Source: Candidatus Sungiibacteriota bacterium
Lineage (GTDB): Bacteria; Patescibacteriota; Minisyncoccia; Sungbacterales; HO2-52-23
NCBI GenBank assembly: GCA_016180435.1
Contig: JACPBG010000002.1
Span: 144,682 to 208,681 of the forward strand
Reading direction: 5' to 3'
DNA length: 64,000 nucleotides
Shown: positions 1-64,000 of the stretch, piece after piece
How positions within the stretch are numbered: the first letter of the stretch is position 1
Layout of the letters: every line of letters starts with the position of its first letter
The notes under the pieces: model-generated
Seen by the model: the letters and a program-made list of their open reading frames with translations, nothing else
What the model was told of the DNA's origin: nothing
Databases searched by the model: none
Program-made: the position numbers and the translations under genes

Positions 1-1221
1 GAAAAATTATTGGGTTCGGGTTGTACGGCAATCAGCACTCCAGCCGGTCAAACCCAGCGGGGTTGCCGTCTCAATGCCGAGAAAGCAGTGTGTCATGCAT
101 TGGTGGGACTTGGATGTGTTGTTTCGCCGCCTTCACCTCCCGGCGTTTGGACCTCGGTAGGTACTATGACAACCAAGCGTCTTGAACACAGTATGACAGT
201 GCTTCCCAACGGCAAAGTACTTATTGCTGGAGGACAAACCGAAAATGGATTTGCTTCCGGCGCAACTACCTCGGCAGAGCTCTTTGACCCCGCAACCAAT
301 ACTTTTACGCGTACCGGAACCATGTTTCTTCCTCGCCGAGCACATACCGCAACTCTCCTGCCAAATGGGAAAGTTCTCATGGCAGGCGGCTGGGACGGCA
401 TAGATCCTGCGTCGTACATAGCCACGGAGCTTTATGATCCTGCATCCGGAACTTTTTCATTTATCGGGAATATGACCCATACCCGCCATTGGCATACCGC
501 GACTCTGCTCCAAGACGGTACAGTGCTTCTTATCGGAGGGGAAGGAAATATCAATGAAACCCTGGCATCCGCGGAACTGTTTAACTCAAATACGAATACA
601 TTTTCAAGTGTCGGATCTATGAGTACGGTACGGCGGTTTCATGCTGCCATGCTCCTTCGAGACGGGCGCGTGCTTGTTTCGGGAGGTAATGGCGCGGGCG
701 GTGTCGGATTCCCGAATCTTTTGAACGCGGAGATTTATAACCCGCTCACACAAACATTCGAAGCACCGATTCAGCTTGTTGCCGCACGGCTCCGCCATAC
801 CGCCACCTTGCTTCCGGATGCTTCCGTATTTCTGGCGGGCGGGTTGGCATTTTCGTTCACCCCCACTGCGGAACGTTTTAAGCCAGTTATATCGCAATTT
901 GAAGCTGTCTCGGGAGAGATGCTGACCAATCGAAATTCGCATACTGCGTTATCCCTTTCTGACGGACGCGTATTTATTATCGGTGGGAAAACTCCTCCAG
1001 GTATACCCATACCGGATGTAGAGCTATATGATTCTGGTCAAGATGCATTTCAGTTAACCGGAAATATGCATATTTCCCGTACTTCCTTTCCCGGCAATGC
1101 TTCTTTTGCGGTGATGCTTGCCGATGGACGAATATTTGCTGCCGGAGGAGCAGCAGACATTGATTTTACAAATGCATTTATTACGATCACGGATACTGCG
1201 GAGGTATTTATGCCGGATTAA
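1..1221 (+). CDS. Kelch-repeat beta-propeller protein, 5'-truncated at the window edge; its first ~40 codons copy the C-terminal end of an S8 peptidase domain
   Basis: Reading frame is open from nt 1 (track ORF 10..1221). Repeated units LPNGKVLIAGG, LPNGKVLMAGG, LQDGTVLLIGG, LRDGRVLVSGG, LSDGRVFIIGG, LADGRIFAAGG are typical of Kelch/galactose-oxidase propellers. The segment RGCRLNAEKAVCHALVGL (nt ~55-112) is near-identical to nt ~53455-53515, at the end of the S8 domain of the 52013..54289 protein. Confidence 0.6.
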   Translation, partial: EKLLGSGCTAISTPAGQTQRGCRLNAEKAVCHALVGLGCVVSPPSPPGVWTSVGTMTTKRLEHSMTVLPNGKVLIAGGQTENGFASGATTSAELFDPATNTFTRTGTMFLPRRAHTATLLPNGKVLMAGGWDGIDPASYIATELYDPASGTFSFIGNMTHTRHWHTATLLQDGTVLLIGGEGNINETLASAELFNSNTNTFSSVGSMSTVRRFHAAMLLRDGRVLVSGGNGAGGVGFPNLLNAEIYNPLTQTFEAPIQLVAARLRHTATLLPDASVFLAGGLAFSFTPTAERFKPVISQFEAVSGEMLTNRNSHTALSLSDGRVFIIGGKTPPGIPIPDVELYDSGQDAFQLTGNMHISRTSFPGNASFAVMLADGRIFAAGGAADIDFTNAFITITDTAEVFMPD

Positions 1222-1290
1222 ATATTCTTGGTCTTCGTTAATCTTTCGGTTAGTTTTTCGAATAAATTAATAAAATTGGATATAGATATC

Positions 1291-3750
1291 ATGCAAATTT
1301 TATTTTCCCATCCTTCTTTTATCATGTTCGGTGTTGCACTCACTGTATTTGCGGCCTTATTTTTGTTGCGCTCCCTGCTTTTGAAAAAGGGACTTATCTC
1401 CCGTTCGTTAAACCTTGAACTCTTGCTGGTGCGTTTTCCGCCGCCGCCATCTATCGGTCCGTCCCAACAGGAGCCATCGCTCCAGCAAGTTCGCGAAAAG
1501 ATCGCTTTGATGGAGCAGTTATATGTTCAGCTTTCATATATAAAGGATTCGTGGTTTCACTCATTATTATACGGCGAGCCGTCAATTGCCATGGAACTTA
1601 CCATTCCGCATATCGGGGAGGAAATTACTTTTTACGTGGCTGTGCCGCGCCGATTTGGACAGGCCGTGGAGAAAGTGATCCATGGAACTTTTCCCGAAGC
1701 GCATGTGGAGCCGTCACGCGACTACAATATTTTTCATCCGGATGGGGCAACGGCTGCGTCCCGTATGATGTTGCGCCCGAATATTTTTTATCCCATTCGT
1801 ACTTACCAAAAATTGGAAGGGGATCCCCTGCGCGCGATTACCAATGTTTTTACCAAACTTGCGCGGGAGGGGGAGGGCGCGGCTTTGCAGGTGGTGGCGC
1901 GTCCGGCGCATTATAAATGGCGGCGGCGCCTGCGTGAGCGGGCGCATAAAATGCAGGAAGGAGAAAGATACGAGGAAGATAAATTAATGCGCGTTTTGAA
2001 AACAGTGATAGATACGGCCAGCGAGGCGGCCAAAACCGAGCAGGATAAGCCCAAAGAGCAAAAGCGCCTTACTCCGCTTGAAGAGGAAATGTTAAAATCT
2101 CTTGAATCCAAGGCCGGTAAAGCCCTTTTTGAAGCGAATATACGCCTGGTGGCATCTGCTCCGACCGAGCGCCGGGCGCGGGAAATTTTGGATGCCCTGG
2201 AAGCCGCTTTTGGACAATTTGAAGACCCGAATCTTGATGCGTTTCGTAGTGAGCGGCCATCCGGATCGGCATTTAAAAATTTAGTATTTAATTTCTCGTT
2301 CCGCAATTTTGACGATAAAAAATATTCGGTTTTAAGCGTAGAAGAATTAACTTCAATTTTTCATTTCCCGAACGTGGCGTTGGAAACGCCCAAAGTAAAA
2401 TCTTTGAAAGCGCGCGAGGCGCCTCCGCCGCCCAATCTCTCTCCGGACGGGCTGCTTTTGGGTTACAATCTTTTCCGCGGAACTTCATCGGATGTGCGTC
2501 TCCTGGAAGATGATCGCCGAAGGCATTTATACGTTATCGGACAGACCGGCACCGGAAAAACAGCGTTTTTAAAAAATCTGGTGGTGCAGGACATTGAAGA
2601 CGGCCACGGGGTATGTTTTATCGATCCGCATGGCGATACGGTCGAGGAACTGCTCGGCATGATCCCGCGCCATCGCCTGCAGGATGTGATTTATTTTAAT
2701 CCCGGAGACGTGGCGCGTCCTTTGGGATTGAATATGCTTGAATACGACTCCAACTATCCGGAACAAAAAACATTTATCGTCAATGAGCTTTTCGGAATTT
2801 TCCAGAAATTATACGGCGCGGTTCCCGAGGCGCTGGGTCCTATGTTTGAGCAATATTTCCGGAATGCCACCATGCTGGTCATGGACGACCCGGCGTCCGG
2901 AAATACTCTGCTTGAAATTTCCCGTGTTATGTCGGATAAAACATTTCGCGATCTTAAAATTTCGCGCGCCAAAAATATCATAGTTAAAAATTTTTGGACC
3001 CAGATCGCGGAAAAAGCCGGCGGAGAAGGGGAACTTCGCAATATGGTCCCTTATATCACCTCTAAATTTGACGTATTTTTGGCAAACGAGATTATGCGGC
3101 CGATCGTGGCGCAGGAAAAATCATCATTCAACTTTCGTGAAGTTATGGATAGCGGGAAAATTTTATTAGTTAATCTTTCCAAGGGGCGTTTGGGCGATAT
3201 TAATTCTGCCTTGATCGGGCTTATTATAGTAGGAAAAATAACCATGGCTGCGCTTTCGCGCACCGATGTGGCGGATCCGGAGCGGCGCCGGGATTTTTAT
3301 CTATATATAGACGAATTTCAAAACGTTACCACGGATTCGATTGCCACTATTTTTGCCGAGGCCCGCAAATATCGGCTGAATCTGATTGTGGCGCATCAGT
3401 ATATCAAGCAGTTGACCGATAACATTCGGAATGCGGTTTTCGGAAATGTGGGATCGCAGGTGGCGTTTCGCATTGGTTCGGATGACGGAGAATTCATGGA
3501 AAAACAATTTATTCCGGTTTTTAAAGCCGCGGACTTGCTGAATGTGGATAATTATAACTGTTATGTTAAACTTCTTTTAAGGGGACAAACCGCGCCCCCG
3601 TTCAGTTTAAAGACCTATCCTCCGAAAAAAGGCAATGCGGAGATAGCTGCGGTGGTCAAGGAAATTTCCCGCACTAAATTCGGCCGTCCCCGCGAAGAAA
3701 TTGAGAAAGAAATTATGGAGAAACATGAGAGTCAGCTAATCAACGAATAA
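1291..3750 (+). CDS. TraG/TraD/VirD4-family (type IV coupling protein-like) P-loop ATPase with an N-terminal TM segment
   Basis: ATG at 1291 lies in frame within track ORF 1228..3750. Hydrophobic N-terminus FIMFGVALTVFAALFLL. Walker A YVIGQTGTGKTAF. Walker B-like LYIDEFQNV followed by LNLIVAHQYIKQL, matching the DEF...QS/HQ..QL pattern of TraG/VirD4 family proteins. Confidence 0.6.
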   Translation: MQILFSHPSFIMFGVALTVFAALFLLRSLLLKKGLISRSLNLELLLVRFPPPPSIGPSQQEPSLQQVREKIALMEQLYVQLSYIKDSWFHSLLYGEPSIAMELTIPHIGEEITFYVAVPRRFGQAVEKVIHGTFPEAHVEPSRDYNIFHPDGATAASRMMLRPNIFYPIRTYQKLEGDPLRAITNVFTKLAREGEGAALQVVARPAHYKWRRRLRERAHKMQEGERYEEDKLMRVLKTVIDTASEAAKTEQDKPKEQKRLTPLEEEMLKSLESKAGKALFEANIRLVASAPTERRAREILDALEAAFGQFEDPNLDAFRSERPSGSAFKNLVFNFSFRNFDDKKYSVLSVEELTSIFHFPNVALETPKVKSLKAREAPPPPNLSPDGLLLGYNLFRGTSSDVRLLEDDRRRHLYVIGQTGTGKTAFLKNLVVQDIEDGHGVCFIDPHGDTVEELLGMIPRHRLQDVIYFNPGDVARPLGLNMLEYDSNYPEQKTFIVNELFGIFQKLYGAVPEALGPMFEQYFRNATMLVMDDPASGNTLLEISRVMSDKTFRDLKISRAKNIIVKNFWTQIAEKAGGEGELRNMVPYITSKFDVFLANEIMRPIVAQEKSSFNFREVMDSGKILLVNLSKGRLGDINSALIGLIIVGKITMAALSRTDVADPERRRDFYLYIDEFQNVTTDSIATIFAEARKYRLNLIVAHQYIKQLTDNIRNAVFGNVGSQVAFRIGSDDGEFMEKQFIPVFKAADLLNVDNYNCYVKLLLRGQTAPPFSLKTYPPKKGNAEIAAVVKEISRTKFGRPREEIEKEIMEKHESQLINE

Positions 3751-3840
3751 CGAATCCAATACGAATTTACGAATAAACGAATGGTTCGATACTGCTCACC
3801 ATAAATTCGTATATTCGTAAGCCATTCGTAATTCGTAGAT
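3751..3840. repeat. ACGAAT/ATTCGT-rich imperfect palindrome (family copy 1), beginning CAACGAATAACGAAT across the stop codon of the upstream gene
   Basis: Left arm acgaataacgaatccaatacgaatttacgaataaacgaatgg approximately pairs with right arm ccataaattcgtatattcgtaagccattcgtaattcgt. The same CAACGAATAACGAAT motif recurs at 26744 and 41981. The 3' end ATTCGTAGATA...ATTATG resembles the 3' end of the nrdD-splitting copy. Confidence 0.6.
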
Positions 3841-3849
3841 AAAGTTATT

Positions 3850-4452
3850 ATGATTTCTAAACTTGATTATAGTATCGCCGCCCTGATAGGATTTTTAGCC
3901 GGAGTTTTTTTGATCCCCACGCTTATTAACGTGGGATTGCGCACTCAATGGATTTTAATGATCATTCCGCTTGTGATTCCGCCGGTGTTTGCTTTGGGTG
4001 TGTGGATTTCCGGCATACTTGCGCGCCGACTCGCTTTTATGGCGCAGTTCGGAAAATTTGTGGCCGTCGGGTTTTTGAATACTGCGATTGATTTTGGGAT
4101 TTTGAATTTATTGAGTATGGCCACTGGCATTACTTCCGGGTTTGTGATCGGCGGCGTGAATGCCCCGGGTTTTGCAGTTGCCGTCATAAATAGTTATTTC
4201 TGGAATCAGTTGTGGGTTTTCAAAGGCAAGAATGCTGGAGAGGGAATGTTCCATGATTTTCCAAAGTTTTTGACTGTTATGCTGATCGGACTTGCTATAA
4301 ATAGCGGCATAATTTTTGCGCTGACAACATATATCATGCCTCCCTTCGGATTGGGGGAAACTTTGTGGCTTAATGTTTCTAAGGCGTTTGCCACCATATT
4401 TGTCCTGGTTTGGAATTTTCTCGGCCTCAAGTTTTTGGTTTTCAGACCGTAA
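3850..4452 (+). CDS. GtrA-like polytopic membrane protein
   Basis: Several TM helices. The segment FGKFVAVGFLNTAIDFGILNLL matches the GtrA-family signature KFxxVGxxxTxIDxxxLxxL. Confidence 0.5.
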   Translation: MISKLDYSIAALIGFLAGVFLIPTLINVGLRTQWILMIIPLVIPPVFALGVWISGILARRLAFMAQFGKFVAVGFLNTAIDFGILNLLSMATGITSGFVIGGVNAPGFAVAVINSYFWNQLWVFKGKNAGEGMFHDFPKFLTVMLIGLAINSGIIFALTTYIMPPFGLGETLWLNVSKAFATIFVLVWNFLGLKFLVFRP

Positions 4453-4603
4453 GTGTTTTTCTCGGCGGTTTTTTTGGTTGTGGGAATAGGTCGACAGGAG
4501 TCGGCGACGTTCTAACGGGGTAAACCATAATTCAATCTCTCTTTGCGTTATTCCTGTTGCCGTGTTAGGGTCGGGACAGAGTTCTTTTCATCGCGGTGTT
4601 TTT

Positions 4604-5308
4604 ATGGTCAGGTTGATATCGGTTTTGGTACTGTTCTCAACAAGTTTTATCTTCACAGATTCATACGCCCTTCAAGATCGCTCGTTGAAAGCCGGAGTTT
4701 ATTATATGTGGCGGGATGATCCTTTTGCCGTTAAAGCCGGAGAAGAGAATGTTTTGCGCGCAAAATTACGCCAAGAAGTTTCCAGCGCCTTTTCGCGTTT
4801 GGGATCCGGCATTGACATATCTTTTGTAAAAGTTCTGCCCGAAATTCAATTTGATTATCTGGTTTTAGGAAAGGGGGAGATCCGTGGAATATCTCCACGT
4901 TCATTTTTCCTGGCCGCGCGTTCGAATGAAGATGTTTTGCTTGATTTAGAAAGCGTGGATTTCTTATTTGTTTTTACCTGGGATTTTATCATACAGCGCT
5001 GGATGGATTCGGGTTTGGTCGAAATTGATTCACAAGAGAGTATTATAGGCGCGGTGTATGTTTCCTTGGGCGGTATCACGGAACATGGCGGCAAAATTTC
5101 TCTGATCCGTTTTGATGAAGACGCCATGCTTTTGCAAAACCGCATTATGCACGAATCGGGACACCTTTTGGGGCTTGCTGATAAAGATAAGGTGCTTTGC
5201 AAATTCAGTTTGACGATCATGTGTTGGCCGGTAAAGCCGCAAATGGAGATAGGGGATGAGATCAAGATCCGTTTGAATGAATATATAGCAGAAAAACCGC
5301 TTCCTTAG
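4604..5308 (+). CDS. Secreted HExxH-motif protein, putative zinc metallopeptidase
   Basis: ATG at 4604 (MVRLISVLVLFSTSFIF, signal-like) lies in frame within track ORF 4562..5308. IMHESGHLLGLADKD resembles a HExxHxxGxxD metzincin-like site. No other homology recognised. Confidence 0.4.
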   Translation: MVRLISVLVLFSTSFIFTDSYALQDRSLKAGVYYMWRDDPFAVKAGEENVLRAKLRQEVSSAFSRLGSGIDISFVKVLPEIQFDYLVLGKGEIRGISPRSFFLAARSNEDVLLDLESVDFLFVFTWDFIIQRWMDSGLVEIDSQESIIGAVYVSLGGITEHGGKISLIRFDEDAMLLQNRIMHESGHLLGLADKDKVLCKFSLTIMCWPVKPQMEIGDEIKIRLNEYIAEKPLP

Positions 5309-5325
5309 GAATGGGTTTGTAATTT

Positions 5326-5357
5326 AAAAGACCCTCTCGGGTCTTTTTTATTTTTTT
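5326..5357 (+). terminator. Rho-independent terminator (GACCC-tctc-GGGTC stem followed by a T-run), overlapping a TAATAT -10-like box just upstream of dnaX
   Basis: aaaagaccctctcgggtcttttttatttttttatt lies directly after the 4604..5308 CDS. Confidence 0.6.
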
Positions 5358-5378
5358 ATTTGTGGTAATATCATTGGG

Positions 5379-6587
5379 ATGAGCGAATTGGTTTTATATA
5401 GAAAATATCGTCCGCGCGAATTTGACGAGGTCGTGGGGCAGGATCATGTGGTGGATTCTTTGCAAAATGCGTTTCGCACTAACCGCGTGGCGCATGCTTA
5501 TTTATTTTCCGGTCCGCGCGGAGTGGGCAAAACCACGGTGGCTCGGTTGATTGCCAAGGCCTTAAATTGTGCCAATTTGTCCAAAATTTCTGGAGGAAAT
5601 TTTGTCGACAAATTGAGCATCTCGCCGAAGCCGCATGGCGGCGAAGGCGGATTACCTATGCCCTGCAACGCGTGCGATTCTTGCCGTGATTTTAATGAAG
5701 GCCGGGCGCTGGATGTGATTGAAATCGATGCGGCATCCAGCCGCGGGATTGATGATATTCGGGAGCTCCGCGAAGGAGTGCGTTTTGTTCCAACCCGCAG
5801 TAAATTCAAAACCTATATTATTGACGAAACCCACATGCTGACCAAAGAGGCGTTCAATGCGCTTTTAAAAACCCTGGAGGAACCGCCTGGCCACGCCGTA
5901 TTTGTGCTCGCCACCACCGAACTTGATAAAGTTCCGGCAACTATTGTTTCGCGCACCCAGCACTATGATTTCCGCAGGCCGTCGGTTGCGCAAATTGCCG
6001 AGCGCCTTGCGGGCATTGCTAAAAAAGAAGGAGTGGCGCTTGATCAGGATGCTGCGCGTTTAATTGCGCTTGCGGCCGAGGGTTCCATGCGCGATGGGGA
6101 ATCCATTTTGGGTCAAATCATGGCCGCGGAAGATAAAAAAATAACCCGGGTTGAGGTTGAGCGAATTTTAGGGCTTCCCAAGCGTGAGGCGGCCAAGCGT
6201 ATGTTTGAATTGATTGCCGAAAAAGACGCATCATCAGCCCTTTCGCTTATTCAGGAACTGCATGATGCCGGGCACGATTTGCAGTATTTTTCCAAATTGC
6301 TATTGCAGTATTTCCGCAACGCGCTTTATTTAAAAACCGATCCTGAGCTTTTACGTTTCGTGGAAAATGAATTGTTGCCGGATGAGATTGAGGCGATCAA
6401 AGTGCATCTTACAAGTTATGCCGTTGCTGATCTTGCCAGAGGCGCGGATGTGATTTTTTCTAACCTCCAATCCTTCAAAAAATCACCAATCCCGCAACTT
6501 CCGCTTGAACTTACGGTGCTGGAACTTATGGGTGGAAGAGGGGAGAAGATAGAATCCGTTACGCTGTATCAGACCAAGCCGAAATAA
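5379..6587 (+). CDS. dnaX: DNA polymerase III subunit gamma/tau, short form
   Basis: YRPREFDEVVGQDHVVDSLQNAFRTNRVAHAYLFSGPRGVGKTTVARLIAKALNC shows the clamp-loader Walker A. Zn module C-x2-C-x2-C (CNACDSC). SRC-like motif and the IIDETHML box are present. Confidence 0.9.
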   Translation: MSELVLYRKYRPREFDEVVGQDHVVDSLQNAFRTNRVAHAYLFSGPRGVGKTTVARLIAKALNCANLSKISGGNFVDKLSISPKPHGGEGGLPMPCNACDSCRDFNEGRALDVIEIDAASSRGIDDIRELREGVRFVPTRSKFKTYIIDETHMLTKEAFNALLKTLEEPPGHAVFVLATTELDKVPATIVSRTQHYDFRRPSVAQIAERLAGIAKKEGVALDQDAARLIALAAEGSMRDGESILGQIMAAEDKKITRVEVERILGLPKREAAKRMFELIAEKDASSALSLIQELHDAGHDLQYFSKLLLQYFRNALYLKTDPELLRFVENELLPDEIEAIKVHLTSYAVADLARGADVIFSNLQSFKKSPIPQLPLELTVLELMGGRGEKIESVTLYQTKPK

Positions 6588-6597
6588 TTTATAACAC

Positions 6598-6655
6598 AAA
6601 AATGTCATACTTACAAACTTGAGAATGTTGGTATGTTAAGGGTGTGCTGAATAGT
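6598..6655 (+). pseudogene. hsdS-derived fragment: a ~50-nt copy of the inter-TRD region of hsdS lying just downstream of dnaX
   Basis: acacaaaaatgtcatacttacaaacttgagaatgttggtatgtt matches hsdS nt ~17105-17155, with a 22-nt exact core atacttacaaacttgagaatgt. It would encode HTYKLENVGML versus HTYKLENVRMF in hsdS. Confidence 0.45.
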
Positions 6656-6681
6656 GTTCGAGCTTGTCGAGAACATACCTT

Positions 6682-6795
6682 ATGCGCAAACGCTATAAAA
6701 AGAAACGGCATAGTTGCGCGCTTTGTAAACCCCATAAAATGGGAGGAGATCACCGTTGGAAGGGGAAAGAGCTTGCTGGCTTGAAAGTATTTGAA
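6682..6795 (+). CDS. Possible 36-aa basic CxxC...H small protein (MRKRYKKKRHSCALCKPHKMGGDHRWKGKELAGLKSI); may be non-coding
   Basis: Short ATG-initiated ORF between the hsdS fragment and tRNA-Gln. Lys/Arg-rich with a C-x2-C-x2-H-x5-H pattern. Too short to validate. Confidence 0.2.
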
Positions 6796-6824
6796 AAAGA
6801 AAAGAATAGTTTTTTATAAATATT

Positions 6825-6898
6825 GCCGGGTCGTCTAACGGTAGGACAGCGGCCTTTGAAGCCGTGAATGAGGGTCCGATTCCTTCCCCGGCAGCCAT
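6825..6898 (+). tRNA. tRNA-Gln (anticodon UUG), CCA encoded
   Basis: Manual fold: acceptor TGCCGGG/CCCGGCA (7 bp), D arm GTC-TAACGGTAG-GAC, anticodon arm GCGGC-CTTTGAA-GCCGT with UUG at positions 34-36, 4-nt variable loop, T arm GAGGG-TCCGATT-CCTTC, discriminator G, then CCA. The T-loop TCCGATT is slightly atypical. Confidence 0.7.
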
Positions 6899-7150
6899 CC
6901 TGTGACCCCTACCGAGACGGGTCATGCGCCACAAGCGCTGGCCCGTCAAGGTAGCAGGGAAACGCGGATTCTGGCAAGATGTAACCCATCTTGTACTCGC
7001 AGTTTTGGAGAGAAATTCAAAGTATTTCCACGAGTCGCAAAACTCGTCACCACCACGTCATACCGGCTGAGCGCTCGCCTCGCTGAAGCTTGGCGCAGCG
7101 GGCCGTATTCAAGAACGAAAAGTCCGTCCTTCGACAAGCTCAGGGCGGCT
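6899..7150 (+). repeat. Noncoding element R1 (~240 nt), homologous to R2 at 17877..18120; a possible structured RNA or island-boundary repeat
   Basis: Shares CC(T/G)ACCGAGACGGGT (6908-6922 versus 17882-17896) and an exact 17-mer CCTTCGACAAGCTCAGG (7128-7144 versus 18099-18115) at nearly the same spacing (216 versus 213 nt). The interior is diverged but alignable. Overlapping small ORFs are in different frames in the two copies. Confidence 0.45.
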
Positions 7151-7223
7151 TTTCGTTTAAAAAATGGCCTTATACAATAAGTTGCCCTTGATTTTGAAAA
7201 GTGCTATTATGGCATTATTAAAC

Positions 7224-7261
7224 GTTTCACTTTTTCTACAATATGGTAGAAAAAGTGAAAC
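7224..7261. promoter_or_regulatory. Perfect 16-bp inverted repeat (GTTTCACTTTTTCTAC-aatatg-GTAGAAAAAGTGAAAC) upstream of abiEi; candidate operator
   Basis: A perfect palindrome about 130 nt upstream of the AbiEi start. It is preceded by TTGCCC-17nt-TATTAT promoter-like hexamers at ~7186-7214. Confidence 0.35.
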
Positions 7262-7393
7262 GGGTAATTTTTACCCAGCTAGAGGTTCGGAATTGGACGT
7301 TGATTTAAAATAAGATATAAAGCGAAAACGGCTTACGCCCTGCATTATAAGTTAAAGAAAGACGACTTTAAACCTCTGACTGGGCTTACTAAT

Positions 7394-8020
7394 ATGGCCA
7401 AGAAATTACAAAGAATAGAAGTTGAAGAAAAGCTTAAAAACCTCGGGCTTACAGTGTTTACGCCCCGGGAATTTCAAGGCATCTTTGGTGTGTCAAAAAA
7501 ATCCGTTTCCATGTTTATTTTAAACAATGTAAAAAGCGGTTTATTTGTGAAATTGCGCAATAATTTTTACGCAATCAAAGACAGTAATCCCGATTATTTT
7601 TTTATTGCCAATAAATTATATCAGCCCTCGTATGTATCTCTGGAAACCGCCTTATCGCATTATAAAATTATTCCCGAGGTGGTTTACGGCACTTCTTCTA
7701 TTACCACCAAAGCGCCTCGGGAATTCAAAACTCCGCTAGGCAATTTCACCTACCGGCACATTAAAACCGAAGCATTCACGGGTTATCGGCTGCAAGAAAT
7801 TGACCGATATAATGCGCTGTTTGCAGAACCGGAGAAGGCCCTGGCGGATTATTTATATTTTGTCGACCTTAAAAAGACATCGCTCAATGACCGGTTAAAA
7901 TTAAAGAGTATAAATAAGCCCAAATTGATTGAATATGCCAAGTTGTTTAAACGTAAAAGCATATTCAAACTTATCAATCAAATTTATGCTGACTCGCGCC
8001 AACCTCGAACAATTTACTAA
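7394..8020 (+). CDS. AbiEi-like antitoxin/transcriptional regulator (type IV TA/Abi system)
   Basis: N-terminal wHTH-like segment; GLFVKLRNNFYAI fits the AbiEi G.l.rl.rG.Y.l pattern. Overlaps the downstream AbiEii nucleotidyltransferase gene. Confidence 0.55.
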   Translation: MAKKLQRIEVEEKLKNLGLTVFTPREFQGIFGVSKKSVSMFILNNVKSGLFVKLRNNFYAIKDSNPDYFFIANKLYQPSYVSLETALSHYKIIPEVVYGTSSITTKAPREFKTPLGNFTYRHIKTEAFTGYRLQEIDRYNALFAEPEKALADYLYFVDLKKTSLNDRLKLKSINKPKLIEYAKLFKRKSIFKLINQIYADSRQPRTIY

Positions 8021-8720
8021 GCAATCCCAAACCAAGCTGGAAAATGTTGTCAGGGAATACTGCCAGCATTTGTTTTTGTCGTATTTGTATCAACAGCCGG
8101 GTTCTGAACGGCTGCTTTTTAAAGGCGGCACGGCCCTGCGTATCATTTTTCATAGTCCACGTTATTCCGAAGACCTCGATTTTACCGCAATTAAAATTAC
8201 CCGACATGAAGTTGAGGAACTTTTCGTTAATACTTTGGCGAACATAGAAAAAACCGGTATCCATGTCGGGTTTACAGAAGCCAAGCGGACAGCAGGCGGG
8301 TATTTGGGAATAATTGAGTTTAATATTTATGGCAAAATAGTTGAAGTTTATTTTGAAGTTTCTTTGCGAAATGGCAGGAGTATTGCCGGGGTTAGGCAGT
8401 TTATTGAGAACGATTATATTCAACCCTATACCTTAGTATCTTTATCCAAAGAAATTCTTGTGCAAGGAAAGCTGGCAGCACTTACGGCCCGGCACAAGCC
8501 CAGGGATTTTTACGATTATTTTTTTCTCCTGTCGGGCAATTATCCTGTTGTAAAAGAAAAAGGAAATCTTATCAGGGCTCTTAAGCTGTTGCGGGAGTCA
8601 AAAATTAATTTTCGCGTTGAACTGCGGGAATTTTTGCCGGCAAGCCACTTAATGCATTTGCGGAACTTCAAAAAAATTTTGGAACAAAAAATTCTGGATT
8701 TTATGGGCAAAAAATCATGA
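7986..8720 (+). CDS. AbiEii/AbiGii-family nucleotidyltransferase toxin (DUF1814)
   Basis: LLFKGGTALRIIFHSPRYSEDLDFTA matches the family signature KGGTAL....R.SeDiDf. Internal ATG at 7986 (MLTRANLEQ) within track ORF 7929..8720. Stop TGA overlaps the next start (ATGA). Confidence 0.75.
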   Translation: MLTRANLEQFTKQSQTKLENVVREYCQHLFLSYLYQQPGSERLLFKGGTALRIIFHSPRYSEDLDFTAIKITRHEVEELFVNTLANIEKTGIHVGFTEAKRTAGGYLGIIEFNIYGKIVEVYFEVSLRNGRSIAGVRQFIENDYIQPYTLVSLSKEILVQGKLAALTARHKPRDFYDYFFLLSGNYPVVKEKGNLIRALKLLRESKINFRVELREFLPASHLMHLRNFKKILEQKILDFMGKKS

Positions 8721-8866
8721 AAACTTCCAATTTGCTTAATTGTCATCCGAACACTTTGCGGCAGTGGGATAGGAAAGGTATTTTAGTTGCCGTGCGTTTC
8801 GGCGAGCGAAAAGACCGGCGTTATCGGAAGGAAGACATCCTCAAACTAATTTCCAAGCAAAAATGA
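8717..8866 (+). CDS. Small MerR/excisionase-family HTH protein (49 aa)
   Basis: MKTSNLLNCHPNTLRQWDRKGILVAVRFGERKDRRYRKEDILKL fits the HTH_17 pattern (hp.TirrW.r.G.l.a.R...g.RRY...di). ATGA overlaps with both the upstream AbiEii stop and the downstream radC start. Not in the ORF track (<60 aa). Confidence 0.6.
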   Translation: MKTSNLLNCHPNTLRQWDRKGILVAVRFGERKDRRYRKEDILKLISKQK

Positions 8867-9531
8867 AAATAAAGGATTTACCAAAATCAGATAGGCCGCG
8901 AGAGAAGCTTGTGGCTAAAGGAGCCGAGAATCTTAAGGACTCGGAGCTTTTGGCTATTCTTTTGCGGACCGGCAAAGCTGGGAAAAATGTCATTGAAATC
9001 GCTTCGCAGATTTTAGCCAAGCATTCCAAAAAGCGGCTCTTGCAAATGACCTATCAGGACCTGGTAAAAATCGGCGGCATTGATTCGGCAAAGGCCACAA
9101 CGCTTCTGGCCGCCTTTGAGCTCGCAAAACGCGCCCTGGAAGTGAATGACACGAATTTACCGACCATCGTTACCCCTAAAGATGTCGTGGCTCAACTGGC
9201 CGAGTTGCGCAATAACAAAAAAGAACATTTCATTGCTTTGTACCTCAACGCCAGAAACCAACTGGTTCATAAAGAAACAATTTCAATGGGTACCTTGAAT
9301 GCCAACCTAGTCCATCCTCGAGAAGTTTTTGAACCGGCACTTAAGCATTCGGCCGCCAGCATTATGGTTGCGCATAATCATCCTTCCGGTGATTCAAAGC
9401 CGTCGGAGGACGATTTGGAAATAACAAAGAGATTAGTAGAAGCTGGCAAGTTGATGGGGATTGAAGCAGTAGACCACATTATTATTACCAAAAACACCTA
9501 TCTTAGCTTCAGAGGAGAACGTTTGATTTAA
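8863..9531 (+). CDS. radC: RadC-like JAB/MPN-domain protein
   Basis: HhH N-terminal region; JAMM motif HNHPSGDSKPSEDD near the C-terminus. Confidence 0.85.
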   Translation: MKIKDLPKSDRPREKLVAKGAENLKDSELLAILLRTGKAGKNVIEIASQILAKHSKKRLLQMTYQDLVKIGGIDSAKATTLLAAFELAKRALEVNDTNLPTIVTPKDVVAQLAELRNNKKEHFIALYLNARNQLVHKETISMGTLNANLVHPREVFEPALKHSAASIMVAHNHPSGDSKPSEDDLEITKRLVEAGKLMGIEAVDHIIITKNTYLSFRGERLI

Positions 9532-9535
9532 ACCT

Positions 9536-11905
9536 ATGCCCAACTTTTCTAAAAAAGAATTTTCCGAGCAGGATATTTGTTCAAAATTCATTCTTCCGGC
9601 GCTTACAAACGCCGGCTGGGATTTACAGAAGCAAATCCGCGAGCAGTATAGCTTTACCGCCGGTCGGATTATCGTGCGCGGCAAAACCGTTTTTCGCGGG
9701 GAGAAAAAACGCGCCGATTTTGTTTTATATCATCGCGGCCATCTCCCGCTCGCAATTATTGAGGCCAAGGATAATAAACATCCCGTCGGCGCCGGAATGC
9801 AGCAGGCACTTGAATATGCCGAAGCGCTTGATATTCCTTTTGTCTATAGCGGGAATGGCGACGCGTTTCTTGAGCATGACCGCCTTGTGAAAACTGAGCC
9901 CATTGAAAACGAGCTCCCATTAAACGAATTCCCGTCTCCAGACGCGCTTTACAGCCGTTATGTGAAAGCTAAAGGACTTGCCGCCGAGCAGGAAAAAGTA
10001 ATCAGTCAGGATTATTATCAGGAGATTGACGGCAAGTCGCCCCGCTACTTCCAGCAGGTTGCGATTAACCGCGCCACCGAAGAAATCGTCAAAGGTAAAA
10101 ACCGTCTGCTTTTGGTGATGGCCACCGGCACCGGCAAAACCTACGCCGCGTTTCAAATCATCTGGCGTTTGTGGAAAGCCGGAGTTAAAAAGCGGATTCT
10201 CTTTCTGGTGGACCGCAACATTTTGGCTGATCAGCCGATTATGAATGACTTCCGACATTTTGGCGACAAGATGACTAAAATTCAGCATCGCCAAGTTGAT
10301 AAGTCATACGAAGTGTATCTTGGTTTGTATCAGGGGCTAACCGGAATGGAAGAAGAAAAAAACATATTCAAGCAGTTTTCACCGGACTTCTTTGATTTGG
10401 TTATTGTTGACGAGTGTCATCGCGGAGCGGCGCGCGAAGACGCTTCTTGGAGAGAAATTCTTGATTATTATAAAAGCGCCACCCAAATCGGTTTAACCGC
10501 CACTCCCAAGGAAACTGCCGATATTTCAACCCAAACCTATTTCGGCGAACCGGTATATACCTATTCGCTCCGGCAGGGCATTGAAGACGGCTTTCTTGCG
10601 CCCTACAAAGTTATTCGCGTTACTTTGGATAGAGACGCGGAAGGATATCGCCCCACGGCTGGCGAGGTTGATAAATATGGCAACCCACTGCCTGATCAGA
10701 TTTTCGGCCAGAGCGATTTTGACCGCAAGCTTGTGCTGGAAGAGCGCTCAAAAGTCGTTGCGCAAAAAATTACCGAATATCTCAAAGCCACTGACAGGAT
10801 GCAAAAGACCATAGTATTTTGCGTGGACACCGAGCACGCCGACCGCATGCGTAAAGAACTTGTGAACGCTAATGCCGATCTCGTGAGTGAGCACCCGAAT
10901 TATGTCGTTCGCATCACCGGCAACGACGAGCACGGCGTAAAAGAACTTGATAAATTCATTGATCCCGAAAGCCCGTATCCAGTTATCGCCACCACTTCAA
11001 AGCTTCTTACCACTGGCGTAGATACCCAAACCGTCAAACTAATTGTCATTGACCAGAATATCAACTCAATCATTGAATTCAAGCAGATTATCGGCCGCGG
11101 CACGCGCGTGCGCGAGGATTACGGCAAGATGTTTTTTACCATTATGGATTTTCGCGGCGCGACCGAGCTCTTTGCCGACCCGAAATTTGACGGCGATCCG
11201 GTGGTCATTTACAAAACCAAAGAAAAAGGGCCGATTGTGCCGCCCGAAGAAAAAGACGGAGGAACAGAAATCGGCCCCGAGGAGAAACCCATTATTGAAT
11301 ACGGCCCGCCGGGAACCGGCGTCGGCATCGTCCGCGACGAGCCGAAAAAATATTACCCCTTGGGCGTGGAAGTGAAAATAATCCACGAGCGCGTGCAGTA
11401 TATGGACGAGCGCGGCAAACTTATCACCGAATCGCTCAAGGACTACACCAAGCGAAACATTCTGCAAAGCTACGCATCGCTCAACGACTTTTTAACCGCC
11501 TGGACTAAGACCGAACAAAAAGAAGCAATCCTCAAAGAGCTTGAAGATCGCGGTGTATTTTTTGCCGAGCTTTCTGCCGAAGTCGGCCGGGACTTGGACA
11601 CCTTTGACCTTGTCTGCCATGTGGCTTGGGGCAAAAAGCCGCTCACGCGCAGCGAGCGGGCGGAAAAGGCGCGCAAAAAAGATTACTTTGCTAAATACGA
11701 AGGCAAGGCGCGCGAAGTTATTGAGGCGCTCCTCGCTAAATACGCCGATCAGGGCATCACCGCCATTGACGACATCGGCGACTTGCAGGTTTCGCCGTTT
11801 GACCAATTCGGCACGCCGTACCAAATCGTCAATGACATCTTCGGCGGCCGCGAAAAATACCTCACGGCAGTTAAAGAGGTCCAGCAGGCGCTCTACGTGG
11901 GTTAG
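9536..11905 (+). CDS. hsdR: Type I restriction enzyme R subunit
   Basis: HsdR N-terminal PD-(D/E)xK nuclease (FILPALTNAGWD...ADFVLY...IEAKD). Helicase motif I LLLVMATGTGKT and motif II VIVDECHRG. hsdM and hsdS lie downstream. Confidence 0.85.
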   Translation: MPNFSKKEFSEQDICSKFILPALTNAGWDLQKQIREQYSFTAGRIIVRGKTVFRGEKKRADFVLYHRGHLPLAIIEAKDNKHPVGAGMQQALEYAEALDIPFVYSGNGDAFLEHDRLVKTEPIENELPLNEFPSPDALYSRYVKAKGLAAEQEKVISQDYYQEIDGKSPRYFQQVAINRATEEIVKGKNRLLLVMATGTGKTYAAFQIIWRLWKAGVKKRILFLVDRNILADQPIMNDFRHFGDKMTKIQHRQVDKSYEVYLGLYQGLTGMEEEKNIFKQFSPDFFDLVIVDECHRGAAREDASWREILDYYKSATQIGLTATPKETADISTQTYFGEPVYTYSLRQGIEDGFLAPYKVIRVTLDRDAEGYRPTAGEVDKYGNPLPDQIFGQSDFDRKLVLEERSKVVAQKITEYLKATDRMQKTIVFCVDTEHADRMRKELVNANADLVSEHPNYVVRITGNDEHGVKELDKFIDPESPYPVIATTSKLLTTGVDTQTVKLIVIDQNINSIIEFKQIIGRGTRVREDYGKMFFTIMDFRGATELFADPKFDGDPVVIYKTKEKGPIVPPEEKDGGTEIGPEEKPIIEYGPPGTGVGIVRDEPKKYYPLGVEVKIIHERVQYMDERGKLITESLKDYTKRNILQSYASLNDFLTAWTKTEQKEAILKELEDRGVFFAELSAEVGRDLDTFDLVCHVAWGKKPLTRSERAEKARKKDYFAKYEGKAREVIEALLAKYADQGITAIDDIGDLQVSPFDQFGTPYQIVNDIFGGREKYLTAVKEVQQALYVG

Positions 11906-11944
11906 TTGACAATCGCTTGACAATCAAATATAGATTGCTTTACA

Positions 11945-13012
11945 ATGAAGTTGCTTATGACAAATAAGGACAAAATCTTGCAATTGATTGAACAGAAAGG
12001 GAAGATTACGGCGCGTGAGATTACGGAGGTAACTGGCGTATCTCGTCAGTACGTCAATCTTGTGATTTCCGGTCTTGTTGCAGAAGACAAGGTGGTCAAG
12101 CTTGGGGGAACCCGGGGCGCTTTTTATGTTTCAAAAGCATATATCGCTAAACACCCGGAGATTGTTCCTAATACTTTAAAGAAAAGGTACATCAATAAGT
12201 CGCTCGAAGAGCACAAGGTCTTTCTAGAGATAGAGGATAAATTGTCGCAACTTAAAGATCTGCCTGAAAATGTGCGGAGTATTTTTACGTTCGCATTTTC
12301 CGAGATGTTCAATAACGCGATTGAACATTCCGCATCAAGAATTATTTCGGTGGAAGTAACGTTGCGGGGAGAATTTCTATCATTCATTGTAAACGATGCC
12401 GGTGTTGGCGTATTTCGCAACATTATAAAAAAACGGAATCTTAAATCGGAAATAGAAGCGATTCAGGACTTATTGAAAGGAAAAACTACAACCATGCCGA
12501 GAACACACTCTGGAGAAGGAATTTTTTTTACTTCCAAGGCGGGAGATATGTTTACTTTGGACAGCTTTGGCCAGATGCTCATTATTAACAATCTTACGAA
12601 TGACATTTCCGCGCGCCATGCGTCTGCCGTCAAACGCGGCACGCGGGTTATTTTTAGGATTAAAACTGACTCCGATCGCCATCTAAACGATGTTTTTAAA
12701 AAATATACCAACATCAACGATGACAGCGATTACGGTTTTGATAAGACCGAGATACGGGTAAAACTCTATACTTCGGGCGGCGTCCATATCTCTCGTTCGC
12801 AGGCGCGCAGGATTTTGGAGGGGCTTGAAAAGTTTAAGATAATCCTGCTGGATTTTGAGAACGTACCCCTGGTAGGGCAGGCGTTTGTGGATGAAATATA
12901 TCGTGTATTTCAAAATGCGCATCCGAATATTCTAATTCAGGAAGAAAATATGTCGGAAGGCGTGAAGTTTATGGTGGAGCGAGCGAAAAATGAAGCGAAG
13001 AAATCAAAATAA
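11945..13012 (+). CDS. HTH + GHKL-type ATPase (anti-sigma-factor-kinase-like) + DUF4325/STAS-like domain protein, embedded between hsdR and hsdM
   Basis: N-terminal wHTH (KITAREITEVTGVSRQYVNLVISGL). GHKL N-box EMFNNAIEH and G1 box VNDAGVGVF. C-terminal ILLDFENVPLVGQAFVDEIYRVF matches the DUF4325 signature. Confidence 0.55.
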   Translation: MKLLMTNKDKILQLIEQKGKITAREITEVTGVSRQYVNLVISGLVAEDKVVKLGGTRGAFYVSKAYIAKHPEIVPNTLKKRYINKSLEEHKVFLEIEDKLSQLKDLPENVRSIFTFAFSEMFNNAIEHSASRIISVEVTLRGEFLSFIVNDAGVGVFRNIIKKRNLKSEIEAIQDLLKGKTTTMPRTHSGEGIFFTSKAGDMFTLDSFGQMLIINNLTNDISARHASAVKRGTRVIFRIKTDSDRHLNDVFKKYTNINDDSDYGFDKTEIRVKLYTSGGVHISRSQARRILEGLEKFKIILLDFENVPLVGQAFVDEIYRVFQNAHPNILIQEENMSEGVKFMVERAKNEAKKSK

Positions 13013-13037
13013 ATATTTATAGTGAGCTTATCGAACT

Positions 13038-14516
13038 ATGTCCAACATCCAATCAGTCATCAAAAACATCCAAGATATCATGCGTAAAGACGCGGGCGTG
13101 GATGGCGACGCCCAGCGGCTCTCCCAGCTTGTCTGGATGCTTTTCCTGAAAATTTTTGATGACCAGGAGCGCGAGCGCGAGCTTATCAATCCCAAATATC
13201 GCTCACCCTTGCCCGAGGATCTCCGCTGGCGCAACTGGGCAGGCGACCCGGAAGGAATGACCGGCGACGGGCTTCTGGAATTCGTCAACAACAAGCTTTT
13301 CAAACGGCTGAAGGATTTGTCTTTTGACGAGAGCGAAGACCCTCGGGCTTTTATCGTTCGCGAGGTGTTTGCCGACAGCTACAACTATATGAAGTCCGGC
13401 ACCCTTATCCGGCAGGTCATTAACAAAATAAACGAAATTGATTTTAATAAAGCCGACGACCGTCACGCCTTCAACGACCTCTACGAACATCTGCTCAAAG
13501 AGCTCCAAAGCGCGGGCAACGCAGGGGAGTATTACACGCCCCGGCCGCTCACGCGTTTTGTGGTAGAGATGGTTTCCCCTAAACTTGGCGAAAAGGTGCT
13601 GGATCCGGCCTGCGGCACCGGCGGATTTTTGATTGACACTCTGGAATACATCCGTAAGCAGGAAATAAAAACCGCGGCGGATGAAAAGAAACTCCAAAGC
13701 CAAATACAAGGAGTAGAACTCAAGTCGCTACCATATTTATTAGCTACGACAAATATGATTTTGCACGGCGTGGACACGCCAAAGCATTTGCGCCATGGCG
13801 ACATGCTTTCCCAACCATTGCGGGAATATGGGCCGAAAGATCGCGTTGATGTGATTGTGGCCAATCCGCCATTTGGAGCCGATGTCAAAGATGGCATAGA
13901 GAAAAACTTTCCGACCGAATTCCGCACCCGCGAAACTGCCGACCTCTTTTTGGTACTTTTTATTCATCTTTTAAAACCAAACGGCCGCGCCGGCATCGTG
14001 CTTCCCGATGGCTCGCTTTTCGGCGAGGGCGTTAAAACCGCCATCAAGAAAAAACTCCTTGAAGAGTGCAATGTGCATACCATTGTCCGCCTGCCGCAAG
14101 GCGTGTTTAATCCGTACGCCGGAGTAAACACCAACCTAATTTTCTTCACCAAAGGCGAACCCACCAAAGAAATCTGGTACTACCAGCTTCCGCTCCCCGA
14201 AGGCGTCAAACAATACACCAAAAACCGCTGCATCACAGACGCAGATTTTGATCAAGTTAGAGAGTGGTGGAATAAAAGAAAGGATAATGCGCTTGCCCCG
14301 TTAGAGGCCGCGAGGGCTCGCAGCGTGTCTTCGCCTCTAATGGGGTGGAAAGTATCAATCAAACAAATCCAAGAACGAAACTACAATCTGGACTTCAAAA
14401 ACCCGAACGGCAATGCAAAACTCGTCCACAAAGACCCGAAAGAAGTTTTGGAGAGCATCGCCAAAACCGAATTCCACATTGCCAAAATTTTGGAGGAGAT
14501 AAAGAAAGAGATATGA
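13038..14516 (+). CDS. hsdM: Type I R-M N6-adenine DNA methyltransferase subunit
   Basis: SAM motif I VLDPACGTGGFL and motif IV VIVANPPFG. Contains an in-frame 50-nt palindromic repeat near its 3' end. Confidence 0.9.
   Translation: MSNIQSVIKNIQDIMRKDAGVDGDAQRLSQLVWMLFLKIFDDQERERELINPKYRSPLPEDLRWRNWAGDPEGMTGDGLLEFVNNKLFKRLKDLSFDESEDPRAFIVREVFADSYNYMKSGTLIRQVINKINEIDFNKADDRHAFNDLYEHLLKELQSAGNAGEYYTPRPLTRFVVEMVSPKLGEKVLDPACGTGGFLIDTLEYIRKQEIKTAADEKKLQSQIQGVELKSLPYLLATTNMILHGVDTPKHLRHGDMLSQPLREYGPKDRVDVIVANPPFGADVKDGIEKNFPTEFRTRETADLFLVLFIHLLKPNGRAGIVLPDGSLFGEGVKTAIKKKLLEECNVHTIVRLPQGVFNPYAGVNTNLIFFTKGEPTKEIWYYQLPLPEGVKQYTKNRCITDADFDQVREWWNKRKDNALAPLEAARARSVSSPLMGWKVSIKQIQERNYNLDFKNPNGNAKLVHKDPKEVLESIAKTEFHIAKILEEIKKEI
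14296..14345. repeat. Small palindromic element (CCCCGTTAGAGGC ... GCCTCTAATGGGG) lying inside the hsdM reading frame
   Basis: 13-nt inverted termini with one mismatch enclose a GC-rich core cgcgagggctcgcagcgtgtcttc. The termini match the CCCCGTTAGAG/CTCTAACGGGG family at 24074 and 49561. The hsdM frame stays open through it (peptide ALAPLEAARARSVSSPLMGW). Confidence 0.5.
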
Positions 14517-16015
14517 AAAATATTTTGTCTTTAAACGCAAAAGAAGCTCGGAAATTCTTTCTTAAGCACGAAAGTTATTGTAATTTTGACTTACCGCCCT
14601 ATTTCAAGTTTGATAGTATTCTAAACGACCTGTCTAATACTCTTAAAAACACGAACTTATCTAATTTTTATTCGTCAACAAAAAAGCCGTGGGACTTTGA
14701 AGATGTTAATTACAGATTAACAAGTAACAAAGACGGGAAATATGCGTGGCGACCACTTCAACTTATACATCCGGCCTTGTATGTAAACCTAGCTCATATC
14801 ATCACTGAACCAAAGAACTGGAAGGACTTGAAAGCTCGCTTTACTTTTCTAATGAGGGAAAGTCGCAATATTGAGTGTGAGGGTCTGCCAGTGATTTCTT
14901 CTTACTATAGAAAAGACCGAGCAGCACAAATAATCCACTGGGTAGATAAAGTGGAAAAAAAATCTATCAAGTATGCTCTCGCATACGATTATGTACTACA
15001 CACGGATATCACTGATTGTTACGGAGCAATATATACACACTCGATATCGTGGGCGCTACACGATAAAAGTGTCGCCAAAGACAGGCGTCATGATGATTCT
15101 CTGTGTGGTAATAAGATCGATAGACAACTGCAAGCCATGTCAAATGGTCAAACGAACGGCATTCCGCAGGGTAGCGTCCTCATGGATTTTATTGCTGAGT
15201 TGGTTTTGTGCTATGCGGACAGCTTGCTTGCACAACAAATTTCTACCATTAAAAAGTCAGAATACCGCATTATCAGATACAGGGACGACTATAGAATTTT
15301 TACGAACCATTCACAGATTGCAGAACAAATAATGAAAGAGCTTACCGATGTTCTACATAATTTAGGATTAAAAATAAGTTCCTCAAAAACCAAAGGGACG
15401 GATAAAGTAGTACATTCATCAATCAAAGAGGACAAATTGTATTGGTTTGCGCATGGACGTAATCATGATAAATTGCTCCACGAACTACTCAACATATCTT
15501 TGTTTGCGGAGAGTTTTCCTAATTCAGGTCAATTAACGATCCTGCTTAATAGCGTTTATTATAGAATAATAGATTTGTATAGAAAGGATATAAAAGAAGA
15601 TATCACAGCCCTTATTAGTGTTGCGGTTGATATTGCGTATAAAAATCCGAGGGTTTATCCAATCGCGACTGCAATCATTAGTAAGCTTATAGACTTTCTT
15701 CCAAAATCCAAAAGAGAAAAGGCAATCCAAAAAATATTACAGAGATTCAAAAAACTTCCTAACACTGGGATAATGCAAATTTGGCTGCACAGGATAACGG
15801 TTAAGCTTGGTGGAAATTATGACCATTCCGAAAGATTGTGCACAAAAGTAGTAGATCCAAACGTGAAGATTTGGAATTCTGATTGGCTGAAGACAATGCT
15901 TCGTAGAAAAATTGATATTTGTAATGTAATTGACGCAGATGAACTTATAAAGATTGGAGCCGTGATCGGTAAAGATGAGGTTGAACTATTCAAGGTTACC
16001 GACTACTCATATTAA
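14512..16015 (+). CDS. Reverse transcriptase (Abi/UG-class, defence-associated type) encoded between hsdM and hsdS
   Basis: RT motifs LHTDITDCYGAIYTHSI (motif 1-like), NGIPQGSVLMDFIAELVL (motif 4, QG) and RIIRYRDDYRIF (motif 5, YxDD). ATG at 14512 overlaps the hsdM stop (ATGA). The track's longer ORF (14345) begins inside hsdM. Confidence 0.7.
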
Positions 16016-16019
16016 AATT

Positions 16020-16526
16020 ATGCCCTACCCAACAAAAAAATTAGGAGAGAACATAGAAGACAAATCAAAAGATAGTAGAATTCTTTTTTCAATTTTAACT
16101 GGACGAAATTCGCATATATTGACTATCGTTATCGTTGGGCATTTGCTAACAGAACATCTTTTGGACAAAATTATTACTGCTAAATTTAAAAATAAGAGAA
16201 GTAACCCGAAGGAGAGTTTTTCACAAAAACTTGAGCTTCTTTATCCAATGTGGCTACCTCTATTTATTTATAAAAACATAAAACTTTTAAATGAAAGCAG
16301 AAATGACATAGCGCACAATTTGGGAAGTATTGATTATAAGCCGTTTATTTATACGCATCGGGGAGAAAAGAAAATTGTTAAAATTCCAAAAAGAAAAAAT
16401 GAAGAAAAGTTTTATTTCCGAGAACTTATCAATACCGTATTGTTTGATTTAGTAAATTATTCGTCTGATACTTTAGGTATTTCCAACGACATAGATTTAA
16501 ATATTATCTTTCGTCAGAAAAACTAA
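16020..16526 (+). CDS. Small HEPN-like (Rx4H) protein whose N-terminus duplicates the hsdS N-terminus; candidate partner of the RT
   Basis: ESRNDIAHN contains an R-x4-H HEPN-type motif. The first 10 codons (MPYPTKKLGE) and ~25 nt (ctacccaacaaaaaaa...ggaga) duplicate the hsdS start at 16528. Internal ATG in track ORF 15975..16526. Confidence 0.4.
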   Translation: MPYPTKKLGENIEDKSKDSRILFSILTGRNSHILTIVIVGHLLTEHLLDKIITAKFKNKRSNPKESFSQKLELLYPMWLPLFIYKNIKLLNESRNDIAHNLGSIDYKPFIYTHRGEKKIVKIPKRKNEEKFYFRELINTVLFDLVNYSSDTLGISNDIDLNIIFRQKN

Positions 16527-16527
16527 T

Positions 16528-17796
16528 ATGTCTACCTACCCAACAAAAAAACTCGGAGAAGTATTGGATTACGAACAACCCGGGAAGTATATCGTAAATT
16601 CCAAGAATTACAGTAACGACTATAAAACGCCGGTTTTAACAGCTGGTAAAACTTTTATATTGGGAAATACAGATGAAAAAGAAAACGTATTCCCATCTGA
16701 AAAGTTACCGGTAATAATTTTTGATGATTTTACTACTACTATAAAATTTGTTGATTTTCCCTTTAAGGTTAAGTCTTCGGCAATGAAGATTTTGCATGCT
16801 AAAAAAGGTGTAGCAGATATCAAATATTTATTTTATTTAATGCAAACCATAGAACTCAATCATGCAACGCATAAACGATATTGGATATCAGAATTTTCTC
16901 AATTAGAAATCCCTCTCCCGCCGCTTTCAGAGCAGAAGAAAATCGTGACGAGGTTGGAAGGGTTGCTGAAGAAAATTAAGGAGGCCAAGCGCTTGCGCGC
17001 CGAAGCGCAAGAAGCCGCCCAAAACCTCCTCCCCGCCGAACTCCACCGCATCTTCACTCAACAGGATTCTTATTCTCTAATTCGCGCGAATAAGCGAATA
17101 GTTGGAAAACTTACCACAACACACAAACAACATACTTACAAACTTGAGAATGTAAGGATGTTTAATAAGTCCGCCTCCGTTAAAACTTCGGCGGATAAAT
17201 GGGAAGAAAAAGAGTTGGGAGAAATTTGCGAATTGAATCCAAAAAAATCAGAAATAAAAGATAAGGCAGACGATTTTCTTGTTTCTTTTGTTCCAATGTC
17301 TGCTGTTGATGAATACTTGCAAGCGATCGTATTATTGCAGGAACGAAGTCTGGGTGAAGTGAGAAAGGGCTATACTTATTTTAAAAATGGCGATGTTTTG
17401 TTTGCAAAAATTACTCCGTGCATGGAAAATGGGAAAGTCGCTATCGCAAGGAATTTAAAAAACAGCATTGGTTTTGGCACTACGGAATTTCATGTTTTTC
17501 GGGCAAAAAAGAAAGTTTTGCCGGAATGGATTCATTATATTATCGGTCAGCCGTCTTTCCGGGAAATTGCCAAAACCAGAATGACCGGAAGTGCGGGACA
17601 AAAGCGAGTGCCAGTGCAATTTCTAGAAAAATTTAAAATCCCGCTCCCGCCCGTTGCGGAGCAGAAAAAAATCGTGTCGCGGCTGGACTCGCTTTCCGAA
17701 AAAATCAAAAACCTGCGAGAGTATCAGAAAGACACCAAGTCCAACATGCAAAACTTGGAGCGATCTATACTGTATAAAGCATTTGAGAGCAAATAG
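16528..17796 (+). CDS. hsdS: Type I R-M specificity subunit
   Basis: Two TRDs, each followed by the conserved coiled region (LPPLSEQKKIVTRLEGLLKKIKEAKRL and LPPVAEQKKIVSRLDSLSEKIKNLRE). Confidence 0.85.
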   Translation: MSTYPTKKLGEVLDYEQPGKYIVNSKNYSNDYKTPVLTAGKTFILGNTDEKENVFPSEKLPVIIFDDFTTTIKFVDFPFKVKSSAMKILHAKKGVADIKYLFYLMQTIELNHATHKRYWISEFSQLEIPLPPLSEQKKIVTRLEGLLKKIKEAKRLRAEAQEAAQNLLPAELHRIFTQQDSYSLIRANKRIVGKLTTTHKQHTYKLENVRMFNKSASVKTSADKWEEKELGEICELNPKKSEIKDKADDFLVSFVPMSAVDEYLQAIVLLQERSLGEVRKGYTYFKNGDVLFAKITPCMENGKVAIARNLKNSIGFGTTEFHVFRAKKKVLPEWIHYIIGQPSFREIAKTRMTGSAGQKRVPVQFLEKFKIPLPPVAEQKKIVSRLDSLSEKIKNLREYQKDTKSNMQNLERSILYKAFESK

Positions 17797-17876
17797 TCGT
17801 CACGCCCCCGATATTAAGAAACGGAACACGAGACACCCCTTTTATAGTGTTCCGTTTATCCCATTTTGTTCAAAAA

Positions 17877-18210
17877 TAGCCCCGACCGAGACGGGTTAGG
17901 GGAGTAGCAAAAGGAGAGTCAAAAAGGCCCTAAGATACCTTATAGGCGGTCGTTCCAGACCGAAGTGGCCAGCAGCTTTTGACTATGCGAACTCAAAATT
18001 TTCAAATGAGAGGGTTCTCTCAACCACAGACCGTCAAAATGCCAAAAAGTTATTCCATGAGCTTGTCGAAGGGCAACTTTTGGGCTTATATATGTATGCC
18101 TTCGACAAGCTCAGGCAATAAAATTATAGTTTTCGGACGGTCTGTACGCCTCAACAAAATTTTCCACGACTTTTTGGGTTCAAAGCAAATCGCTTGCGAG
18201 CGCAAAACGT
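17877..18210 (+). repeat. Noncoding element R2, homologous to R1; contains a perfect 14-bp hairpin and an outer 10-bp inverted repeat
   Basis: Shared end motifs with R1 (see R1). GAGCTTGTCGAAGG (18058-18071) pairs with CCTTCGACAAGCTC (18099-18112). ACAGACCGTC (~18028) pairs with GACGGTCTGT (~18135). The hsdS terminator hairpin AAACGGAACAC...GTGTTCCGTTT lies just upstream. Confidence 0.45.
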
Positions 18211-18246
18211 GTGTGGGCTAGTTATTATTTGGTATATACTTTATTT

Positions 18247-19104
18247 ATGGAAGAAGCTCCATTTTCGCCAGAAATTCAACCATATAAAAAACCCGTTGAA
18301 GTCGGCGACACCAATAAAATATATTACGATCCCAGTCATCCGGACGTTTTAATCCGCATACCAATAGATAAGGAATCCAAATTTCTTGAAACCAATCCTA
18401 AACTCATCGGAATTGCCGAGAAGATTTATCGTCGTCTCGATGAAATGGGAAAGAGTTTAGACATCGACGTAGCCGATCACCAATTTATTTTAGCGAAAGA
18501 GACGAGCGATGCTCCAGTCAAGCCGATGCTCCTCGCCAAGCGGATTGAGGGCAATCCGCTTGTACCTGTCGACAAAAATAATCTCAAAACTCTTGAAGCA
18601 TTAAGTCGCATTGCTCAACTTGGACATAAATATTTAAATTGGATTGAATCAAATCGACCAAAATCAGTAGTGACTGATGTATTTCGACCAGATCAATATA
18701 TTGCTCATCCCGGAGAAACAGAAGAAACGCATGACAAGCTAACGCTAGTCGACATTGAGCCAAGATTAAAAGATCGCGATCTAGGGATAAAATTTATTGA
18801 TCATGAACTTGGGATGTTAGTCGGCCCATTGCGTAACTCTGCGCATAACGATATTTTTAATTTGTACATGCACCACGCATTCCGTACGCTAAAGCGGAAC
18901 CGTCGCCGCATCGAAATAGGAAGTCTTATTAATATTATTGTTAAAGCACCAGAGTTATACCAACGGATGTCTGAAGATTTTTTAGCTGGCAGAGATACTA
19001 TTTTTACATCTCAGGAGCAACAGGAAATAAAAGATAGGCTACTCAACGCCCCACTGATTGTTAATCAAGAATTACTGAGAAAGTTTGGGATCGAAAAAAT
19101 TTAA
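18247..19104 (+). CDS. Hypothetical protein
   Basis: Long ORF with internal ATG (MEEAPFS) in track ORF 18211..19104. No recognisable motifs. Confidence 0.5.
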   Translation: MEEAPFSPEIQPYKKPVEVGDTNKIYYDPSHPDVLIRIPIDKESKFLETNPKLIGIAEKIYRRLDEMGKSLDIDVADHQFILAKETSDAPVKPMLLAKRIEGNPLVPVDKNNLKTLEALSRIAQLGHKYLNWIESNRPKSVVTDVFRPDQYIAHPGETEETHDKLTLVDIEPRLKDRDLGIKFIDHELGMLVGPLRNSAHNDIFNLYMHHAFRTLKRNRRRIEIGSLINIIVKAPELYQRMSEDFLAGRDTIFTSQEQQEIKDRLLNAPLIVNQELLRKFGIEKI

Positions 19105-19378
19105 GACCATTGCACAAATGAAAAGAATTTAAAGGCGGCGCGTTAGTTTTCAACTGGCACAAAATTCGGCGGAGGAACCCCAGAAGCAGAACGCTTTGCG
19201 TTTGCTACGGGGCAAGAAGCGAGGGCGGGCAAAAATTCCTTCCCCCCAACCCCCTTCTTTTTTGCCCGCCCGAGCAAAAATTATCAAAAGTCGGTGTCCG
19301 GATTTTCGCGAAAAAAAGTTCGGATTTTGTTCAAGACAGACAGATTTCTAGTGAGCCCTACCGAAAAGGGCAAAAACC

Positions 19379-20116
19379 ATGAAAGAATCAGTTGAGCAAA
19401 TCAAAACCAAAGAAGCTGTGCCGAAGCATATTATAGTTGAACTGGGCCCTGGAGACCGTCCATTGGTGTGGAGATTGAGTCGGGATGGGAAAGCGCGATA
19501 TAAAGCGAGAGGCGAGACGCTTTTTAATGTCAATCCTGGTGATACATTCTTTGCAGTAGATCTTCCTCCAGATGAAAGTTTAGACGTTTTTCGGTTCCAT
19601 ATCCAAAAGGGAACTTGGGATCCAGTAGAGCAAAGAATGAAAAGTCATCTGCTGGAAATCAAAGAGCATTTAAACAAATTTTTACCAAAAGGAGCAAAAG
19701 GAGAAGTACTGCATGCAGATGGTCAACGACTTCCATTTATTGATGGTCAAGTAGACGTATTATTTATGTCGAATGTTATTGGCGGTCATATAAGGGGCGA
19801 TGAATTGGGTGGTTTCAAAGCAAATCAGAGGCGTATTTTAAGAGAGAAACAGAATCTTATCAAAGAAGCAAAAAGAGTTTTAAAAACCGGAGGCAAACTT
19901 ATTCTTGAAGAAGAATACGCACCCGCTGAAAATGTAAAAGCGGCTTGGAAAAAGGTAGTAGAAGATTTAAAAAATGATCCGGATTTTACTGCCCGAGATT
20001 TATTTGACAATGGAAACGGAGTACCCGTACTTGAACTAACTAAAAAGGAGTTAGACCAAGACCCATCAATAGGGAGAAAGAATGATCTCCAAGGAAGCTC
20101 TAATGTGCTTCATTAG
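19379..20116 (+). CDS. Putative class I SAM-dependent methyltransferase
   Basis: IIVELGPGD (motif I-like), LHADGQRLPFIDGQVDVLF (post-I/II) and LKTGGKLILEE (motif III-like) in the usual order. Confidence 0.5.
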   Translation: MKESVEQIKTKEAVPKHIIVELGPGDRPLVWRLSRDGKARYKARGETLFNVNPGDTFFAVDLPPDESLDVFRFHIQKGTWDPVEQRMKSHLLEIKEHLNKFLPKGAKGEVLHADGQRLPFIDGQVDVLFMSNVIGGHIRGDELGGFKANQRRILREKQNLIKEAKRVLKTGGKLILEEEYAPAENVKAAWKKVVEDLKNDPDFTARDLFDNGNGVPVLELTKKELDQDPSIGRKNDLQGSSNVLH

Positions 20117-20196
20117 GTGGGATTCCAGACCATGGCAGTTAGCACGCGTATGCTAAGTCAGGTGATCGAGGTATATGGGATTAAAGGGCAAAAAAC

Positions 20197-20631
20197 ATGA
20201 TTGAACAACAAAGACCAAAAGTAGGAGTTGGCGTAATGATTTTGAAGGGCGGCAAGATTTTACTCGGTAAGCGTAAAGGTTCGCATGGCGAGGGAGAGTT
20301 TGCGTTTCCGGGCGGACATTTGGAATATATGGAATCTTTTGCGGATTGCGCTCGGCGCGAAGTGAGCGAGGAATGTGGTATTGAAATTGAAAATATCCGT
20401 TTTCAGTATTTAGCAAATATTACAAAGTATGCGCCGAAACACTATGCACATATCGGCCTTATGGCAGATTGGAAAAGTGGCGAACCGAAAGTTCTTGAAC
20501 CGGAAAAGGCAGAACTGTGGGGTTGGTACGATATGGACAATTTGCCTCAGCCGATTTTCGAAATGTGCAAGTTGGCTGTTCAATGCTACAAGACCGGAAA
20601 GAATTATTTGGATGTTTCTGATCTGAAGTAG
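20197..20631 (+). CDS. Nudix hydrolase
   Basis: Nudix box GGHLEYMESFADCARREVSEECGI (Gx5Ex7REUxEExGU). Confidence 0.8.
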   Translation: MIEQQRPKVGVGVMILKGGKILLGKRKGSHGEGEFAFPGGHLEYMESFADCARREVSEECGIEIENIRFQYLANITKYAPKHYAHIGLMADWKSGEPKVLEPEKAELWGWYDMDNLPQPIFEMCKLAVQCYKTGKNYLDVSDLK

Positions 20632-20720
20632 CCGCCGGATCAGAGCATTAGATAATAGTCGAGTAGAATATAAATTTTTTTATTTTTGTACGATGAGAAC
20701 GGAAAACTGGTTTATCCTGC

Positions 20721-22163
20721 ATGATTTGCATGAAAAAAATAAATTATTTAATTATTGGAGGCGGAATTGCCGGAACAACCGCCGCCGAAACCATTCGCCG
20801 CCATGATCCTGTGGGAAGTATGGCCATTGTGTCGGATGAGCCGTATCGCCTGTATTCGCGGATAATGCTTTCCAAGCCGAATTTTTTTCTGGAGAAAATT
20901 CCTTTTGACCAGATTTGGCTGAAAAAAGAGTCATGGTATGCGGAAAATAACATTCAGGTGATTCTTGGGAAAAGCGCCGTAAAACTTAACCCGCAGGCCA
21001 AGATAGTTACTTTAAATACCGGGGAAGAACTGGAATATGAAAAATTGCTTTTGGCAGTTGGCGGATGCGCCCGGCGCTGGGATCTTCCGGGAGCGGAGAG
21101 GCGCGGTATTTTTTATCTGCGAACATTGGACGACGCTAAAGCAATTATGACAGCGGTTAACCCCGTTAGAACGGATACTTCGCGATTGGCCGAAGGCGGC
21201 ATTGAATCACCACCTCTTATATCTGCCTTAACCGTCGACCCGCTTCGCCATAGCTTTAGCGAGGCGAGCAGGAGTAAGCGGCGTTCTAACGGGGTAAAAA
21301 CTGCCCGACATGCGGTGGCTATTGGCGGAGGTTTTGTCAGTTTTGAAATGTGCGACATGTTGCGTTTGGCCGGAATTGACGTAACATTGCTTTTGCGGGA
21401 ATCTTATTTTTGGGAGCCGGTTCTGGACGAGACATCGGGACGCATGATCGAGGCGGCACTGGAAAAAGGCGGCGTTAAGATTATGCGGAATACCGAGGTT
21501 GGCAAAATAATCGGCCAGGATCGGGTGGAGGCAGTTGAGATTAACGGCGGAAAAAAAATCGCTTGCGATATGTTGATAGTCGGGATCGGAGTTTTTTGTC
21601 CTTTGGCCTGGCTGGAGGTCGCCGGGGTAAAAGTGGGGCGGGGGATATTGGCTAACGAGTATTTGGAAATCAATTTTCCCTATATATGGGTTGCGGGGGA
21701 CGCGGCGGAATTCAAGGATTTGATACTTGGCGAGCAGATTCAGCTTGGAAATTGGGTGAACGCGCAGATGCAGGGCAGGATAGCGGGGATGAATATGTCT
21801 GGATCCCTCGACCCGCTTCGCCCGCAAAGCGAGGCGAGCAAGCTCAGGACAAGAAAGGAGCCATTTCGCATGGTTTCGTTTTATACCACGATTGGTTTTG
21901 GCATTACCATTGCATTTGTAGGGGATGTCCGGCCGATGGAGGGCCGGACCATAATTTTGCGCGGTTCGGCCGATGCCGGATCTTACGTCCGGGTCATTGT
22001 AAAAGGCGGAGAAATAATCGGCGCCACCCTGATAAATCGCACCCAGGAGCTTGGACCAATTTCCAAACTGATTGAAAAGGACTTTAAAATCGCGGGGCGC
22101 GAAAAAGAGCTTGCGGACACATCTTTTGATCTGAAAAAATTGATTGAGAATTTGAAATCATAA
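20721..22163 (+). CDS. FAD/NAD(P)-dependent pyridine-nucleotide-disulfide-type oxidoreductase carrying two in-frame repeat insertions
   Basis: FAD Rossmann YLIIGGGIAGTTAAETI; second Rossmann HAVAIGGGFVSFEMCDML; C-terminal GDAAEF. Between them lie atypical inserts NPVRTDTSRLAEGGIESPPLISALTVDPLRHSFSEASRSKRRSNGVKTAR and SLDPLRPQSEASKLRTRK, encoded by GC-rich repeats. Confidence 0.7.
   Translation: MICMKKINYLIIGGGIAGTTAAETIRRHDPVGSMAIVSDEPYRLYSRIMLSKPNFFLEKIPFDQIWLKKESWYAENNIQVILGKSAVKLNPQAKIVTLNTGEELEYEKLLLAVGGCARRWDLPGAERRGIFYLRTLDDAKAIMTAVNPVRTDTSRLAEGGIESPPLISALTVDPLRHSFSEASRSKRRSNGVKTARHAVAIGGGFVSFEMCDMLRLAGIDVTLLLRESYFWEPVLDETSGRMIEAALEKGGVKIMRNTEVGKIIGQDRVEAVEINGGKKIACDMLIVGIGVFCPLAWLEVAGVKVGRGILANEYLEINFPYIWVAGDAAEFKDLILGEQIQLGNWVNAQMQGRIAGMNMSGSLDPLRPQSEASKLRTRKEPFRMVSFYTTIGFGITIAFVGDVRPMEGRTIILRGSADAGSYVRVIVKGGEIIGATLINRTQELGPISKLIEKDFKIAGREKELADTSFDLKKLIENLKS
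21234..21295. repeat. GC-rich hairpin repeat (CGACCCGCTTCGCC...AGCGAGGCGAGCAGG) plus a TTCTAACGGGG half-site, inside the oxidoreductase CDS
   Basis: Shares CGACCCGCTTCGCC and AGCGAGGCGAGCA with the second copy at 21807-21843. gcgttctaacggggtaa also occurs at 4510 and 27718. Confidence 0.5.
21807..21843. repeat. Second copy of the GC-rich hairpin repeat inside the oxidoreductase CDS
   Basis: ctcgacccgcttcgcccgcaaagcgaggcgagcaagc is in frame and encodes a non-conserved 18-aa insert. Confidence 0.5.
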
Positions 22164-22170
22164 TAATTTT

Positions 22171-23397
22171 ATGACCCACAGAATTGATTCTAAACATTTG
22201 GATGCGATTATTATAGGAGCCGGACCCGCCGGAGGATCGGCGGCCAGGGAGCTTGCCAAACGAGGCAAGAAAGTTCTTTTAATTGAGCAATCGCATGAAA
22301 TTGGCGAGCCGAATTATTCAACAGCCGGGACCCCCAAGGAAACAGTTGAAGATTTTGATTTGCCCTCCGATATTCTTTCGTCCTCGTGGAATAAAATCAT
22401 GCTGGCTACGCCCCGGACGCAAGCTGTTTGGTCGTTTCCGGAGACGATGGGATATGTTCTTGATTTTGCCGGGCTTAAAAAATTTTTAGCCAAAGACGCA
22501 GCGGAAAACGGAGCGGAAATTTTGGTTGGGACTTCCGTAAAGGAGTTTATTGACGCCGGAGAAAAGATGATCGGCGTACGGTATCATGGTGTTTTCGGCG
22601 ACGGCGAAGCGTTGGCGGACGTTATTATAGATGCAACCGGACATCACGAGTTTTCCAACACATTATTGAAATTGAATCGCATTCAATCGGGTTCTTTGGC
22701 GCAAGCCATGGAGTATTTGATGACCAATCCACGCGCGCAGCTCAAAGACACTCTGGCCACATTTTGGGGGTCCGAGTATGCTCCCCATGGATATGCATGG
22801 TCTTTTCCGATGGATAACGGGAAAGAGGCCAAAGTTGGCATTTGCCAATATTCATATGATGAGAATAAAGGTGATCTTAAGAATTCGCTGGAACGGTTTG
22901 TGGATTCACTGCCTTATTTTAAAGAAATGGAACCGATCGAAATTCATGCCGGAGCAGCGCATGTAGACGGCGGCGTTGCGTGCCACATTTTCAAAAATGT
23001 AATGCTCATAGGAGATGCCGCTCACCAAATTAATCCGTTGGGAGGGGAGGGCATACGGCATTCGTTGCGGGCCGGACGTATTGCTGCTGATGCCATCGCA
23101 CGTTCTTTAGAAAATGGCGTTTGCGATCAATCTATGCTGAAACAAACATATGAATCAGAGTGGAAAAAGGAATTTGGCCGGGCTTGGCGCCTTTCCTATA
23201 TACTTAGCGGGATTTTATATAATCTGGAAGATGAATTATTGGATAAGCTGGTGAAAGTTATTGAAAGAATATTGCCTCAAGATATGTTTGAGATCGGGTT
23301 TCATTATGATTATTCCCGCGCGATGAAATATCCCGGGCTAATTTCTTTACTGCCGTCCGCTATAAAAAATTTTTTGAAAAAATGGCAGTCATTTTAA
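22171..23397 (+). CDS. Geranylgeranyl-reductase-family FAD-dependent oxidoreductase
   Basis: DAIIIGAGPAGGSAARELAKRGKKVLLIE (FAD binding) and GDAAHQINPLGGEGI (the GDAAG..P.tGEGI signature of the GG reductase family). Confidence 0.6.
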   Translation: MTHRIDSKHLDAIIIGAGPAGGSAARELAKRGKKVLLIEQSHEIGEPNYSTAGTPKETVEDFDLPSDILSSSWNKIMLATPRTQAVWSFPETMGYVLDFAGLKKFLAKDAAENGAEILVGTSVKEFIDAGEKMIGVRYHGVFGDGEALADVIIDATGHHEFSNTLLKLNRIQSGSLAQAMEYLMTNPRAQLKDTLATFWGSEYAPHGYAWSFPMDNGKEAKVGICQYSYDENKGDLKNSLERFVDSLPYFKEMEPIEIHAGAAHVDGGVACHIFKNVMLIGDAAHQINPLGGEGIRHSLRAGRIAADAIARSLENGVCDQSMLKQTYESEWKKEFGRAWRLSYILSGILYNLEDELLDKLVKVIERILPQDMFEIGFHYDYSRAMKYPGLISLLPSAIKNFLKKWQSF

Positions 23398-23612
23398 AAG
23401 ATGAGCAGATTACGGCTGAGGCGTTTTGTTTTATCAGCAATGGGAGGGCGAATAACGCTACAATAATAAACCTCCCACAAGCAAGCATATGGGCGGTTGA
23501 GGGTGTTTGATTTTAGACAATGGGAGATCCGCCAGAGGCGGATACAATAAGAAAAGGTAATATGTGTATTTTAGGCAAAAAACAATAGACCTTTTGCACA
23601 AGTTGGCAGACC

Positions 23613-23641
23613 TTGACGGATTTTGTGAGTGCGGCATACTA
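23613..23641 (+). promoter_or_regulatory. Sigma70-like promoter candidate (TTGACG-17nt-ATACTA) with a strong AAGGAGG RBS at 23662 ahead of the cytochrome c gene
   Basis: Hexamers with 17-nt spacing; Shine-Dalgarno aaggagggg lies 6 nt before the ATG at 23674. Confidence 0.3.
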
Positions 23642-23673
23642 AGATTAGTACCTAGTATATTAAGGAGGGGAAC

Positions 23674-24015
23674 ATGAAGGGCGTATTATTGATTATTGGT
23701 TTTCTGGCCGCAGTGTTGTTGTTTGCGGATAGGGGAATAGCCGCTGGTAAGCAGGATGGCAAGGCGCTTTATTCCGCAAAGTGTTCCGGCTGTCATGGCG
23801 CCGACGGCAAAGGAAACGCCGCTTTGGCTACTGCGCTAAGTGCGGATCCGGGAGCAATGGATTTGACCAAGAAAGATGTGAAGGATGTTAAAAAGCGTAG
23901 CAACCAGGATCTTTCCTGCGTTATCAAAAACGGCAAAGGTAAAATGCCGGCGGTGACAGGCCTAAGCGACGCTGAAATTACGGCAGTCATTAAGTATGTG
24001 CGTTCTTTGAAGTAA
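23674..24015 (+). CDS. Class I c-type cytochrome (mono-haem) with signal peptide
   Basis: Signal peptide MKGVLLIIGFLAAVLLFA. Haem motif CSGCH. Distal Met candidate in GKGKMPAV. Confidence 0.75.
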   Translation: MKGVLLIIGFLAAVLLFADRGIAAGKQDGKALYSAKCSGCHGADGKGNAALATALSADPGAMDLTKKDVKDVKKRSNQDLSCVIKNGKGKMPAVTGLSDAEITAVIKYVRSLK

Positions 24016-24073
24016 TCGATCACCATCTTTTTTATCATACCGCCGAATTTCGGCGGATTTTTTAGTGGGTGGA

Positions 24074-24174
24074 CCCCGTTAGAGATTTAACCAACGATAA
24101 AACATGGGTTACGAGTTATCCCGCAGTCAGGCATGCTCCTACCGGCGTAGTTTCGTTCCGCATCTCTAACGGGG
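24074..24174. repeat. MITE-like element with terminal inverted repeats CCCCGTTAGAGATTTA ... ATCTCTAACGGGG
   Basis: 13-nt perfect terminal inverted repeats enclosing ~75 nt. The same termini occur at 49561..49657, with variants at 14296, 38812 and 57156. Confidence 0.6.
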
Positions 24175-24264
24175 TGGATAAGTTTTGTTGTATTAGAATT
24201 ATATGTAGGTTATATTTAAAATATCAAGAAGGTCGAATAGTTATAAATAATCGGCACTTTAATT

Positions 24265-24666
24265 ATGACAAATCAAAAAATTATTGAGTGGGTGTTGCGG
24301 ATTGCGGTGGCCGGTGAATTCATTGGTCATGGCGCATTTGCCCTGCAAGGCAAAAAGGACTGGATCGGGTGGTTTGCCCAATTTGGGATTTCCGATGCCG
24401 GGACCGCCACGCAACTGCTTCTTCTTTTAGGAGCCGTAGATGTTGCATTAGGGATTTTAATTTTGATTAAACCGGTTCGCGTTGCGCTTCTGTGGATGGT
24501 ATTTTGGGGTTTCTGGACAGCGCTTTTGCGTCCGCTGGTTGGAATGCCGGTCTGGGATTTTGTGGAACGTTGGGCGAATTGGGGAGCGCCCCTGGCGCTT
24601 CTATTGCTTATCGGGTGGCCTAAGAGCTGGAGTGAATGGCTTTTTGATAATAAAGAAACAACGTAA
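24265..24666 (+). CDS. Small polytopic membrane protein (DoxX-like)
   Basis: Four predicted TM helices; LRIAVAGEFIGHGAFAL resembles the DoxX family. Stop overlaps the nrdD start (TAATG). Confidence 0.4.
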   Translation: MTNQKIIEWVLRIAVAGEFIGHGAFALQGKKDWIGWFAQFGISDAGTATQLLLLLGAVDVALGILILIKPVRVALLWMVFWGFWTALLRPLVGMPVWDFVERWANWGAPLALLLLIGWPKSWSEWLFDNKETT

Positions 24667-26738
24667 TGATTCCCTTTATACCATTTAGAACAATCAAAAA
24701 ACGGGACGGAAGAATCGTTCCTTTTGACCCGTATAAAATTTCAAACGCCATTGAAAAAGCCGGAATTGCTACCGGTGAATTCGGGCGCGCCACTGCGGAA
24801 AAACTTATGCAAAGGGTGCTCTGGCAGGTGGAACATATGCCCGCAAATTATCTTCCGACCGTGGAGGAGGTTCAGGATATAGTCGAGGATGTCCTGTTAA
24901 GCTCTTTTTATAAAAAAACCGCCAAGTCGTATATTTTGTATCGCGATCAGCACGCCAAACTTCGCGATATGGTATCAACCGCCGAGGTGGATCTTATGGA
25001 ACGATACCTCGGTTTGGCTGATTGGCAGGTTCAGGAAAACAGCAATATGACCTATTCCCTGCAGGGCCTTAATAATTATGTTTCCTCCGAAATAAGCAAA
25101 GTGTACTGGTTGAATAAAATTTATCCCCCGGAAGTTGCGCGGACCCATCAGAGAGGGGACTTTCATATTCATGATTTAAACGTACTTTCGGTATATTGCG
25201 TGGGATGGGATCTGCATGATTTGCTGGCCCAGGGGTTTCGCGGGACCCGCGGGAAAATAGAAAGTAAGCCAGCTAAACATTTTCGTAGCGCTTTGGGGCA
25301 GGTTACCAATTTTTTCTATACTCTGCAGGGAGAAGCGGCCGGGGCGCAGGCGTTTTCAAACTTTGATACGCTACTGGCGCCGTTTATACGCTACGATAAA
25401 TTATCTTACGCCGAGGTGCGCCAAGCCATGCAGGAATTTGTTTTTAATATTAACGTGCCGACCCGGGTCGGATTCCAGACGCCTTTTACCAATGTAACCA
25501 TTGATCTGCAGGTGCCGAAAATGTATGCGGGCATGCCGGTCATAATCGGAGGAGCATATCAGAAAGAATTATACGGCGAGTTTCAAGGCGAGATGGATAT
25601 GTTTAACCGCGCGTTTCTTGAAATAATGATGGAAGGTGACGCGCGCGGCCGGATTTTTACGTTTCCCATTCCGACTTATAACATCACCAAGGGATTTGAC
25701 TGGAAAAATGAAAATATTGATATGTTGTGGCAGGTGGCTGCTAAATACGGGATTCCTTATTTTGCCAATTTTGTGAATTCAGATATGTCGCCGGATGACG
25801 CGCGTTCCATGTGCTGCCGCTTGCGCCTGGATATGCGCATGCTTGAGAAGCGCGGCGGGGGTCTTTTTGGAGCGCACCCGCTTACCGGATCCATTGGCGT
25901 GGTTACCATAAATATGCCGCGGCTGGGATATTTATCTCAAAACAAAGAAGAGTTTATGGAAAGATTAGAGCGCCTGATGGAACTTGGCAAAGAAAGTTTG
26001 GAGATTAAACGTAAAGCCCTGGATAGATTTACTGAAGGCAATCTTTATCCCTATTCCAAATTTTATCTGCGGGACATCAAAGAGCGTTTTGGCAATTACT
26101 GGGAAAATCATTTCTCTACCATTGGCCTGGTGGGCATGAATGAGGCATGTTTGAATTTATTGGGAAAGACAATTGCGGATCCGGAAGGCCATGAATTTGC
26201 CGCCGCGGTTCTTGATTTTATGAGAGAAAAGCTTTTATCTTTTCAGCAAGAAACCGGGCATAACTACAATTTGGAAGCCACACCGGCCGAAGGAACCGCT
26301 TATCGCCTCGCGCGCCTGGATAAAGAAACGCATCCGGAAATAATTTGCGCTAATGAAACTAAATGGAGAAGCGGAGCCAAGCCCTTTTATACTAATTCCA
26401 CTAATTTACCGGTGAATTATACCGATGATATTTTTGAGGCGTTTGATTTGCAGGATTCATTGCAGATAAAATATACCGGCGGGACGGTATTGCACGGATT
26501 TTTAGGTGAGCGCATGCCCTCGGGCGAGGCGGTTAAGCATTTGGTTAGAAAAGTGGTGGAAAATTACCGGCTTCCGTATTTTACCATTACCCCTACTTTC
26601 AGCATCTGTCCGGTACACGGGTATCTTGCGGGCGAGTACGAATATTGTCCGCGCTGTGATGAAGAAATGGGGTATAATTCAGAATTACAAAATGCATCGC
26701 CAAATCAAAGTCAGCCATTATTTTCAAAGGTCGGATAA
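24666..26738 (+). CDS. nrdD: Anaerobic ribonucleoside-triphosphate reductase, catalytic body (ATP cone to Zn ribbon), truncated before the glycyl-radical domain by an insertion
   Basis: ATP cone (IKKRDGRIVPFDPYKISNAIEKA); class III RNR core; Zn site CPVHGY...CPRC. The frame then runs into inserted sequence (EEMGYNSELQNASPNQSQPLFSKVG) and stops. The RVVGYY glycyl-radical motif is found only in the downstream mini-ORF. Confidence 0.9.
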   Translation: MIPFIPFRTIKKRDGRIVPFDPYKISNAIEKAGIATGEFGRATAEKLMQRVLWQVEHMPANYLPTVEEVQDIVEDVLLSSFYKKTAKSYILYRDQHAKLRDMVSTAEVDLMERYLGLADWQVQENSNMTYSLQGLNNYVSSEISKVYWLNKIYPPEVARTHQRGDFHIHDLNVLSVYCVGWDLHDLLAQGFRGTRGKIESKPAKHFRSALGQVTNFFYTLQGEAAGAQAFSNFDTLLAPFIRYDKLSYAEVRQAMQEFVFNINVPTRVGFQTPFTNVTIDLQVPKMYAGMPVIIGGAYQKELYGEFQGEMDMFNRAFLEIMMEGDARGRIFTFPIPTYNITKGFDWKNENIDMLWQVAAKYGIPYFANFVNSDMSPDDARSMCCRLRLDMRMLEKRGGGLFGAHPLTGSIGVVTINMPRLGYLSQNKEEFMERLERLMELGKESLEIKRKALDRFTEGNLYPYSKFYLRDIKERFGNYWENHFSTIGLVGMNEACLNLLGKTIADPEGHEFAAAVLDFMREKLLSFQQETGHNYNLEATPAEGTAYRLARLDKETHPEIICANETKWRSGAKPFYTNSTNLPVNYTDDIFEAFDLQDSLQIKYTGGTVLHGFLGERMPSGEAVKHLVRKVVENYRLPYFTITPTFSICPVHGYLAGEYEYCPRCDEEMGYNSELQNASPNQSQPLFSKVG

Positions 26739-26871
26739 AAAATCAACGAATAACGAATCATACGCGAATATGCGAATTTATAGTGAGCCTGTCGAACTAT
26801 TCGTTAATTCGCTTCATATTCGCTATTCGTTGATATCGCAGAATGAAAAATAAAACTCGTCAGCGCTGTGA
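26651..26871. mobile_element. 212-bp insertion in nrdD flanked by a 9-bp direct repeat GCGCTGTGA (26651-26659 and 26863-26871); it carries a stop, the ACGAAT palindrome and an outward ATG
   Basis: Removing the insert and one repeat copy restores ...YCPRCEVYSRVVGYYRPVEQWNEGKQAEFVERKEYD, a contiguous NrdD C-terminus. The interior contains the CAACGAATAACGAAT...ATTCGTTGATAT palindrome (26739-26842) and TTTATAGTGAGCCTGTCGAACTAT, which also occurs at 13017-13040. Confidence 0.7.
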
Positions 26872-27010
26872 GGTTTATTCGCGGGTGGTGGGATATTACC
26901 GGCCGGTGGAACAGTGGAACGAGGGCAAGCAGGCGGAATTTGTGGAGCGCAAGGAATATGATGTTCGGTGTGCTGCCGAAAAAAATGAGGTAGGCGCCCA
27001 AACCGTATGA
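26843..27010 (+). CDS. Stand-alone NrdD glycyl-radical domain mini-ORF (55 aa), created by the insertion and translationally coupled to nrdG
   Basis: MKNKTRQ (element-derived) followed by RCEVYSRVVGYYRPVEQWNEGKQAEFVERKEYDVRC, with the glycyl-radical motif RVVGY. Stop TGA overlaps the nrdG ATG (ATGA). Below the ORF-track size cut-off. Confidence 0.7.
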   Translation: MKNKTRQRCEVYSRVVGYYRPVEQWNEGKQAEFVERKEYDVRCAAEKNEVGAQTV

Positions 27011-27699
27011 CATTCGGCGGTTGGCAGAAAATAAGCTTGCTTGATTTCCCCGGCAAGATTTCATCCATTCTTTTTACCAACGGATGCGTGTTCCGTTGCA
27101 GTTTTTGTTACAACCCGGGATTGGTGGAGCCGCCATTTAAAACAGTGATAAGTGAGGAAACCGTCCTTAAGTATTTGGCGGAGCGCGCCAATGTCTTGGA
27201 AGGAGTGGTCATAACCGGCGGCGAGCCGACTATTCACGCTGACCTCCCGGAATTTTTGAAAAAAATTAAATTACTTGGATATCCGGTAAAACTTGATACC
27301 TGCGGTTACTTGCCGCATGTTTTGGAGCGTCTGATCGGAGAAAAATTGATTGACTATGTTGCTATGGATATTAAGGCGCCTTTGGCAAAATATGCGGCTA
27401 TAACCCGGGTTCCGGTTAACCCGGATTTTATCTCAAAAAGTATCAATATCATTATGTCCTCCGGGATTCCGTATGAATTTAGGTCAACTTTAGTGGAGGG
27501 TGTTCATAACGCCGAAGATATAGTTCGGATGGCGCAAATGATTTTAGGGGCGGATATGTATTATCTCCAGTTGTTTCGGACGTCCCCAGTTCTGCTAAAT
27601 CCGGATTTTTTATCCAAACGAGCTCCATTGCGCAGTCAGTTGGAAGTTGCGGCTGATCGATGCCGGCTGTATGTCAAGCGCTGCGAAATCCGCGGATAA
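27007..27699 (+). CDS. nrdG: Anaerobic ribonucleotide reductase activating enzyme (radical SAM)
   Basis: CVFRCSFCYNP (CxxxCxxC radical-SAM cluster) near the N-terminus; GGEPT SAM-binding motif; adjacent to nrdD. Confidence 0.85.
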   Translation: MTFGGWQKISLLDFPGKISSILFTNGCVFRCSFCYNPGLVEPPFKTVISEETVLKYLAERANVLEGVVITGGEPTIHADLPEFLKKIKLLGYPVKLDTCGYLPHVLERLIGEKLIDYVAMDIKAPLAKYAAITRVPVNPDFISKSINIIMSSGIPYEFRSTLVEGVHNAEDIVRMAQMILGADMYYLQLFRTSPVLLNPDFLSKRAPLRSQLEVAADRCRLYVKRCEIRG

Positions 27700-27849
27700 C
27701 TTTGACAGGAATTGATGGCGTTCTAACGGGGTTAAGAGTGCATAACTTAATTTGATTCGTCTTTTTGGGGATAGTATGCTAAAAACAGATTATATAATTA
27801 AGTCCGAACCGTCCCTTTTTCAAAGGGGCGTGGGGATTTTTTACTAACT

Positions 27850-30800
27850 ATGAAAAGAACAACATTTTTAATATGCATCGCCCTTGGTGCGGCGGCGTTT
27901 TTATTTATTTCTAATTCTGCCATGGCTGTCGGGGATAGCGGGGAAGCGGCTGATACGGCTTTGCAGGGCATACGGGAGCAGTTTGCGCAACTTCAGCAAG
28001 AATTCGGGATTTTGCGCTCAACCTCTCTTTTGGATGCGGCGGCATTTCAGCGGTTTCTTAATAAGTTAAACGCCATAAAGAATACTCTCTCTGATTTAAA
28101 GAAAAGCGTTAAAGATAAAGAGCCGGCGGCAATTGCCGGTTATGCTAAGAAATCTACGGATGTTGTAAAAGAAATCAAAAATGAGGTTTCGCGGGGTGTT
28201 TCCGGCGCGGATGTTAAAGAACTTCAGGAAACCCTAAAGAATTTTCCGGAGGTATATCCCGAGGGTCTTGCCACCGGATTTTTCGGTCCGGCCACCGAGA
28301 GTGCGGTTAAAAAACTTCAGAAAAAACTTGGTCTTGAAGAAAGCGGTAAGTTTGATAAAAAAACTAAAGAGAATTTAAATTCCATTCTGCATGCGGTTGA
28401 TAAGAAAAAGCCGCCCAAAATTTCTGAAGTTACGCCGGACTCGGGACAAGCCGGAATTACCATGGCCATCACCGGCAAAGGATTTACCGAAGAGGATAAT
28501 GCCATTTTTGTCCGCGGGAAAACAGTTCTCAAGGGTCTTTCCTCCAAGGAAGGAGGAACCAGTATTTCTTTCGTTATGCCTTCAGATATGTATGTTGTAT
28601 GTCCGGTTGGTCCGGACTCTAAAAAAGCATGCCCAATTAAAGTGGTTAATTCCAACGGAATTTCAAACGCCCGCCCTTTTAAATTAACCGGTATCCAGTT
28701 GCCGGCTCCGATTGATCCGTCCCTGCCGCCTGCTCCGGAACCCGCGCCCGCACCCGCACCGACTCCGGCTCCAACGCCCATACCAACGCCAACACCTGCT
28801 CCGACGCCCGAAGCAACTCCAATACCCACACCAACTCCGCCCCCCACTCCGGTAATTTTAAATCTCGATCCGCCCAAAGGCATTGTGGGCAGCGGAGTTA
28901 AAGTAATCGGCAGCGGATTTACAGCTAACAATAACACTCTTAATTTTGCCGGAACGGAAATTACCGGTCTGTCATCTTCTGACGGCACGACTCTTAATTT
29001 TACCGTTCCATCAAGCTCGCTCTGCAGTATAGGAAAAACCTGTCCGGTGCATGTTAAAAATGTAAACGGAACCTCAAATCCATCCTCTTTTCTTCTGGTT
29101 CAGGCCATAACGCCGGTAAATGTCGGCGCTCCCAACGGCGGCGAGACATATGTCCAGGGATTAAAATACACTTTGCGCTGGTCCGGAGGAACTGACCGGG
29201 TACAAATTATTCTGGTTAGCGAAAATGCGGCTAGCGGTTCTGATCCGTCAGAATTTATTGTCGGTTGGATCGCAACTTCAACTGTTCCATCCGGATCAAT
29301 AGTGTGGGATGCGCGCTCGGTTTGCACTTTGGACGGCATTTGTATCAAAGTTGAACCGGGGAAATATAAAATTCTTGCGCTTTCTGAAGATGAACTTGGT
29401 TTCTTAACAATCTGGGATGATATTGCTGATCAGGCCGGGAATTGGGATGTGAGCGACGGGGCATTTACGATTCATCCCGAAGCATCCATAACTCTTTATA
29501 TTCCGAACGGAGGCGAATCCTACACCGTGGGGTATCAGATGATCTTCTGTTTTGATACATATAATATATTGAGTAAAAAAGTTACGATTGAACTTTGGAA
29601 GGGCGGAAAGTTTTATCGGACCATATTTCAGGAATATAACCTTGCGACCGAAATCGGTTCTTATGCCAATCGCTGGATAATTCCTACGGATGTTGAACCC
29701 GGATACGACTATCAAGTAAAAATTTATGATCCCGATCTCCCTCAAGTTTATGACATGAGCGACAGATTCTTTTATATTCGCAGCGTTCCTTCTTACATTC
29801 GCCTCTATTCTCCGAATGGTGGAGAAAAATGGGTGCAAGAATTCAAGGGGCAGGTTTATTGGTACGGATCTAATCTTCCGAGCCAGGCAGTTACCGTAAA
29901 TCTTTTGAAAGGGGGGGCATTTTTCAAGAATATTGCCACCAATCTTCCTCAAAAGTATTCCTGGTCCGATCAAATTTATTCTTCCGGGAGTTTTTCGTAC
30001 GACACCGCGGTAACGGCTGATCTTCCGGTGGGCAGCGATTATCAGATTGAAATTTTGGATTCGGCAAGTTCCACCATCCGGGATGTGAGCGATGCCGTGT
30101 TCAGCGTGGTTGCACTGCCGGATAAAATTACGACTACCGTGAGAGTTTTGGATTATCACACTAAAACCCCTTTTATCAATCAGAGTTCTTGGGTGTATGA
30201 CTCCGGAAGAAGCAAGCTGATTACTACCGATCAGAACGGCGAACTATCGGTTACGGCCACGACATCGGATATAATAAAGGGCTATTACAGCGGATTTTTT
30301 CTGCAGCCGACCTGTTTCGAATATAAATCTATCAATGTTTATCGTGATACCTACGGTCTCTATACTTACGTCAATATTTTCCCATTCATAGGGCCTTCAA
30401 GATCATACCGCGTGTATTCCGGCGATAATAACGTTGGAGATACGCCCTTTTGGCAGATGACCAATCTTAGATTAAGTTCGGATATTCCGGCACGCAGCAG
30501 TTTGTATTATAGGGATACCGCAACCGGCAAGGCCGTTAATTGGTATGGCACCGGTTCGAGCTTTACCGCAGGAGCTAATTATGGGAATGCCCTTCCTTCG
30601 GCTCTGGATGTTTGGGCGCGTATTGAGGATTTAGCCGGAAACCTTATGTACTCGCCTTACAAACATATTCTTGCCGGGACATGCCCCGGGCCGCAGGTTT
30701 TGTCTGTGACCGATGCCACGCCTCGTTGGGAGCCATATCCGGTTAATGTTTCGATGCCGTATATTTATCCGCTTGTCGGGCGGAGTGTGAAAGCAGATGT

Positions 30801-33096
30801 TACAGCCAGCGGGGGAGCGGCTCCATATGAGTGGAATGTGCCGTTCGGTTCTCTTCCTCCGGATCTTATCTTAAGCCCCAGCGGTACGTTTTCTGGAACT
30901 ACAACCGAAGCCGGATTTTTTAACTCTATAGTCAAGGTTAAGGATTCGAAGGGCGTTAGCAATGTGATTGATTTTTCTCCGTTAATCTACAATAAGGATT
31001 GGACCATTCCGCCAACGATTAGAATTAACTCTCCGAATCCGCGTCTGCAAATATATCAAGGCGGGGGAATGGGGATCGGTTGGTATACCTATAGCATCCC
31101 CGCTAAAAAGGTGGCGATCGATCTTCTAAAAGGCGGAACACTGTATCGCAATATTAATCCCGGATTTACTATGAATGCCACCTCATCATATGGATATTAT
31201 TACTGGAAGATGCCGATTGACATTCCCGAAGGGCTTGATTATGCGATTAGAGTTTCAGATGCGTCAAACCCGGCGGTTTTTGGCCAGGTCGGCCAAATGC
31301 AGATTGTGAGCAGTATCGGAACTTCTTGGTACCAGAGTTCTATCTGGACTTGGAATGGATTAAGCTATACCATAACTCCCGCTTATAGCCAGTACCTTTC
31401 TTTCCGATTCGCTACTTCAAGTTTGCCCGATATTGAAGGATTCCGGCTCTATGAAAAGCGTCCCGGAGATACAAATTTTAATCTTGCCGCAAGCTTTATT
31501 GATCCTTCGCTTTGCCTGGCGTTTAAAGGCGGGTTGAAATCCGGGGTCTGGACCTTGAGTTTTTATTGTACCGGCGCCAATGATGTCTGGACCATCCGGC
31601 GGGACTACGCGCCCCTTTCTTCATATCCGGTTGGAGCGTATGAATATTATGTTGCCAGCGTGGATCATTACGGTGTTGAATCGGAGCCGATTGCGCGACT
31701 GCGTCAATATGCGCTTGAGAGGGTGACGGTTCTTTCGCCGACATCAGCCGACTCGCCACTCGCAACATCAGAGCCCATGATTCGCTGGACCGTTCCCAAA
31801 GATTGGCCCGGCACTATGGATAAGTATTTCACGGTTTATGTCAGGGATGCGATAACTAACGCTCAGGTAAGTTATGCCGGGACTCTAGTGGGTCCATGGG
31901 ATGAAGTAGGATACAGAAAGTACGAATCGGCGTGTGGAACAGTTTCCTGTTGGTATCCTTCCAAGGAACTTGACCTTACTAAAAAATATACGGTTGAAGT
32001 CGGGGGGTCTACCGGCATCTTTGACCAGAATTTGCTTTCGCGCGTAAGCTACATAGCCATGAGCGCGGGAACCAGCACTTTCTGGTTTGAACAATATATG
32101 CCTCCGCCTCCGGTTAGTATCACAACCGAAAGTCTGCCGACATCCATGATATCTACTTCGTATAACGCCGCGCTGGCCGCAACCGGCGGCGTAGCTCCTT
32201 ATAGATGGAGCTTGGTTTCCGGAGCGCTTCCGGCCGGATTCACGCTCTATGCCGATGGAAGAATATACGGCTGGTCCAGCCAGCAGGGTATTTTCAAATT
32301 CACGGCGCAAGTTACTGACTCACTCGGCGGAACAGCCATCAAAGATTTGTGGATTGAAATAAAGCCGGAAATCGGAGCGTATTGGAGCGGAGGATACGGG
32401 ATAAACCCTCTATATACGCAATACATGAGATTTGGATATACGAAGCCGGCAGATGTGACTGCGTTCAAGCTGTATCAAAAAATTCCGGGTGAAACTTCTT
32501 TTAAAGCCGTTGGAACATTTTCCGGAATTTCCGAAACTTGCGGCGCTAATTTCAGCCCCACCGATTCATTATGGCGCCTATATTTTGCCTGCGGCACCTC
32601 CTATCGTTACTGGCAAGCAAGCTTAAAAAACAGTTATGCGGCTTCATACTTTCCGGTCGGTGAATATGATTATTATCTGACAGCCCTTGGCAGTGGCGGG
32701 GCGGAGGTAAATATTACTCCGGTCATAAAACTCTTCGCGCTTGATCGAACAATGATTATGAGTCCGACTGAAGCACAGTCACCGACTGTTGCCGCGCCGA
32801 AGTTTGAATGGACTGTTGCCCAAACCGGATGGCCATCCGGGGTAACTCCGGCGTATTATACCATGATATTCCCGGAAGGATCCTCTAGCTATGTCTATTA
32901 TAAATGGACATACGGCAAGGTTGGCGTACCAACTGCATCTTATGTCTATGACGGTACTACTCCGTTTGATCCGGCCAAAAAATATATAGTGAATATCCAA
33001 AATTACAGTCAAACAGTTCTTGATCCCGCGTCATTTACCAAGATTTCCTATATCTCAATGCTTGATGCGGTGTCACGTTTCTGGATCAGCCCTTAA
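27850..33096 (+). CDS. Giant secreted cell-surface protein (1748 aa): signal peptide, PG-binding-like domain, IPT/Ig-like domains, PT-rich linker, Kre9/KNH-like PNGGE domains, putative Ig domains
   Basis: Signal peptide MKRTTFLICIALGAAAFLFISNSAMA. VSGADVKELQETLKNFPEVYPEGLATGFFGPATESAVKKLQKKLGL resembles PG_binding_1. PAPEPAPAPAPTPAPTPIPTPTPAPTP linker. Repeated PNGGE(S/T)Y..G modules. APYEWNVPFGSLPPDLILSPSGTFSGT is cadherin/dystroglycan-like. Confidence 0.75.
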   Translation: MKRTTFLICIALGAAAFLFISNSAMAVGDSGEAADTALQGIREQFAQLQQEFGILRSTSLLDAAAFQRFLNKLNAIKNTLSDLKKSVKDKEPAAIAGYAKKSTDVVKEIKNEVSRGVSGADVKELQETLKNFPEVYPEGLATGFFGPATESAVKKLQKKLGLEESGKFDKKTKENLNSILHAVDKKKPPKISEVTPDSGQAGITMAITGKGFTEEDNAIFVRGKTVLKGLSSKEGGTSISFVMPSDMYVVCPVGPDSKKACPIKVVNSNGISNARPFKLTGIQLPAPIDPSLPPAPEPAPAPAPTPAPTPIPTPTPAPTPEATPIPTPTPPPTPVILNLDPPKGIVGSGVKVIGSGFTANNNTLNFAGTEITGLSSSDGTTLNFTVPSSSLCSIGKTCPVHVKNVNGTSNPSSFLLVQAITPVNVGAPNGGETYVQGLKYTLRWSGGTDRVQIILVSENAASGSDPSEFIVGWIATSTVPSGSIVWDARSVCTLDGICIKVEPGKYKILALSEDELGFLTIWDDIADQAGNWDVSDGAFTIHPEASITLYIPNGGESYTVGYQMIFCFDTYNILSKKVTIELWKGGKFYRTIFQEYNLATEIGSYANRWIIPTDVEPGYDYQVKIYDPDLPQVYDMSDRFFYIRSVPSYIRLYSPNGGEKWVQEFKGQVYWYGSNLPSQAVTVNLLKGGAFFKNIATNLPQKYSWSDQIYSSGSFSYDTAVTADLPVGSDYQIEILDSASSTIRDVSDAVFSVVALPDKITTTVRVLDYHTKTPFINQSSWVYDSGRSKLITTDQNGELSVTATTSDIIKGYYSGFFLQPTCFEYKSINVYRDTYGLYTYVNIFPFIGPSRSYRVYSGDNNVGDTPFWQMTNLRLSSDIPARSSLYYRDTATGKAVNWYGTGSSFTAGANYGNALPSALDVWARIEDLAGNLMYSPYKHILAGTCPGPQVLSVTDATPRWEPYPVNVSMPYIYPLVGRSVKADVTASGGAAPYEWNVPFGSLPPDLILSPSGTFSGTTTEAGFFNSIVKVKDSKGVSNVIDFSPLIYNKDWTIPPTIRINSPNPRLQIYQGGGMGIGWYTYSIPAKKVAIDLLKGGTLYRNINPGFTMNATSSYGYYYWKMPIDIPEGLDYAIRVSDASNPAVFGQVGQMQIVSSIGTSWYQSSIWTWNGLSYTITPAYSQYLSFRFATSSLPDIEGFRLYEKRPGDTNFNLAASFIDPSLCLAFKGGLKSGVWTLSFYCTGANDVWTIRRDYAPLSSYPVGAYEYYVASVDHYGVESEPIARLRQYALERVTVLSPTSADSPLATSEPMIRWTVPKDWPGTMDKYFTVYVRDAITNAQVSYAGTLVGPWDEVGYRKYESACGTVSCWYPSKELDLTKKYTVEVGGSTGIFDQNLLSRVSYIAMSAGTSTFWFEQYMPPPPVSITTESLPTSMISTSYNAALAATGGVAPYRWSLVSGALPAGFTLYADGRIYGWSSQQGIFKFTAQVTDSLGGTAIKDLWIEIKPEIGAYWSGGYGINPLYTQYMRFGYTKPADVTAFKLYQKIPGETSFKAVGTFSGISETCGANFSPTDSLWRLYFACGTSYRYWQASLKNSYAASYFPVGEYDYYLTALGSGGAEVNITPVIKLFALDRTMIMSPTEAQSPTVAAPKFEWTVAQTGWPSGVTPAYYTMIFPEGSSSYVYYKWTYGKVGVPTASYVYDGTTPFDPAKKYIVNIQNYSQTVLDPASFTKISYISMLDAVSRFWISP

Positions 33097-33118
33097 AGAA
33101 TTTAAGTGAGGCTAAACC

Positions 33119-33739
33119 TTGATAGTAAACTATCGAGGTTTAGCCTCTATAAGTAAGCATATGGCATTTCCTCTTAATTTTTCTTATTCACCCCCATCTA
33201 GTGTTCGCCAGTTATCGCCCGGCAAAGCCGCACTTGTTTTGTTAGGAATAGGCATTCTGGGCGCAGGGCTTACAACTTTTTTGGGTATTCCTATGCTGAT
33301 GAATGCTACGGCAAGTCAAAGTTGGCCAGCGGTTGAAGGCGTGATCAAGATATCGGAATTTACCACTAACCGGGATCGTGATGACGGAGGTGTAACTTAT
33401 GGGGCGAGCATTGTTTATGACTACACGGTTAAGGGCACGGTTTATAGCGGATCTAATGTTCACTTCGGCCAATATAGCACGAGCGACCCCAGTTACGGCC
33501 GCGGCCTGGTGAATCGTTATCCGGTGGGGGAGCAGATAAATGTTTATTATGATCCGAATGATCCCTCGATTTCAGTATTGGAACCCGGCGCCGGGTGGAG
33601 CAGTTTTATGGTAGTGGGTATAGGGGCGCTTTTTACTCTTTTAGGATTTATTGGCGGTTTTTTCCAGTTTAAAAAATATAAGCGGGGAGAACCATTCGCC
33701 TCACAACCTGCTTCTGTCTCGCCCACAATTAGTAATTAA
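33119..33739 (+). CDS. DUF3592-family membrane protein
   Basis: N-terminal TM (ALVLLGIGILGAGLTTFLGIPML); central W..VEG.I...........YG.SIVYDYTVKGTVYSG....YPVGEQINVYYDPNDPSISVL pattern; C-terminal TM. Confidence 0.5.
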   Translation: MIVNYRGLASISKHMAFPLNFSYSPPSSVRQLSPGKAALVLLGIGILGAGLTTFLGIPMLMNATASQSWPAVEGVIKISEFTTNRDRDDGGVTYGASIVYDYTVKGTVYSGSNVHFGQYSTSDPSYGRGLVNRYPVGEQINVYYDPNDPSISVLEPGAGWSSFMVVGIGALFTLLGFIGGFFQFKKYKRGEPFASQPASVSPTISN

Positions 33740-33774
33740 ATTGTGCCGATCTAACGGGGTGGATAACTTTATGG

Positions 33775-34416
33775 GTGTTTTCGGGCGAGAATTGGTACCA
33801 TGAAGAAATGGAAAACAAAAATAACATTATTATAATTTTGGTCATATTGTTGCTTGCGGCAGCGGGGGCGGCGGTTTATTTTGCCCAAAAAGGCCCGGTT
33901 ATCATAGGCGGTCAGGCCGGGGTGGAGGTTTGCGGAATTTTGCCGGTATTTACGGGCCAGCTTGACTCCGGTTCCGGCAGTTCGCCGCCATCCTTCATCG
34001 CTCAGGACATCTGCCATATGGTTTTTGCCAATGAGAAGAGCGATGTCGCGATTTGCGGGAAAGTTAAAACTCCGGAATTAAAAGGCCAGTGCTATTCCAT
34101 GCTTGCGATCAAAAGCGGGGGAACGGAGGCCTGCGAGAATGCTCCGGCAGATGCCCGCGACCGGTGCTATTCGCAAGTTGCCGAAAGAATGGGCGATCCT
34201 AAAGCGTGTGAGCAGATTAAACTTGCCAATGAACGCGATAATTGTCTTTCAAATTATGCTTCACGAATAGGAGATGGAGCGCTTTGTAAAAAAATAACGA
34301 ACATTAACCAGCGCGATAATTGTTATATGAATACTGCGCGCAATGATTCTTCCCTATGCAATAGCGTTTCCAATATAAATATGCGTCAGGATTGCTTGAG
34401 GAATATCGGGCGTTAA
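33775..34416 (+). CDS. Membrane-anchored secreted Cys-rich repeat protein
   Basis: TM/signal NIIIILVILLLAAAGAAVYFA, then at least six repeats of C-x9-12-(R/N)D-x-C spacing (CENAPADARDRCY, CEQIKLANERDNCL, CKKITNINQRDNCY, CNSVSNINMRQDCL). Confidence 0.5.
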   Translation: MFSGENWYHEEMENKNNIIIILVILLLAAAGAAVYFAQKGPVIIGGQAGVEVCGILPVFTGQLDSGSGSSPPSFIAQDICHMVFANEKSDVAICGKVKTPELKGQCYSMLAIKSGGTEACENAPADARDRCYSQVAERMGDPKACEQIKLANERDNCLSNYASRIGDGALCKKITNINQRDNCYMNTARNDSSLCNSVSNINMRQDCLRNIGR

Positions 34417-34622
34417 AGCAGTTCTTTGAACTCCGCGTCGGTTAATCCCGCATCTTTTATGATGCTTTTAAGAGTGTATGGATTTAAGCGGTTATGGTGA
34501 GGAATGGTAATTTTTCTGGTGCCGTTGGTCATGCCGATATGTTTACTATTTTTAGAAATCCCAAAATTAGCTTTTTCAAAAGCTTTTACCGCGTGATCCG
34601 AAGAGATATCCGTAAAAAGCAT
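34413..34622 (-). CDS. hicA: HicA mRNA-interferase toxin
   Basis: KAFEKANFGISKNSKHIGMTNGTRKITIPHHNRLNPYTLKSIIKDAGL matches the HicA/YcfA pattern (k.lek.GF......sHH.....g...tiP.H...l..gtlksIlkqaGl). Confidence 0.7.
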   Translation of the reverse strand: MLFTDISSDHAVKAFEKANFGISKNSKHIGMTNGTRKITIPHHNRLNPYTLKSIIKDAGLTDAEFKELL

Positions 34623-34625
34623 GAA

Positions 34626-34826
34626 TTACGCAAACGCTACCTCAACTTCTTTTACCGCTGCCCCATTGAGCTCTTCTTTCTCCATTTCTAAATATGTTAA
34701 AATGGCATCTTTGATATTTTCTAAAGCTTCTTGTTCGGTATCTCCTTGGCTATGGCAACCCGGGAGCGCTGGCACATGTACATCGTACCCATAGTCGCTT
34801 TTTCTTAAAATTACAGAGTATTTCAT
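34626..34826 (-). CDS. hicB: HicB antitoxin
   Basis: MKYSVILRKSDYGYDVHVPALPGCHSQGDTEQEALENIKDAILTYLE is a HicB/UPF0150 fold signature. Internal ATG of track ORF 34626..34895; 3 nt upstream of hicA. Confidence 0.7.
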   Translation of the reverse strand: MKYSVILRKSDYGYDVHVPALPGCHSQGDTEQEALENIKDAILTYLEMEKEELNGAAVKEVEVAFA

Positions 34827-34931
34827 TGGTTTGATCTTAGCATACTCAATTGTAGAAATCAATAAGCGTACACTTAATTGCAGCGTTGCGCGCACACATA
34901 GCGCAAAAGCAGAGTTTGCAATAATTATTAG

Positions 34932-35795
34932 ATGTTTAAGACTATTTTAATCATCTTTTTGGTTCTTGCGGCAGTCGGCGTCGCGGGCGGCAGTTATTAT
35001 TATTTTGAGGTTTATTCGCCGGAGAAATATGCCGGTGCAGTTTTATCGCTTTATCAAAAGCTGGAAAGCGCTGGCTTGGAGCCCGACGCTTCATCTTTGA
35101 AAAATGCATCCGACTACGAAAACGCCCTTAGAGTTTTAAATGAAAAAATTTCGCTCCTAAATTCCATCAAAAGTGATCTGGCTGCGGTAGAGGTTCCGAA
35201 GCGCATGGAAAATTTTCAGAATGAGTTTATGAATTATATCGATTTTTTGCTCCCACGGCATGAACATGCCAAAGATCTTGCCGAATTTTTAAGCAGCGCC
35301 AATGTATTGCATGAAGCATTTGAGGCGTTGGATGAGCAGCGAGCGCCGTCATCACCCACGCAGCCGGCTGCTGATTTTCAAGAATTGTTTGCCAAACGTT
35401 TTTCCAAAATACAATCTGCCGGGCGCGAATTTGCCCGCAAAGAGGTTGAAGTCGTTACCGATCCATCCTTTTCCGAGCTGAAAACACTATGGGAGGGAGC
35501 CAGTCCCGGTTTTGATTTGGTGCTTAAAAAAATATCGCAATTAAATCCGAAATTGCCGGCGAGCCAAATGATGAATAATTTATTCACTCCTTCCGAGCAA
35601 AAACAACTTGATTCCTATACCCCCAAAGTAGAGGGACTTTCAAAAAAGCTTGACGATTTGGTTAAAAAATACCAGGCTTATGATATCTTGGCATTCAAGT
35701 ACTTTCCTGATTCAACTTCGGCCGAGGCCAGCGAACGCTCGCTTAAATTTTATAACACCCTGCAAGAGCTTAAAGCAAAATACGGAACAAGATAA
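34932..35795 (+). CDS. Hypothetical N-terminally anchored protein
   Basis: Single N-terminal TM (ILIIFLVLAAVGVAGGSYYYF), then a hydrophilic helical body. No motifs recognised. Confidence 0.5.
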   Translation: MFKTILIIFLVLAAVGVAGGSYYYFEVYSPEKYAGAVLSLYQKLESAGLEPDASSLKNASDYENALRVLNEKISLLNSIKSDLAAVEVPKRMENFQNEFMNYIDFLLPRHEHAKDLAEFLSSANVLHEAFEALDEQRAPSSPTQPAADFQELFAKRFSKIQSAGREFARKEVEVVTDPSFSELKTLWEGASPGFDLVLKKISQLNPKLPASQMMNNLFTPSEQKQLDSYTPKVEGLSKKLDDLVKKYQAYDILAFKYFPDSTSAEASERSLKFYNTLQELKAKYGTR

Positions 35796-35812
35796 AAGTT
35801 TAAGATAAAATT

Positions 35813-36877
35813 ATGTTCACGAAATTATATACAGAAAAAATGCAAATTGTCGGTTTAGTTGCGCTGATAATTTTAGCGGGACTCGTTGTCTGGAGATACC
35901 CAATGTTGCAGACCGCAAGCATTATTTCTCCGATAAGCGGTGAGACATTCCGTTCTGATCAGTTGATGGAAATACGATGGACCCCGGGTAATCCCGGAAT
36001 CCGGATGATTGAACTTGTTCCTCAATCCGGCTCACTCATAACGATTTACCAGACATCCGTATTTGCTTATCCAATTACGGATACGAGCGGATCATTCAGT
36101 TTTGTGCCATCCGCGCGCGGGGTGCCTCCGGGCCAGTATCACATCCGGATTTATAATGCCAATTCAAGCGATTATTCGGTAACTACCAATCCCATCCGTA
36201 TTGTATTGCCGCAATCTCCTATGGTTCCGGTGGTTGTGCAAAGCCCTAATGGGGGAGAGACATATGCCTTGGGCGGCCCGATTAAAATTTCCTGGAGCGG
36301 CGGAAAAAATAAGGTATGGGTCGGTATTGCCAAGGCCGAATATTTTGTGGGAGGGACTTATCCTTTGATGGCGTTTATTACTAAAGATGCCGCTCCGAAT
36401 GGATCTTTGATGTGGGACGGCAAACTTTGCGTTTTGCCTGGTGATTGTAGGCCGGTAACTTATTGGCAACCGGATGGATCCGTTAAAGTCGTGGTTGTTT
36501 CCGAAAACGCGGATGGAGATTATTGCACCCAGTCCCCGGATCGGCCGTGCAACATAGATGCAAGCGACGGTCCGTTTGCGGTTAAGTCCGCAACTGTTGC
36601 GCCATCGCCTGCGCCGTTAACACCCAAACCCACTGCGGTTATCCCGACTCCGTTTATAGCGCGTCCTAAACCAACAACCGTTCCTGCGCCAACAATCAAA
36701 CCAAAATCAGTCCAGCCCACCCGGCCCGGTAGCGGAAAAGATAATAATTTACCGTCCGAAGTTCAAAGAAATCCGATAATTTCTGATGATAATATGGTAC
36801 CTGACTTCAATCCGCCCGAACGGCCGGGGATTTTAGGCAGAATTTGGGGAACACTCCGTTTCTGGCTGGGTTTTTAA
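35813..36877 (+). CDS. Secreted protein with Kre9/KNH-like PNGGE domain and Pro/Thr-rich C-terminal tail
   Basis: TM/signal QIVGLVALIILAGLVVW. SPNGGETYALGGPIKISWSGG is paralogous to modules in the 27850 protein. PSPAPLTPKPTAVIPTPFIARPKPTTVPAPTIKPK tail. Confidence 0.55.
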   Translation: MFTKLYTEKMQIVGLVALIILAGLVVWRYPMLQTASIISPISGETFRSDQLMEIRWTPGNPGIRMIELVPQSGSLITIYQTSVFAYPITDTSGSFSFVPSARGVPPGQYHIRIYNANSSDYSVTTNPIRIVLPQSPMVPVVVQSPNGGETYALGGPIKISWSGGKNKVWVGIAKAEYFVGGTYPLMAFITKDAAPNGSLMWDGKLCVLPGDCRPVTYWQPDGSVKVVVVSENADGDYCTQSPDRPCNIDASDGPFAVKSATVAPSPAPLTPKPTAVIPTPFIARPKPTTVPAPTIKPKSVQPTRPGSGKDNNLPSEVQRNPIISDDNMVPDFNPPERPGILGRIWGTLRFWLGF

Positions 36878-38214
36878 TCATTACAGATATATTGAGATAA
36901 ATAGGGGGCATCCTCCCTAAAGCAATCCTTGAAATTTTCAAGGAATTTTTCTTTTTCCGAAGGTATGAGGAAAACATAAAGCGGCTTTGGAAAATTTTTC
37001 AGAAAATCTATTTTTTCTTCGCGCGATCCGATGGAAAATGAAACCCATTCCTGTACTGTGTGCGTGTCGTGCAGCATTCCCGGGGCGACAACTCTATTTT
37101 GACTCCATCCTTGAACCCAGGGTGCCAGCGGAGTGGATGTAAGGATCGCGGCGTTATTCGGAACGATCTGCCGGATATTTTCAAGTTCTTCAAGGTCTGG
37201 GCCTGACACCAGCGGCCGGAGATTTTGGATCCGGCCATATAAATTCAGCAAAACCCAAAGAGGCAATAAGATCACGAGCACTAAGTGGATCAGCTTAATT
37301 TTCGTAAGGCGGCTTCTGGGCATGTTGTTGAGCAGATTTTTAAAGCCAAGCGCCGACGCCACAACTATTATGATGTCAGTAAATATAAATATTCTTTCAT
37401 AAAACGGCAGGAAAAAGATGGGAAAGGCCGCGGCCACGATAAAAAGCGCCACTGCGGTAGAGCGCGGGTTGTCATAGAAAAAACCTTTTACACCCCATAA
37501 TGCCATTAAAAATAAAGGGAGAGATAACAGGGCATATTCTTTCCAGCCCATAAATACCGCAACCGGAGCGCTTAAATAATCCGGCAGTGAATCCGAGTGC
37601 AGATATAAAAACGCGAGCATGGTTCCCGTAAGCACTGCGGCCGTAAGCGCGCGGCGTTTATGGTTAAGTATAAGATATACTGCCAGAGTCAAAAGAAAAA
37701 TAATGCCGGTAGTGTGGTGGCTGAAAGCGATTAGGATTCCGAATGGCACTGCCAGGTGCGAATTTCGTTCCAGCATTAAAAATGTTATCAGAATGAGCGG
37801 AATTGCAAATGCGCTTTTAAAAAGCATGTACCAATAGGCGGTATATTGGACCGGTGAGGCGATAAGAAAAATAGCCGCGAGTATTCCGCTGCGGTTTCCG
37901 AAGCGCTGCCGCACGAAAAAAAATAGCGCCACCGGTTGTATGATAAAAAGGAATAAATATCCTCCATAAAGTATAATATCGGGCGTAAATTTAAACAGGC
38001 GAATTATATCAAGAAATATGCGCGGAGTCAGTGCGTTTTCTCCAAAACCCGGAACCGGGGTGTTTGGAAAAGAAGTAAACGGCTGTATAACATAGCGCCG
38101 GTAAAATCCGGTGTCATATCCCAAAGGATGCGGACCAAAGATTAAAAACGGAACAAGATGGATTATCAGGGATAATGCAGCCAGAAAAATTATTGTGTTC
38201 CGGGTGTTTATCAT
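36874..38214 (-). CDS. Polytopic membrane protein, possibly a GT-C-fold glycosyltransferase
   Basis: At least 10 predicted TM helices. N-terminal periplasmic loop GYDTGFYRRY. Internal ATG (MINTRN) of track ORF 36874..38313. Convergent 4-nt overlap with the 35813 gene. Confidence 0.45.
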   Translation of the reverse strand: MINTRNTIIFLAALSLIIHLVPFLIFGPHPLGYDTGFYRRYVIQPFTSFPNTPVPGFGENALTPRIFLDIIRLFKFTPDIILYGGYLFLFIIQPVALFFFVRQRFGNRSGILAAIFLIASPVQYTAYWYMLFKSAFAIPLILITFLMLERNSHLAVPFGILIAFSHHTTGIIFLLTLAVYLILNHKRRALTAAVLTGTMLAFLYLHSDSLPDYLSAPVAVFMGWKEYALLSLPLFLMALWGVKGFFYDNPRSTAVALFIVAAAFPIFFLPFYERIFIFTDIIIVVASALGFKNLLNNMPRSRLTKIKLIHLVLVILLPLWVLLNLYGRIQNLRPLVSGPDLEELENIRQIVPNNAAILTSTPLAPWVQGWSQNRVVAPGMLHDTHTVQEWVSFSIGSREEKIDFLKNFPKPLYVFLIPSEKEKFLENFKDCFREDAPYLSQYICND

Positions 38215-38552
38215 TTTTTCATTATAGCAAAATATACGGCAATTCGCTGATTGTGGATAGTTGGATTTGGTTAGTTTTCCGCCAGCGCTTATACTATATA
38301 AGACCTCCTGCATAATAAGCTTTCGTGACGAAATTTCAGAATTTTGTGCGAAAACGGCGAAGCGCGAGGCGGCATATATGGCATATATACGCCAACGAGC
38401 GATGAACCGTTTGCTTCTGCCTTCTTGGCAGAAGCCGGGGAAATTCTTAACGCTCGCACGGCTTTGCCGGCTCGCTAAATTTCCCGCGAATCACTGCATG
38501 ATTCGCCCCAAATTCTGAAATTGCAGTAGAAATGTTATTTTGCAGGAGGTCT

Positions 38553-38810
38553 ATGGTAGTGGAAGAGCCATCCTCTAAAAAAACGCTTTATATCAGTATT
38601 GTCGCGGCCCTCATTCTAATCGGAGGGATTATTTGGTATTGGTCGCAAAAGAGTGCTCCAGAACCGGTTGAACCGGCGGGCGCGGTTGGAGCGGCCGAGA
38701 CGTTGAGCGAATCGGTTCCGGAAATAAAAACCAATCTGGGGGAAAAAGTCCCGGAAGTAAATCCACTGGATCGGGCCAATCCGTTCAAATATAAAAATCC
38801 GTTAAGATAA
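38553..38810 (+). CDS. Small N-terminally anchored hypothetical protein
   Basis: MVVEEPSSKKTLYISIVAALILIGGIIWYW has one TM helix. Stop lies 1 nt before the MITE-like element. Confidence 0.3.
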   Translation: MVVEEPSSKKTLYISIVAALILIGGIIWYWSQKSAPEPVEPAGAVGAAETLSESVPEIKTNLGEKVPEVNPLDRANPFKYKNPLR

Positions 38811-38811
38811 T

Positions 38812-39042
38812 CCCGTTAGAAGCCGCGATCGCATATCGGGATTTAAATACCGTTAAATATTTCGAGTTTAATATAAATAATAACAAAGCAGATTGTATTA
38901 GTTGATCGCGATCCCGGTACCACAAATCCTGTCGGATTTGGCTACGGGACAAGTATGATCAAAACAAAGATTATTTTAAGCATGTCTCGCCCCGTAGTCA
39001 CCAAGTGTACGAGGTGTACTATCGGGGTCTGCTTCTAACGGG
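38812..39042. repeat. MITE-like element (CCCGTTAGAAGCCGCGATCGC ... CTGCTTCTAACGGG) directly abutting the ATG of the 39043 gene
   Basis: The first 26 nt are identical to the copy at 57156. It ends ...tctgcttctaacggg immediately before the ATG at 39043, and carries a ~115-nt extra internal segment relative to the 57156 copy. Confidence 0.6.
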
Positions 39043-41970
39043 ATGAAGACCTTAATAACAGTAAATCGAAAATTATTGCTGGCCATCTTATTTTTAGTGA
39101 GCGTAGCATTTACCGAAGCCGGGGCGACTGCCAACGACTCTTCCATAACTCTTAAAAAACCCCCGGGCGCGGAACGATTTATTTTGACCATTAACGATCC
39201 TGATGGAATTCAGGAGTTTTCGCTTTCTCCGGCCGCGCAATTCCGTTACGGCGGAATGTTGAGCGGCTGCAATAAGTCATTTTCGATTAAGGATGTATCC
39301 TTCAATGACCCGGCTGATTTTACGCCCAAGATGCCTGCCTATGTTATTGATTGTCAGAACAATACTCTGGAGCTTGAAATTTTTACTCCGGTTAAAGGGA
39401 TAGCTAAAAGTGTTGCGGTAAAAAAAGAAGCTCCGGCGCCGTCCCCGACGCCTGTAGAGAATTTAGAACTTAGAACCGAGAACTTAGCAAAACTTCCCGA
39501 AAAAAAGGGGCCTTTGTTGGCCGAAGACATTCGGTATCCGGTGCCCGAATTGGGAAATTGCCAAAGCGAGGCCGAATGCCGTTCGTATTGCGATAATGTT
39601 AATCACGCTAAGGAGTGCCTGGCATTTGCCAAGAAATATAATCTGATTTCAGCAGGAGAAGCCCAGGAAGCGGCTGATAAATTCCTTAATGTTAAAAATG
39701 GCCCCGGCGGCTGCAATTCCTGGTCTTCTTGCGAAAATTATTGCAATTCAATTGATCATCTGGATGCATGTATTACTTTTGCCGAGGAGACCGGTTATTA
39801 TTCCGGCGATAAATTGGCCGAGGCCCGAAAATTTCAAGGCCTGATAAAATCCGGGGAGAAATTTCCCGGAGGATGCCGCGATCGGAACTCCTGTGAAATT
39901 TATTGCGGCGACCCCAATCATATGGAAGAATGTTTGGATTTTGCCGAAAAAAGCGGCTTTATGCCCAAAGAGGAAATAGCGGAGGCCAGAAAATTCATGG
40001 CTTTAATGCGTAAAGGCGAGAGCCCGGGCGGATGCACCTCCAAAGAACAATGTGAAAAATATTGTTTTGAAGAAGATCATATGAATGAGTGTATTGATTT
40101 CGGTCTGAAAGCGGGAGTTATGACCGAGGAGGAGGCAGTAATGGCCCGAAAAGTTGGAGGAAAAGGTCCGGGCGGATGCCGCAGTAAAACGCAATGCGAT
40201 GCGTATTGCGAAGAACATTCCGAGGAGTGCTTTAATTTTGCCAAGGAGCATGGATTGATGAGTGAAAAAGACCTGGAACGAATGAGCAAGGGAATGGAAC
40301 AGTTCCGCGCTAATCTTGAAAAAATGCCTCCGGAAGCAGTTCAGTGTCTTGAGGATGCTATCGGCGAAGAAAATTTTGAGAAAATCAAAAATGGACAGCC
40401 GATTTTTGATAGAAGCATGGAAGGAAAAATGAAATCCTGTTTTGGACGGATGAGCGCCGATTTCAGTAAAAAGTTAGAGAAGCTCCCGCCCCAAGCCACG
40501 CAATGCATTAAAGATGCGGTGGGGGAAGAAGGACTGCAAAAATTACAAAGCGGAGAATTCGGCGAAGATCTTAATTTTGAATCATTGGAAGGATGTTTTA
40601 AGGCATTGCAGCAATCGTTGGGCGGAGGAGGTAATTTTAGCAAAGGCGGATTTGAGGGCCCCGGCGGATGCAAAAGCATGGAAGAATGCGTAGAGTATTG
40701 TACTGCCCATCATGAGGAGTGTGCGGGTTTTAGTCCTCCGGGTGGAGGCGGCGGAGGATTTCAGCGGGGTGATGGAGGATTTCAGGGCGGTGGACCGGGA
40801 GGATGCAGGAGCGAGGAAGAATGCCGGTCTTATTGCGAGGAACATCCGGATGAATGTGGCGGCGGGGGCGGTATGGGCGGTGGCGGCAGTAATGGTGTAA
40901 ATACGGGCGGTGGATTTAACGGACCCGGCGGCTGCGCTTCTATAGAGGGATGCATCGTATATTGCCGATCGCATACGGAAGATCGCGAATGCCGGGCTTA
41001 TACAGGCGGCGGAGAAGGGGGCGCGGGTTTTTCCGGTCCGGGCGGCTGTGCATCCATAGAGGATTGCGTGAGATATTGCCAAGCGCATTTTCAAGATCAA
41101 GAGTGCCAAGCCTACATAGGAGGCGGTGGCGGCGGGGGAGGAAACATTGGCGGCAATTCGCCAAGTTGCGCTCCGGCGCCTTTGGGCTTAGTCAGTTGGT
41201 GGAAAGGGGAATCAAGCGCGCAAGACAGTGCTGACGGAAATAGCGGAGCTCTTTCCGGAGGAGCTGGTTTTGCTGATGACGGAAAAGTCGGGAAGGCGTT
41301 TAAATTTAATAAAGGCAGCGTCAATATCGGAAATCCCGCTAATCTGAATTTCGGGACCGGGCCATTTTCTTTGGAGGCCTGGTTTCGCTGGGACGGCGGA
41401 GAAGGCGTAAATAATATCATCCGAAAATCAAACTATCCTTCCAGCGGCCCCGGATCGGGATATTGGTTCAGGGTAGGCAATGGAACCCTGGAATTTTCGA
41501 TTGGAGAAACTACCCAATCCGAAGGCCAGACCATTATTACCGCGCCCGTGGCTTCCGGAGTTTGGCATTATGCCGTTGGCACGAAAGATGATTCCGGCGG
41601 CGTTAAGTTATATGTGGATGGCGAGTCCCGGGGAACTATCCTGCGGTCTGCTCCCGGTACGCAATCAACAAGTGATGATCAGTTTACACTCGGATCATGG
41701 CGGGCGAGCTCCGAATTTTTTTCCGGCCTGATCGATGAGGTTTCCGTATATAACCGAGCGCTTAACGCGTCAGAAGTCCAGGCCATTTTCAATGCGGGTA
41801 ATGCGGGTAAATGCTCTGTTCAGTCAAGTCCCGCGCCAATTCCTCCGCCCGGCGGCCAAATCCCTCCGGAATATTGTTCATATTTTACAGCCGTACCAAG
41901 TTGTTCCTATGTTGGTCCGGCGGGATCGCAAGATTATAATTACTGCAAGCAGTGTTTTCCGGATAAATAA
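39043..41970 (+). CDS. Secreted Cys-rich repeat protein (8x ~45-aa C4H modules), Gly-rich spacers, C-terminal concanavalin/LamG-like domain
   Basis: Signal peptide MKTLITVNRKLLLAILFLVSVAFTEA. Repeats GPGGCNSWSSCENYCNSIDHLDACITFAEETGY, PGGCRDRNSCEIYCGDPNHMEECLDFAEKSGF and others. GGGG runs. C-terminal LIDEVSVYNRALNASEVQAIF fits Laminin_G_3. Confidence 0.7.
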   Translation: MKTLITVNRKLLLAILFLVSVAFTEAGATANDSSITLKKPPGAERFILTINDPDGIQEFSLSPAAQFRYGGMLSGCNKSFSIKDVSFNDPADFTPKMPAYVIDCQNNTLELEIFTPVKGIAKSVAVKKEAPAPSPTPVENLELRTENLAKLPEKKGPLLAEDIRYPVPELGNCQSEAECRSYCDNVNHAKECLAFAKKYNLISAGEAQEAADKFLNVKNGPGGCNSWSSCENYCNSIDHLDACITFAEETGYYSGDKLAEARKFQGLIKSGEKFPGGCRDRNSCEIYCGDPNHMEECLDFAEKSGFMPKEEIAEARKFMALMRKGESPGGCTSKEQCEKYCFEEDHMNECIDFGLKAGVMTEEEAVMARKVGGKGPGGCRSKTQCDAYCEEHSEECFNFAKEHGLMSEKDLERMSKGMEQFRANLEKMPPEAVQCLEDAIGEENFEKIKNGQPIFDRSMEGKMKSCFGRMSADFSKKLEKLPPQATQCIKDAVGEEGLQKLQSGEFGEDLNFESLEGCFKALQQSLGGGGNFSKGGFEGPGGCKSMEECVEYCTAHHEECAGFSPPGGGGGGFQRGDGGFQGGGPGGCRSEEECRSYCEEHPDECGGGGGMGGGGSNGVNTGGGFNGPGGCASIEGCIVYCRSHTEDRECRAYTGGGEGGAGFSGPGGCASIEDCVRYCQAHFQDQECQAYIGGGGGGGGNIGGNSPSCAPAPLGLVSWWKGESSAQDSADGNSGALSGGAGFADDGKVGKAFKFNKGSVNIGNPANLNFGTGPFSLEAWFRWDGGEGVNNIIRKSNYPSSGPGSGYWFRVGNGTLEFSIGETTQSEGQTIITAPVASGVWHYAVGTKDDSGGVKLYVDGESRGTILRSAPGTQSTSDDQFTLGSWRASSEFFSGLIDEVSVYNRALNASEVQAIFNAGNAGKCSVQSSPAPIPPPGGQIPPEYCSYFTAVPSCSYVGPAGSQDYNYCKQCFPDK

Positions 41971-42015
41971 ATCGTCAACGAATAACGAATTTTTTTACGA
42001 ATATAACGAATTTGT
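41971..42015. repeat. Partial ACGAAT-repeat element (copy 3; CGGATAAATAAATCGTCAACGAATAACGAAT...) supplying the stop region of the upstream gene
   Basis: Shares GGATAAA(W)AAATC(G)TCAACGAATAACGAAT with the nrdD-splitting copy (26730-26760). Only the left arm is present. Confidence 0.4.
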
Positions 42016-42025
42016 TCTACTTTAT

Positions 42026-42057
42026 GAAGTCCGACTTCCTGCGGGAAGTCGGACTTC
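42026..42057 (+). terminator. Perfect 14-bp hairpin GAAGTCCGACTTCC-tgcg-GGAAGTCGGACTTC after the Cys-rich/LamG gene
   Basis: Same architecture and loop as the hairpin at 49520-49550 (GAAACCGAGTTTCC-tgc-GGAAACTCGGTTTC). No clear T-run follows. Confidence 0.4.
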
Positions 42058-42226
42058 TGGTTTCCGGCTCCCCCTCGTTATTTAAACGGCGGAACTGTGC
42101 ATAACTTGACTATGGCGTACCGGACATATAAATCCTATAATAAAAGCAATTATTAATTATATTTTTATACATTATTTGCGGAATTCCATGGGTTTACCCA
42201 CGGGCTTCTAATTTTTTAAAAAAGTT

Positions 42227-45200
42227 ATGCACAATATCAAACGATTATTTACCCCGTTACTTGATTGTGGAGTATGGAACCTTACGGAAAATATGAACGA
42301 CCATTGCGACAAACCAGCAGTAAGACCGCGGGGTATTCAAGTAATGGGGTTTTTACCCGCGATTTTTGCCGGCGTTTTTTTAATTTTAGCCGGTCCGGCC
42401 CAGGCCGCTATCAGTATTGCCGCTCCGCCGATTGACGCCATATTTGGAGATAAAACCGCCGGCGGAGGATCATATATGCCTTTGATGAAATTTCAGTTAA
42501 ACCAGTCCTCGGGTTCGGATACGCTGTCAAGCGTCCGGGTCGCGATTTACTCAACCACCACGCCCAATAACTTAACCACCGGAGAGATCAATAAACTTTA
42601 TCTTTTCAAAGAATCCGGCGCGCATTTTGATTTTCAGCCGGGTGAAGATATTCAGGTTAACACCGGTGCTAACGAAGTTACGGATCCGGCCACCAGCACC
42701 GCCGTAACCATTACCGTGGACGCGGATAAAAATACGGTGGGCACGTCCCCCACGGAATATTATATAGTAGGCCGCGCCACTACGAGTGCCGCAACTGCGG
42801 CGGGTAAAATTACCAATGGACATGCGCTCTACGCCACAACCTCCGCTAATTGGCTTACAACTTCGGCCGTATCCCTGGGAAGTGAATTTATCGGACAGCG
42901 AAAAATCACGCTGGAGCAGTCAGCGGCTTTGAAGATCAGCGAGGTGCGTTTGGGCACCACCGGCAATGCCGGTAATGAGTTCATTGAACTTTATAATACA
43001 TCTGATTTTCCGGTTGATTTGTCGCTTTTGCCTTTGAACCTTTATATTTTTGATGCCTCCGGCGGCGCGGGATTAAAGTCCCTGACTTATTTTAAAAAAA
43101 TCATTCCGGCCAAAGGGTTTTTCCTGATTGCCTCCGAAACCAATTATAGCGGAGCCACGCCTCCGGATGCGGTTTATACCACGTTTTCCGGAAATACTTT
43201 GATCTCCGATACCGGATTAGCCATAGCCACTTCCAGCGCCGTAGCCAATGCCACCAGTTCGGATATTGATCGGATTGCCTGGGGCGCCCAGCCCGCGGCC
43301 AATGCCGAGGGAACGGCTCTGGCTGATCTTGCGGCAGACAGGAGTTATGAGCGCAAAGCAAGCACCACCTCGACCAATGCCACTATGGCGCCGGGAGGAA
43401 TAGATGCCGGTAAAGGCAATGGCCATGATGTGGATGCCAACAGCACGGATTTTGTGGAACAAACCGGCGCCGGAGTTAATCCGCAAAATTCGTCAAGTCC
43501 GCATGAGTTTTCTTTTGGCGGCGGGGTGATTGATTCGGAAAAGCCCTTTGTAGGCGGATCATATCCTGGTCCGAATCAGACTGGAGTTCCGGTGGACATG
43601 CCTTTTATCGGTTTTGGATTTAATAAGGTTGTGGCAACCGGCACCATTATTTCGGCTACTGCCACCTCAACCGTAACTCTTACTGCTGCCGGGTCCGGCA
43701 CCAATCTTTGCACCAGCGTATCGTATAATCCCTTTCCGTCTAATTTTGAGCCGCCGGCCAAATGTAATCTATCGGCCCAGTTATTGATCAGCACCACTTA
43801 TACTTTTACGGTGGCAACTTCTGTGGCAGATCTTTCCGGAAATGCATTGGATCAAGATTCGTTTTTAGCCGGAAATCAGGCGCATCAATTTACCTTTAGT
43901 ACCGGCGGAGCCGGACAGACCATTACCAATACCATTCCGCCGGCAGTAACAGGCACTAATCCATTTCCCGGAGGCATTAATATCCCGACCAATATTGCCA
44001 AAATTTCCGTAAAATTCAGCCAGTCCACCATGGATACGTCAACTCTGAATGCAACCAACATTACCTTATCGGGTGCGACGCTTTCGGGATTTTCGTTCGA
44101 TGCCACTACAAGTTTATTGTCTATTGTTCCGAGTTCTCTGGTGGCGAATACAAGTTATACTTTGACCGTGGGTACGGGCGTAAAGAACTTAAACGGGATT
44201 TTTATGCCCGGACCGTATATAACCACTTTTAAAACCGGAGGGGGCGCGGATTATACGGCTCCGAATGTGGTTGGGGTTTTGCCCACTCCCGGCACTACGC
44301 TTCCTTTGAATGCGGTTGATTTTGTTTTTTCCACGGATGATCATCTTGATCCATCCACTGCAACATCCGGCGCCGTAACCTTGTCTTTCGGCGGGTCTAA
44401 TCTGCCCGGTGCTGTAAGTTATGATTCAGTGGCCAAAGAAGGGCATTTTACCGCAACCAATCCTTTGCTGGCCGGCGCGGCAAACAATCTTGTTTTGACG
44501 CTGGTGGGCGGAGCGTTAAAAAATATTACCGGTTCAACAACTGCGGCAGTTGTACGCGCCTGGTCAACCGAAGGCGCCAATTCGGACTCTACCGGACCGA
44601 CCGTTATTTTTGCCAATTCCGATCCGTTCGGTCTGGCCGTAACATTTAATGAGGCCGTGAAAGAAACCGATGCGAAGACATTGGCAAACTACAGTTTAAC
44701 TGTCGGCGGATCCTCTTTGCCGTTAAGCAGTTTTGCCGGACATACGATTTCATATGATGTTTCCCGCCGGACTTCAAAAATTTCCGGAGTGTTTTTGTCC
44801 CCGGGCGCGGTATTTAATATCAGCGCATCCAATATCCGCGATATTTCGGGAAACGCAATGTCCGGATCATCCGCCGCCACAAGTACCGTTATGACCGGCG
44901 CGGCCTCCGGTGGATTCCTGGGACCCGGTGAGTCAACCGGAAATTACGGTCCGGATATCAAGGATTTTTCGTCATCCGGCATTGGTTTTATGCCGGGCAC
45001 GAGAGTCATGCCGATTAACGCCTTTATTTCAGCCAGCACTACCTATGGATTTGAACTTCCCTTATCTAAACAAATTTCAGCTAACGGCACGATTGTAATC
45101 ACTTTTCCTTCAAGTTCGGATTTCGGGGTGTGCTGTGCTGCTACCAGTTCCGCATCCAACCCTTTTATTTCCGAGCAAAACAAAGACATAAACGGTCCGG

Positions 45201-48200
45201 GGGACGGGCTCATTGGCATAAAAACCATTACCAAAGATACGACTGCCAAGACCATTACTTTAACTTTGGATACGGCCACGCGTTCGGAATTGGGAGATAC
45301 GCATGACTTTTTGCGCTTGGCGTTAAATGACATTAAAAATCCCTCGGTTCCCAAAGGCATAGACAGTTCCGGATATGCTCTGGATATAAAAACCAAAAGT
45401 TCAGCCGGCGCTATTCTGGAAACATTTACTTCCAATCCGATCTTTGTTTCCGGCGGAGCAGTGGGAGGATCGGCCACCACCACGATCAGGGGCAAAATTT
45501 CAGGGGATAGCGAGAATTTAGCCGGAGTTTCGGTGCGCATAATGTCTCCGCAAATCGGGATGCTGGAATCAACCACGGATGCCAATGGCGATTACCAGTT
45601 CTTGAATGTGCCGGTCAATGATCAGATTTCAAGCTTTGGCGGGGCCGGGGCGGAATATTTCTTTTTTACCGATCCCTTTATTGATCCGACCAATACCGCC
45701 ACGGACTTTTTTGGCAATCCCCAGCCGATTCCCATACGCGCAACCTCAACCAGTATTGTTACCCAGAATTTAACTCTGACCCCGACAACGCAGGCCGTGA
45801 ATTTCACTGTAAAAATTACCGGAAATAATTTAACTAATGCGATTTTCAAAGTCGGGGAGTCGGTGGATGTTTTTGCCGGCGGGCCATCCAAATTCGTGGT
45901 AAAGACCGTTTCAACGAGCGCCACGAATTATAGCGCTACTACTCTTACAACCATGCCTATTCCTCAAACCAACGGAATTTGGGGCATTGGCTTGGGTCCG
46001 GCTATGCCCAAAGGCATGGGTAGTATGAATTTCGGTCCTCCGCCCTCGCCCCTATGGGTTGTGCCCAAGCCGGTTGAAGTTGAAGTTAGCGGATGTCCGG
46101 ATGCGTGTACATCTACCATTAATGGAAGCACGGCAACGTCCTATACGTTTACAGTTTCAGTTGCTAACCGTCCGATCACCGGAATTTTAAAAGACGGATC
46201 AGGCAATGTGATTTCCGGAGCCGAAGTGTTTGCCTTTTCTCCGGCAGCCGGCATTGGCAATCACATTCAGACCGCGCCCAATGGAGTATTTACGGTTTTG
46301 GTGACCGACGGTTCATTTAATGTGGGAGCCTTTATTCCGGGAATCGGAAGTTCATCTGAAATTCCGGTAACAGTCAACGCCTCCGGAGTATTTGTGAACG
46401 GTTCCACAACCGCATCCACCGGCGCTACGGGCGCCAATCCGTTTGTTTTGACTATTAAAAAGCCGAGTTTCACCATTACCGGTCGGGTGAGCGACGGTTC
46501 CAGTGCCGTATCCAATGCTCCGGTGTTCTCGTATCGCACTGATGCGCCCGGACACGCGGATGCGGTTACCGATTCTTCCGGAAATTATACTTTATATGTG
46601 GATAACGGCACCTGGAAAGTGAATGCGTTTGTGCCGGGATTTGGTCCAGCCGGGGAGCAGACCGCGACTATCAGCGGATCTTCCAAGTCCGGAGTAAATT
46701 TCTCGCCTTCCACCTCGGTTACTTTCCGCACCATAACCGGAATTGTGTTTGAATCCGCGGATGCTGCGATTGCCACTTCCACCGAAGGAGTTTCCGGAGT
46801 TGTAGTTCGGGTATCCGGCGCCAATGGCACGAATGAGGCCTTGACCGGATCAGACGGCACTTTTACGATCCGCGTTCCGTCCGGATCCTACAATATCGTG
46901 GATATTTTCAAGCCCGGTTATGGCAGAATTCCTCCGCTAAATCATGCGCTGTCCGCTATTGGCGCAATTGACGTATCAAGCGGAAATGCTTACCAGCCGA
47001 TCCGCATAAATTCGCGCAGCACCGTTACCATAACGGTAAAAGATTCAAGCGGCAGTCCGCTTACCGTATCCAAGGCATTCATTGACCTTTTTGACGCCAA
47101 TAAGAACTTTGGAAATCATGCGGTAATTACCAATGGCACCACCACCACGATCCAAATTTCGCAAGGAGCATCTTCAACCATACGCGCCTTTGTGGAAGGA
47201 GTTCCTCAAGCCAATGTTTCGGTGGCATCCGATGCCGGCGCCGGGACTTTGGTACTGTCCGGGGTTTTGGAAGTAAACGCCGCAACCGAAGCCATAAAGA
47301 TTACGGTAAATACCAATACTGCGGCTTTGCATTCGGTTTCCGGAACGGTTTATGCCGGATCGGTTGCCGCGGGCAATGAATTGGCGGATGCCTGGGTGCA
47401 GTTTGTGGATTCTTCCAATAACGTGCATTTCGGAACTCAAGCAACTTCTTCCGGAATATATTCTTTGCGCGTGGCCAGCAGTACCTATCAAGTAGCGGCC
47501 ATGAAACCCGGATACATCAGCACTCCCGCATCCATTACTATAAATGCCGCAACTTCCAGCACACATGTTGTAGTGGTCCAGGCCGCCTCCAGCATCAAAG
47601 GATCAATCACGGCCGGGGGATCAGCTGCTTCGGGTGCTTTTGTCTGGGCGGAGAAACTTGGCGGAGGATTTGCATCCAGCCGCACTGATACGTCCGGAAC
47701 ATATACCCTAACCGTGGATTCCGGCCAGTGGAAAGTATTTGCCGCGGCTGAAGGGTACACCAAGGCCGCTTATTCTTCCAATCCGGCATCAGCCGGCGCC
47801 AGCGGCATAGATATTGCCCTGACTTCTCTGGCCAGCAGTATTAGTTCAACTTTGGTTACGTCTAATACTTTTTCGGATAATTCAACCGGAGTTTTGTCCG
47901 ATTCCACTTTGGGGGTTAAAGTGTCGCTTGATTCTGGGGCGCTCGGATCAGCCGGAACCAATGCCTATGTTACGGCTAAAGAAACCTCCAATGTTCCCGA
48001 GACCCTTGATACCAATATCATCGGCGATAAAGGAATTGATATTGATGCGGTAAACGGATCAAGCGCAGTTACTAAACTGCAAACCGGCAAAAGCGCTGAA
48101 ATTACCATGAATTATACTAAGACCGAACTTGCCGCAGACGGAATTGATACTACGGACGAAGTTGCGGCTCTGAAAGTTGTGAGCTGGAGCGATGATAAAA

Positions 48201-49477
48201 AGTCCTGGGAATCGCTGACCACTGTCGCGACATATAAAGATGCGGACGGCAATCCGGTGGCAACACCAACGTCCAATCTTTCCAATGTGACCAGCGTTGA
48301 TTTCACTACCGTCGGCGCATCTCACTTTTCCGAATACGCCTTGTCATCTCCGACCAATTCCGATGCTCCGGCCATTCCCACCGGACTTGCGGTTAGCGAC
48401 AGCGGTACCACCGCCACCCTTACTTGGACCGCTAACACCGAATCGGATTTGTCCGGATACTTTATTTATCGTGATACCACTGCGGCCGGATCTTTCCCGC
48501 AACTTGCGCAGGTTGGCGCGGTAACCACTTATTCCAGCACCGGACTTACGGCGGGCCAGACATATTATTATAAGATTTCCGCTTTTGATACGGCCAGTAA
48601 CGAATCAGCTGCCAGCGCATCCAAATATGTTACGATTGCTCCGTCATCCGGAGGTTCAAGCAGCGGCGGTGGAGCAAGCGGCGGCGGCGGAGGCGGAGGA
48701 GGTGTTTCTTCGGTATCTGTATCTACACCCACGCCTACGCCCACATCCACACCCACACCTATTTCTGCATTAACATCAGTTACAACACCAGCGCCTTTTG
48801 CAGTAGCATCGCCTCCGGCGTCTGTTGTCGCTAAACCATCCGCGGTTGCCATAGCCGCATCCCCGGTATTTAACTCGGATCTTGAGTTTGGCATGCGCGG
48901 GGAGGATGTCAGGCGTTTGCAGGAATTGTTGCGGCAAGACCCGGAAATTTATCCGGATGGAATTGTGAGCGGATATTTCGGCCCCTTGACCGCGCAGGCC
49001 GTAAGAAAATTCCAGGAAAAATACGGGCTTCCGGCGGTGGGAAGAGTTGGACCGCTAACCCGAGAAAAATTGAGCAGAGCATTTGGGCAAAGCGTACCTG
49101 CGCCTGAAGTTGCTAAGCCCTCTTCGGTCGCCGTATCCGCATCCCCGGTATTTAACTCGGATCTTGAACCCGGTATGCGCGGGGAGGATGTCAGGCGTTT
49201 GCAGGAATTATTGCGGCAAGACCCGGAAATTTATCCGGATGGAATTGTGAGCGGATATTTCGGCCCCTTGACCGCGCAGGCAGTCAGGCGTTTCCAAATA
49301 AAGCATGGTCTGCCATCTCCCGGGCGGGTAGGGCCGCAAACCAGAACTAAACTTCAAGAGGCGTTCGGCGGCGCATCATCACTTTCTGCTCCGTTGGTTT
49401 CTCCCGATGAACGTATCCGTGAATTACAGGAAAAACTCCGCTTGCTTCAGGAACAAGTTCAAAAGCTCCTGCGTTAA
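42227..49477 (+). CDS. Giant secreted cell-surface protein (2416 aa): Big/Ig-like, CarboxypepD_reg-like, FN3, Gly/Ser and PT linkers, two C-terminal peptidoglycan-binding domains
   Basis: Probable start MGFLPAIFAGVFLILAGPAQA (~42347). Repeated Ig-like segments. SGNYTLYVDNGTWKV and SGIYSLRVASSTYQV are CarboxypepD_reg-like. FN3 (LTWTANTESDLSGYFIYRD...TYYYKISAFDTASNES). GGSSSGGGASGGGGGGGGVS and TPTPTPTSTPTP linkers. Tandem GEDVRRLQELLRQDPEIYPDGIVSGYFGPLTAQAVRKFQ PG-binding domains. Confidence 0.75.
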   Translation: MHNIKRLFTPLLDCGVWNLTENMNDHCDKPAVRPRGIQVMGFLPAIFAGVFLILAGPAQAAISIAAPPIDAIFGDKTAGGGSYMPLMKFQLNQSSGSDTLSSVRVAIYSTTTPNNLTTGEINKLYLFKESGAHFDFQPGEDIQVNTGANEVTDPATSTAVTITVDADKNTVGTSPTEYYIVGRATTSAATAAGKITNGHALYATTSANWLTTSAVSLGSEFIGQRKITLEQSAALKISEVRLGTTGNAGNEFIELYNTSDFPVDLSLLPLNLYIFDASGGAGLKSLTYFKKIIPAKGFFLIASETNYSGATPPDAVYTTFSGNTLISDTGLAIATSSAVANATSSDIDRIAWGAQPAANAEGTALADLAADRSYERKASTTSTNATMAPGGIDAGKGNGHDVDANSTDFVEQTGAGVNPQNSSSPHEFSFGGGVIDSEKPFVGGSYPGPNQTGVPVDMPFIGFGFNKVVATGTIISATATSTVTLTAAGSGTNLCTSVSYNPFPSNFEPPAKCNLSAQLLISTTYTFTVATSVADLSGNALDQDSFLAGNQAHQFTFSTGGAGQTITNTIPPAVTGTNPFPGGINIPTNIAKISVKFSQSTMDTSTLNATNITLSGATLSGFSFDATTSLLSIVPSSLVANTSYTLTVGTGVKNLNGIFMPGPYITTFKTGGGADYTAPNVVGVLPTPGTTLPLNAVDFVFSTDDHLDPSTATSGAVTLSFGGSNLPGAVSYDSVAKEGHFTATNPLLAGAANNLVLTLVGGALKNITGSTTAAVVRAWSTEGANSDSTGPTVIFANSDPFGLAVTFNEAVKETDAKTLANYSLTVGGSSLPLSSFAGHTISYDVSRRTSKISGVFLSPGAVFNISASNIRDISGNAMSGSSAATSTVMTGAASGGFLGPGESTGNYGPDIKDFSSSGIGFMPGTRVMPINAFISASTTYGFELPLSKQISANGTIVITFPSSSDFGVCCAATSSASNPFISEQNKDINGPGDGLIGIKTITKDTTAKTITLTLDTATRSELGDTHDFLRLALNDIKNPSVPKGIDSSGYALDIKTKSSAGAILETFTSNPIFVSGGAVGGSATTTIRGKISGDSENLAGVSVRIMSPQIGMLESTTDANGDYQFLNVPVNDQISSFGGAGAEYFFFTDPFIDPTNTATDFFGNPQPIPIRATSTSIVTQNLTLTPTTQAVNFTVKITGNNLTNAIFKVGESVDVFAGGPSKFVVKTVSTSATNYSATTLTTMPIPQTNGIWGIGLGPAMPKGMGSMNFGPPPSPLWVVPKPVEVEVSGCPDACTSTINGSTATSYTFTVSVANRPITGILKDGSGNVISGAEVFAFSPAAGIGNHIQTAPNGVFTVLVTDGSFNVGAFIPGIGSSSEIPVTVNASGVFVNGSTTASTGATGANPFVLTIKKPSFTITGRVSDGSSAVSNAPVFSYRTDAPGHADAVTDSSGNYTLYVDNGTWKVNAFVPGFGPAGEQTATISGSSKSGVNFSPSTSVTFRTITGIVFESADAAIATSTEGVSGVVVRVSGANGTNEALTGSDGTFTIRVPSGSYNIVDIFKPGYGRIPPLNHALSAIGAIDVSSGNAYQPIRINSRSTVTITVKDSSGSPLTVSKAFIDLFDANKNFGNHAVITNGTTTTIQISQGASSTIRAFVEGVPQANVSVASDAGAGTLVLSGVLEVNAATEAIKITVNTNTAALHSVSGTVYAGSVAAGNELADAWVQFVDSSNNVHFGTQATSSGIYSLRVASSTYQVAAMKPGYISTPASITINAATSSTHVVVVQAASSIKGSITAGGSAASGAFVWAEKLGGGFASSRTDTSGTYTLTVDSGQWKVFAAAEGYTKAAYSSNPASAGASGIDIALTSLASSISSTLVTSNTFSDNSTGVLSDSTLGVKVSLDSGALGSAGTNAYVTAKETSNVPETLDTNIIGDKGIDIDAVNGSSAVTKLQTGKSAEITMNYTKTELAADGIDTTDEVAALKVVSWSDDKKSWESLTTVATYKDADGNPVATPTSNLSNVTSVDFTTVGASHFSEYALSSPTNSDAPAIPTGLAVSDSGTTATLTWTANTESDLSGYFIYRDTTAAGSFPQLAQVGAVTTYSSTGLTAGQTYYYKISAFDTASNESAASASKYVTIAPSSGGSSSGGGASGGGGGGGGVSSVSVSTPTPTPTSTPTPISALTSVTTPAPFAVASPPASVVAKPSAVAIAASPVFNSDLEFGMRGEDVRRLQELLRQDPEIYPDGIVSGYFGPLTAQAVRKFQEKYGLPAVGRVGPLTREKLSRAFGQSVPAPEVAKPSSVAVSASPVFNSDLEPGMRGEDVRRLQELLRQDPEIYPDGIVSGYFGPLTAQAVRRFQIKHGLPSPGRVGPQTRTKLQEAFGGASSLSAPLVSPDERIRELQEKLRLLQEQVQKLLR
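48857..49295 (+). repeat. Tandem duplication (~282-nt period, two copies about 95% identical over ~155 nt) encoding two peptidoglycan-binding domains at the C-terminus of the giant protein
   Basis: gcatccccggtatttaactcggatcttga...gatatttcggccccttgaccgcgcaggc is repeated at 48857 and 49139. Confidence 0.6.
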
Positions 49478-49482
49478 AATAT

Positions 49483-49550
49483 AAAAACTAAGTTTCCAAA
49501 CGGGAACTTAGTTTTTATCGAAACCGAGTTTCCTGCGGAAACTCGGTTTC
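49483..49550 (+). terminator. Two consecutive hairpins after the giant gene: a rho-independent terminator (AAAAACTAAGTTTCC-aaac-GGGAACTTAGTTTTT) followed by a perfect 14-bp hairpin
   Basis: First stem runs into a T-run (49483-49516). Second is GAAACCGAGTTTCC-tgc-GGAAACTCGGTTTC (49520-49550). Confidence 0.55.
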
Positions 49551-49560
49551 TTAGTTTTTG

Positions 49561-49657
49561 CCCCGTTAGAGATTTATAGAATATCGAACCCAGTTAAGAA
49601 AAAAATCATATTTTCATCTATATAGTTGGGTCTTGTCGCTCCATATCTCTAACGGGG
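49561..49657. repeat. MITE-like element with terminal inverted repeats CCCCGTTAGAGATTTA ... ATATCTCTAACGGGG
   Basis: Terminal inverted repeats identical to the copy at 24074..24174. AT-rich interior. Lies between the terminators of the giant gene and the 3' end of the minus-strand gene 49675..50187. Confidence 0.6.
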
Positions 49658-49674
49658 TTTGCTGCAAGCATCAA

Positions 49675-50187
49675 TTATTTAATAATTGTTCCAATTCGTA
49701 TAATCAGGGCAGCTAGCGCATTAGTCACTACGGTTTGATATATGGGAGACAGGTGATAATATTCCGAAAAATATACGGCCGCACTGGCAGTAATTAGAAA
49801 CATTATCCAAATATGGGCAAAAAGTTCTCCCCAACGCCGTCTGATTTGACGGCCGCGCCTGCGTTCTATTTCTTTTACCACCACATACACCCCCAGCGCC
49901 CCTAAATACGGTTCCGATAGGGTATCAACGATATAGGGAATGGAACGAGGCAGTTGGCGTTCAAAGAAAAATACCAGGACGATCGCGGCCAGATAAAGAT
50001 AAGTAAAAATGCTTAATGCATAATAGAGAAGATCCACGAGATTGTCCCGCAGGTATTGTTTCAATGCCGTTTGAACCCTCTCCAGGAGAGGTTCTTCGCG
50101 CATAATAAAATCGTCATTATTGAATTGTATCCCCCCTCTGAAAAAGAGGAGTTCTGTCCACCAAGCCATATCAAGGTCCTTCTCCAA
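49675..50187 (-). CDS. Hypothetical polytopic membrane protein
   Basis: Four predicted TM helices (YYALSIFTYLYLAAIVLVFFF; HIWIMFLITASAAVYF; VVTNALAALIIRIGTII). Confidence 0.45.
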   Translation of the reverse strand: MEKDLDMAWWTELLFFRGGIQFNNDDFIMREEPLLERVQTALKQYLRDNLVDLLYYALSIFTYLYLAAIVLVFFFERQLPRSIPYIVDTLSEPYLGALGVYVVVKEIERRRGRQIRRRWGELFAHIWIMFLITASAAVYFSEYYHLSPIYQTVVTNALAALIIRIGTIIK

Positions 50188-50535
50188 ACTGGATCTTGAT
50201 ATAACTTGGAAAATTCTTGGCGTAAACCCCGCACATTCCCATCCTTACGCAGATTTTTGTCAGTTGTTATCCAAAGGTTTTGCAGTGCTTTTCCACCGCC
50301 TTATGACTAAAAATCCCCCTCTTCTGCGCGAAAGCGTAAAAGAAGGGGATGTCAAAGGGCTTGACAGATCCTCCGATACATAGCATTTCTACAAAAATAA
50401 GTTGTGAAAAGTGCGGTATATTTGCGGTATTTCCTCCTTCTATATTCATTATACCACGATTTATAAAATAGTTAAATTCTACAATGTGGAAAAGGTGGAA
50501 AGAATATATATTTTTATCATGGTAAAATATAAGTC

Positions 50536-50799
50536 ATGGCGAATTCCATAACCCTTGAAGTGTTGGCGTCTCCGGGATGCCATGTTTGCCGGACTTTTGA
50601 GGAATTCTGGCATTCTATTGAAAAGGATTGGCCCGGCGTTGCGTTCCGTAAGCTGGATATAACCGAGCCGGAGGGGCAGGAAATGGCGCAAAAATATATG
50701 ATTTTATCATCGCCGGGAATCGTTATAAACGGCGAACTTTGGGCTAGCGGAGGATTTGACCGCGATAAATTCATTGCGAAATTAAAGGAACTTTCGTAA
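50536..50799 (+). CDS. Thioredoxin-fold CxxC protein (Thioredoxin_3/glutaredoxin-like)
   Basis: ASPGCHVCRTFEEFW has a CxxC active site at a beta-alpha junction. 87 aa with a thioredoxin-like secondary-structure pattern. Confidence 0.6.
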   Translation: MANSITLEVLASPGCHVCRTFEEFWHSIEKDWPGVAFRKLDITEPEGQEMAQKYMILSSPGIVINGELWASGGFDRDKFIAKLKELS

Positions 50800-50801
50800 A
50801 C

Positions 50802-52016
50802 ATGGAATGTATAAAAGGGAAAGTCAAAAAACATCAAATTATCTCTGCGTTAGCCGTTGGCGGCATCGCATTTGCCGCTTTGAATTTTAATAATCCGCCG
50901 CTCTTTACTGATTTGAGCGGCTTCGTTCTTTTCGCCCAAGAAGAAATTAAACTTGAACAGGGTGTTCAGGTATCAAGCGGAGACCTCGGTTCTAACGGAA
51001 AAATAGACATTGAAAAAGACGTTATCGTAAACGGCAATCTTTTTGCCAAAGAAATCTCCATAGACAAAAATTCAACAATAAACGGCGATGCCTCGTTTAA
51101 CAAATTAAAACTTCATAAAGAAGCTCAAATTCTTGGAACGCAAACCAGACCGATACAACTTCCCGTAGCTAACTTACCGGAAATAACGCCTTTTAACATC
51201 GGCACGCAGAATTTCAATTTCACCGGCGCGACAAATACTCTTTTTGCCGGAAACTATCGCGACATTGTGATTGGAAAAAATAGCCGCCTTGTACTCGACG
51301 GCGGCACTTATAATCTTCGCAAACTGGAACTTAAAGACGGAGCTATTTTAATTTTCAACGCCTCAACTACCCTTAATATTCAATTCAAACTTCGTGGAAA
51401 AGATCATGTTTCCATTCTCCCTGGCCTAAATATCAAGCCCGACGACCTTAAAATCAATTATTTGGGTATCCGGCCAAAGAAAGAAAAAATCGAGAAAGAA
51501 GATGATGACAACGAAATTGAATCAGAAATGGATAGCCAAGAAAAGAAAGACCACAAAGCCGGGAAAATAGGCCGTCCCGTAGTATTCGGCAAAAATTCAT
51601 TTCTGAATTTCAAACTCCTGGCGCCCAAGGCTAAAGTTAAGATTGAAAAAGAATCAACCCTGCGAGGGCAGGTTCTTGCGAGGAAGATTAGGATAGGGAA
51701 GGATGGGGTTTTGAGCAGAGAACAAACGGGATTCAGTATCGCAAGGCCGGAAGATATTATCACTGATCCTGACGGCGGCGTTTATCCAATCAATGAGTTA
51801 TTGATTTCTTTAACGCCGGAAGCGACTATTTTAGATGCTCAAGCTATAGCCATAAGCATAAGCGGCCGAATTATTGGCATTGTTTCTTCGATTAATCTTT
51901 ATCAAATTGAGATTCCCGTAGGATCAATCCAAGAGTTAGAAAATTTGATTAGCATGTTACGGAGCAACTCTAAGGTCGATGGGGTATTTAGAAATTTTGT
52001 CATAGAAATGCAATGA
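50802..52016 (+). CDS. Membrane-anchored hypothetical protein with a beta-helix-like repeat region (bactofilin-like pattern) and an acidic stretch; translationally coupled to the S8 protease gene
   Basis: N-terminal TM ISALAVGGIAFAALNF. VSSGDLGSNGKIDIEKDVIVNGNLFAKEISIDKNSTINGDASF has periodic G/N/D-h-x-h. KEKIEKEDDDNEIESEMDSQEKKDHK. Stop overlaps the next ATG (ATGA at 52013). Confidence 0.45.
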   Translation: MECIKGKVKKHQIISALAVGGIAFAALNFNNPPLFTDLSGFVLFAQEEIKLEQGVQVSSGDLGSNGKIDIEKDVIVNGNLFAKEISIDKNSTINGDASFNKLKLHKEAQILGTQTRPIQLPVANLPEITPFNIGTQNFNFTGATNTLFAGNYRDIVIGKNSRLVLDGGTYNLRKLELKDGAILIFNASTTLNIQFKLRGKDHVSILPGLNIKPDDLKINYLGIRPKKEKIEKEDDDNEIESEMDSQEKKDHKAGKIGRPVVFGKNSFLNFKLLAPKAKVKIEKESTLRGQVLARKIRIGKDGVLSREQTGFSIARPEDIITDPDGGVYPINELLISLTPEATILDAQAIAISISGRIIGIVSSINLYQIEIPVGSIQELENLISMLRSNSKVDGVFRNFVIEMQ

Positions 52017-54289
52017 ACGCTCATTTCATAAAAAAAACTTTATTTAACGTGGGGGTATTAGTATTGTCTTTAATCAGTGGTTTCGTTATTACATTTTTAT
52101 CCGTTTGGGTTCCGTTGGATGGACCACAAATAGGCACTATCAACTGTGGTTTTCCATCCGGCTTGCCGTTTTCTTTCCGAGGTACTTGGAAATATCTCTC
52201 CGGACCGCCGCATCCTCTTTGTGCATTGGCTTTTGATTCGATTGCTTGGATGGCGGATATAATTTTTTGGGCAGGGGTTATATATTTGATTTCAGTTCTT
52301 CTAAAAAAAGCCGCTAAACATTTTCGTATTATATTGAACGAGGGTAGGATTATTGCTATTTTGATTATTTTTATATTAGTTCTTTTGGTTGTATTGATAC
52401 GAAATACTAATGCTCAATCCGCTGGCAGATTTGATTTGAAAAATCTGAGAGACCAAAATCCTCTTTTAACAAAAGCGTATGATATTATACGGCTTCAAGA
52501 AGCATGGGAAAAAATTATACAATCCAATTTCACTTCGTTTGTGGCAGTGATCATAGGAATTATGGATACGGGTGTTGATCCAGATCACCAAGAATTTAAT
52601 GGGCCACAAGTAAATTTGGGTTCATTTACCCGTTCGGTATTATTTGATTTCGATCCGGGTGGTCACGGCACACAGATAGCGGGGATTATTGGCGCAAATA
52701 ATGTTTTGGGAACCGCCACTCTACCCTTAAATAGTCCGCAAATGAACGGAATTTTATCAGGCGTTCTTAACGAAAATAACTATGTATTAGAGATAAGACA
52801 GATAGGCGGGCAAATTCAAATTTCCGCATTTGCGGCTATCGAATCTGTCATTCGCCGTAATGCACAAAGCGTTAATATGAGTTTCGGTGGAGCGCTTTGT
52901 GATGCCTTGTCCATTTTTAGCGATAGGGGATGTTATAAGACAGCGGTAGAATTCACTGATGCTTTTAGTAGTTATAAACGACTTTTTCAGCAGGCGTCTA
53001 GTACTATTTTTGTTGCGGGTGCGGGTAATGATAACTTTGATGCGTCTCAGTCTTTGCCTGGCGCTTTAAGTTTATTGAGTAATGTCATAACCGTTGGTGC
53101 TACTGATTTAGATGATAAAAGAGCGGTATTTGTTTCTCCTGAAAAAAGCAATTTTGGTTCTGTGGTGAACATCTCTGCCCCGGGTAAAAATGTTTATGCT
53201 CCAAAACCGGGCGGTGATTATGACAAACCGGACGTAATTAATGGTGAGGCGGTGGGCGGTTTCTCCGGCACCTCCGCCTCGGCTCCTATGGTTACGGGAG
53301 TCGCGGGATTAATCAAGGCTATAAAGCCAAGTCTTTCTCCTGCAGAAATCAAACAAATCCTTACCGAGTCCGCAGATCCGATTACCGCAAGCACTACGGA
53401 CGAAATAGATAAGAAGTTGGGATCGGCTTGTAATGACGGCAGGCCGGGTTTTCGTGGCTGCCGCCTTAATGCCGAGAAAGCAGTGTGTCATGCGTTGGTC
53501 GGGTTAGATTGCGTTCCACCGCCTCCTTTGGAAGAGGGGTTCATAGTGTTTGTTTTTCCGAAAATTGGCATTCCTACTAAATTGATTCGTATCACAGCAG
53601 ATGGAACTAAAACAGATATATTTGATTTCGGTAAACGTATTTCTGGTGATGGAGTAGTTGTAGACAGCAATGGTGATTTTATCGTACTTGCTACAAATGA
53701 ATTGTTGCGAATAACAGCCGAGGGTGTAGCAACGCGTATCTTCGGTGATAACATCCCTGTTGGCACGAGATGTGGACTTGCAATTGATTTTAACGGCAAT
53801 TTTATAGTTGTGGCAAATTCAGTACTATCTCGGATTACTCCTGAAGGAATACAGACCGAGATATTTAGATTTCCGCCCGAAACAGAACCCAGGGGTATAG
53901 CGGTCGCACTAAATGGAGATTTTATTGTTGCTGAGGCATTTCCCGACGATCGGTTAGTACGAATAACGCCATCAGGTATTCTCAGCGAGATTGTGAGTTT
54001 TAAACCCGAGAATAATCCTACGGGCGTATCAATTGATGCTAACGGTGATTTCATAGTTGCTATTCAGAGCCAAAGTAAGCTTTATCGGGTAAGCCCAGAT
54101 GGAATGCGTACGGAAATTCTTCATTTTGGTTTATTCCCTGAATGTGTAGTGATCGATAGAAATGGCGATTTTATTATTACAGAATTTGGTACTAACATAC
54201 TTTCCAGAATTACACGACAAGGTGTGCGAATCCCGCTAGTTAAATTTGATCCACAACAACTAGGTTTTGGTGTGACGATTGCCCCATAA
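52013..54289 (+). CDS. Membrane-anchored subtilisin-like (S8) serine peptidase fused to a C-terminal NHL-like beta-propeller
   Basis: N-terminal TM helices. Catalytic Asp VAVIIGIMDTGVD, His GGHGTQIAGIIGA, Ser GTSASAPMVTGVAGL. Six to seven C-terminal repeats containing NGDFI(V/I) and RIT(P/A)(E/D)G. Confidence 0.8.
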   Translation: MNAHFIKKTLFNVGVLVLSLISGFVITFLSVWVPLDGPQIGTINCGFPSGLPFSFRGTWKYLSGPPHPLCALAFDSIAWMADIIFWAGVIYLISVLLKKAAKHFRIILNEGRIIAILIIFILVLLVVLIRNTNAQSAGRFDLKNLRDQNPLLTKAYDIIRLQEAWEKIIQSNFTSFVAVIIGIMDTGVDPDHQEFNGPQVNLGSFTRSVLFDFDPGGHGTQIAGIIGANNVLGTATLPLNSPQMNGILSGVLNENNYVLEIRQIGGQIQISAFAAIESVIRRNAQSVNMSFGGALCDALSIFSDRGCYKTAVEFTDAFSSYKRLFQQASSTIFVAGAGNDNFDASQSLPGALSLLSNVITVGATDLDDKRAVFVSPEKSNFGSVVNISAPGKNVYAPKPGGDYDKPDVINGEAVGGFSGTSASAPMVTGVAGLIKAIKPSLSPAEIKQILTESADPITASTTDEIDKKLGSACNDGRPGFRGCRLNAEKAVCHALVGLDCVPPPPLEEGFIVFVFPKIGIPTKLIRITADGTKTDIFDFGKRISGDGVVVDSNGDFIVLATNELLRITAEGVATRIFGDNIPVGTRCGLAIDFNGNFIVVANSVLSRITPEGIQTEIFRFPPETEPRGIAVALNGDFIVAEAFPDDRLVRITPSGILSEIVSFKPENNPTGVSIDANGDFIVAIQSQSKLYRVSPDGMRTEILHFGLFPECVVIDRNGDFIITEFGTNILSRITRQGVRIPLVKFDPQQLGFGVTIAP

Positions 54290-54325
54290 ATTGGTTTGAC
54301 ACCCACCTATGTGGCATCATAAATT

Positions 54326-54760
54326 ATGAATTTTTTATCGAAAATTAATCCGGAGTGGCCTTTGCGCCTTGGCCTTGGTATAATGTATTTGTATTCGGGT
54401 TATGATCTGATGTTAAACCCCAGTGCCTGGATTTGGGCTGTGCCCTGGTGGTTTTCAAAAATAGTAACTTTTTTAATGCCGCTTGATTCTTATTTACGAT
54501 TGCAGGGCGCAGGAGAGTTTATTATGGGAGTTTTGTTTCTGGCCCCATTAGAATTAATTTTAACGGGGCGAGCGTGGTTTTCTATCAGACATGTATTACG
54601 GGTTGTTTCTATACTGGCGGTGATTGAGCTTGTTGGCATACTTATTTTTACGGGGATTGGGCCGATTACCTTTCGTGATATCGGGCTTTTGGGAGGGGCG
54701 ATTGCGCTCTTAGTTATGACGTTTTCTACCCAAAGAGAAATTTCAGGTAAAGTCGAATAA
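54326..54760 (+). CDS. Small DoxX-like polytopic membrane protein
   Basis: LRLGLGIMYLYSGYDLMLNP with four TM helices; similar topology to the 24265 protein. Confidence 0.4.
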   Translation: MNFLSKINPEWPLRLGLGIMYLYSGYDLMLNPSAWIWAVPWWFSKIVTFLMPLDSYLRLQGAGEFIMGVLFLAPLELILTGRAWFSIRHVLRVVSILAVIELVGILIFTGIGPITFRDIGLLGGAIALLVMTFSTQREISGKVE

Positions 54761-54850
54761 TATTTATTGTTCGAGCGGGTCGAGAACTTACATTATCCCA
54801 TGATACTTCTCGACTTCACCCCGGTTTGCTCGAAGAATAATTAAAAATTT

Positions 54851-57037
54851 ATGGAACAAAATATTACATCTACGCAGGGCGGGGCACTGCCACCAACATC
54901 AGCCGAATCCGCCGAGCATGAAAAATCAGTAAGATTAAAAATCGGGCTGTTCGGGTTTTTCTTGTTTATTGTTTTCGTGGTGGGTCTCTTTTGGATGGCC
55001 ACAACCCCTGAATTGACCGTGGGATTAACGCTTTCATTCATTGCCGGCCTTTCCATGATTTTTCTGCCCTGCACCCTGCCACTGGCTTTTGTCATAGTGC
55101 CACTCACTATGGGAAAAGATCCGAAAAAGGGTCTTTTTATGGCGCTTTCTTTTACTCTGGGGCTCACGATCACCCTTTCTTTATACGGGGTATTTATTGC
55201 AGCAGCCGGCAAGGCTTTTGGTCTAAAATCAGACGCTGAAGTTTATGCGGTGCTCCTAGGGGGACTGGCTGCATTTATTTTTGGATTATCCGAAGTTGGA
55301 CTGATAAATTTTAAGCTTCCCTCGTATTCCGGAAAATTCCCGGATTTTATCCAGCGCCGCAAGGATTATATGAAGACCTTTTTACTCGGATTGTTGCTTG
55401 GCAATGCCGGTGTGGGGTGCCCGAATCCCGCTTTCTACGTGCTTCTCGGATATATTGCAACTACGGGCGATCTATTTAACGGATGGTTTCTGGGCTTTGT
55501 TCACGGGATGGGGCGTTCAGTCCCGCTTATCTTCCTGGCGATTCTTGGCACCTTGGGGGTAAACGCTCTCTCGGGTGTGGCCCGCCACAAAGAGGGCATT
55601 GGGAAAGTAATGGGATGGATGCTATTGATAATCGGCGCATATCTGCTCACTTTCGGCATTTTTGGCCATGACTGGTTTATTGCTTCAGGTACTCATGGCG
55701 CATGGGAGCAATTTGTAGTCAATATTTCGGGCGAGCGGTTCGGTGAGACCATACTACAGCACGAACACCCGCTCGTTGATATTCCTGATTTTATTAAGTA
55801 TGGGAATTTATTTTTTCTGGGGCTTTTGGCGATAACGATTCTCACCTCATTTATTTTCAGGCATCCAACGCGCCGCACAATTGTTTGGCTTTCTATAACA
55901 TATATCGCCATTGCTCTTGTTATTGGTAATTCAACCGGCTGGACATTTACGGTTCCGCCACCCTTGGGTCATTCCATGGCGATGCCGGAAGGCACTGGAG
56001 GAGCGCACGATGACGAACATGGAGGCGCAATATATCATGAAGAAGGAGAAGTTAAATCCGGCCCGGCTGTTAATTTAAACATCACGCCAGTTCCTTTCAG
56101 AACCGGCCAAGCGCAAAAACTTGATTTCTTTGTAAATGAAAAGCCTGGGAATATTCCCATTCCGGCAGAAAATTTAGAAATTGAGCATGAAAAACTGATG
56201 CATGTAATAGGAGTTCGGAGCGACTTAAACGAATTTTTCCATATCCATCCTTCACCCTCCCAACTTTTGGGACAGGTTGGAGATGCGAAGCAGTCCCAAA
56301 AGTTAGGAGGGCAAGCCTCCCAAGCCGAAGAGGGACATTTTACGGCAGATTACATTTTTTCCAATCCAGGACTTTATAAAATCTGGTCGGAAATTAAGAG
56401 CGATGGCGTTAATTATTCTTTTGACTATCCGGAAATTTCGGTTGAAGGCGAGGGCGAGAAATATAGAAAGGAGATATTTTTTGGAATTTCGCAAATTGTC
56501 GGCAATTATCAGGTTGTATTGCATAAAGACGAGCTGGCGAAAGGCATAAATTCCGCGCTTAATTTTGAAATTCACGATAGCCTGGGGCGTGAGATAGAGG
56601 TTGAGCCGTACCTGGACGCCGATATGCATCTCACGCTTATTAAAGATGACTGGAAGCAGTTTATACATACTCATCCGGCTGGAGATGCCGGGCATGATGA
56701 TGAGCATGGTATGTTAACGCCCGGTTTGTTTTTAATCGCCAGCGCAAATGGCGGAGACGACCATAATGATCAGATGGAAGCGAGCAGCGTATCAGCGCAC
56801 GGCATTTCTTTCAGGGTGGTATTTCCGGAGGCAGGGCTTTATAAGGTTTTTGCCCAGTTTCGTCCCCAAGGCATTGATCTGCCCCAAGATGAGGCCCTGA
56901 CTGCAAGTTTTTGGATTAAAGTTGAGGAAAAAGCACCCCCTGTTTTATCCGGCTGGTGGATTAATCTTACCTGGTCGCTTGCCGCAATTGTTGTTTTGAG
57001 CGTTTTGGTGAAAAAATATTTGAAGGTAAAGCAGTGA
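54851..57037 (+). CDS. CcdA/DsbD-type thiol-disulfide transmembrane domain fused to a large His-rich extracytoplasmic domain (putative metal-binding), with a C-terminal TM
   Basis: FIAGLSMIFLPCTLPLAFVIVP matches the CcdA conserved Cys-in-TM motif (fLaGllSFLSPCvLPLlP); six or more TM. C-terminal ~420 aa carry GGAHDDEHGGAIYHEEGE, FFHIHPSPS, FIHTHPAGDAGHDDEHG. Confidence 0.55.
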   Translation: MEQNITSTQGGALPPTSAESAEHEKSVRLKIGLFGFFLFIVFVVGLFWMATTPELTVGLTLSFIAGLSMIFLPCTLPLAFVIVPLTMGKDPKKGLFMALSFTLGLTITLSLYGVFIAAAGKAFGLKSDAEVYAVLLGGLAAFIFGLSEVGLINFKLPSYSGKFPDFIQRRKDYMKTFLLGLLLGNAGVGCPNPAFYVLLGYIATTGDLFNGWFLGFVHGMGRSVPLIFLAILGTLGVNALSGVARHKEGIGKVMGWMLLIIGAYLLTFGIFGHDWFIASGTHGAWEQFVVNISGERFGETILQHEHPLVDIPDFIKYGNLFFLGLLAITILTSFIFRHPTRRTIVWLSITYIAIALVIGNSTGWTFTVPPPLGHSMAMPEGTGGAHDDEHGGAIYHEEGEVKSGPAVNLNITPVPFRTGQAQKLDFFVNEKPGNIPIPAENLEIEHEKLMHVIGVRSDLNEFFHIHPSPSQLLGQVGDAKQSQKLGGQASQAEEGHFTADYIFSNPGLYKIWSEIKSDGVNYSFDYPEISVEGEGEKYRKEIFFGISQIVGNYQVVLHKDELAKGINSALNFEIHDSLGREIEVEPYLDADMHLTLIKDDWKQFIHTHPAGDAGHDDEHGMLTPGLFLIASANGGDDHNDQMEASSVSAHGISFRVVFPEAGLYKVFAQFRPQGIDLPQDEALTASFWIKVEEKAPPVLSGWWINLTWSLAAIVVLSVLVKKYLKVKQ

Positions 57038-57039
57038 TG

Positions 57040-57150
57040 CCAATCCGATGCAAATTTAATGCCAATTTGGCGAATTGCGAATATTCGCATAATTAGCAAT
57101 TTGTAGATTAGCATTTCATTTGTAGATTTGCATCATTGCGCGTTAGCGAA
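57040..57150. repeat. GCGAAT/ATTCGC-rich palindromic spacer related to the ACGAAT family
   Basis: ttggcgaattgcgaatattcgcataattagc...gcgcgttagcgaatgaat resembles the nrdD-element segment acgcgaatatgcgaattt. Confidence 0.35.
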
Positions 57151-57155
57151 TGAAT

Positions 57156-57271
57156 CCCGTTAGAAGCCGCGATCGCATATCAAGATATAAAAATCATTGT
57201 GAATTACCAATTAAATATAAATTATAAACATAGTAAATCGCATCAATTGATCGCGATCTGCTTCTAACGGG
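57156..57271. repeat. MITE-like element (CCCGTTAGAAGCCGCGATCGC ... GATCGCGATCTGCTTCTAACGGG) directly abutting the ATG of the cupredoxin gene
   Basis: ~21-nt terminal inverted repeats. Same family as 38812..39042, with 26/26 identity at the 5' end. Ends immediately before the ATG at 57272. Confidence 0.6.
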
Positions 57272-57709
57272 ATGAATAAATACGCCATCTTAATTATAAT
57301 AGGTGTCCTGATTATCGGTTTCGGTGTTTTTTACCGCGCGTTTTTGTTGTCGGATGAGGCCAAGCCGGTAACAACCGGAAAAGTTCGCGAAGTGACAATC
57401 ATCGCCAAAAAAAACGAATGGCGGTTTGTGCCGGAAGTTATTGAAGCCGAGCGCGGGGATAAGATTGTGATAACCGCGGTGAATGAGGATGATTATGACC
57501 ACGGGATTGCCATTGACGCTTTTGGGCAATCCCAAAGAATGCCGGCGCGTTCCACCATAAAAATGGAATTTGTAGTAACCCAGGAAGGGGAGTTCCCGTT
57601 TTATTGCTCGGTGCCTTGCGGAGAAGGGGATGTGGACGGGAAACATAGGACCCATTTTGATATGATAGGGAAGTTGGATGTAAAAAGTGTGGTGAGTTCA
57701 ACGCAGTGA
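57272..57709 (+). CDS. Membrane-anchored cupredoxin-domain protein with a CuA-like ligand pattern
   Basis: N-terminal TM YAILIIIGVLIIGFGVFY. C-terminal FYCSVPCGEGDVDGKHRTHFDM fits C-x3-C-G-x-H-x2-M as in CuA/COX2-type cupredoxins; an upstream His lies in DDYDHGIAID. Confidence 0.55.
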   Translation: MNKYAILIIIGVLIIGFGVFYRAFLLSDEAKPVTTGKVREVTIIAKKNEWRFVPEVIEAERGDKIVITAVNEDDYDHGIAIDAFGQSQRMPARSTIKMEFVVTQEGEFPFYCSVPCGEGDVDGKHRTHFDMIGKLDVKSVVSSTQ

Positions 57710-57765
57710 CGCTCGCGCTATGATTTTAAAACACGTTCAGCCGCCCAGCGGCGGCTTCACTAAGC

Positions 57766-57892
57766 ATCCGGCGCGCGCCGAGCACTCAATTTATCTTAAA
57801 AATAGTTCCCGAGCTTGGTCGAGGGACTACCTTTAAAGAAGTAGGCACGGCATCAATAATTTGAGTGCTCGGACCATGCCGCGCGCCTCCTG
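57766..57892. repeat. Long inverted repeat (CCGGCGCGCGCCGAGCACTCAATTT ... AATTTGAGTGCTCGG..GCGCGCGCC) in the intergenic region after the cupredoxin gene
   Basis: ~20-bp arms separated by ~60 nt. Could be a terminator or structured-RNA stem. No function assigned. Confidence 0.35.
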
Positions 57893-58434
57893 ATTGTTTT
57901 AAAATCACAGCGCTTCGCTTTTGTCGAATTCATTAAGGGAAGAAGGTGGGTTTTCTGTATGTATAAAAAATCAGCGGCAGGGCCGCTGGGGATTAGATAG
58001 GACTATTTTGACCAGGAGTGTATGGCAGCAGCTTCCAGCTGGGTATCAATTTCTTGAAGGTCCATTCTGGAAGCCCATTCAAATTTTACTCTTAACCCGC
58101 ATTCTTGGCAAAAAAGTACGGCGGCATGTCGCCCGTCCTGTAAATGTCTTCCGAGGCGGAAATTCATGATTGTATGGATATATTCTGTGGAAACGGGTTC
58201 CGGCGTGCATTGATGTGATGCATGCAGGATCCTGTCCGGTCCGGCTTGAACATGCAACAATCCGTCTATAAAGTTATACGTCGTTCCGAGATGGGTTAGA
58301 TTCACAAAACCTCCGAAAAATAAAAAGGTCAATGAATAAAGGTTAGCATAGCGTAATAAGTTTTGTCAACCCTAAATTTGACGTAACGGACAGAGAAGAT
58401 TATAATAAAATTATAATGGATTAAGCTAAAAACT

Positions 58435-58677
58435 ATGACCCAAAAAGTATTAAAGGTGGGAAGTTCTATGGCGCTTACTGTACCCAAAAAATTAGCCGAG
58501 GAGTTGGGATGGAGGGCGGGCGACAGCGTGGCGGTAAAAGGAGATCCGAAACAACATCGGGTAATTTATTATTCTCCGCGTAAGCCGCTTTCCGGGAATG
58601 ATCAAAGAATTGCTGAACTCGGATACCGTTTTATTCAAAATTACCGGCGGGATCTAGAATCCTTGGCCAAAAAATAA
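58435..58677 (+). CDS. AbrB/MazE/SpoVT-family antitoxin
   Basis: LKVGSSMALTVPKKLAEELGWRAGDSVAV is a swapped-hairpin AbrB-type DNA-binding motif. Sits immediately upstream of a Doc toxin gene. Confidence 0.65.
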   Translation: MTQKVLKVGSSMALTVPKKLAEELGWRAGDSVAVKGDPKQHRVIYYSPRKPLSGNDQRIAELGYRFIQNYRRDLESLAKK

Positions 58678-58688
58678 TTCATTCCATT

Positions 58689-59078
58689 GTGAAATATCTT
58701 TCTTGTGAACAGATTTTATTGCTTCATTCCATGGCAATTGATGAAACCGGTGGTATGCACGGTGTCCGTGACATGAATGCCATTTTGGCGTTGGTTGATT
58801 TGTCTAAACAGAAAGCATTTGGGCAGGAACTTTATAAAGGAGTTTTCCTTAAAACTGCGGTATATGTAAGAAATATTATCTCAAGTCACCCATTTCTTGA
58901 TGGAAATAAAAGAACGGCAATGGTGGTGGCGGGAGTATTTCTCGAAGAAAATGGGTATAAAATTGTGGCCGAAGAGGGTGAGATTGAAAAGTATGCGATT
59001 GATGTAGCTATTGGCAATAGGGATTTAGAATGGATGTCCACGTGGTTTAAAAAACATGCGGAGAAAATGAAGAAATAG
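58689..59078 (+). CDS. doc: Doc (death-on-curing) Fic-fold toxin
   Basis: Doc-type motif HPFLDGNKRTAMV (HxFx(D/N)GNKR). GTG start. 129 aa. Confidence 0.8.
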   Translation: MKYLSCEQILLLHSMAIDETGGMHGVRDMNAILALVDLSKQKAFGQELYKGVFLKTAVYVRNIISSHPFLDGNKRTAMVVAGVFLEENGYKIVAEEGEIEKYAIDVAIGNRDLEWMSTWFKKHAEKMKK

Positions 59079-59105
59079 TTGGTTTTGATTGACCGCCGTT
59101 AGGAT

Positions 59106-59306
59106 ATGAATTATAATTATTTTATGACCACCCAAACTTTAGAGAAATTAATAAAAATAGAAAAAGAACTTCTGAAAGTTAAAAAAGAAGGCAGTTTTTT
59201 GTCCTTTAAAGCCCCTATCTCTTTAAGGGGCATGTTTAAAGGCGTGAAAATTGCGGGAAAAGATATTAAAGCTGCAAAAAAGTCACTATTTAAGATCGTG
59301 CCTTAA
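59106..59306 (+). CDS. Small Lys-rich hypothetical ORF
   Basis: Track ORF only; no motifs; may not be coding. Confidence 0.2.
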   Translation: MNYNYFMTTQTLEKLIKIEKELLKVKKEGSFLSFKAPISLRGMFKGVKIAGKDIKAAKKSLFKIVP

Positions 59307-59514
59307 AAATTATGTATTACGTTGTCGATACACATACTTTTTTTCTAAAGACAATGAGATTAAAGAGTTCTACCCAAAGACTATTTGGTAGTTTTTGTTT
59401 AAAATAAAAAATCAGCGGAAAAGTCCGCTGATGGGCTAAAAGAAATCAGGATCGGATAACGTCGGAGATTTTTGGTTAATCGGAAAGCAGGCGGATTGAA
59501 AGACCACTTTTGAG

Positions 59515-60036
59515 CTAAAGTTTTTGTTTCGCTGCTAAAATCCAATCATATAATTTTTCGAAAAACGGCCCGAACGGTGTTTGTTTAATCTCTAGTGAGA
59601 CCGGAATTTCGAACGAGACGGGCGCTGTCCCCTTAATCGGAATTGCCGAGTTGAGCGGAACTGTAACGACCGTATCTACCGGAACAGCAGTATCAATGGG
59701 TACGCGCAGTGTAATCTCTTGTCCAAGTATCGGAATAGTCACTGGGACATTGACTATAGTCAGGATTGGAACCGAAACCTTGATGGGTATTTTAAAAGTA
59801 TCTTTTATCGGCACTTGCATAGAAAAAGGTATTTCTTCTTGTATGTTAATCCGGGTTGTTATGGTTTGGTTCTGTATATCTTTGATAACTTGAGCTAAAT
59901 TACTTAGCGGGCCCCGGGCGGCTTTACGCAGTCCGTTAATAAAAACAAAGAGATAAACATTCAAAGCTAAAGAAAATAATAAAACCGCCCAGAGAAGCCA
60001 ATAATCCCATGGCCGGTTAAATTTATTAGTATCCAT
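59515..60036 (-). CDS. N-terminally anchored hypothetical protein with Val/Pro/Ile-rich repeats
   Basis: TM WDYWLLWAVLLFSLALNVYLFVFI, then repetitive (V/I)P(I/V)xxT motifs (KVSVPILTIVNVPVTIPILGQEITLRVPIDTAVPVDTVVTVPL). Confidence 0.45.
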   Translation of the reverse strand: MDTNKFNRPWDYWLLWAVLLFSLALNVYLFVFINGLRKAARGPLSNLAQVIKDIQNQTITTRINIQEEIPFSMQVPIKDTFKIPIKVSVPILTIVNVPVTIPILGQEITLRVPIDTAVPVDTVVTVPLNSAIPIKGTAPVSFEIPVSLEIKQTPFGPFFEKLYDWILAAKQKL

Positions 60037-60080
60037 ACCTGTTATTGTATCATATTTGTGTTAAGATTTGTATAAGGCAT

Positions 60081-60140
60081 ATGACTAAATTAGTTCTCAA
60101 AGTTAAAGGTATGCAGAGTGGCTCGCCATTACGCATTTGA
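60081..60140 (+). pseudogene. Remnant 5' duplicate of copA (MTKLVLKVKGMQSGSPLRI*), truncated
   Basis: atgactaaattagttctcaaagttaaaggtatgca parallels the copA start atgactaaacttgtcttaaaagtaaaaggaatgca (MTKLVLKVKGMHCASCS) 324 nt downstream. Confidence 0.45.
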
Positions 60141-60190
60141 AACACGATTCGCCCTGTCCAGCGCAGGGCTCACTAAGGGTCGGCGAAATT

Positions 60191-60207
60191 TTTGCGCTTT
60201 GCGCAAA
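60191..60207. promoter_or_regulatory. Palindrome TTTGCGC-ttt-GCGCAAA upstream of copA; candidate metal-regulator operator
   Basis: A perfect 7-bp inverted repeat about 200 nt upstream of the copA ATG, between the copA remnant and copA. Confidence 0.3.
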
Positions 60208-60404
60208 CCAAGCCCCGTCACCAAAATTTTGACCGTTTCTGTGCCGTCTTAAATAAGCTGGCGAGATGTACTATGTGTTTCTCAACAAATGTTCACCTCT
60301 ACTTGGATGGAAACGAAAGCGGCAGTCAAAATTTGGTGCGGGGCAAGCAAATTTCGCCTCCCATTGTTTCAAATGCGCAATAAGCTCGCCGATGGTTTTA
60401 AAAT

Positions 60405-62912
60405 ATGACTAAACTTGTCTTAAAAGTAAAAGGAATGCACTGCGCATCTTGTTCAATTCTGATTGATAAACTGATCGGGAAGCAGGCCGGCGTGCAGTCC
60501 ATTAAAACAAGTTATGGCGCGGAAAAGACCGCGATTGAATTTGATGAGGTAAAAATCCCGCTTACTAAAATTGACGAACTGATAAATCAGCTTGGGTATG
60601 ATTTAATCCGGCCGGATGAGCAAGGGTCAACCGCCGCCGAGGAAGAGAAAAAAGAAGCCAAGCAAATCGAAGAATCGCGCCGCCGGGTGAAGGCCGCATT
60701 TTTATTGGCATTCCCCATAATTTTATATTACATGTTAATTCACATGTTTAATGTTACGCATGTGCATGAGCTTTTTGATTTTTTGAATCAGCGTGCGCCT
60801 TTGCTTACAGGATCCGGGTTTTTTGGATACGGGTCGTATGCCACAAGCTATTTTTTCTGGATTATAGCTCAGCCCCTGAAATTCTTAACCGGATTTTTGG
60901 TGGATGTCTCTAACCCGCCATTCCGGATTGATCTCAATTATTTCTATTGGGCATTATCTACTCCGATTCAGTTTATTATCGCCTGGCCGTTTTATCGGAA
61001 TTCCTTTACCGCCATTCGGGTGGGTTCGGCCAATATGGACGTATTGGTCGCGCTTGGCACATCAGCTGCCTATTTTTACTCCATGATTGGCTTTCTATTT
61101 TTTAACATTGACCATCCGTTTTGGGAGTCATCGGCCGCGCTGCTCTTTTTCATTTTACTCGGTAGATATTTTGAAGCGGTAGCCAAAGGTAGAGCATCGC
61201 AGGCTATCAAAGAACTTCTGAAATTGGAAGCCAAAGAAGCGCATATCATGCGGGACGGAGCCGAGGTTACGGTTCCGCTGGATCAGCTTAAAAAAGACGA
61301 TATTATAGTGGTTCGTCCGGGCGAGAAAATTCCGGTGGACGGTCTAATAATTGAGGGCAAAACCCATATTGACGAGAAGGTGGTTACCGGGGAATCCATG
61401 CCGGTGGGAAAAGGAGTGGGGGAGGAGGTGATTGGCGCTACCATAAATCAGGAGGGTTTGATCAAGTTTAAAGCCACGAAAGTCGGAAAAGAAACTCTGC
61501 TCTACCAAATTATCCAAATGGTAGAAGAGGCCCAAGCATCTCGCGCTCCCATTCAGAACTTGGTGGATAAAATTTCCGAATACTTTGTGCCGGCGGTTGT
61601 GGTATTTGCGGTAATAGTTTTCTCAACCTGGTATTTTTTTCTGATTCCGGATGATCTGCGATCAGCTCTTACTAAAATGATCGCGGTTTTGGTGATTTCC
61701 TGCCCCTGCGCCATGGGTCTTGCCACGCCCACGGCTTTGATCGTTGGCATTGGCCGCGCGGCAAAATTTGGAATAATTTTGAAAGGCGGGGAGGCGCTGG
61801 AGAAAGCCTATAGGATTACGGCGGTTGCGCTTGATAAAACAGGCACTTTAACCATTGGAAAGCCGGTGGTTACCGATTTTATGGCATTGGGCGGCATGGA
61901 TGAGCGCGAGGCGCTTTTGCTCTCGGCGTCCGTGGAACAGGGCTCCGAACATCCGCTGGCGCGCGCGGTGATTGAGAAAGGAAAGGAAAAACTTGGTTCT
62001 CTGCCGGAGGTGAAGGACTTTGAGGCGGTCTCCGGATACGGAGTAAAAGGCTCGGTGAACGGCATTGAGATCGGAGTGGGGAATTCGGCTTTTATGGAAA
62101 AATTAGGAATATCCATAGAGGAATGGCGCCATAAATTTGAGGAATTGCAGGGTCAGGCCAAAACCACGGTTTTTGCCGTGAAAAAAGACGGGGATAGATG
62201 GCGCGCTATGGCTTTAATCGCCATGGCAGATACCCTAAAGCCCTTTGCCAAAGAGGCGATTGCCGAACTTAAAAAAATGAAGAAAGAAATCATTATGATT
62301 ACCGGCGATAACCCGAAAACAGCGCATGCGATTGCGCGCGAAATCGGGATTGATCGCGTGCTCGCGGAAGTAAAGCCCCAGGAAAAAGCGGATGTAATTA
62401 AAAAATTGCAAGCCGAGGGCAAGTCGGTTGCCATGGTGGGGGACGGGATAAATGATTCTCCGGCGCTCGCGCAGGCAGATATCGGGATTGCCGTTGGGTC
62501 GGGTACGGATGTGGCGGTGCAGACCGGAGAAATAATTTTGGTAAAAGACGATTTGCGGGATGTGGTAACATCCATTCAGCTGTCGGGAAAAACCATTAAA
62601 AAAGTGTGGCAAAATCTTTTCTGGGCGTTTTTCTATAACGTCCTGGCAATTCCGGTGGCTGCCGGGTTTCATCTTTTCTTTACCACGCAAATTCTCACCT
62701 CGCATATTTTTGGGCGTCCGGCCGAGTGGACTTTAGGGTTGCAGAAATTGGGCGGCTTGGGCAAAGCGCTTTTCAATCTTTCCCAATCCACGCTCCGTCC
62801 CGAAATTGCCGGTTTTGCCATGGCGTTTTCTTCGGTGTCGGTGGTTACCAATTCCTTATTGCTTCGCCGTTATGTGCCGCCTATGGAAAAAGTTATTGAG
62901 GCTAAATCTTAA
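60405..62912 (+). CDS. copA: Copper-translocating P1B-type ATPase
   Basis: N-terminal HMA domain with GMHCASCS. TM CPC motif ISCPCAMGLATP. Phosphorylation site DKTGTLT. ATP-binding GDGINDSPAL. HP motif SEHPLA. Confidence 0.9.
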   Translation: MTKLVLKVKGMHCASCSILIDKLIGKQAGVQSIKTSYGAEKTAIEFDEVKIPLTKIDELINQLGYDLIRPDEQGSTAAEEEKKEAKQIEESRRRVKAAFLLAFPIILYYMLIHMFNVTHVHELFDFLNQRAPLLTGSGFFGYGSYATSYFFWIIAQPLKFLTGFLVDVSNPPFRIDLNYFYWALSTPIQFIIAWPFYRNSFTAIRVGSANMDVLVALGTSAAYFYSMIGFLFFNIDHPFWESSAALLFFILLGRYFEAVAKGRASQAIKELLKLEAKEAHIMRDGAEVTVPLDQLKKDDIIVVRPGEKIPVDGLIIEGKTHIDEKVVTGESMPVGKGVGEEVIGATINQEGLIKFKATKVGKETLLYQIIQMVEEAQASRAPIQNLVDKISEYFVPAVVVFAVIVFSTWYFFLIPDDLRSALTKMIAVLVISCPCAMGLATPTALIVGIGRAAKFGIILKGGEALEKAYRITAVALDKTGTLTIGKPVVTDFMALGGMDEREALLLSASVEQGSEHPLARAVIEKGKEKLGSLPEVKDFEAVSGYGVKGSVNGIEIGVGNSAFMEKLGISIEEWRHKFEELQGQAKTTVFAVKKDGDRWRAMALIAMADTLKPFAKEAIAELKKMKKEIIMITGDNPKTAHAIAREIGIDRVLAEVKPQEKADVIKKLQAEGKSVAMVGDGINDSPALAQADIGIAVGSGTDVAVQTGEIILVKDDLRDVVTSIQLSGKTIKKVWQNLFWAFFYNVLAIPVAAGFHLFFTTQILTSHIFGRPAEWTLGLQKLGGLGKALFNLSQSTLRPEIAGFAMAFSSVSVVTNSLLLRRYVPPMEKVIEAKS

Positions 62913-62938
62913 AATAATATAGAGAGTAAATGTATAAA

Positions 62939-63027
62939 TGTATCTAAAATTACGCTTAAGCGTAATTTTAGATACATTTATAAAGTAGTCAGATCCTAAA
63001 ACCCGCCAGATGGCGGGTTTTAGGATC
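62939..63027 (+). terminator. Two strong hairpins after copA (TGTATCTAAAATTACGCTTAAGCGTAATTTTAGATACA and GATCCTAAAACCCGC-cagatg-GCGGGTTTTAGGATC)
   Basis: A perfect 38-nt palindrome (62939-62976) followed by a T-rich stretch, and a 15-bp stem hairpin (62992-63027). Confidence 0.5.
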
Positions 63028-63163
63028 AAAGTTCCAATGCAGTCATAAAGTAGACCATTTACGCTGTGGATAATATAATTATTTATTTAATGCATGACGT
63101 GGTACGCTTATATTAGTCGTTTTTGCATATTTATTACACACTAACAGATATTTTATCAAATCT

Positions 63164-64000
63164 ATGTCTAACAAAAAGAATATCTTTATCATAGTCGCGG
63201 CCCTTGTCATTATTAGCGGCATTTATTGGTTTTATGACGACATCATCCGGCTTTTTCCGAAAAAGCCGGTGCCGGTTCTTACGAAATCCATGCTTGCCAA
63301 AGACGTGGCGCTTACCAGCTGGAATTTTATTGATCAAAGCGCTCTGAATAAAGAACGGCGCGGTTACATAGATTTTTGGCGAACGCGGTTCATATGTAAA
63401 AAAGGCAAATGCGTTGCGGATAAAAATATGATTTTACAAAGCGATGTGCTGTCCACGTATCTTCCGCCGGCGCTTTACGTTGAGGATCTCCGGCTGTTTG
63501 CTACCGTAACCAAAGATCCGCAGTTTAACCGAAAGAGGATCGCCGAGACCCTGTTTCTTACTCTTTTGTGCGGACGCGAACCGGATGTATGCCGCCGGCA
63601 GTTTACCGCAATTGTAAATGGGGATGCGGATTATAAGAAAGTAGATCCGAATAAATTTGCCGCGCTTCTGATAGTTGATGTAGGACTCGAGCCCAAAAAT
63701 CTTTTGGCCTGGTTCCAGAAACTGGAACGTTTTATCGCCCTGGCGAAATTTACCAAAAATCCAAAACACCTTGAGGTCGCGGAAAAGGTTTTCAAAGAAG
63801 GCGAAAAAATGTATTTGGAACCGGGTTCCCCGGCATATCGGGAAGGAGATATCGCGGTAACCAGCAATAGTTGTTACAAGCCGTTGGGAGAAATTAAAAT
63901 GTATGAATTGACGCAAAATTCCATGTATCGCGATGCCGCCTTGGCTTTTGTTGATCAGTCCAAAATTTATGATCATGCCGCTGATTTATCTAAACAAAAG
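63164..64000 (+). CDS. N-terminally anchored hypothetical protein, 3'-truncated by the window end
   Basis: ATG at 63164, then 279 codons with no stop to the window end. N-terminal TM IFIIVAALVIISGIYWFY. Absent from the ORF track, probably because no stop codon lies in the window. Confidence 0.5.
   Translation, partial: MSNKKNIFIIVAALVIISGIYWFYDDIIRLFPKKPVPVLTKSMLAKDVALTSWNFIDQSALNKERRGYIDFWRTRFICKKGKCVADKNMILQSDVLSTYLPPALYVEDLRLFATVTKDPQFNRKRIAETLFLTLLCGREPDVCRRQFTAIVNGDADYKKVDPNKFAALLIVDVGLEPKNLLAWFQKLERFIALAKFTKNPKHLEVAEKVFKEGEKMYLEPGSPAYREGDIAVTSNSCYKPLGEIKMYELTQNSMYRDAALAFVDQSKIYDHAADLSKQK

What the first reader, a model, noticed from the sequence alone, without database searches (positions are those of the whole stretch)
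3735..3850. ACGAAT-palindrome element family: copies at gene ends provide stop codons and abut downstream start codons
The motif TCAACGAATAACGAAT occurs three times (3751, 26744, 41981). Each sits at or across the stop codon of a large gene: QLINE-stop, SKVG-stop, FPDK-stop via GGATAAA(W)AA. Copies 1 and 2 have a matching right arm, and their 3' ends (ATTCGTWGATA......ATG) run straight into the ATG of the next ORF (GtrA-like at 3850; the NrdD mini-ORF at 26843). Related GCGAAT palindromes lie at 57040-57150. The central 24-mer TTTATAGTGAGCYTRTCGAACTAT of the nrdD copy recurs immediately upstream of the hsdM ATG (13017-13040). This looks like a mobile, or formerly mobile, intergenic punctuation element.
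Basis: seen in the sequence. Interest (0 to 1): 0.55.

Follow-up and report, generated by a model that had tools for sequence, protein, structure and literature searches.

The report
Widespread hairpin repeat linked to nuclease cassettes
The ACGAAT palindromes are real copies of a small hairpin-forming repeat that sits between genes in many tiny "candidate phyla" bacteria and Bacteroidota; its full-length relatives carry a small nuclease gene, much like the intervening sequences known from ribosomal RNA genes.

Summary
TCAACGAATAACGAAT occurs exactly three times (3740, 26743, 41975; 0.1 expected). There are two complete palindromic "doublets" (3739-3840, 26742-26834) and one solo arm (41974-42011), each starting within 4 nt after a stop codon or containing it.

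The host is a Candidatus Sungbacteria (Patescibacteria) MAG. A strict arm pattern hit at least 120 loci in about 84 genomes, against roughly 9 expected by my estimate. The consensus arm is ATCA-ACGAAT-A-ACGAAT-N4-5-T-ACGAAT-WT-ACGAAT.

- **Position:** doublets fill gaps between co-directional genes (33 tandem, 4 convergent, 0 divergent).
- **Turnover:** close relatives carry a different hairpin element, a plain hairpin or nothing in the two orthologous gaps I could compare.
- **Amplification:** spacers are more alike within a genome than between genomes.
- **Cargo:** wherever the arms lie more than 250 nt apart they enclose a GxxExxY (PD-(D/E)XK) nuclease gene. Distant GxxExxY genes and four-helix-bundle genes have analogous arms built from other short units, as the Coxiella 23S rRNA intervening sequence does.

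Best reading: an ORF-less derivative of an IVS-like selfish cassette. I found no target duplication, no compensatory pairing and no published description. The central 24-mer belongs to a separate mini-hairpin family. The nrdD split predates the element.

The parts
3739..3840 (.). Copy 1, a complete doublet: left arm of 5 ACGAAT units, a centre, and a right arm of 4 ATTCGT units. It lies in inverted orientation relative to copy 2.
   Evidence: arm profile E 6e-11 and 1e-8. RNA fold -30.9 kcal/mol, z -5.2.
3748..3750 (+). TAA stop of the VirD4/TraG-like ORF 1228-3750, lying inside the left arm (..ATC AAC GAA TAA).
   Evidence: A relative that is 93% identical ends ..KHESSL*, whereas the window reads ..KHESQL|INE*. 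Homology breaks exactly at |ATCAACGAA.
3783..3803 (-). Mini-hairpin nested in the centre of copy 1 (ATGG-TGAGCAGTATCGAA-CCAT on the - strand).
3850..4452 (+). GtrA-family gene whose ATG follows the right end of copy 1 by 9 nt.
   Evidence: PF04138, E 2.5e-19.
26742..26834 (.). Copy 2, a complete doublet (4 + 4 units), in the gap between the large and small nrdD ORFs.
   Evidence: E 1e-9 and 6e-8. Fold -31.3 kcal/mol, z -3.9. Identical on six independent Logan contigs. Absent from the same gap in L131, L127, L129 and L130.
26777..26800 (+). Mini-hairpin nested in the centre of copy 2 (TTTATAG-TGAGCCTGTCGAA-CTAT).
26732..26744 (+). Leader CGGATAAAAAATC shared with copy 3. It contains the TAA stop of nrdD-large, and relatives read AAAGGTCGAAGTA.. 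here instead.
41960..41974 (+). Leader CGGATAAATAAATCG of copy 3. It contains the TAA stop of ORF 39043-41970.
41974..42011 (+). Copy 3, a solo left arm of 4 ACGAAT units with no right arm. An unrelated GC-rich hairpin follows at about 42026-42058.
   Evidence: E 1.9e-7.
13016..13039 (+). Stand-alone mini-hairpin (TTTATAG-TGAGCTTATCGAA-CTATG). Its 3' stem overlaps the hsdM start codon at 13038.
57040..57150 (.). Analogous doublet made of different heptamers (TGCNAAT / ATTNGCA), starting at the TGA stop of ORF 54851-57037.
   Evidence: -43.9 kcal/mol, z -4.35. Only a weak match to the ACGAAT arm profile (E 0.4).

Best explanation
The window's ACGAAT palindromes are ORF-less copies (two 'doublets' and one solo arm) of a small selfish cassette family. 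The family is common in Patescibacteria, which includes this window's host (Candidatus Sungbacteria), and in Bacteroidota.

**Shown**
- The unit is a pair of inverted arms of about 35 nt. Each arm is four ACGAAT hexamers at fixed spacing, ending in ATCA/TGAT.
- Full-length members (about 455-500 bp) carry one gene between the arms. It encodes a roughly 131-aa GxxExxY protein of the PD-(D/E)XK nuclease superfamily, with the catalytic D..ExK residues invariant.
- Copies sit in the few nucleotides between a stop codon and the next start codon of co-directional genes, sometimes replacing the last codons and the stop.
- Occupancy of two orthologous gaps differs between close relatives.
- Copies within one genome share spacer variants.
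- Distant GxxExxY genes and four-helix-bundle genes (the protein family I recall as the S23p of 23S rRNA intervening sequences) are bracketed by analogous inverted arrays made of other short tandem units.

**Inferred**
- The cassette spreads by a DNA-level process that reads the hexamers. The nuclease, or an unidentified partner, may cut at or near the arms, and repair then copies the element in.
- Short copies arise by loss of the ORF.
- The element is tolerated because in the transcript it folds into a roughly 30-bp interrupted stem. That keeps the flanking stop and start codons adjacent.
- Like an rRNA intervening sequence, the stem may be cut by RNase III, which would separate the two cistrons.
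For: **Family size and shared termini**
- The genome scan hit at least 120 loci, against roughly 9 expected by my own estimate from pattern length and collection size.
- A at -1 in 46 of 50 doublets and T at +1 in 49 of 50.

**Cargo**
- All four arm pairs more than 250 nt apart enclose a GxxExxY ORF. It matches TIGR04256 at E 1e-32 and PF13366 at E 5e-31.
- Two further arm-to-GxxExxY junctions are L014 and L037.
- Three GxxExxY genes fetched by protein similarity (59-72% identical to the first cargo, so probably the same clade) have the same arms, at different places in operons: L252, L262 and L264.
- L144 has an ACGAAC variant of the arms.
- D75, E85 and K87 are invariant. The predicted fold has generic PD-(D/E)XK neighbours.

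**The wider class**
- GxxExxY genes at 32-36% identity in Bacteroides, Bernardetia and Treponema plasmids have inverted flanks. In Bacteroides and Bernardetia these are tandem CACAGAG-type units; in Treponema a single inverted pair (CACGGATTCG).
- Two TIGR02436 genes are flanked by inverted (CATCAAA)n and (TTTTCAA)n arrays.
- The Coxiella IVS has a 28-bp terminal inverted-repeat stem, an S23p ORF, tandem GACAGAT heptamers and RNase III excision (PMC4990558).

**Turnover and amplification**
- nrdD gap: the window against L131, L127, L129 and L130.
- VirD4-like to GtrA gap: the window against L266.
- Spacer identity is 0.58 within genomes and 0.43 between them; 0 of 1000 permutations reached the observed value.

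**Gene context**
- 33 tandem, 4 convergent and 0 divergent. The stop codon lies 1-6 nt before the element or inside it, and the next start 5-16 nt after it.
Against: - There is no target-site duplication of 2 nt or more.
- No GxxExxY gene lies in the 64-kb window, and I could not scan the rest of the host genome.
- Copies 1 and 2 are only about 80% alike in their arms, so nothing shows recent activity in this genome.
- Nothing shows that the GxxExxY protein binds or cuts the arms. It may be a passenger.
- No movement event was observed. The two filled-versus-other-element comparisons lie in fast-evolving gaps and do not give clean empty sites.
- One Fusobacteria GxxExxY gene has direct rather than inverted flanking repeats, and the Persicobacter case showed none.
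- Hexamers conserved next to free spacers would also fit a host protein-binding function.
Confidence: 0.6

Rival explanations
1. A host-selected intercistronic RNA hairpin. The doublet is kept because its stem acts in the polycistronic mRNA as an RNase III processing site, a 3' stabiliser of the upstream cistron, or a device that holds stop and start codons together for coupled translation. On this reading, mobility is incidental or absent.
For: - The hairpins are stable (-31 kcal/mol, z -3.9 to -5.2).
- They sit almost exclusively between co-directional genes and never in divergent regions.
- Distances to stop and start codons are tight and regular.
- In both orthologous gaps, several relatives carry some other hairpin at the same place. 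That could mean a hairpin is needed there.
- The IVS precedent shows RNase III cutting such stems.
Against: - There is no compensatory change between arms. (A,G) and (G,A) hexamer pairs are common and (G,G) is rare. Spacer complementarity is 0.45 against 0.446 when shuffled.
- G.U is not favoured over A.C on the sense strand (15 against 11).
- Solo arms, which cannot fold, are common.
- Copies occur in either orientation.
- L129 and L130 have no hairpin in the nrdD gap.
- There is no T-tract, and no terminator-like site was called.
- It does not explain why the same arms enclose a nuclease gene.
Confidence: 0.2
2. Arrays of binding sites for a DNA-binding protein (a regulator, a nucleoid protein, or a partition or defence factor). 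The hexamers are the functional units and the palindromic arrangement reflects a multimeric binder.
For: - Hexamers and their spacing are conserved across phyla, while the N4-5 spacer varies freely and the arms evolve independently.
- Solo arms often lie 0-30 nt upstream of start codons.
- A 660-nt pure (AACGAAT)n array lies upstream of a gene in L033.
Against: - The sites lie between co-transcribed genes and never in divergent promoter regions.
- Promoter-like matches are at background level.
- The neighbouring genes are unrelated housekeeping genes.
- The same sites would have to be read in Patescibacteria and in Bacteroidota.
- Presence or absence differs between close relatives.
- No candidate binder other than the cargo nuclease was found. 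If that nuclease is the binder, this rival merges with the main explanation.
Confidence: 0.1
3. A classical MITE mobilised in trans by a DDE-type transposase, with the arms acting as its terminal inverted repeats. On this reading, the GxxExxY gene is captured cargo.
For: - Terminal inverted repeats with sub-terminal repeated motifs, small size, many copies and intragenomic subfamilies.
Against: - There is no target-site duplication.
- No arm pair up to 4 kb apart encloses anything but a GxxExxY ORF or a short non-coding centre.
- The same arm-ORF-arm plan recurs with unrelated arm sequences around GxxExxY and four-helix-bundle genes.
Confidence: 0.07
4. Chance similarity of AT-rich low-complexity sequence, or an assembly artefact.
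For: - The hexamer ACGAAT alone is only mildly enriched in the window: 28 observed against 19.5 expected.
Against: - The 16-mer gives 5 matches against 0.1 expected.
- The same 35-nt architecture occurs in at least 120 loci.
- Copy 2 is identical on six independent assemblies.
- Profile E-values reach 6e-11.
Confidence: 0.01

Closest known systems
Intervening sequences (IVS) of 23S rRNA genes (Coxiella, Leptospira, Salmonella), with their S23p / four-helix-bundle ORF
   Same: - Size is about 430-490 nt, with terminal inverted repeats that form a long stem.
- One small ORF sits in the loop, and tandem heptamers lie next to the ORF start (PMC4990558).
- ORF-less forms exist.
- TIGR02436 genes in my loci have the same plan.
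- From memory, NCBIfam notes that the GxxExxY and four-helix-bundle families share distribution and an occasional IVS location.
   Different: - The elements here lie between protein-coding genes, not in rRNA helices 25 or 45.
- The cargo is a PD-(D/E)XK nuclease rather than a four-helix-bundle protein.
- The arms are the specific ACGAAT array.
- RNase III excision is untested here.
Bacterial MITEs (for example Correia elements of Neisseria, RPEs of Rickettsia, Nezha of cyanobacteria)
   Same: - Size under 150 nt, terminal inverted repeats and hairpin-forming transcripts.
- Many dispersed copies and intragenomic subfamilies.
- Insertion at gene ends, which can supply stop codons.
   Different: - There is no target-site duplication.
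- No transposase-bearing parent was found. The only parent-like form carries a roughly 131-aa nuclease.
- The arms are arrays of one hexamer that is conserved across phyla.
REP / REPIN elements with their RAYT transposases
   Same: - Short extragenic palindromes occur as singlets and as inverted doublets.
- They lie at the 3' ends of genes within operons.
- A single-copy enzyme gene is itself flanked by the repeats.
   Different: - A single arm here is not itself a palindrome and has no GTAG head.
- The flanked enzyme is a PD-(D/E)XK protein, not an IS200-like Y1 (RAYT) protein.
- The family crosses phyla, whereas REPs are species-specific.
Cyanobacterial STRR heptamer repeats and small dispersed repeats (Mazel 1990; Elhai 2008; recalled from memory, not read here)
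   Same: - Tandem heptamers in intergenic DNA, and very small hairpin elements (21-27 nt) nested within them. The mini-hairpin nested in the ACGAAT doublets looks similar.
   Different: - The taxa and the sequences are different.
- I did not verify any relationship.
Free-standing homing endonuclease genes (for example seg and mob of T-even phages)
   Same: - A small nuclease gene wedged between conserved co-directional genes, variably present among relatives.
   Different: - Those genes have no terminal inverted arrays.
- Homing by the GxxExxY protein is not shown.

Membership tests
MITE | Terminal inverted repeats | tested here: met
   ATCAACGAAT..(about 35 nt)/..ATTCGTTGAT in 50 parsed doublets. 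Window copies 1 and 2 have arms that are 78-81% complementary.
MITE | Target-site duplication flanking the element | tested here: not met
   Flanking k-mers of 2-6 nt match no more often than shuffled pairs, at four boundary definitions. A palindromic AT or TA duplication cannot be told apart from an extension of the inverted repeat.
MITE | Small, non-coding, many dispersed copies | tested here: met
   Doublets are 71-154 nt. At least 120 loci were found, with up to 19 arms sampled from one genome.
MITE | An autonomous parent with the same ends that encodes a transposase | tested here: not met
   The only ORF found between arms is the GxxExxY PD-(D/E)XK protein. No transposase was found between arms up to 4 kb apart in the loci held.
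REP/REPIN-RAYT | Each unit is itself a short imperfect palindrome with a conserved GTAG head | tested here: not met
   A single arm is a direct array of ACGAAT units, not a palindrome, and its head is ATCA.
REP/REPIN-RAYT | An associated RAYT (IS200-like Y1) gene flanked by the repeats | not tested
   I did not search the loci for Y1 transposases. The flanked gene seen is GxxExxY.
rRNA intervening sequence (IVS) | Located in a helix of 23S (or 16S) rRNA | tested here: not met
   The window copies lie between protein genes. In L031 the arm lies about 1.5 kb outside the 23S gene. No rRNA gene is in the window.
rRNA intervening sequence (IVS) | Terminal inverted repeats forming a stem, with or without a small ORF (S23p family) in the loop | tested here: met
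   The architecture is shared. The ORF family here is GxxExxY, and TIGR02436 cassettes with other arms are in L068 and L190.
rRNA intervening sequence (IVS) | Excised from the transcript by RNase III | not testable with these tools
Intrinsic (Rho-independent) terminator | GC-rich stem followed by a T-tract | tested here: not met
   No terminator-like site was called at any of the three copies. The stems are AT-rich and no T-run follows.
Rfam RNA families | Match to a curated covariance model | tested here: not met
   The only gathering-score match in the window is one tRNA. With permissive thresholds on copy 2, only sub-threshold miRNA-hairpin noise appeared.

The most novel reading that the evidence does not exclude
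The ACGAAT arms with their GxxExxY gene, and the parallel cassettes built from other short units around GxxExxY or four-helix-bundle genes, may form one undescribed class of very small mobile elements. On this reading, a PD-(D/E)XK nuclease (or an unknown partner) and inverted arrays of short tandem units replace the usual transposase and terminal repeats. Elements would insert precisely between stop and start codons without a target duplication. The rRNA intervening sequences would be the special case that landed in rRNA. The ORF-less doublets in this window would then be the 'MITEs' of that class.
Probability: 0.35. Interest if true: 0.75.

Novelty: new variant of a known kind. Interest (0 to 1): 0.6.

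Why it matters
- **Two orphan protein families.** GxxExxY and four-helix-bundle (S23p) proteins are abundant and of unknown function. How rRNA intervening sequences arise and move has been open since about 1990 (PMC4990558). A sequence-defined family with hundreds of copies, a conserved 35-nt arm and a recurrent nuclease cargo gives a concrete substrate-and-enzyme pair to test.
- **Genome analysis.** In Patescibacteria, whose genomes are tiny and gene-dense, these elements occupy intercistronic gaps and rewrite gene ends (..INE*). Many GxxExxY genes sit on very short contigs, which is what repeats that break assemblies would produce. The elements could also cut polycistronic mRNAs. All of this matters for annotation, binning and expression studies.
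- **If it is only a decaying selfish repeat,** it is still a useful strain-level marker and a caution against reading its hairpins as terminators.

Tried and rejected
- **The element splits nrdD.** Pfam put the large ORF at NRDD positions 1-529 and the 55-aa ORF at 531-562, which suggested this. I rejected it. Seventeen of the 120 best NrdD hits end at the same point. Relatives have a separate small ORF after gaps of 10-93 nt without the element.
- **Cyanobacterial origin or HIP1.** Only 2 GCGATCGC sites are present. The host is Candidatus Sungbacteria.
- **Known RNA family.** None matched.
- **Terminator or sigma-70 promoter.** Neither was found above background.
- **Phage origin.** The arm pattern gave 0 hits in viral contigs.
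- **Location inside rRNA.** The one 23S gene near an arm (L031) does not contain it.
- **Literature.** Arm and core sequence strings, GxxExxY/PF13366, and CPR with MITE or palindromic repeats gave no description of this element. Only open-access papers and bioRxiv were searched.
- **Solved structure of a close relative.** There is none by sequence.
- **Clean empty-site boundaries and a target duplication.** The nrdD gap is too diverged for this. The L266 gap gives a sharp left boundary only.
- **Extending the host contig beyond the window.** The last look-up returned a 2.6-kb contig, so there is no genome-wide count for the host itself.
- **Chance hits in the metagenome core scan.** I estimated that dozens could be expected. 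The 116 of 124 Watson-Crick covariation shows the hits are real.


Full report

Yes. The 16-mer TCAACGAATAACGAAT occurs exactly at 3740, 26743 and 41975. Reverse-complement versions with 1-2 mismatches lie at 3824-3839 and 26818-26833. That makes 5 matches against 0.10 expected by shuffling.

Reading the sequence gives two complete palindromic "doublets":
- Copy 1, 3739-3840, has five ACGAAT units, a centre of about 20 nt, and four ATTCGT units.
- Copy 2, 26742-26834, has four units on each side.
- Copy 3, 41974-42011, is a solo left arm, followed by an unrelated GC-rich hairpin.

Copies 1 and 2 fold at -31 kcal/mol, with z-scores of -5.2 and -3.9.

- ORF 1228-3750 ends ..QLINE, with its TAA at 3748-3750 inside the arm.
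- ORF 24666-26738 ends ..SKVG, with its TAA 4 nt before TCAACG.
- ORF 39043-41970 ends ..FPDK, also with its TAA 4 nt before TCAACG.

The next ATGs (3850 and 26843) follow the right ends by 9 and 8 nt. A profile built from 188 arms of other genomes finds just these five arms in the window.

The two copies therefore lie in opposite orientations.

**2. Whose genome is this?**

Exact protein look-ups name the source as a Candidatus Sungbacteria (Patescibacteria/CPR) MAG, on a contig of 209,783 nt.

**3. A large family with fixed architecture**

I scanned one genome per species with CAACGAATARCGAATN{5,8}CGAAT. By my own estimate from pattern length and collection size, about 9 chance hits were expected. 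By record title these come from about 50 Patescibacteria genomes, 25 Bacteroidota, 4 labelled Gammaproteobacteria and 5 unclassified.

The consensus arm is ATCA-ACGAAT-A-ACGAAT-N4-5-T-ACGAAT-WT-ACGAAT, and the right arm is its reverse complement. Parsed doublets are 71-154 nt long, with a mode of 82-84. The termini are sharp: A at -1 in 46 of 50 doublets and T at +1 in 49 of 50. Solo arms are common.

That test fails clearly.

**4. Where the copies sit**

Of the 37 doublets with callable neighbours on both sides, 33 lie between co-directional genes, 4 between convergent genes and none between divergent genes.
- The upstream stop is 1-6 nt before ATCAACGAAT, or it is the TAA/TAG inside the arm. 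In 8 of 25 cases the ORF ends ..ATC AAC GAA TAA, that is INE*, exactly as in window copy 1.
- The downstream start lies 5-16 nt after ..TTGAT.

Part of it follows simply from inserting into the very short gaps of these compact genomes. The absence of divergent contexts is more than that: if about one gap in eight were divergent, which is my assumption, roughly four or five would be expected.

**5. Evidence for gain, loss and amplification**

*The nrdD gap.* A relative whose NrdD is 91% identical (L131) has a 26-nt gap with a small GC hairpin. One at 90% (L127) has a different palindrome. More distant relatives have gaps of 36 and 10 nt with nothing evident. Homology to the window ends at AAAGGTCG. 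The window's GGATAAAAAA plus element is therefore lineage-specific. Copies 2 and 3 share the leader CGGATAAA(W)AAATC, which holds their stop codons.

*The VirD4-like to GtrA gap.* A relative at 93% identity (L266) ends ..KHESSL*, where the window reads ..KHESQL|INE*. Similarity stops exactly at |ATCAACGAA. In the same gap L266 carries a mini-hairpin plus another kind of palindrome.

*Spacers.* Among 200 arms, the variable spacer is more alike within a genome (0.58) than between genomes (0.43), and 0 of 1000 label permutations reached the observed value. One Saccharibacteria MAG uses TACGT/TACTT almost throughout.

These points fit copying within genomes and turnover between relatives. No transposition event was seen directly, and no target-site duplication of 2 nt or more exists.

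**6. The cargo**

Every arm pair more than 250 nt apart (L030, L078, L088, L093; 455-489 nt) encloses one ORF of about 131 aa. Its ATG abuts the inner end of one arm and its stop overlaps the inner end of the other.

The ORF is a GxxExxY protein: TIGR04256 at E 1e-32 and Pfam PDDEXK_3 at E 5e-31. Two more arm-to-GxxExxY junctions are cut by contig ends.

I then fetched three GxxExxY genes by protein similarity (59-72% identical to the first cargo, so probably from the same CPR clade). All three have the same arms, again wedged between co-directional genes but at different places:
- before PrgI in one type IV secretion operon;
- between TraC-like and VirB4-like genes in another;
- between a tRNA synthetase gene and ndk.

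D75, E85 and K87 are invariant. The predicted fold (pLDDT 90) has generic PD-(D/E)XK neighbours: Cas4, lambda-exonuclease-like proteins, tRNA-splicing endonucleases and Hjc. A 2012 survey of the superfamily lists PF13366 with unknown function (PMC3424549). None of these genes lies in the window.

**7. A wider class**

- GxxExxY genes only 32-36% identical, on Bacteroides, Bernardetia and Treponema plasmids, have inverted flanks. In the first two these are tandem CACAGAG-type units; Treponema has a single inverted pair. Bacteroides matches 19 of 20 positions. One Fusobacteria case has direct repeats and one Persicobacter case showed none.
- L144 has an ACGAAC variant of the arms.
- Two four-helix-bundle genes (TIGR02436) in my loci are flanked by inverted (CATCAAA)n and (TTTTCAA)n arrays.
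- The Coxiella 23S rRNA intervening sequence is a 428-nt selfish element with a 28-bp terminal inverted-repeat stem, an S23p ORF described as a four-helix bundle, tandem GACAGAT heptamers before the ORF, and excision by RNase III. Its origin and mobility are described as unresolved (PMC4990558).

The window's 57040-57150 hairpin, made of TGCNAAT heptamers directly after a TGA stop, fits this class as another ORF-less member.

**8. What constrains the arms?**

Not pairing, as far as I can measure.
- When a hexamer's first base differs in one arm, the partner usually does not follow. (A,G) and (G,A) are common and (G,G) is rare.
- Spacer complementarity is 0.45 against 0.446 for shuffled partners.
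- Among non-Watson-Crick positions oriented by the flanking genes, G.U (15) is not favoured over A.C (11).

The arms still pair well, with 427 of 480 hexamer positions Watson-Crick. That follows from both arms matching one consensus. Something therefore reads the hexamers themselves, most simply a protein. Terminator-like and sigma-70-like sites are absent or at background level. Rfam has nothing.

**9. The central 24-mer is another element**

A metagenome scan with TTATRGTGAGCNNNNTCGAAC also hit its 120-locus limit. The typical form is TTATRG-TGAGCGAAGTCGAAC-YAT.
- R and Y covary: 77 G/C and 39 A/T pairs, only 8 of 124 otherwise. This is a real stem, and it rules out chance hits.
- The hairpins mostly stand alone.
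- They often touch a start codon in either orientation (20 followed by ATG, 17 preceded by CAT), as at hsdM in the window.
- Only one hit (L245) lies inside ACGAAT arms.

The window holds nine such stem-GAGCTTGTCGAR-stem hairpins, against 2.3 expected. Two Saccharibacteria doublets (L043, L064) carry the same core. The centre of a doublet seems to be a favoured site for this second element.

**10. nrdD**

The large ORF covers Pfam NRDD positions 1-529. The 55-aa ORF covers 531-562 and holds the glycyl-radical motif. The same split is found in relatives down to 70% identity, with or without any element in the gap. Unsplit homologues read CPxC-xxx-CEVYSRVVGY. The element sits in a pre-existing gap and did not make it.

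**11. How it most likely works**

*Shown:* the architecture, the distribution, the placement, the cargo, the turnover, and the absence of a target duplication and of compensatory change.

*Inferred:*
- The family spreads at the DNA level through recognition of the hexamer arrays, with the nuclease as the obvious but unproven agent.
- The short doublets are ORF-less derivatives.
- They persist in intercistronic gaps because the transcript folds back. The stop and start codons, each within a few nucleotides of the base of the stem, then stay next to each other.
- As with rRNA intervening sequences, RNase III may cut the stem and separate the cistrons.

I put this at 0.6. The rivals are a host-selected RNA hairpin (0.2), a protein-binding array with a host function (0.1) and a classical transposase-driven MITE (0.07).

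**12. Novelty**

I found no description of this arm family, of its link to GxxExxY genes, or of the mini-hairpin in the searchable literature. That library covers open-access papers and bioRxiv only. The kind is known: small palindromic intergenic repeats and IVS-like elements. The variant appears to be new: inverted hexamer arrays conserved across phyla, a PD-(D/E)XK cargo, no target duplication, and stop/start-precise placement.

**13. Limits**

- I could not scan the host genome beyond the window.
- ORF calls in the loci are my own simple longest-ORF calls.
- The equivalence of S23p with TIGR02436, and the NCBIfam remark linking GxxExxY to intervening sequences, rest on my memory.

Noticed in passing
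window 24666-26738 + 26843-27010 (+ nrdG 27007-27699); L127, L129, L130, L131: The anaerobic ribonucleotide reductase NrdD is encoded in two pieces: a 690-aa body ending just after CPRC, and a 55-aa ORF with the glycyl-radical motif RVVGYY. The same split is conserved in relatives at 70-93% identity (17 of the 120 best hits), with gaps of 10-104 nt. This looks like a functional split enzyme in a CPR clade, not a pseudogene.
   Followed up: partly
window 3785(-), 6660, 7130(-), 13024, 18059, 18101(-), 26785, 54773, 57811; metagenome loci L132-L251: There is a mini-hairpin family with a variable 4-6 bp stem around a conserved loop, GAGCTTGTCGAR (in metagenomes TGAGCGAAGTCGAA). The window holds 9 against 2.3 expected. 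Stem covariation is Watson-Crick in 116 of 124 cases. The hairpins often touch a start codon in either orientation. No Rfam match and no paper was found.
   Followed up: partly
reverse complement of the mini-hairpin, e.g. window 13016-13039: The reverse complement reads ..CGCTCACTATAA, which resembles the T7-type promoter core CTCACTATAG (recalled from memory). This is probably coincidence and I did not test it.
   Followed up: no
window 57040-57150: A hairpin (-43.9 kcal/mol) made of inverted TGCNAAT/ATTNGCA heptamers starts at the TGA stop of the DsbD-like ORF 54851-57037. It has the same architecture as the ACGAAT doublets but uses other units.
   Followed up: partly
window ~4510, 21284, 24165, 27721, 33750, 57263; reverse strand ~21160, 49648, 38815: The motif GTTCTAACGGGGT occurs six or more times, mostly in short gaps just before gene starts. 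It may be a promoter or a translation signal of this organism.
   Followed up: no
window 18026-18145; L266 ~4990-5110: Another palindromic element type has termini ACAGACYGTC.. and arms of about 47 nt that each contain a mini-hairpin motif. A related one fills the VirD4-like to GtrA gap in the 93%-identical relative, where the window has the ACGAAT doublet.
   Followed up: partly
window 62933-62982 and 7217-7268: A perfect 25+25 nt palindrome lies directly after the copA stop, and a 26+26 nt palindrome (88% complementary) lies at 7217-7268. The Logan contig carrying copA ends just there, as expected if such repeats break assemblies.
   Followed up: no
window 38809-38913 vs 57153-57258; 6593-6637 vs 17118-17162: Two further dispersed repeat pairs are present. 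One is 75-105 nt at 74-80% identity and contains GCGATCGC. The other is 45 nt at 84% identity.
   Followed up: no
L033 2071-2734 (Bacteroidota MAG JAZDJJ01): A 660-nt pure tandem array of AACGAAT/AGCGAAT/AACGAAC heptamers ends 12 nt before a gene start. The arm unit can expand as a microsatellite.
   Followed up: no
L054 7529-7626 (Bacteroidia MAG): A chimeric doublet has an ACGAAT-type left arm facing a right side made of CTCTGTG-type units. The same kind of unit flanks the GxxExxY genes of Bacteroides and Bernardetia.
   Followed up: no
L059, L066, L100, L093, L020, L009, L084 and others: Solo arms lie with their inner end 0-13 nt from the start codon of unrelated housekeeping genes, with no Shine-Dalgarno sequence in between. 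By eye from their N-terminal sequences these look like triose-phosphate isomerase, RNase III, EF-G and a XerC-like recombinase, but I did not annotate them.
   Followed up: partly
protein hits P0121-P0240: Most GxxExxY genes found in public assemblies sit on contigs of only 0.6-3 kb. One exact protein (P0142) is indexed in 153 blocks of the collection, and the ten places shown share one type IV secretion context.
   Followed up: partly

Follow-up and report, generated by a model that had tools for sequence, protein, structure and literature searches.

RNAs from the 3′ external transcribed spacers of tRNAs, such as E. coli 3′ETS-leuZ, and other tRNA-linked sRNAs lie directly 3′ of a tRNA; they are structured, end at a terminator and are conserved beyond the neutral level. 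In tRNA-linked genomic island hot spots, variable defence cargo starts at the tRNA 3′ end, with short direct repeats at both borders, an integrase and a duplicated tRNA 3′ segment at the distal side. Phase-variable type I RM loci (the SpnD39III ivr hsdS shufflon, Mycoplasma pulmonis hsd) have inverted repeats within hsdS genes, silent TRD cassettes and an adjacent recombinase. REP/BIME intergenic palindromic repeats are short, multi-copy and hairpin-forming, and often stand as inverted pairs just after genes, mostly unannotated; classical REPs are species-specific.

Here we analyze a locus that resembles each of these systems in part. The window, i.e. the whole 64,000-nt stretch of DNA analyzed (contig JACPBG010000002.1 of a Candidatus Sungiibacteriota bacterium), contains a defence island bordered by two non-coding elements, R1 after a tRNA-Gln and R2 after hsdS. 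The explanation that we favour, with moderate confidence, is that the left border is a native unit consisting of a repeat copy (D1a), a small ORF, tRNA-Gln and R1, that variable cargo lies beyond it, that R2 is a mosaic, and that hsdS contains a relic of the D1 repeat.

The left border and its conservation

The left flank is anchored by dnaX (DNA polymerase III gamma/tau; 5379–6587, + strand; Pfam DNA_pol3_delta2, 4e-41), a core gene that served as the synteny anchor and whose homologues are those of named Candidatus Sungbacteria. Between D1a (6593–6644, + strand) and the tRNA lies a small ORF (6682–6819, + strand) encoding a basic 45-aa protein with a CxxC motif. A Pfam search of this protein found no family, and 13 homologues with 56–81% identity occur in other candidate-phyla-radiation (CPR) bacteria, which identifies the ORF as a real small gene; given that these homologues lie in unrelated contexts, its use as an anchor for close strains was dropped. 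The tRNA-Gln(UUG) itself (6824–6897, + strand; CCA encoded), noted at this border in the preliminary description, was confirmed by ARAGORN as tRNA-Gln(ttg) and by Rfam RF00005, with a score of 57.2 bits against a gathering threshold of 29, and is kept downstream of dnaX in the relatives L003, L009 and L042. D1a, the small gene, the tRNA and R1 would together form a small transcription unit of the ordinary core genome. Between R1 and abiEi, a terminator-like palindrome with 26-nt arms (88% complementary) is located at 7217–7268.

Contigs identical to the window all carry the island, and exact-protein look-ups with DnaX, AbiEi and orf297, seeking an island-free site, returned only such contigs. 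The nearest other relatives (DnaX identity of 84% or lower) share no downstream synteny, and the sequences downstream of the tRNA in L003 and L009 have nothing in common with the window.

R1 is a candidate structured trailer RNA

Directly after the tRNA lies R1 (6898–7160, + strand; GC 0.58), comprising a 5′ domain (6905–7057, + strand) that contains a 17-nt motif A at 6906–6922, a middle hairpin (~7059–7110, + strand) and a terminator hairpin (7114–7158, + strand), built of an A-tract, a GC stem and a U-tract and carrying a second 17-nt motif, B, as its loop (7128–7144). A lineage-specific insert (~6958–7030, + strand) is present within R1. In L042, another Candidatus Sungbacteria genome, whose DnaX is 71% identical to that of the window, tRNA-Gln (11405–11477) is followed directly by an R1 ortholog (11478 to ~11670), which is similar to R1 at either end (nhmmer E 5.6e-6 and 1.9e-5), shares its fold and has the terminator hairpin. 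Across the tRNA and the R1 5′ domain the two genomes are 75.7% identical (blastn), compared with 65–75% for the neighbouring coding DNA. Each of the two elements folds at z −5.6. Their consensus structure has 47 pairs, 47/47 kept in both sequences (n = 2) and 5 of them compensatory, with a weak shuffle control in which 28 of 500 shuffles reached the observed values. The conservation of R1 is thus based on two full sequences, those of the window and L042, and on one fragment, a truncated 5′ piece retained in L009, and the middle hairpin could not be aligned with certainty.

In L042, the ortholog after tRNA-Gln precedes a different island, which encodes Fic, RhuM, type II RM, Vsr and OLD. Because of this arrangement, R1 is best assigned to the native core genome and not to the end of an island. 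It would have been inherited vertically, being present at the same place in a second Sungbacteria lineage.

None of the Rfam 15 families recognized R1 at the gathering threshold; at E ≤ 10 only noise overlapped it, and the L042 ortholog had no match. When both kinds of cutoff, gathering score and E-value, were applied to the whole window, to each border and to L009 and L042, Rfam returned only tRNA, besides noise and a weak AaHKsRNA41 match in R2. The earlier statement that neither R1 nor R2 has a recognisable SRP, RNase P or tmRNA signature is borne out, since no Rfam housekeeping family, 6S RNA included, matched either element and ARAGORN reported no tmRNA. SRP-like and RNase P-like motifs that we saw by eye in R1 were in the wrong order and unsupported by covariance models.

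Considering its conservation and fold, R1 has the appearance of a conserved 3′ trailer RNA that is structured and belongs to no Rfam family. We infer that it is transcribed with tRNA-Gln and persists as RNA; it could also be conserved as DNA, e.g. as a recombination target. Like 3′ETS-leuZ and related tRNA-linked sRNAs, R1 is located directly 3′ of a tRNA, has no detected promoter of its own, is structured, ends with a terminator and is conserved beyond the neutral level. In contrast to them, it is much longer (~260 nt here, 190–260 nt taking both orthologs), has three folded domains and is unrelated to them in sequence. A more ambitious view, which we advance tentatively and consider rather unlikely, is that R1 is an undescribed structured RNA of Sungbacteria-type CPR bacteria, processed from the tRNA-Gln(UUG) precursor and acting in trans, or else a platform that directs defence islands to the hot spot, with motif A as the cut/join site at the borders. 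The platform version would explain the isolated copy of motif A at the far end of the island.

R2 shares only short motifs with R1

The sequence CCGAGACGGGT is found exactly at 6912 and 17886 and extends to motif A, CCCCnACCGAGACGGGT, which is 16/17 identical between 6906–6922 and the start of R2 (17880–17896, + strand). Motif B, CCTTCGACAAGCTCAGG, occurs without mismatch at 7128 and 18099 and, in inverted form, at 18056–18072, and 0 of 100 shuffles gave a match. The distance from A to B is 216 nt in R1 and 213 nt in R2. Of the proposal that R1 and R2 are homologous elements of ~240 nt, the two motifs and their spacing remain, whereas the homology does not: between A and B the interiors align at the level of shuffled sequence (global z 1.1, local z 1.2), and a profile HMM of the R1 family gave no match in R2 at E ≤ 10. 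Judged by these comparisons, R2 is not a copy of R1.

R2 would instead be a mosaic spacer, in which 17 nt from the 5′ stem of R1 (motif A) are joined to a module M and to a REP-like palindrome with a 17-nt unit (motif B), so that sharing between R1 and R2 would be limited to these two units. The motif A copy in R2 is a short stem piece without the strands with which it pairs in R1. Module M (17920–17985, + strand) is shared with two intergenic sites at cassette borders in L009 (12755–12822 and 13419–13482; nhmmer E 1.7e-4 and 2.8e-8). The unit of A plus M was tested for a consensus RNA structure and none was found. That M might be a decayed tRNA-Gln half was also considered and dropped as unproven, with at most 6 bits in the tRNA-Gln covariance model, on the wrong strand. 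The palindrome (18026–18145) has 47-nt arms that are 79% complementary, with CCATGAGCTTGTCGAAGG and CCTTCGACAAGCTCAGG as core arms. The strong folding of R2 (z −5.2), noted in the preliminary description, is due mainly to this palindrome. The sole and weak Rfam match of R2 is to RF02901, the Aggregatibacter candidate sRNA AaHKsRNA41 (28.5 bits, E 9e-4, against a gathering threshold of 97 bits). The inverted arms UGAGCUUGnCGAAG and CUUCGnCAAGCUCA are common to that family and the R2 palindrome, but the match is confined to the hairpin arms and the remaining part of the family is not alignable to R2. Searches of plasmid records with R1 and R2 gave no match.

These data bear on the possibility that R1 and R2 are paralogues, both belonging to a single unannotated family of structured RNA genes whose 5′ and 3′ motifs are conserved while the interiors diverge freely. 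Both elements fold far better than shuffled sequences (z −5.6 and −5.2), and both terminal motifs are common to them in like order and spacing. However, the interiors are unalignable and the family profile misses R2; motif B forms the loop of the terminator in R1 and one arm of a stem in R2; motif A has lost its pairing partners in R2; and the R2 fold is mostly one REP-like palindrome. In addition, the L042 ortholog lacks B and has ~150 nt between A and the terminator, implying that B and the spacing are not defining traits of the family. We consider paralogy highly improbable. The idea of an unannotated structured RNA family is retained for R1 in view of its conservation, its fold, some compensatory changes and the lack of an Rfam match, and is abandoned for R2.

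Conversely, the resemblance might reflect no shared history at all, with B contributed by scattered REP-like hairpins, A arising by chance or convergence, and the spacing being coincidental. In the window, five or more further genes or units are followed by a hairpin of the B type, and the differing A-to-terminator distance in L042 suggests that the spacing is unconstrained. Against this, a 16/17 match between two regions of ~400 nt has a chance probability of ~5e-4 by our own rough estimate, motif A with up to three mismatches is expected only 0.18 times in the whole window, and the kept order with a spacing within 3 nt is further improbable. A purely accidental resemblance is therefore improbable, if less so than paralogy. 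A pure mosaic, for its part, does not explain the near-equal A-to-B spacing and near-perfect A and B next to unalignable interiors, which hint that R1 and R2 may once have recombined.

The defence island and its borders

The island (7394–17796, + strand) was delineated with Pfam and PADLOC and encodes AbiEi, AbiEii, a MerR/HTH_17 ORF of 49 aa (8717–8866, + strand), RadC, HsdR, an HTH-HATPase-DUF4325 protein, HsdM, an Abi-P2 reverse transcriptase, ORF183 and HsdS; the PADLOC matches include AbiP2 at 1e-189 and AbiEi at 2e-44. On its distal side lies orf297 (18211–19104, + strand), a core-like gene; in L036 and L037, tRNA-Gln(CUG) stands before its homologues. A hot spot would be located immediately beyond the R1 terminator, with cargo that differs per lineage and that here consists of AbiE, RadC, the type I RM system and the Abi-P2 reverse transcriptase. 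This likens the locus to tRNA-linked island hot spots, where, as among the window, L003, L009 and L042, variable cargo is found directly downstream of the tRNA; short direct repeats at both borders are a further likeness. Unlike in those systems, the island here begins after a conserved element of ~200 nt and not at the tRNA 3′ end. Moreover, Pfam detected no tyrosine or serine recombinase in nearly all window ORFs of at least 80 aa, the scan covering all except two giant ORFs (27850–33096 and 42227–49477) and a few others, and neither blastn nor the tRNA-Gln covariance model detected a tRNA-Gln fragment at the distal border. The direct repeat of motif A starts 9 nt after tRNA-Gln, and the tRNA 3′ segment is not duplicated distally.

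The preliminary description had interpreted the borders as a duplication or recombination scar of island integration. In its most explicit form, a circular element with an A-type core would have recombined at motif A downstream of tRNA-Gln, either site-specifically or in a Campbell-type event, leaving a 10,974-bp island between direct repeats of 17 bp; the R1 interior would then come from the island and the R2 interior would be the old native sequence. Several observations fit: the A copies at 6906 and 17880 are direct and bracket the whole island, the B repeats lie at near-equal distance from each A, a single-gene cassette in L009 is bracketed likewise (A then a hairpin on the left; A, a spacer and module M on the right), each relative examined has a different sequence beyond tRNA-Gln, and the 49-aa HTH_17/MerR ORF resembles an excisionase. 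Against these stands L042, where the native R1 is orthologous to the sequence after the left A and not the right A, opposite to what insertion at A predicts; the L042 island also begins after the R1 terminator and not at A, and the R2 interior has no similarity to R1. Together with the missing recombinase in the ORFs tested, the missing distal tRNA-Gln fragment, and a post-dnaX stretch that is a native D1 copy, this led us to set the scar aside as unlikely, though it is less improbable than paralogy or accidental resemblance. In the reading that we prefer, with native R1 and mosaic R2, past recombination at the hot spot is the probable origin of the short A and B repeats on either side of 10.97 kb.

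The involvement of a diversity-generating retroelement or retron was rejected, as the reverse transcriptase belongs to the Abi-P2 class; in addition, the seven differences between D1a and its copy in hsdS (D1b) are not confined to adenines, and the R1 and R2 interiors are unrelated.

Motif B is a widespread REP-like repeat

Within the window, motif B has six copies at up to one mismatch, compared with 0.64 expected, all at the apices of intergenic hairpins after genes. Being multi-copy, intergenic and hairpin-forming, it is a REP-like palindromic repeat. Its core in inverted orientation also forms the conserved loop of a mini-hairpin, GTTC-GAGCTTGTCGA-GAAC (6657–6675, + strand). The arms of motif B occur as well in Sphingomonadaceae, Polaromonas, Chloroflexota, Actinomycetota and KSB1, and Sphingobium megaplasmids have 10–20 copies each with no annotated feature beneath. 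Occurrence at many unrelated loci, which the preliminary description had regarded as evidence against its reading of R1 and R2, was thus found, across many phyla, for the 3′ motif only.

Motif B resembles REP/BIME repeats in being short and unannotated and in its frequent inverted pairs just after genes. It differs in that its 11–17-nt core (GAGCTTGTCGA) is near-identical across distant phyla, unlike species-specific classical REPs, and serves in this genome as the loop of small hairpins. No RAYT transposase (Y1_Tnp) was found among the window ORFs tested; L042 has a Y1_Tnp ORF, with no B-loop match at up to one mismatch near it.

Scans for A and B separated by 185–215 nt in GTDB representatives, JGI metagenomes and IMG/VR required exact motifs, which makes them uninformative on divergent R1 relatives, and within that scope no further element was found. 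The hits obtained were rejected as R relatives: all were in unrelated GC-rich organisms with the 5′ motif within coding DNA, which suggests chance pairings with the abundant B repeat. String searches of the literature with the motifs and translations gave nothing relevant.

The hsdS similarity is attributable to a dispersed repeat

According to the preliminary description, a fragment from the middle of hsdS sits just after dnaX. The similarity is real: a 45-nt direct repeat connects 6593–6637 with 17118–17162 inside hsdS (16528–17796, + strand) at 84% identity, with the exact core CATACTTACAAACTTGAGAATGT of 23 nt (22 in the earlier account). Its origin as an hsdS fragment was not upheld. D1a is one copy of a promoter-like repeat that is dispersed and in part palindromic (CTTACA-N16-TGgTATGTT). 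Its identity to the spacer after dnaX in L003, where D1 occupies the matching position without hsdS nearby, is 88% over 52 nt; D1a is orthologous to that intergenic sequence. Six D1 copies are alignable across three genomes, 4/6 of them located 30–65 nt upstream of a gene or tRNA. In two relatives D1 lies beside genes for small winged-helix regulators, with copies in inverted orientation around an HTH_5 gene in L003 and a copy adjoining an HTH_24 gene in L042. We infer that D1a is the likely promoter of the unit formed by the small ORF, tRNA-Gln and R1; a promoter scan did not list it.

Inside hsdS, D1b lies in the inter-TRD linker (17071–17162, + strand), which combines a palindrome (17071–17100) with D1b (17118–17162) and, in the HsdS translation, falls between the central helix and TRD2. 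This linker of ~45 aa is non-canonical and outside the conserved hsdS regions. Window positions 17074–17101 are 93% identical to 19963–19990 of L042, and 17117–17153 are 89% identical to the L042 D1 copy. The linker can be read, from these alignments, as a remnant of a module of winged-helix gene plus D1, and the similarity between the dnaX and hsdS sites would arise because the linker holds this relic of dispersed D1.

Shuffling of hsdS, also suggested earlier, would make the post-dnaX stretch a silent hsdS piece for swapping TRDs, as in phase-variable type I RM. The 45-nt likeness to the inter-TRD region speaks for it, as does a second repeat of 25 nt, 92% identical, that connects ORF183 with the hsdS 5′ end; the locus has a type I system, the start of an additional, partial hsdS-like ORF and repeats involving hsdS in common with the SpnD39III ivr and Mycoplasma pulmonis hsd loci. 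It lacks their inverted repeats within hsdS genes, silent TRD cassettes and adjacent recombinase: the hsdS-related repeats are direct, the post-dnaX stretch has no TRD coding and runs into a stop after 20 codons, and the window ORFs tested include no recombinase gene. Furthermore, the stretch is kept in L003 with no hsdS nearby, and D1 is a dispersed intergenic element with copies in contexts unrelated to hsdS. We give shuffling almost no credence and attribute the similarity to D1.

Implications

If R1 were a mere terminator-bearing spacer, the locus would be ordinary. Two of the 'signature' motifs proved to be dispersed repeats, which can mislead calls of island borders and RNA families, and the GAGCTTGTCGA hairpin is common to distant phyla and apparently unannotated. 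To our knowledge, very few non-coding RNAs have been described in CPR bacteria. R1, conserved, structured, 200–260 nt long, tied to a tRNA and bordering a hot spot for defence islands, offers a concrete and testable RNA candidate, and may serve as a sequence marker for finding variable defence cargo in fragmentary assemblies of these bacteria.

Comparison of R1 and R2

The element 3' of tRNA-Gln(UUG) (R1, about 6898–7160; tRNA at 6824–6897) and the element 3' of hsdS (R2, about 17880–18145) had been described as homologous over ~240 nt, which holds for their end motifs but not for the sequence between them. Motif A (CCCCnACCGAGACGGGT) occurs at 6906 and 17880 with 16/17 identical positions, and motif B (CCTTCGACAAGCTCAGG) at 7128 and 18099 with 17/17, with an inverted copy at 18056–18072. 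The A-to-B spacing is indeed conserved, 216 nt in R1 and 213 nt in R2, and the strong secondary structure attributed to R2 was confirmed, its fold being far better than those of shuffles (z = −5.2). The interiors, in contrast, resemble each other only at shuffle level (global z = 1.1, local z = 1.2), and a profile built from two R1 sequences did not match R2 at E ≤ 10. R1 and R2 thus have two short motifs in common rather than 240 nt of homology.

R1 as a probable conserved trailer of tRNA-Gln

R1 also folds far better than shuffles (z = −5.6). An ortholog with the same fold z-score (−5.6) lies directly 3' of tRNA-Gln(UUG) (11405–11477) in L042, a Sungbacteria contig with DnaX 71% identical. 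With R1 as nhmmer query, both ends match L042 (E = 5.6e-6 and 1.9e-5), and blastn aligns 6819–6953 with L042 11401–11535 at 75.7% identity, as high as the flanking coding DNA (65–75%); the only other blastn matches outside coding DNA are short repeats, namely D1 copies, an hsdS-linker piece and a REP-like spacer. In the consensus structure, GUGAC/GUCAC closes a 5' domain; a long and a middle hairpin follow, and the terminal hairpin combines an A-tract with a GC stem and a U-tract. Each of the 47 pairs forms in both sequences; at 5 of them both bases differ and at 10 only one does, a conservation that is only suggestive with two sequences and 28 of 500 shuffles equally good. Relative to L042, the window copy is longer by about 71 nt (6958–7030), and its terminator loop is UUCGACAAGCUCAG (motif B) instead of AUUC. 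The related locus L009 (DnaX 73%) retains the R1 5' part in truncated form, about 1.5 kb 3' of its tRNA-Gln, so that the R1 family is based on two to three sequences. An Rfam covariance scan returned no family for R1 or its L042 ortholog, even at E ≤ 10, so that the fallback reading of the preliminary description, an unannotated structured RNA family, fits R1 alone, which is conserved and folded, and not R2, which the R1 profile misses.

Past the R1 terminator, L042 carries a different defence island (11740–20400), encoding Fic, RhuM-Fic, an NgoFVII-type endonuclease, a LexA-fused C5 methylase, Vsr and an OLD-family protein, which places R1 on the core side of a hot spot and outside the island. 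The OLD/AAA_15 gene appears split by a Y1_Tnp (IS200-like) ORF.

The tRNA-Gln locus is scrambled in L003 (11300–11850) and likewise in L004–L008; in L003 it contains a 25-nt 5' tRNA fragment, a small GIY-YIG-like ORF, the intact tRNA and, at 11782–11849, a 3' fragment of the window-type tRNA-Gln, and L003 alone of these six loci has a second partial tRNA copy (11701–11769, 47 bits). A comparable 3' remnant is present in L009, about 65 nt past its tRNA. In L037 (9680–9830) and L036 (95–235), a ~150-nt GC-rich element upstream of tRNA-Gln(CUG) has as its first 18 nt those that also start the tRNA gene (TTAATGATTCGGGGATCG), and it includes GTCTAACGGTAG; it may be a tRNA-derived or interrupted tRNA-like sequence. 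L037, a more distant relative, also has a tandem array of GGTAGATTGGTAGAGTGGTAGTT-like units (4720–4850) directly 3' of dnaX.

D1, a candidate promoter- or operator-like repeat

Adjacent to dnaX (5379–6587), the repeat copy D1a (6593–6637) is 84% identical across 45 nt to D1b inside hsdS (17118–17162), with an exact core of 23 nt. The repeat reported earlier is therefore real; its reading as a fragment of the hsdS inter-TRD region did not stand. In L003–L008 (DnaX 84% identical), the post-dnaX spacer is 88% identical to 6593–6644 over 52 nt, and no hsdS lies within 10 kb of it. L003 has two further D1 copies, in inverted orientation, flanking an ArsR-type HTH_5 gene on both sides, and L042 has one adjoining an HTH_24 gene. 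The alignment of six copies over about 50 nt reads CTTACA-N16-TGgTATGTT, and four of them are located 30–65 nt upstream of a gene or tRNA; this form and placement suggest a dispersed promoter/operator-like repeat. D1a was absent from the list of a simple promoter scan. D1b occupies an atypical HsdS linker of ~45 residues, which leads from the conserved central helix to the beginning of the second target-recognition domain. Immediately upstream, still in this linker, 17074–17101 has 93% identity with part of the HTH_24 gene of L042. On these grounds hsdS is read as holding the relic of a winged-helix-gene-plus-D1 module, and the dnaX spacer contains no hsdS piece.

The Logan contigs that are identical to the window are interrupted at 6608–6634, which fits further D1 copies elsewhere in the genome. 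Across several samples, public Logan contigs 100% identical to the window start or end at this site, at 7061, at 7148 and at 17197, that is, at or beside D1a, in the 3' part of R1, just past motif B and 35 nt beyond D1b; overall, these end points fit repeat-induced assembly breaks or strain variation.

Between D1a and the tRNA, an ORF of 45 aa (6682–6819) encodes a basic protein with CxxC (MRKRYKKKRHSCALCKPHK...). Its 13 homologs (56–81% identical) occur in other candidate-phyla-radiation genomes in unrelated neighbourhoods; they form a small conserved protein family, for which there is no Pfam model.

The island and its borders

A palindrome between R1 and abiEi (7217–7268; 26-nt arms, 88% complementary, without spacer) could be an operator of the AbiE pair or a bidirectional terminator. 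From there to R2 all genes are forward, in the order AbiEi/AbiEii, a 49-aa MerR/HTH_17 ORF, RadC, HsdR, an HTH-HATPase-DUF4325 protein, HsdM, a reverse transcriptase, ORF183 and HsdS; the core-like orf297 (18211–19104) follows 3' of R2. The orf297 protein is identical to one from a Candidatus Sungbacteria (Patescibacteria) metagenome-assembled genome, and homologs of DnaX bear the same name, which assigns the window to this group. The reverse transcriptase belongs to the Abi-P2 class (PADLOC, E = 1e-189). Enzymes of this class are known to need no template RNA. In the type I operon, the reverse transcriptase and the 183-aa ORF (14513–16526) separate hsdM from hsdS. ORF183 starts with the same YPTKKLGE codons as hsdS, within a 25-nt repeat (92%, 16024–16048 versus 16535–16559), which would fit insertion of a cassette at the 5' end of hsdS.

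In R1, motif A provides the 5' strands of two helices, whose partner strands are absent from R2. There, motif A is followed by a ~60-nt module, M (17920–17979), which has counterparts at two intergenic sites of L009 (E = 1.7e-4 and 2.8e-8), and the element ends in a palindrome with 47-nt arms and motif B as its core. No consensus structure was found for M, and a tRNA ancestry, also considered, was not detectable. R2 is most likely a mosaic of short dispersed modules. A one-gene cassette in L009 is bracketed in the same manner as the island, by A and a hairpin on the left and by A, a spacer and module M on the right, which is the best hint that such modules may mark recombination borders.

A scar of island integration or hsdS shuffling, proposed in the preliminary description to explain the borders, is not supported. 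No recombinase was found among the window ORFs tested and no tRNA-Gln fragment at the distal border, the hsdS-related repeats are in direct orientation, and R1 appears native. Insertion at A, moreover, predicts the native remainder of R1 after the right-hand A, whereas it is observed after the left-hand one. Nevertheless, R1 and R2 agree almost perfectly in A and B, at almost equal spacing, while the interiors are unrelated; because simple decay fails to produce this combination, the two borders have probably undergone some recombination or conversion with each other. Among the loci examined (identical contigs and nearest DnaX relatives), none was an island-free relative.

Taken together, we lean slightly towards an arrangement in which D1a would drive a unit of the small ORF, tRNA-Gln and R1. 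In it, R1 would be a structured and conserved trailer with a terminator at its end, next to a hot spot for defence islands, and R2 a patchwork.

Motif B as a REP-like repeat

The B core, GAGCTTGTCGA, has six window copies at ≤1 mismatch versus 0.64 expected, each forming the tip of a hairpin that is intergenic and follows a gene or unit. Such hairpins lie at 6657–6675, 7122–7150, 13019–13039, 18056–18115, 26780–26800, about 3790–3810 and about 54757–54817, and elsewhere at L003 9234–9250, L042 400–428 and in L011–L021. Motif B is a REP-like unit, its hairpin core nearly invariant and positioned after genes in this genome. Long imperfect palindromes with ACGAAT/ATTCGT-rich arms surround REP-like loops at 3745–3850, after a T4SS coupling-protein-like (DUF8128/TrwB) ORF (1228–3750), and at 26740–26850, after nrdD; the two sites have a 104-nt stretch in common (76%, seen through L001/L002).

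All hits of the large pattern scans were in unrelated, GC-rich bacteria, most of which carry the same arms as inverted pairs, CCGTTCGnnCTGAGCTTGTCGAAG...CTTCGACAAGCTCAGnnCGAACGG. These arm pairs, unannotated in sequence records, occur in Sphingomonadaceae, Polaromonas, Chloroflexota, Actinomycetota, KSB1 and Methylotuvimicrobium; Sphingobium megaplasmids have 10–20 B copies each, with no annotated feature beneath. The sole echo of B in Rfam was a weak AaHKsRNA41 match via the same arms, and text searches of the literature, for the motif as well as for its translations, yielded nothing of relevance. A REP-like repeat so conserved across phyla is unusual.

Follow-up and report, generated by a model that had tools for sequence, protein, structure and literature searches.

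The closest described systems are CapK/CapS and VapKSC, in which GHKL kinase and STAS modules respond to single-stranded DNA and control immune genes (Chambers et al., EMBO J 2026, PMC13373217). CapK has the domain order HTH–STAS–GHKL and is always followed by a separate STAS–winged HTH substrate, CapS, which carries a phospho-serine (S54, in the motif DSSF) and binds palindromes; 88 of 443 capKS pairs lie directly downstream of a restriction–modification (R-M) system (PMC13373217). Kinase and STAS domain may also share a single chain: Rv1364c of M. tuberculosis joins a sensor, PP2C, a GHKL kinase, and a STAS domain in one polypeptide, with intramolecular regulation and autophosphorylation of the STAS domain (PMC7693655). 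Type I R-M operons, for their part, can harbor embedded genes, such as DarTG2 with RptR (PMC12255303) and TgvAB (PMC11411939). Apart from CapK/CapS, the literature searched for DUF4325, or for GHKL plus STAS domains in defense, offers only incidental mentions.

The gene analyzed here (X) lies in a 64-kb window, by which we mean the whole stretch of DNA that was analyzed, within an island that follows a tRNA-Gln gene and holds AbiEi/Eii, a type I R-M system, and an Abi-P2 reverse transcriptase (Table 1). Two 17-nt repeats bracket this island and were considered as att sites; the intervening sequence is not similar. An earlier note on this DNA had described a 355-aa ORF wedged between hsdR and hsdM, and both the ORF and its flanking genes are borne out: the ORF begins 39 nt after hsdR and ends 25 nt before hsdM. 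X is a real gene, given thousands of full-length homologs and a dN/dS of 0.04–0.07. Its true start is probably the internal ATG at 11957 (MTNKDKIL...), since the one at 11945 shares bases with the −10 hexamer of the X promoter and is missing in most homologs; homolog lengths are mostly 349–352 aa, with the N-terminus MTNK. In 45 of 58 loci 10 nt separate the −10 from the ATG, and because the −10 ends 10 nt before ATG 11957 the mRNA of X is probably almost leaderless.

Table 1. Features of the X locus and its surroundings, in positions of the 64-kb window (residues in 355-aa numbering)
Feature	Position	Strand	Remarks
RadC	8863-9531		4-nt gap before hsdR
hsdR, EcoAI/type IB family	9536..11905	+	NF046051, 1150 bits
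Conserved putative promoter/operator element	11906..11946	+	~40 nt; near-consensus promoter; three direct TTKACAAT boxes
Box 1, TTGACAAT	11906-11913	+	starts immediately past hsdR stop codon
Box 2, TTGACAAT	11917-11924	+	contains -35 TTGACA
Conserved spacer, CAAATATAGATTGC	after box 2	+	
Box 3, TTTACAAT	11939-11946	+	contains -10 TACAAT (11941-11946)
Gene X, ORF in the hsdR-hsdM gap	11945-13012	+	355 aa, mechanical ORF call
Gene X, likeliest coding sequence	11957..13012	+	351 aa + stop, 12 nt shorter than mechanical ORF
Winged helix-turn-helix domain of X	11957..12142	+	residues about 5-66
SpoIIAB/RsbW-like GHKL domain of X, predicted ATP-binding	12197..12709	+	residues about 85-255
N-box EMFNNAIEH	12302-12328	+	residues 120-128
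G1 box DAGVG	12395-12409	+	residues 151-155
Lid KGKTTT		+	residues 178-183
G2 box HSGEGIFF	12506-12529	+	
STAS-like DUF4325 domain of X	12746..13009	+	residues about 268-355
Invariant S283-R284-S285	12791-12799	+	start of helix 1, STAS-like domain
G311-Q312-A313-F314	12875-12886	+	where canonical STAS proteins have phospho-serine
hsdM	13038-14516	+	
Abi-P2-type reverse transcriptase	14513-16015	+	
183-aa ORF	15975-16526	+	no assigned function
hsdS	16528-17796	+	

That X joins a winged HTH, a SpoIIAB-like GHKL domain, and a STAS-like DUF4325 module in a single chain, as the earlier note had proposed, is confirmed, with the Pfam-based order winged HTH (residues 10–66), GHKL (99–241), STAS-like (286–340). 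Against Pfam, the comparison by which that note would have its reading checked, HTH_24 (residues 10–38, 22.3 bits against a cutoff of 21.9) and DUF4325 (PF14213; residues 286–340, E = 1.9e-10, 40.7 bits against a cutoff of 23, model positions 1–63 of 64) score above threshold, whereas the GHKL domain falls just below, both as HATPase_c_2 (residues 99–201, 25.7 bits, slightly under the cutoff of 27.4) and as HATPase_c (residues 117–241, 23.5 bits against 26.4). We accept this sub-threshold assignment because the N-box and G1 motifs are present, the ATP-site residues are invariant, and the AlphaFold2 model matches SpoIIAB. The two motifs originally read from the sequence, EMFNNAIEH and DAGVG, lie at the residues given in Table 1; the N, G1, and G2 boxes of the SpoIIAB/RsbW subgroup of GHKL proteins are kept in X alignments, and E120, N123, N124, H128, D151, G153, G155, H188, G190, and G192 are invariant in 44 relatives (32–55% identity). 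The best PDB match of the AlphaFold2 model (pLDDT 82) is SpoIIAB (1til, 1tid; probability 1.0), and ranks 1–6 in Foldseek all belong to that protein (1til, 1l0o, 1tid, 1th8, 1thn), with TM scores of 0.69–0.72 on the target. As modeled, the GHKL fold is closest to anti-sigma serine kinases, and ATP binding and phosphotransfer are predicted.

The winged HTH domain has further Pfam matches to TrmB and MarR_2. Its modeled secondary structure comprises helices at residues 7–18, 23–30, and 34–46 and strands at 50–53 and 60–63, and a profile search against the PDB likens it to AspA, AdcR, and MarR-type winged HTH proteins. The recognition helix bears the motif V-S-R34-Q35-Y36, in which R34 is nearly invariant in the alignment of relatives. 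The isolated C-terminal domain (model pLDDT 88.8) has a beta-alpha-beta-alpha-beta-alpha order and matches almost only STAS domains, weakly (E 0.02–0.5, probability 0.75–0.97); prestin, RsbS, TM1442, YchM, and SpoIIAA are its top PDB matches. A single-sequence search of X against PDB sequences gave no match, the X profile against the PDB gave generic winged HTH and histidine-kinase matches only, and comparison with BFVD gave matches at the domain level only. MORC/paraMORC GHKL ATPases of R-M systems, the subject of Iyer, Abhiman and Aravind in 2008, reportedly have a HATPase_c_3-type GHKL domain followed by an S5-fold domain. Against that definition, X matches only HATPase_c_2/HATPase_c in Pfam and has a SpoIIAB-like fold and a STAS-like C-terminus, and membership of that family was rejected.

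New here is the observation, from sequence comparison, that X appears to travel with a conserved promoter/operator element of ~40 nt (11906–11946). Across 58 loci each position of this element is 80–100% conserved, even though the synonymous sites of the gene are saturated; conservation breaks off sharply on the left at box 1, and the spacing from box 1 to box 2 is 11 nt in 51 of the 58. The promoter it contains faces hsdM and is the single strong sigma-70-like site of the 9-kb region, the only one between 9300 and 18300 to score 11 of 12. Within the 64-kb window the exact double box is found a single time; box pairs number 118 at X promoters, with none elsewhere in 809 kb of flanks. Distant homologs (35–55% identity, other phyla) have 2–6 boxes upstream, with a mean of 2.33 against 0.053 in random windows, and two or more boxes precede 72% of them against 0.9% of random windows. 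One lineage in which R34 is replaced by V has altered boxes, GGTTTAAAAT. Because similar repeats precede homologs in other phyla and occur nowhere else in the 809 kb of flanks, the pattern points to X and its boxes as an autoregulated protein–operator pair. Box conservation could partly reflect promoter function alone, the boxes overlapping the −35 and −10, but the 3–6 copies found in distant lineages argue for more than this. A local regulon was also considered and rejected: no other box clusters were found in the window or flanks, and none of the other genes of the window's island has boxes upstream. The 25-nt gap between X and hsdM holds no terminator-like site, and hsdM, the reverse transcriptase, the 183-aa ORF, and hsdS (13038..17796) are probably co-transcribed from the X promoter.

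The X family is large and very conserved, and has no literature of its own. It comprises 648 clusters at 50% identity (E ≤ 1e-30) under strong purifying selection (dN/dS about 0.05, range 0.04–0.07, with synonymous sites saturated). Its occurrence is patchy, and relatives in differently labeled candidate lineages are 70–93% identical. No homologs were found among 72,556 plasmids and 50,697 phage genomes from cultured collections, and PADLOC-DB 2.0 models gave only a marginal Csa3 winged HTH match (E = 0.0024). Among IMG/VR contigs, 51 carry X homologs beside terminase, integrase, lysis, and tail genes, and distant relatives occupy accessory positions in predicted prophages, often as solo units.

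Proximity to R-M genes was measured with terminal peptides of HsdR, HsdM, and HsdS in flanking 200-nt windows, counting intact genes or truncated remnants. Such termini occur in 18 of 157 windows adjoining X against 2 of 404 control windows (Fisher p = 6e-9), a 26-fold enrichment; tblastn with the window's own HsdR, HsdM, and HsdS placed R-M beside only about 6 of 80 homologs, an undercount in which short remnants are missed. Of 81 loci, about 4 have an intact type I system next to X and at least 8 more have remnants alone, with X itself intact; the remaining loci have no adjacent type I R-M. The hsd links span two different HsdR families and two gene orders, hsdR–X–hsdM (the window, L009, L007, L010, L034) and hsdS–X–hsdR (L019, L020, L024, L036, L057), and in places hsd remnants flank X on both sides while X itself stays intact. 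Outside the window, at least 18 loci have an ORF that begins 1–3 nt past the X stop codon. A convergent downstream gene occurs in 22 of 78 genome loci and in 25 of 48 viral loci, and X frequently forms a transcription unit of its own. Across 80 species-level loci, no neighbor family accounts for more than 4 of the 148 flanking genes, and the largest non-X neighbor cluster holds 7 of 482 proteins, with none at a fixed position. Neighbors are mostly ordinary (MnmA, EF-P, YchF, enolase, PolA), and homologs at 35–55% identity sit among housekeeping genes with no R-M nearby.

The adjacency of X and hsd genes is thus not due to chance, and yet it is not obligatory. The presence of intact hsd genes in so few loci led us to reject X as an obligate accessory gene of type I R-M. 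R-M control cannot be the general function of X, since X remains intact where R-M has decayed or is absent and is often a solo unit. The suggestion that such proteins recur in defense islands accordingly survives in part: the enrichment of hsd ends and the prophage positions favor it, whereas most neighbors are ordinary and no PADLOC model covers X. Likewise, the idea that X regulates or augments the R-M system is plausible at the window locus, where a strong promoter faces hsdM with no terminator, but does not hold for the family.

The reading we favor, tentatively and at somewhat less than even confidence, is that X works autonomously as a one-protein switch, driven by ATP and repressing itself, and that promoter and gene move together as a cassette. 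The winged HTH domain would bind the boxes overlapping −35 and −10 and hold its own promoter down, and the STAS-like domain, serving as pseudo-substrate or sensor, would dock on the kinase domain. Some trigger would alter the ATP or phosphotransfer state of X, which would then phosphorylate itself or a partner in trans and leave the DNA; if CapK and VapK are a guide, the trigger may be single-stranded DNA or a different by-product of infection or damage. In the window, the released promoter would also raise expression of the four genes from hsdM to hsdS, with no terminator between. Cassette behavior is suggested by the lack of a conserved neighbor and by the hsd remnants on both sides of an intact X. 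Since the family often occurs as a solo unit in accessory regions of prophages and at R-M junctions, its general role most likely lies in conflict, as a mobile sensor or regulator, and not in housekeeping. However, a dN/dS of about 0.05 is unusual for proteins that directly sense phage components and weighs against the switch, as do the ordinary neighborhoods of the majority, the lack of a PADLOC match, and the absence of homologs from cultured phage and plasmid collections. More doubtful is a broader proposal, in which X would represent a new and widespread class of single-polypeptide "partner-switch" immune sentinels, combining an HTH repressor, an anti-sigma-type kinase, and a pseudo-substrate STAS domain. 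An infection or DNA-damage signal would then bring about de-repression of X and downstream defense genes, or phosphorylation in trans, and such proteins would provide the main transcriptional control of type I R-M in Patescibacteria, with use in prophages too.

Other roles for X must be weighed against this switch. As a dedicated type I R-M controller, in the manner of C proteins, RptR, or CapK/CapS, X would set the timing or level of hsdM/hsdS, or of hsdR where the order is hsdS–X–hsdR. In hsd loci X always occupies the junction of two hsd transcription units, hsd termini are enriched beside it, and the strongest promoter of the region sits on X, in tight coupling to the downstream hsd gene; precedents exist, moreover, both for small regulators linked to type I R-M and for genes that lie inside its operons (PMC12255303, PMC11411939). 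Yet we consider this reading unlikely: intact systems are few and X is conserved beside remnants, most loci and all distant-homolog loci have no R-M nearby, the downstream gene is frequently convergent, and the other island genes have no upstream boxes. The R-M junction might instead be a permissive landing site for a stand-alone abortive-infection or fused toxin–antitoxin-like kinase, with a GHKL effector, a STAS-like inhibitor in cis, and an HTH that serves autoregulation only, following CapRel-type or VapKSC logic. Such a role would suit a single-gene cassette with a direct-repeat, putatively autoregulatory operator, patchy distribution, and retention after its neighbors decay; AbiE and the Abi-P2 reverse transcriptase share the window, homologs occur in prophage accessory positions, and VapKSC is a GHKL/STAS pair able to drive phage defense. 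We nonetheless regard it as improbable, given that X has no recognizable toxic effector domain, that the substrates of SpoIIAB-type kinases are narrow, and that the extreme conservation, the many housekeeping neighborhoods, the lack of a PADLOC match, and the absence of homologs from the plasmid and phage collections all run counter to it.

X could also be an ordinary one-component transcription factor, shared by Patescibacteria with other bacteria, whose regulon lies elsewhere in the genome and whose position in hsd loci and prophages is only incidental. Strong purifying selection, a conserved full-length architecture, mostly ordinary neighbors, and autoregulation, which is typical of transcription factors, would all fit, but the 26-fold enrichment of hsd termini, the patchy occurrence with high identity across differently labeled candidate lineages, the homologs in predicted prophages, and the lack of a second box cluster in the 809 kb of flanks or the 64-kb window make this quite unlikely. 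A canonical partner-switching anti-sigma factor fused to its antagonist, of the SpoIIAB–SpoIIAA or RsbW–RsbV type, would phosphorylate the STAS domain and control an alternative sigma factor. In structure the GHKL domain is indeed matched best by SpoIIAB, the C-terminal domain is similar to STAS proteins, SpoIIAA and RsbS among them, and Rv1364c is an existing example of such a fusion. The acceptor position, however, reads G311-Q312-A313: G311, Q312, and F314 are invariant across relatives, residue 313 is A or G, and no Ser or Thr phospho-acceptor occurs at the N-terminus of STAS helix 2 in X family alignments. No linked sigma factor was found among the recurrent neighbors of 80 genome loci and 31 viral loci in the flanks examined, and X has its own DNA-binding domain. 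X was therefore rejected as a canonical partner-switching pair on the missing acceptor and sigma factor, and this reading is, in our view, a highly improbable one.

The regulation of defense genes is poorly understood, and almost nothing is known of it in Patescibacteria, with their tiny genomes and few regulators. With thousands of extremely conserved members and a defined candidate DNA site, the X family is directly testable. The conserved X promoter, with its predicted near-leaderless transcript, may also be a useful genetic part for Patescibacteria.

Compared with the systems described above, X is both familiar and divergent. It shares the SpoIIAB fold (TM 0.70–0.72), the N, G1, and G2 boxes, and a STAS-like beta-alpha C-terminal domain with the SpoIIAB–SpoIIAA and RsbW–RsbV pairs, but is one chain with a DNA-binding domain and no phosphorylatable serine where helix 2 begins. 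Like Rv1364c, it carries a GHKL kinase and then a STAS-type domain in the same polypeptide; Rv1364c has PAS and PP2C domains and no HTH, whereas X has a winged HTH, no phosphatase, and no acceptor serine. PrrC is another gene embedded in type I R-M operons, and X resembles it, DarTG2/RptR, and TgvAB in occupying the gap between hsd transcription units, a place in which such embedded genes work independently of R-M. Those systems, however, consist of toxin, nuclease, or type IV restriction modules or of a small repressor, while X lacks their domains and its relatives are mostly outside R-M loci.

With CapK/CapS and VapKSC, X shares the combination of HTH, STAS, and SpoIIAB-like GHKL domains, and with CapS an HTH_24-type winged HTH. 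It differs from CapK in its order (winged HTH–GHKL–STAS-like), its single chain, and its lack of a conserved partner gene, no adjacent capS gene (STAS–winged HTH) being a conserved downstream neighbor in the surveyed loci. It differs from CapS in that D52-S53-S54-F55 corresponds to GQAF, and in that CapS has palindromic sites whereas direct repeats precede X. DUF4325 has no match in CapK or CapS, and in hhalign the X alignment meets CapK over 32 HTH columns only (probability 3%) and CapS over the winged HTH only (probability 31%). With a different domain order, no capS, and no sequence similarity beyond the HTH, X is ruled out as a CapK ortholog. X is placed at an immune-operon promoter in the window and a few other loci, with hsdM or hsdR downstream, but not in most. 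If X does embody the kinase/STAS logic of CapK/CapS and VapKSC in one chain, the principle would reach a new architecture as well as a large uncultured branch of the bacteria, and could help to explain how type I R-M operons are controlled in Patescibacteria.

X, the protein encoded between hsdR and hsdM, had been read in the earlier note as a fusion of a winged helix-turn-helix (wHTH), a GHKL ATPase and a STAS-like DUF4325 module, and this description is borne out. Pfam places DUF4325 at residues 286-340 (E=1.9e-10) and HTH_24 at residues 10-38 (355-aa numbering), both over the curated cutoffs, whereas HATPase_c_2 and HATPase_c score slightly under theirs; the GHKL assignment is backed by invariant motifs and a fold match. 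Both quoted motifs, EMFNNAIEH (residues 120-128) and DAGVG (151-155), are present. The Bergerat ATP-binding set (E120, N123, N124, H128, D151, G153, G155, H188, G190, and G192) is invariant in 44 relatives of 32-55% identity, and the whole set is likewise invariant across another, 81-sequence set. The six best PDB matches to the AlphaFold2 model of X (pLDDT 82.3) are SpoIIAB, an anti-sigma serine kinase, at TM 0.69-0.72 on target. Modelled alone, the C-terminal 94 residues (pLDDT 88.8) form a beta-alpha-beta-alpha-beta-alpha domain whose top PDB matches are nearly all STAS domains, with weak E-values. Helix 1 of the STAS-like domain opens with S283-R284-S285, an invariant triplet that may be functionally important.

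The family is large: clusters at 90% identity include 4,510 relatives (E≤1e-3), and clusters at 50% identity give 648 representatives (E≤1e-30), nearly all full length (335-355 aa). The nearest relatives (70-93% identity) all come from Patescibacteria/CPR metagenome bins; remoter ones (35-45%) carry labels such as Proteobacteria and cyanobacteria. Compared with the window copy, relatives give dN/dS of 0.04-0.07 at dS 0.6-2, and synonymous sites are saturated against relatives of ≤81% identity, which together indicate an old protein under strong purifying selection. No model for X was found in PADLOC or NCBIfam, and no paper on the family in the literature.

An element of ~40 nt is common to the upstream regions of 77 homologous loci, irrespective of the adjoining gene. 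It comprises three TTKACAAT-type direct repeats (boxes 1-3) and a spacer; boxes 2 and 3 contain a TTGACA-18-TACAAT promoter, the only 11-of-12 sigma-70-like site in the 9-kb restriction-modification (R-M) region. Across 58 loci, per-position conservation is 80-100% within the element and falls at once to background left of box 1; the distance between boxes 1 and 2 is 11 nt in 51 loci, and that from the -10 end to ATG is 10 nt in 45. Because ATG 11945 falls within the -10 hexamer and most homologues lack it, ATG 11957 is almost certainly the real start, with a predicted product of 351 aa from a nearly leaderless mRNA. For 18 homologues sharing 35-55% identity, TT[GT]ACAA boxes number 2.33 on average in the upstream 130 nt (0.053 for random windows from the same loci), and 72% have at least two (random windows, 0.9%). 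Box pairs occur 118 times at X promoters and nowhere else in 809 kb of flanking DNA; the sole double box in the 64-kb window is at the X promoter. Boxes also vary by lineage (e.g., TTGACAAC and TTTACATG), and one homologue with R34V in its recognition helix has GGTTTAAAAT boxes upstream. This comparative evidence argues strongly for the boxes as an operator that X's own wHTH would bind, and gives the family a concrete, testable DNA site. Some prophage copies (L094, L095, L097, L098, and L102) carry inverted rather than direct upstream repeats (TTGTAAACTTAAA … TTTAAGTTTACA) and a strong Shine-Dalgarno AGGAGG, unlike the leaderless CPR copies.

Scanning a single genome from each species yielded 80 X loci, and clustering of four genes per side recovered no conserved neighbour. 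The most frequent Pfam families occupy at most 4 of 148 immediate neighbours (HsdR-type domains 4, MnmA 4), the remainder including Fic, RhuM, EF-P, YchF, enolase, and PolA. Ordinary genes also make up four more contexts, for which Pfam labels were precomputed, and the ±3 neighbours of the 18 remotest loci. On neighbour evidence X is a stand-alone unit, frequently solo.

Many copies are nevertheless preceded by the final codons of hsdS (…KAFxGEL*) or hsdR (…QQALYxG*) and, 1-3 nt past the X stop, run into the beginning of hsdR (MNESETRAEYIDP…), of hsdM (MSNIQSVIKNIQD…), or of a Mod-like methylase. Often no more than short remnants are left. With hsd termini of 30-40 aa as queries, matches were found in 18 of 157 200-nt windows adjoining X (12 loci), versus 2 of 404 control windows 2.5-5.5 kb distant (odds ratio 26, p=6e-9). 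Two gene orders recur (hsdR-X-hsdM and hsdS-X-hsdR), with two HsdR families only 33-34% identical to each other. The gap between both hsd transcription units is therefore a recurrent site for X, which outlasts the surrounding R-M genes. At eight loci (L007, L010, L020, L024, L034, L036, L052, and L057) an intact X is flanked by truncated hsdR, hsdM, or hsdS ends of 10-40 codons, and in L057 a complete hsdR stands upstream of X with a remnant hsdR 5' end downstream. Such remnants suggest that patescibacterial type I R-M loci have recombined and decayed time and again. In L021 and L023 the ORF directly past the X stop begins MANKNLTNAKRAKNDEFYTQY…, which we take to resemble the N-terminus of Mod-type DNA methyltransferases; it looks truncated in L021.

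In the window, X lies in an ~11-kb island that begins directly after tRNA-Gln and gives way to ordinary genes beyond hsdS.

Features of the X locus, its island, and flanks
Feature	Position	Strand	Remarks
tRNA-Gln	6824-6897		island begins directly after
17-nt repeats, left	6906-6922, 7128-7144		
AbiEi/AbiEii	7394-8720		type IV toxin-antitoxin pair; left end of island
RadC (JAB domain)	8863-9531		ends 4 nt upstream of hsdR
hsdR	9536-11905		EcoAI-type (type IB); ends 39 nt before X ORF
Promoter/operator element	11906-11946		boxes 1-3 and spacer
Box 1			TTGACAAT; first bases after hsdR stop codon
Box 2			TTGACAAT; 3 bases past box 1
Conserved spacer			CAAATATAGATTGC; between boxes 2 and 3
Box 3			TTTACAAT; after spacer
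X ORF	11945-13012	+	355 aa
hsdM	13038-14516		begins 25 nt after X
Abi-P2-type defence reverse transcriptase (RT)	14513-16015	+	PADLOC PDLC03744, E=4e-190; between hsdM and hsdS
183-aa ORF	15975-16526	+	after RT; no family match
25-nt direct repeat	16024-16048, 16535-16559		92% identical
17-nt repeats, right	17880-17896, 18099-18115		
297-aa ORF	18211-19104		no family match

The start codon of the RT overlaps the stop of hsdM (ATGA). The 25-nt repeat duplicates the hsdS 5' end within the 183-aa ORF (YPTKKLGE, residues 18-25 there and 4-11 of HsdS) and looks like the scar of an RT-segment insertion at the hsdS start. G+C is 0.375-0.41 in 14001-20000 (RT, 183-aa ORF, hsdS, and 297-aa ORF) versus 0.44-0.49 around it. 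The 17-nt repeats, CCCC(T/G)ACCGAGACGGGT and CCTTCGACAAGCTCAGG, considered as possible att-like sites, are equally spaced at either end of the island; the DNA between the paired repeats shows no similarity between the two ends, and no integrase was seen. In L010 and L050 the X homologue likewise has an AbiE pair on its upstream side, and RadC adjoins or lies near X homologues in at least six further loci (L008, L013, L029, L009, L007, and L052), in some as an N-terminal remnant only.

A profile-guided IMG/VR scan recovered 51 viral contigs, predicted prophages among them, with full-length X homologues (33-43% identity). Their neighbours (terminase subunits, tail proteins, integrases, endolysins, holins, and HTH regulators) mark borders between modules, the places where accessory genes of prophages reside. 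The downstream gene is convergent to X in 25 of 48 viral cases and 22 of 78 genome loci. Searches of 72,556 plasmids and of 50,697 genomes of cultured phages turned up no homologue.

We infer that X represses its own promoter through binding of the boxes by its wHTH, that the STAS-like domain may serve the kinase domain as a pseudo-substrate or as a sensor, and that a signal altering the ATP or phosphorylation state of X would release the promoter. As no terminator lies between this promoter and the downstream hsdM-RT-183-aa ORF-hsdS genes, it would drive these as well. The suggestion in the earlier note that X regulates or augments the R-M system is partly right: its position in the hsdR-hsdM gap stands and recurs elsewhere, but X persists where R-M genes are absent and where no neighbour is co-directional, and R-M control therefore cannot be its general function. 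The best fit, though a tentative one, is an autonomous module linked to mobile elements. A dedicated R-M controller is an unlikely reading, and a stand-alone abortive-infection or fused toxin-antitoxin-like kinase is equally unlikely. That X is an ordinary transcription factor seems less probable still, and membership of a canonical anti-sigma pair is very improbable.

Of the systems described so far, CapK/CapS and VapKSC (PMC13373217) come closest to X. In CapK, an HTH-STAS-GHKL kinase, ssDNA docks between the STAS and kinase domains and switches the enzyme on; its target is Ser54 of CapS, a STAS-wHTH repressor, which it phosphorylates, and 88 of 443 capKS pairs come after an R-M system (PMC13373217). 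X differs in domain order and lacks a partner gene. Using CapK and CapS sequences from the source data of that study, we found no DUF4325 match in either, and in profile comparisons with the X family the HTH alone aligns. At the CapS phospho-serine site (D-S-S54-F), X has G311-Q312-A313-F314, with G311, Q312, and F314 invariant and position 313 either A or G, which argues that its STAS-like domain cannot be a canonical phospho-acceptor. In Rv1364c, a GHKL kinase is followed by a STAS domain in a single chain able to self-regulate (PMC7693655). X is classed here as a variant of GHKL-kinase/STAS signalling modules, an uncharacterised family assembled from known parts.
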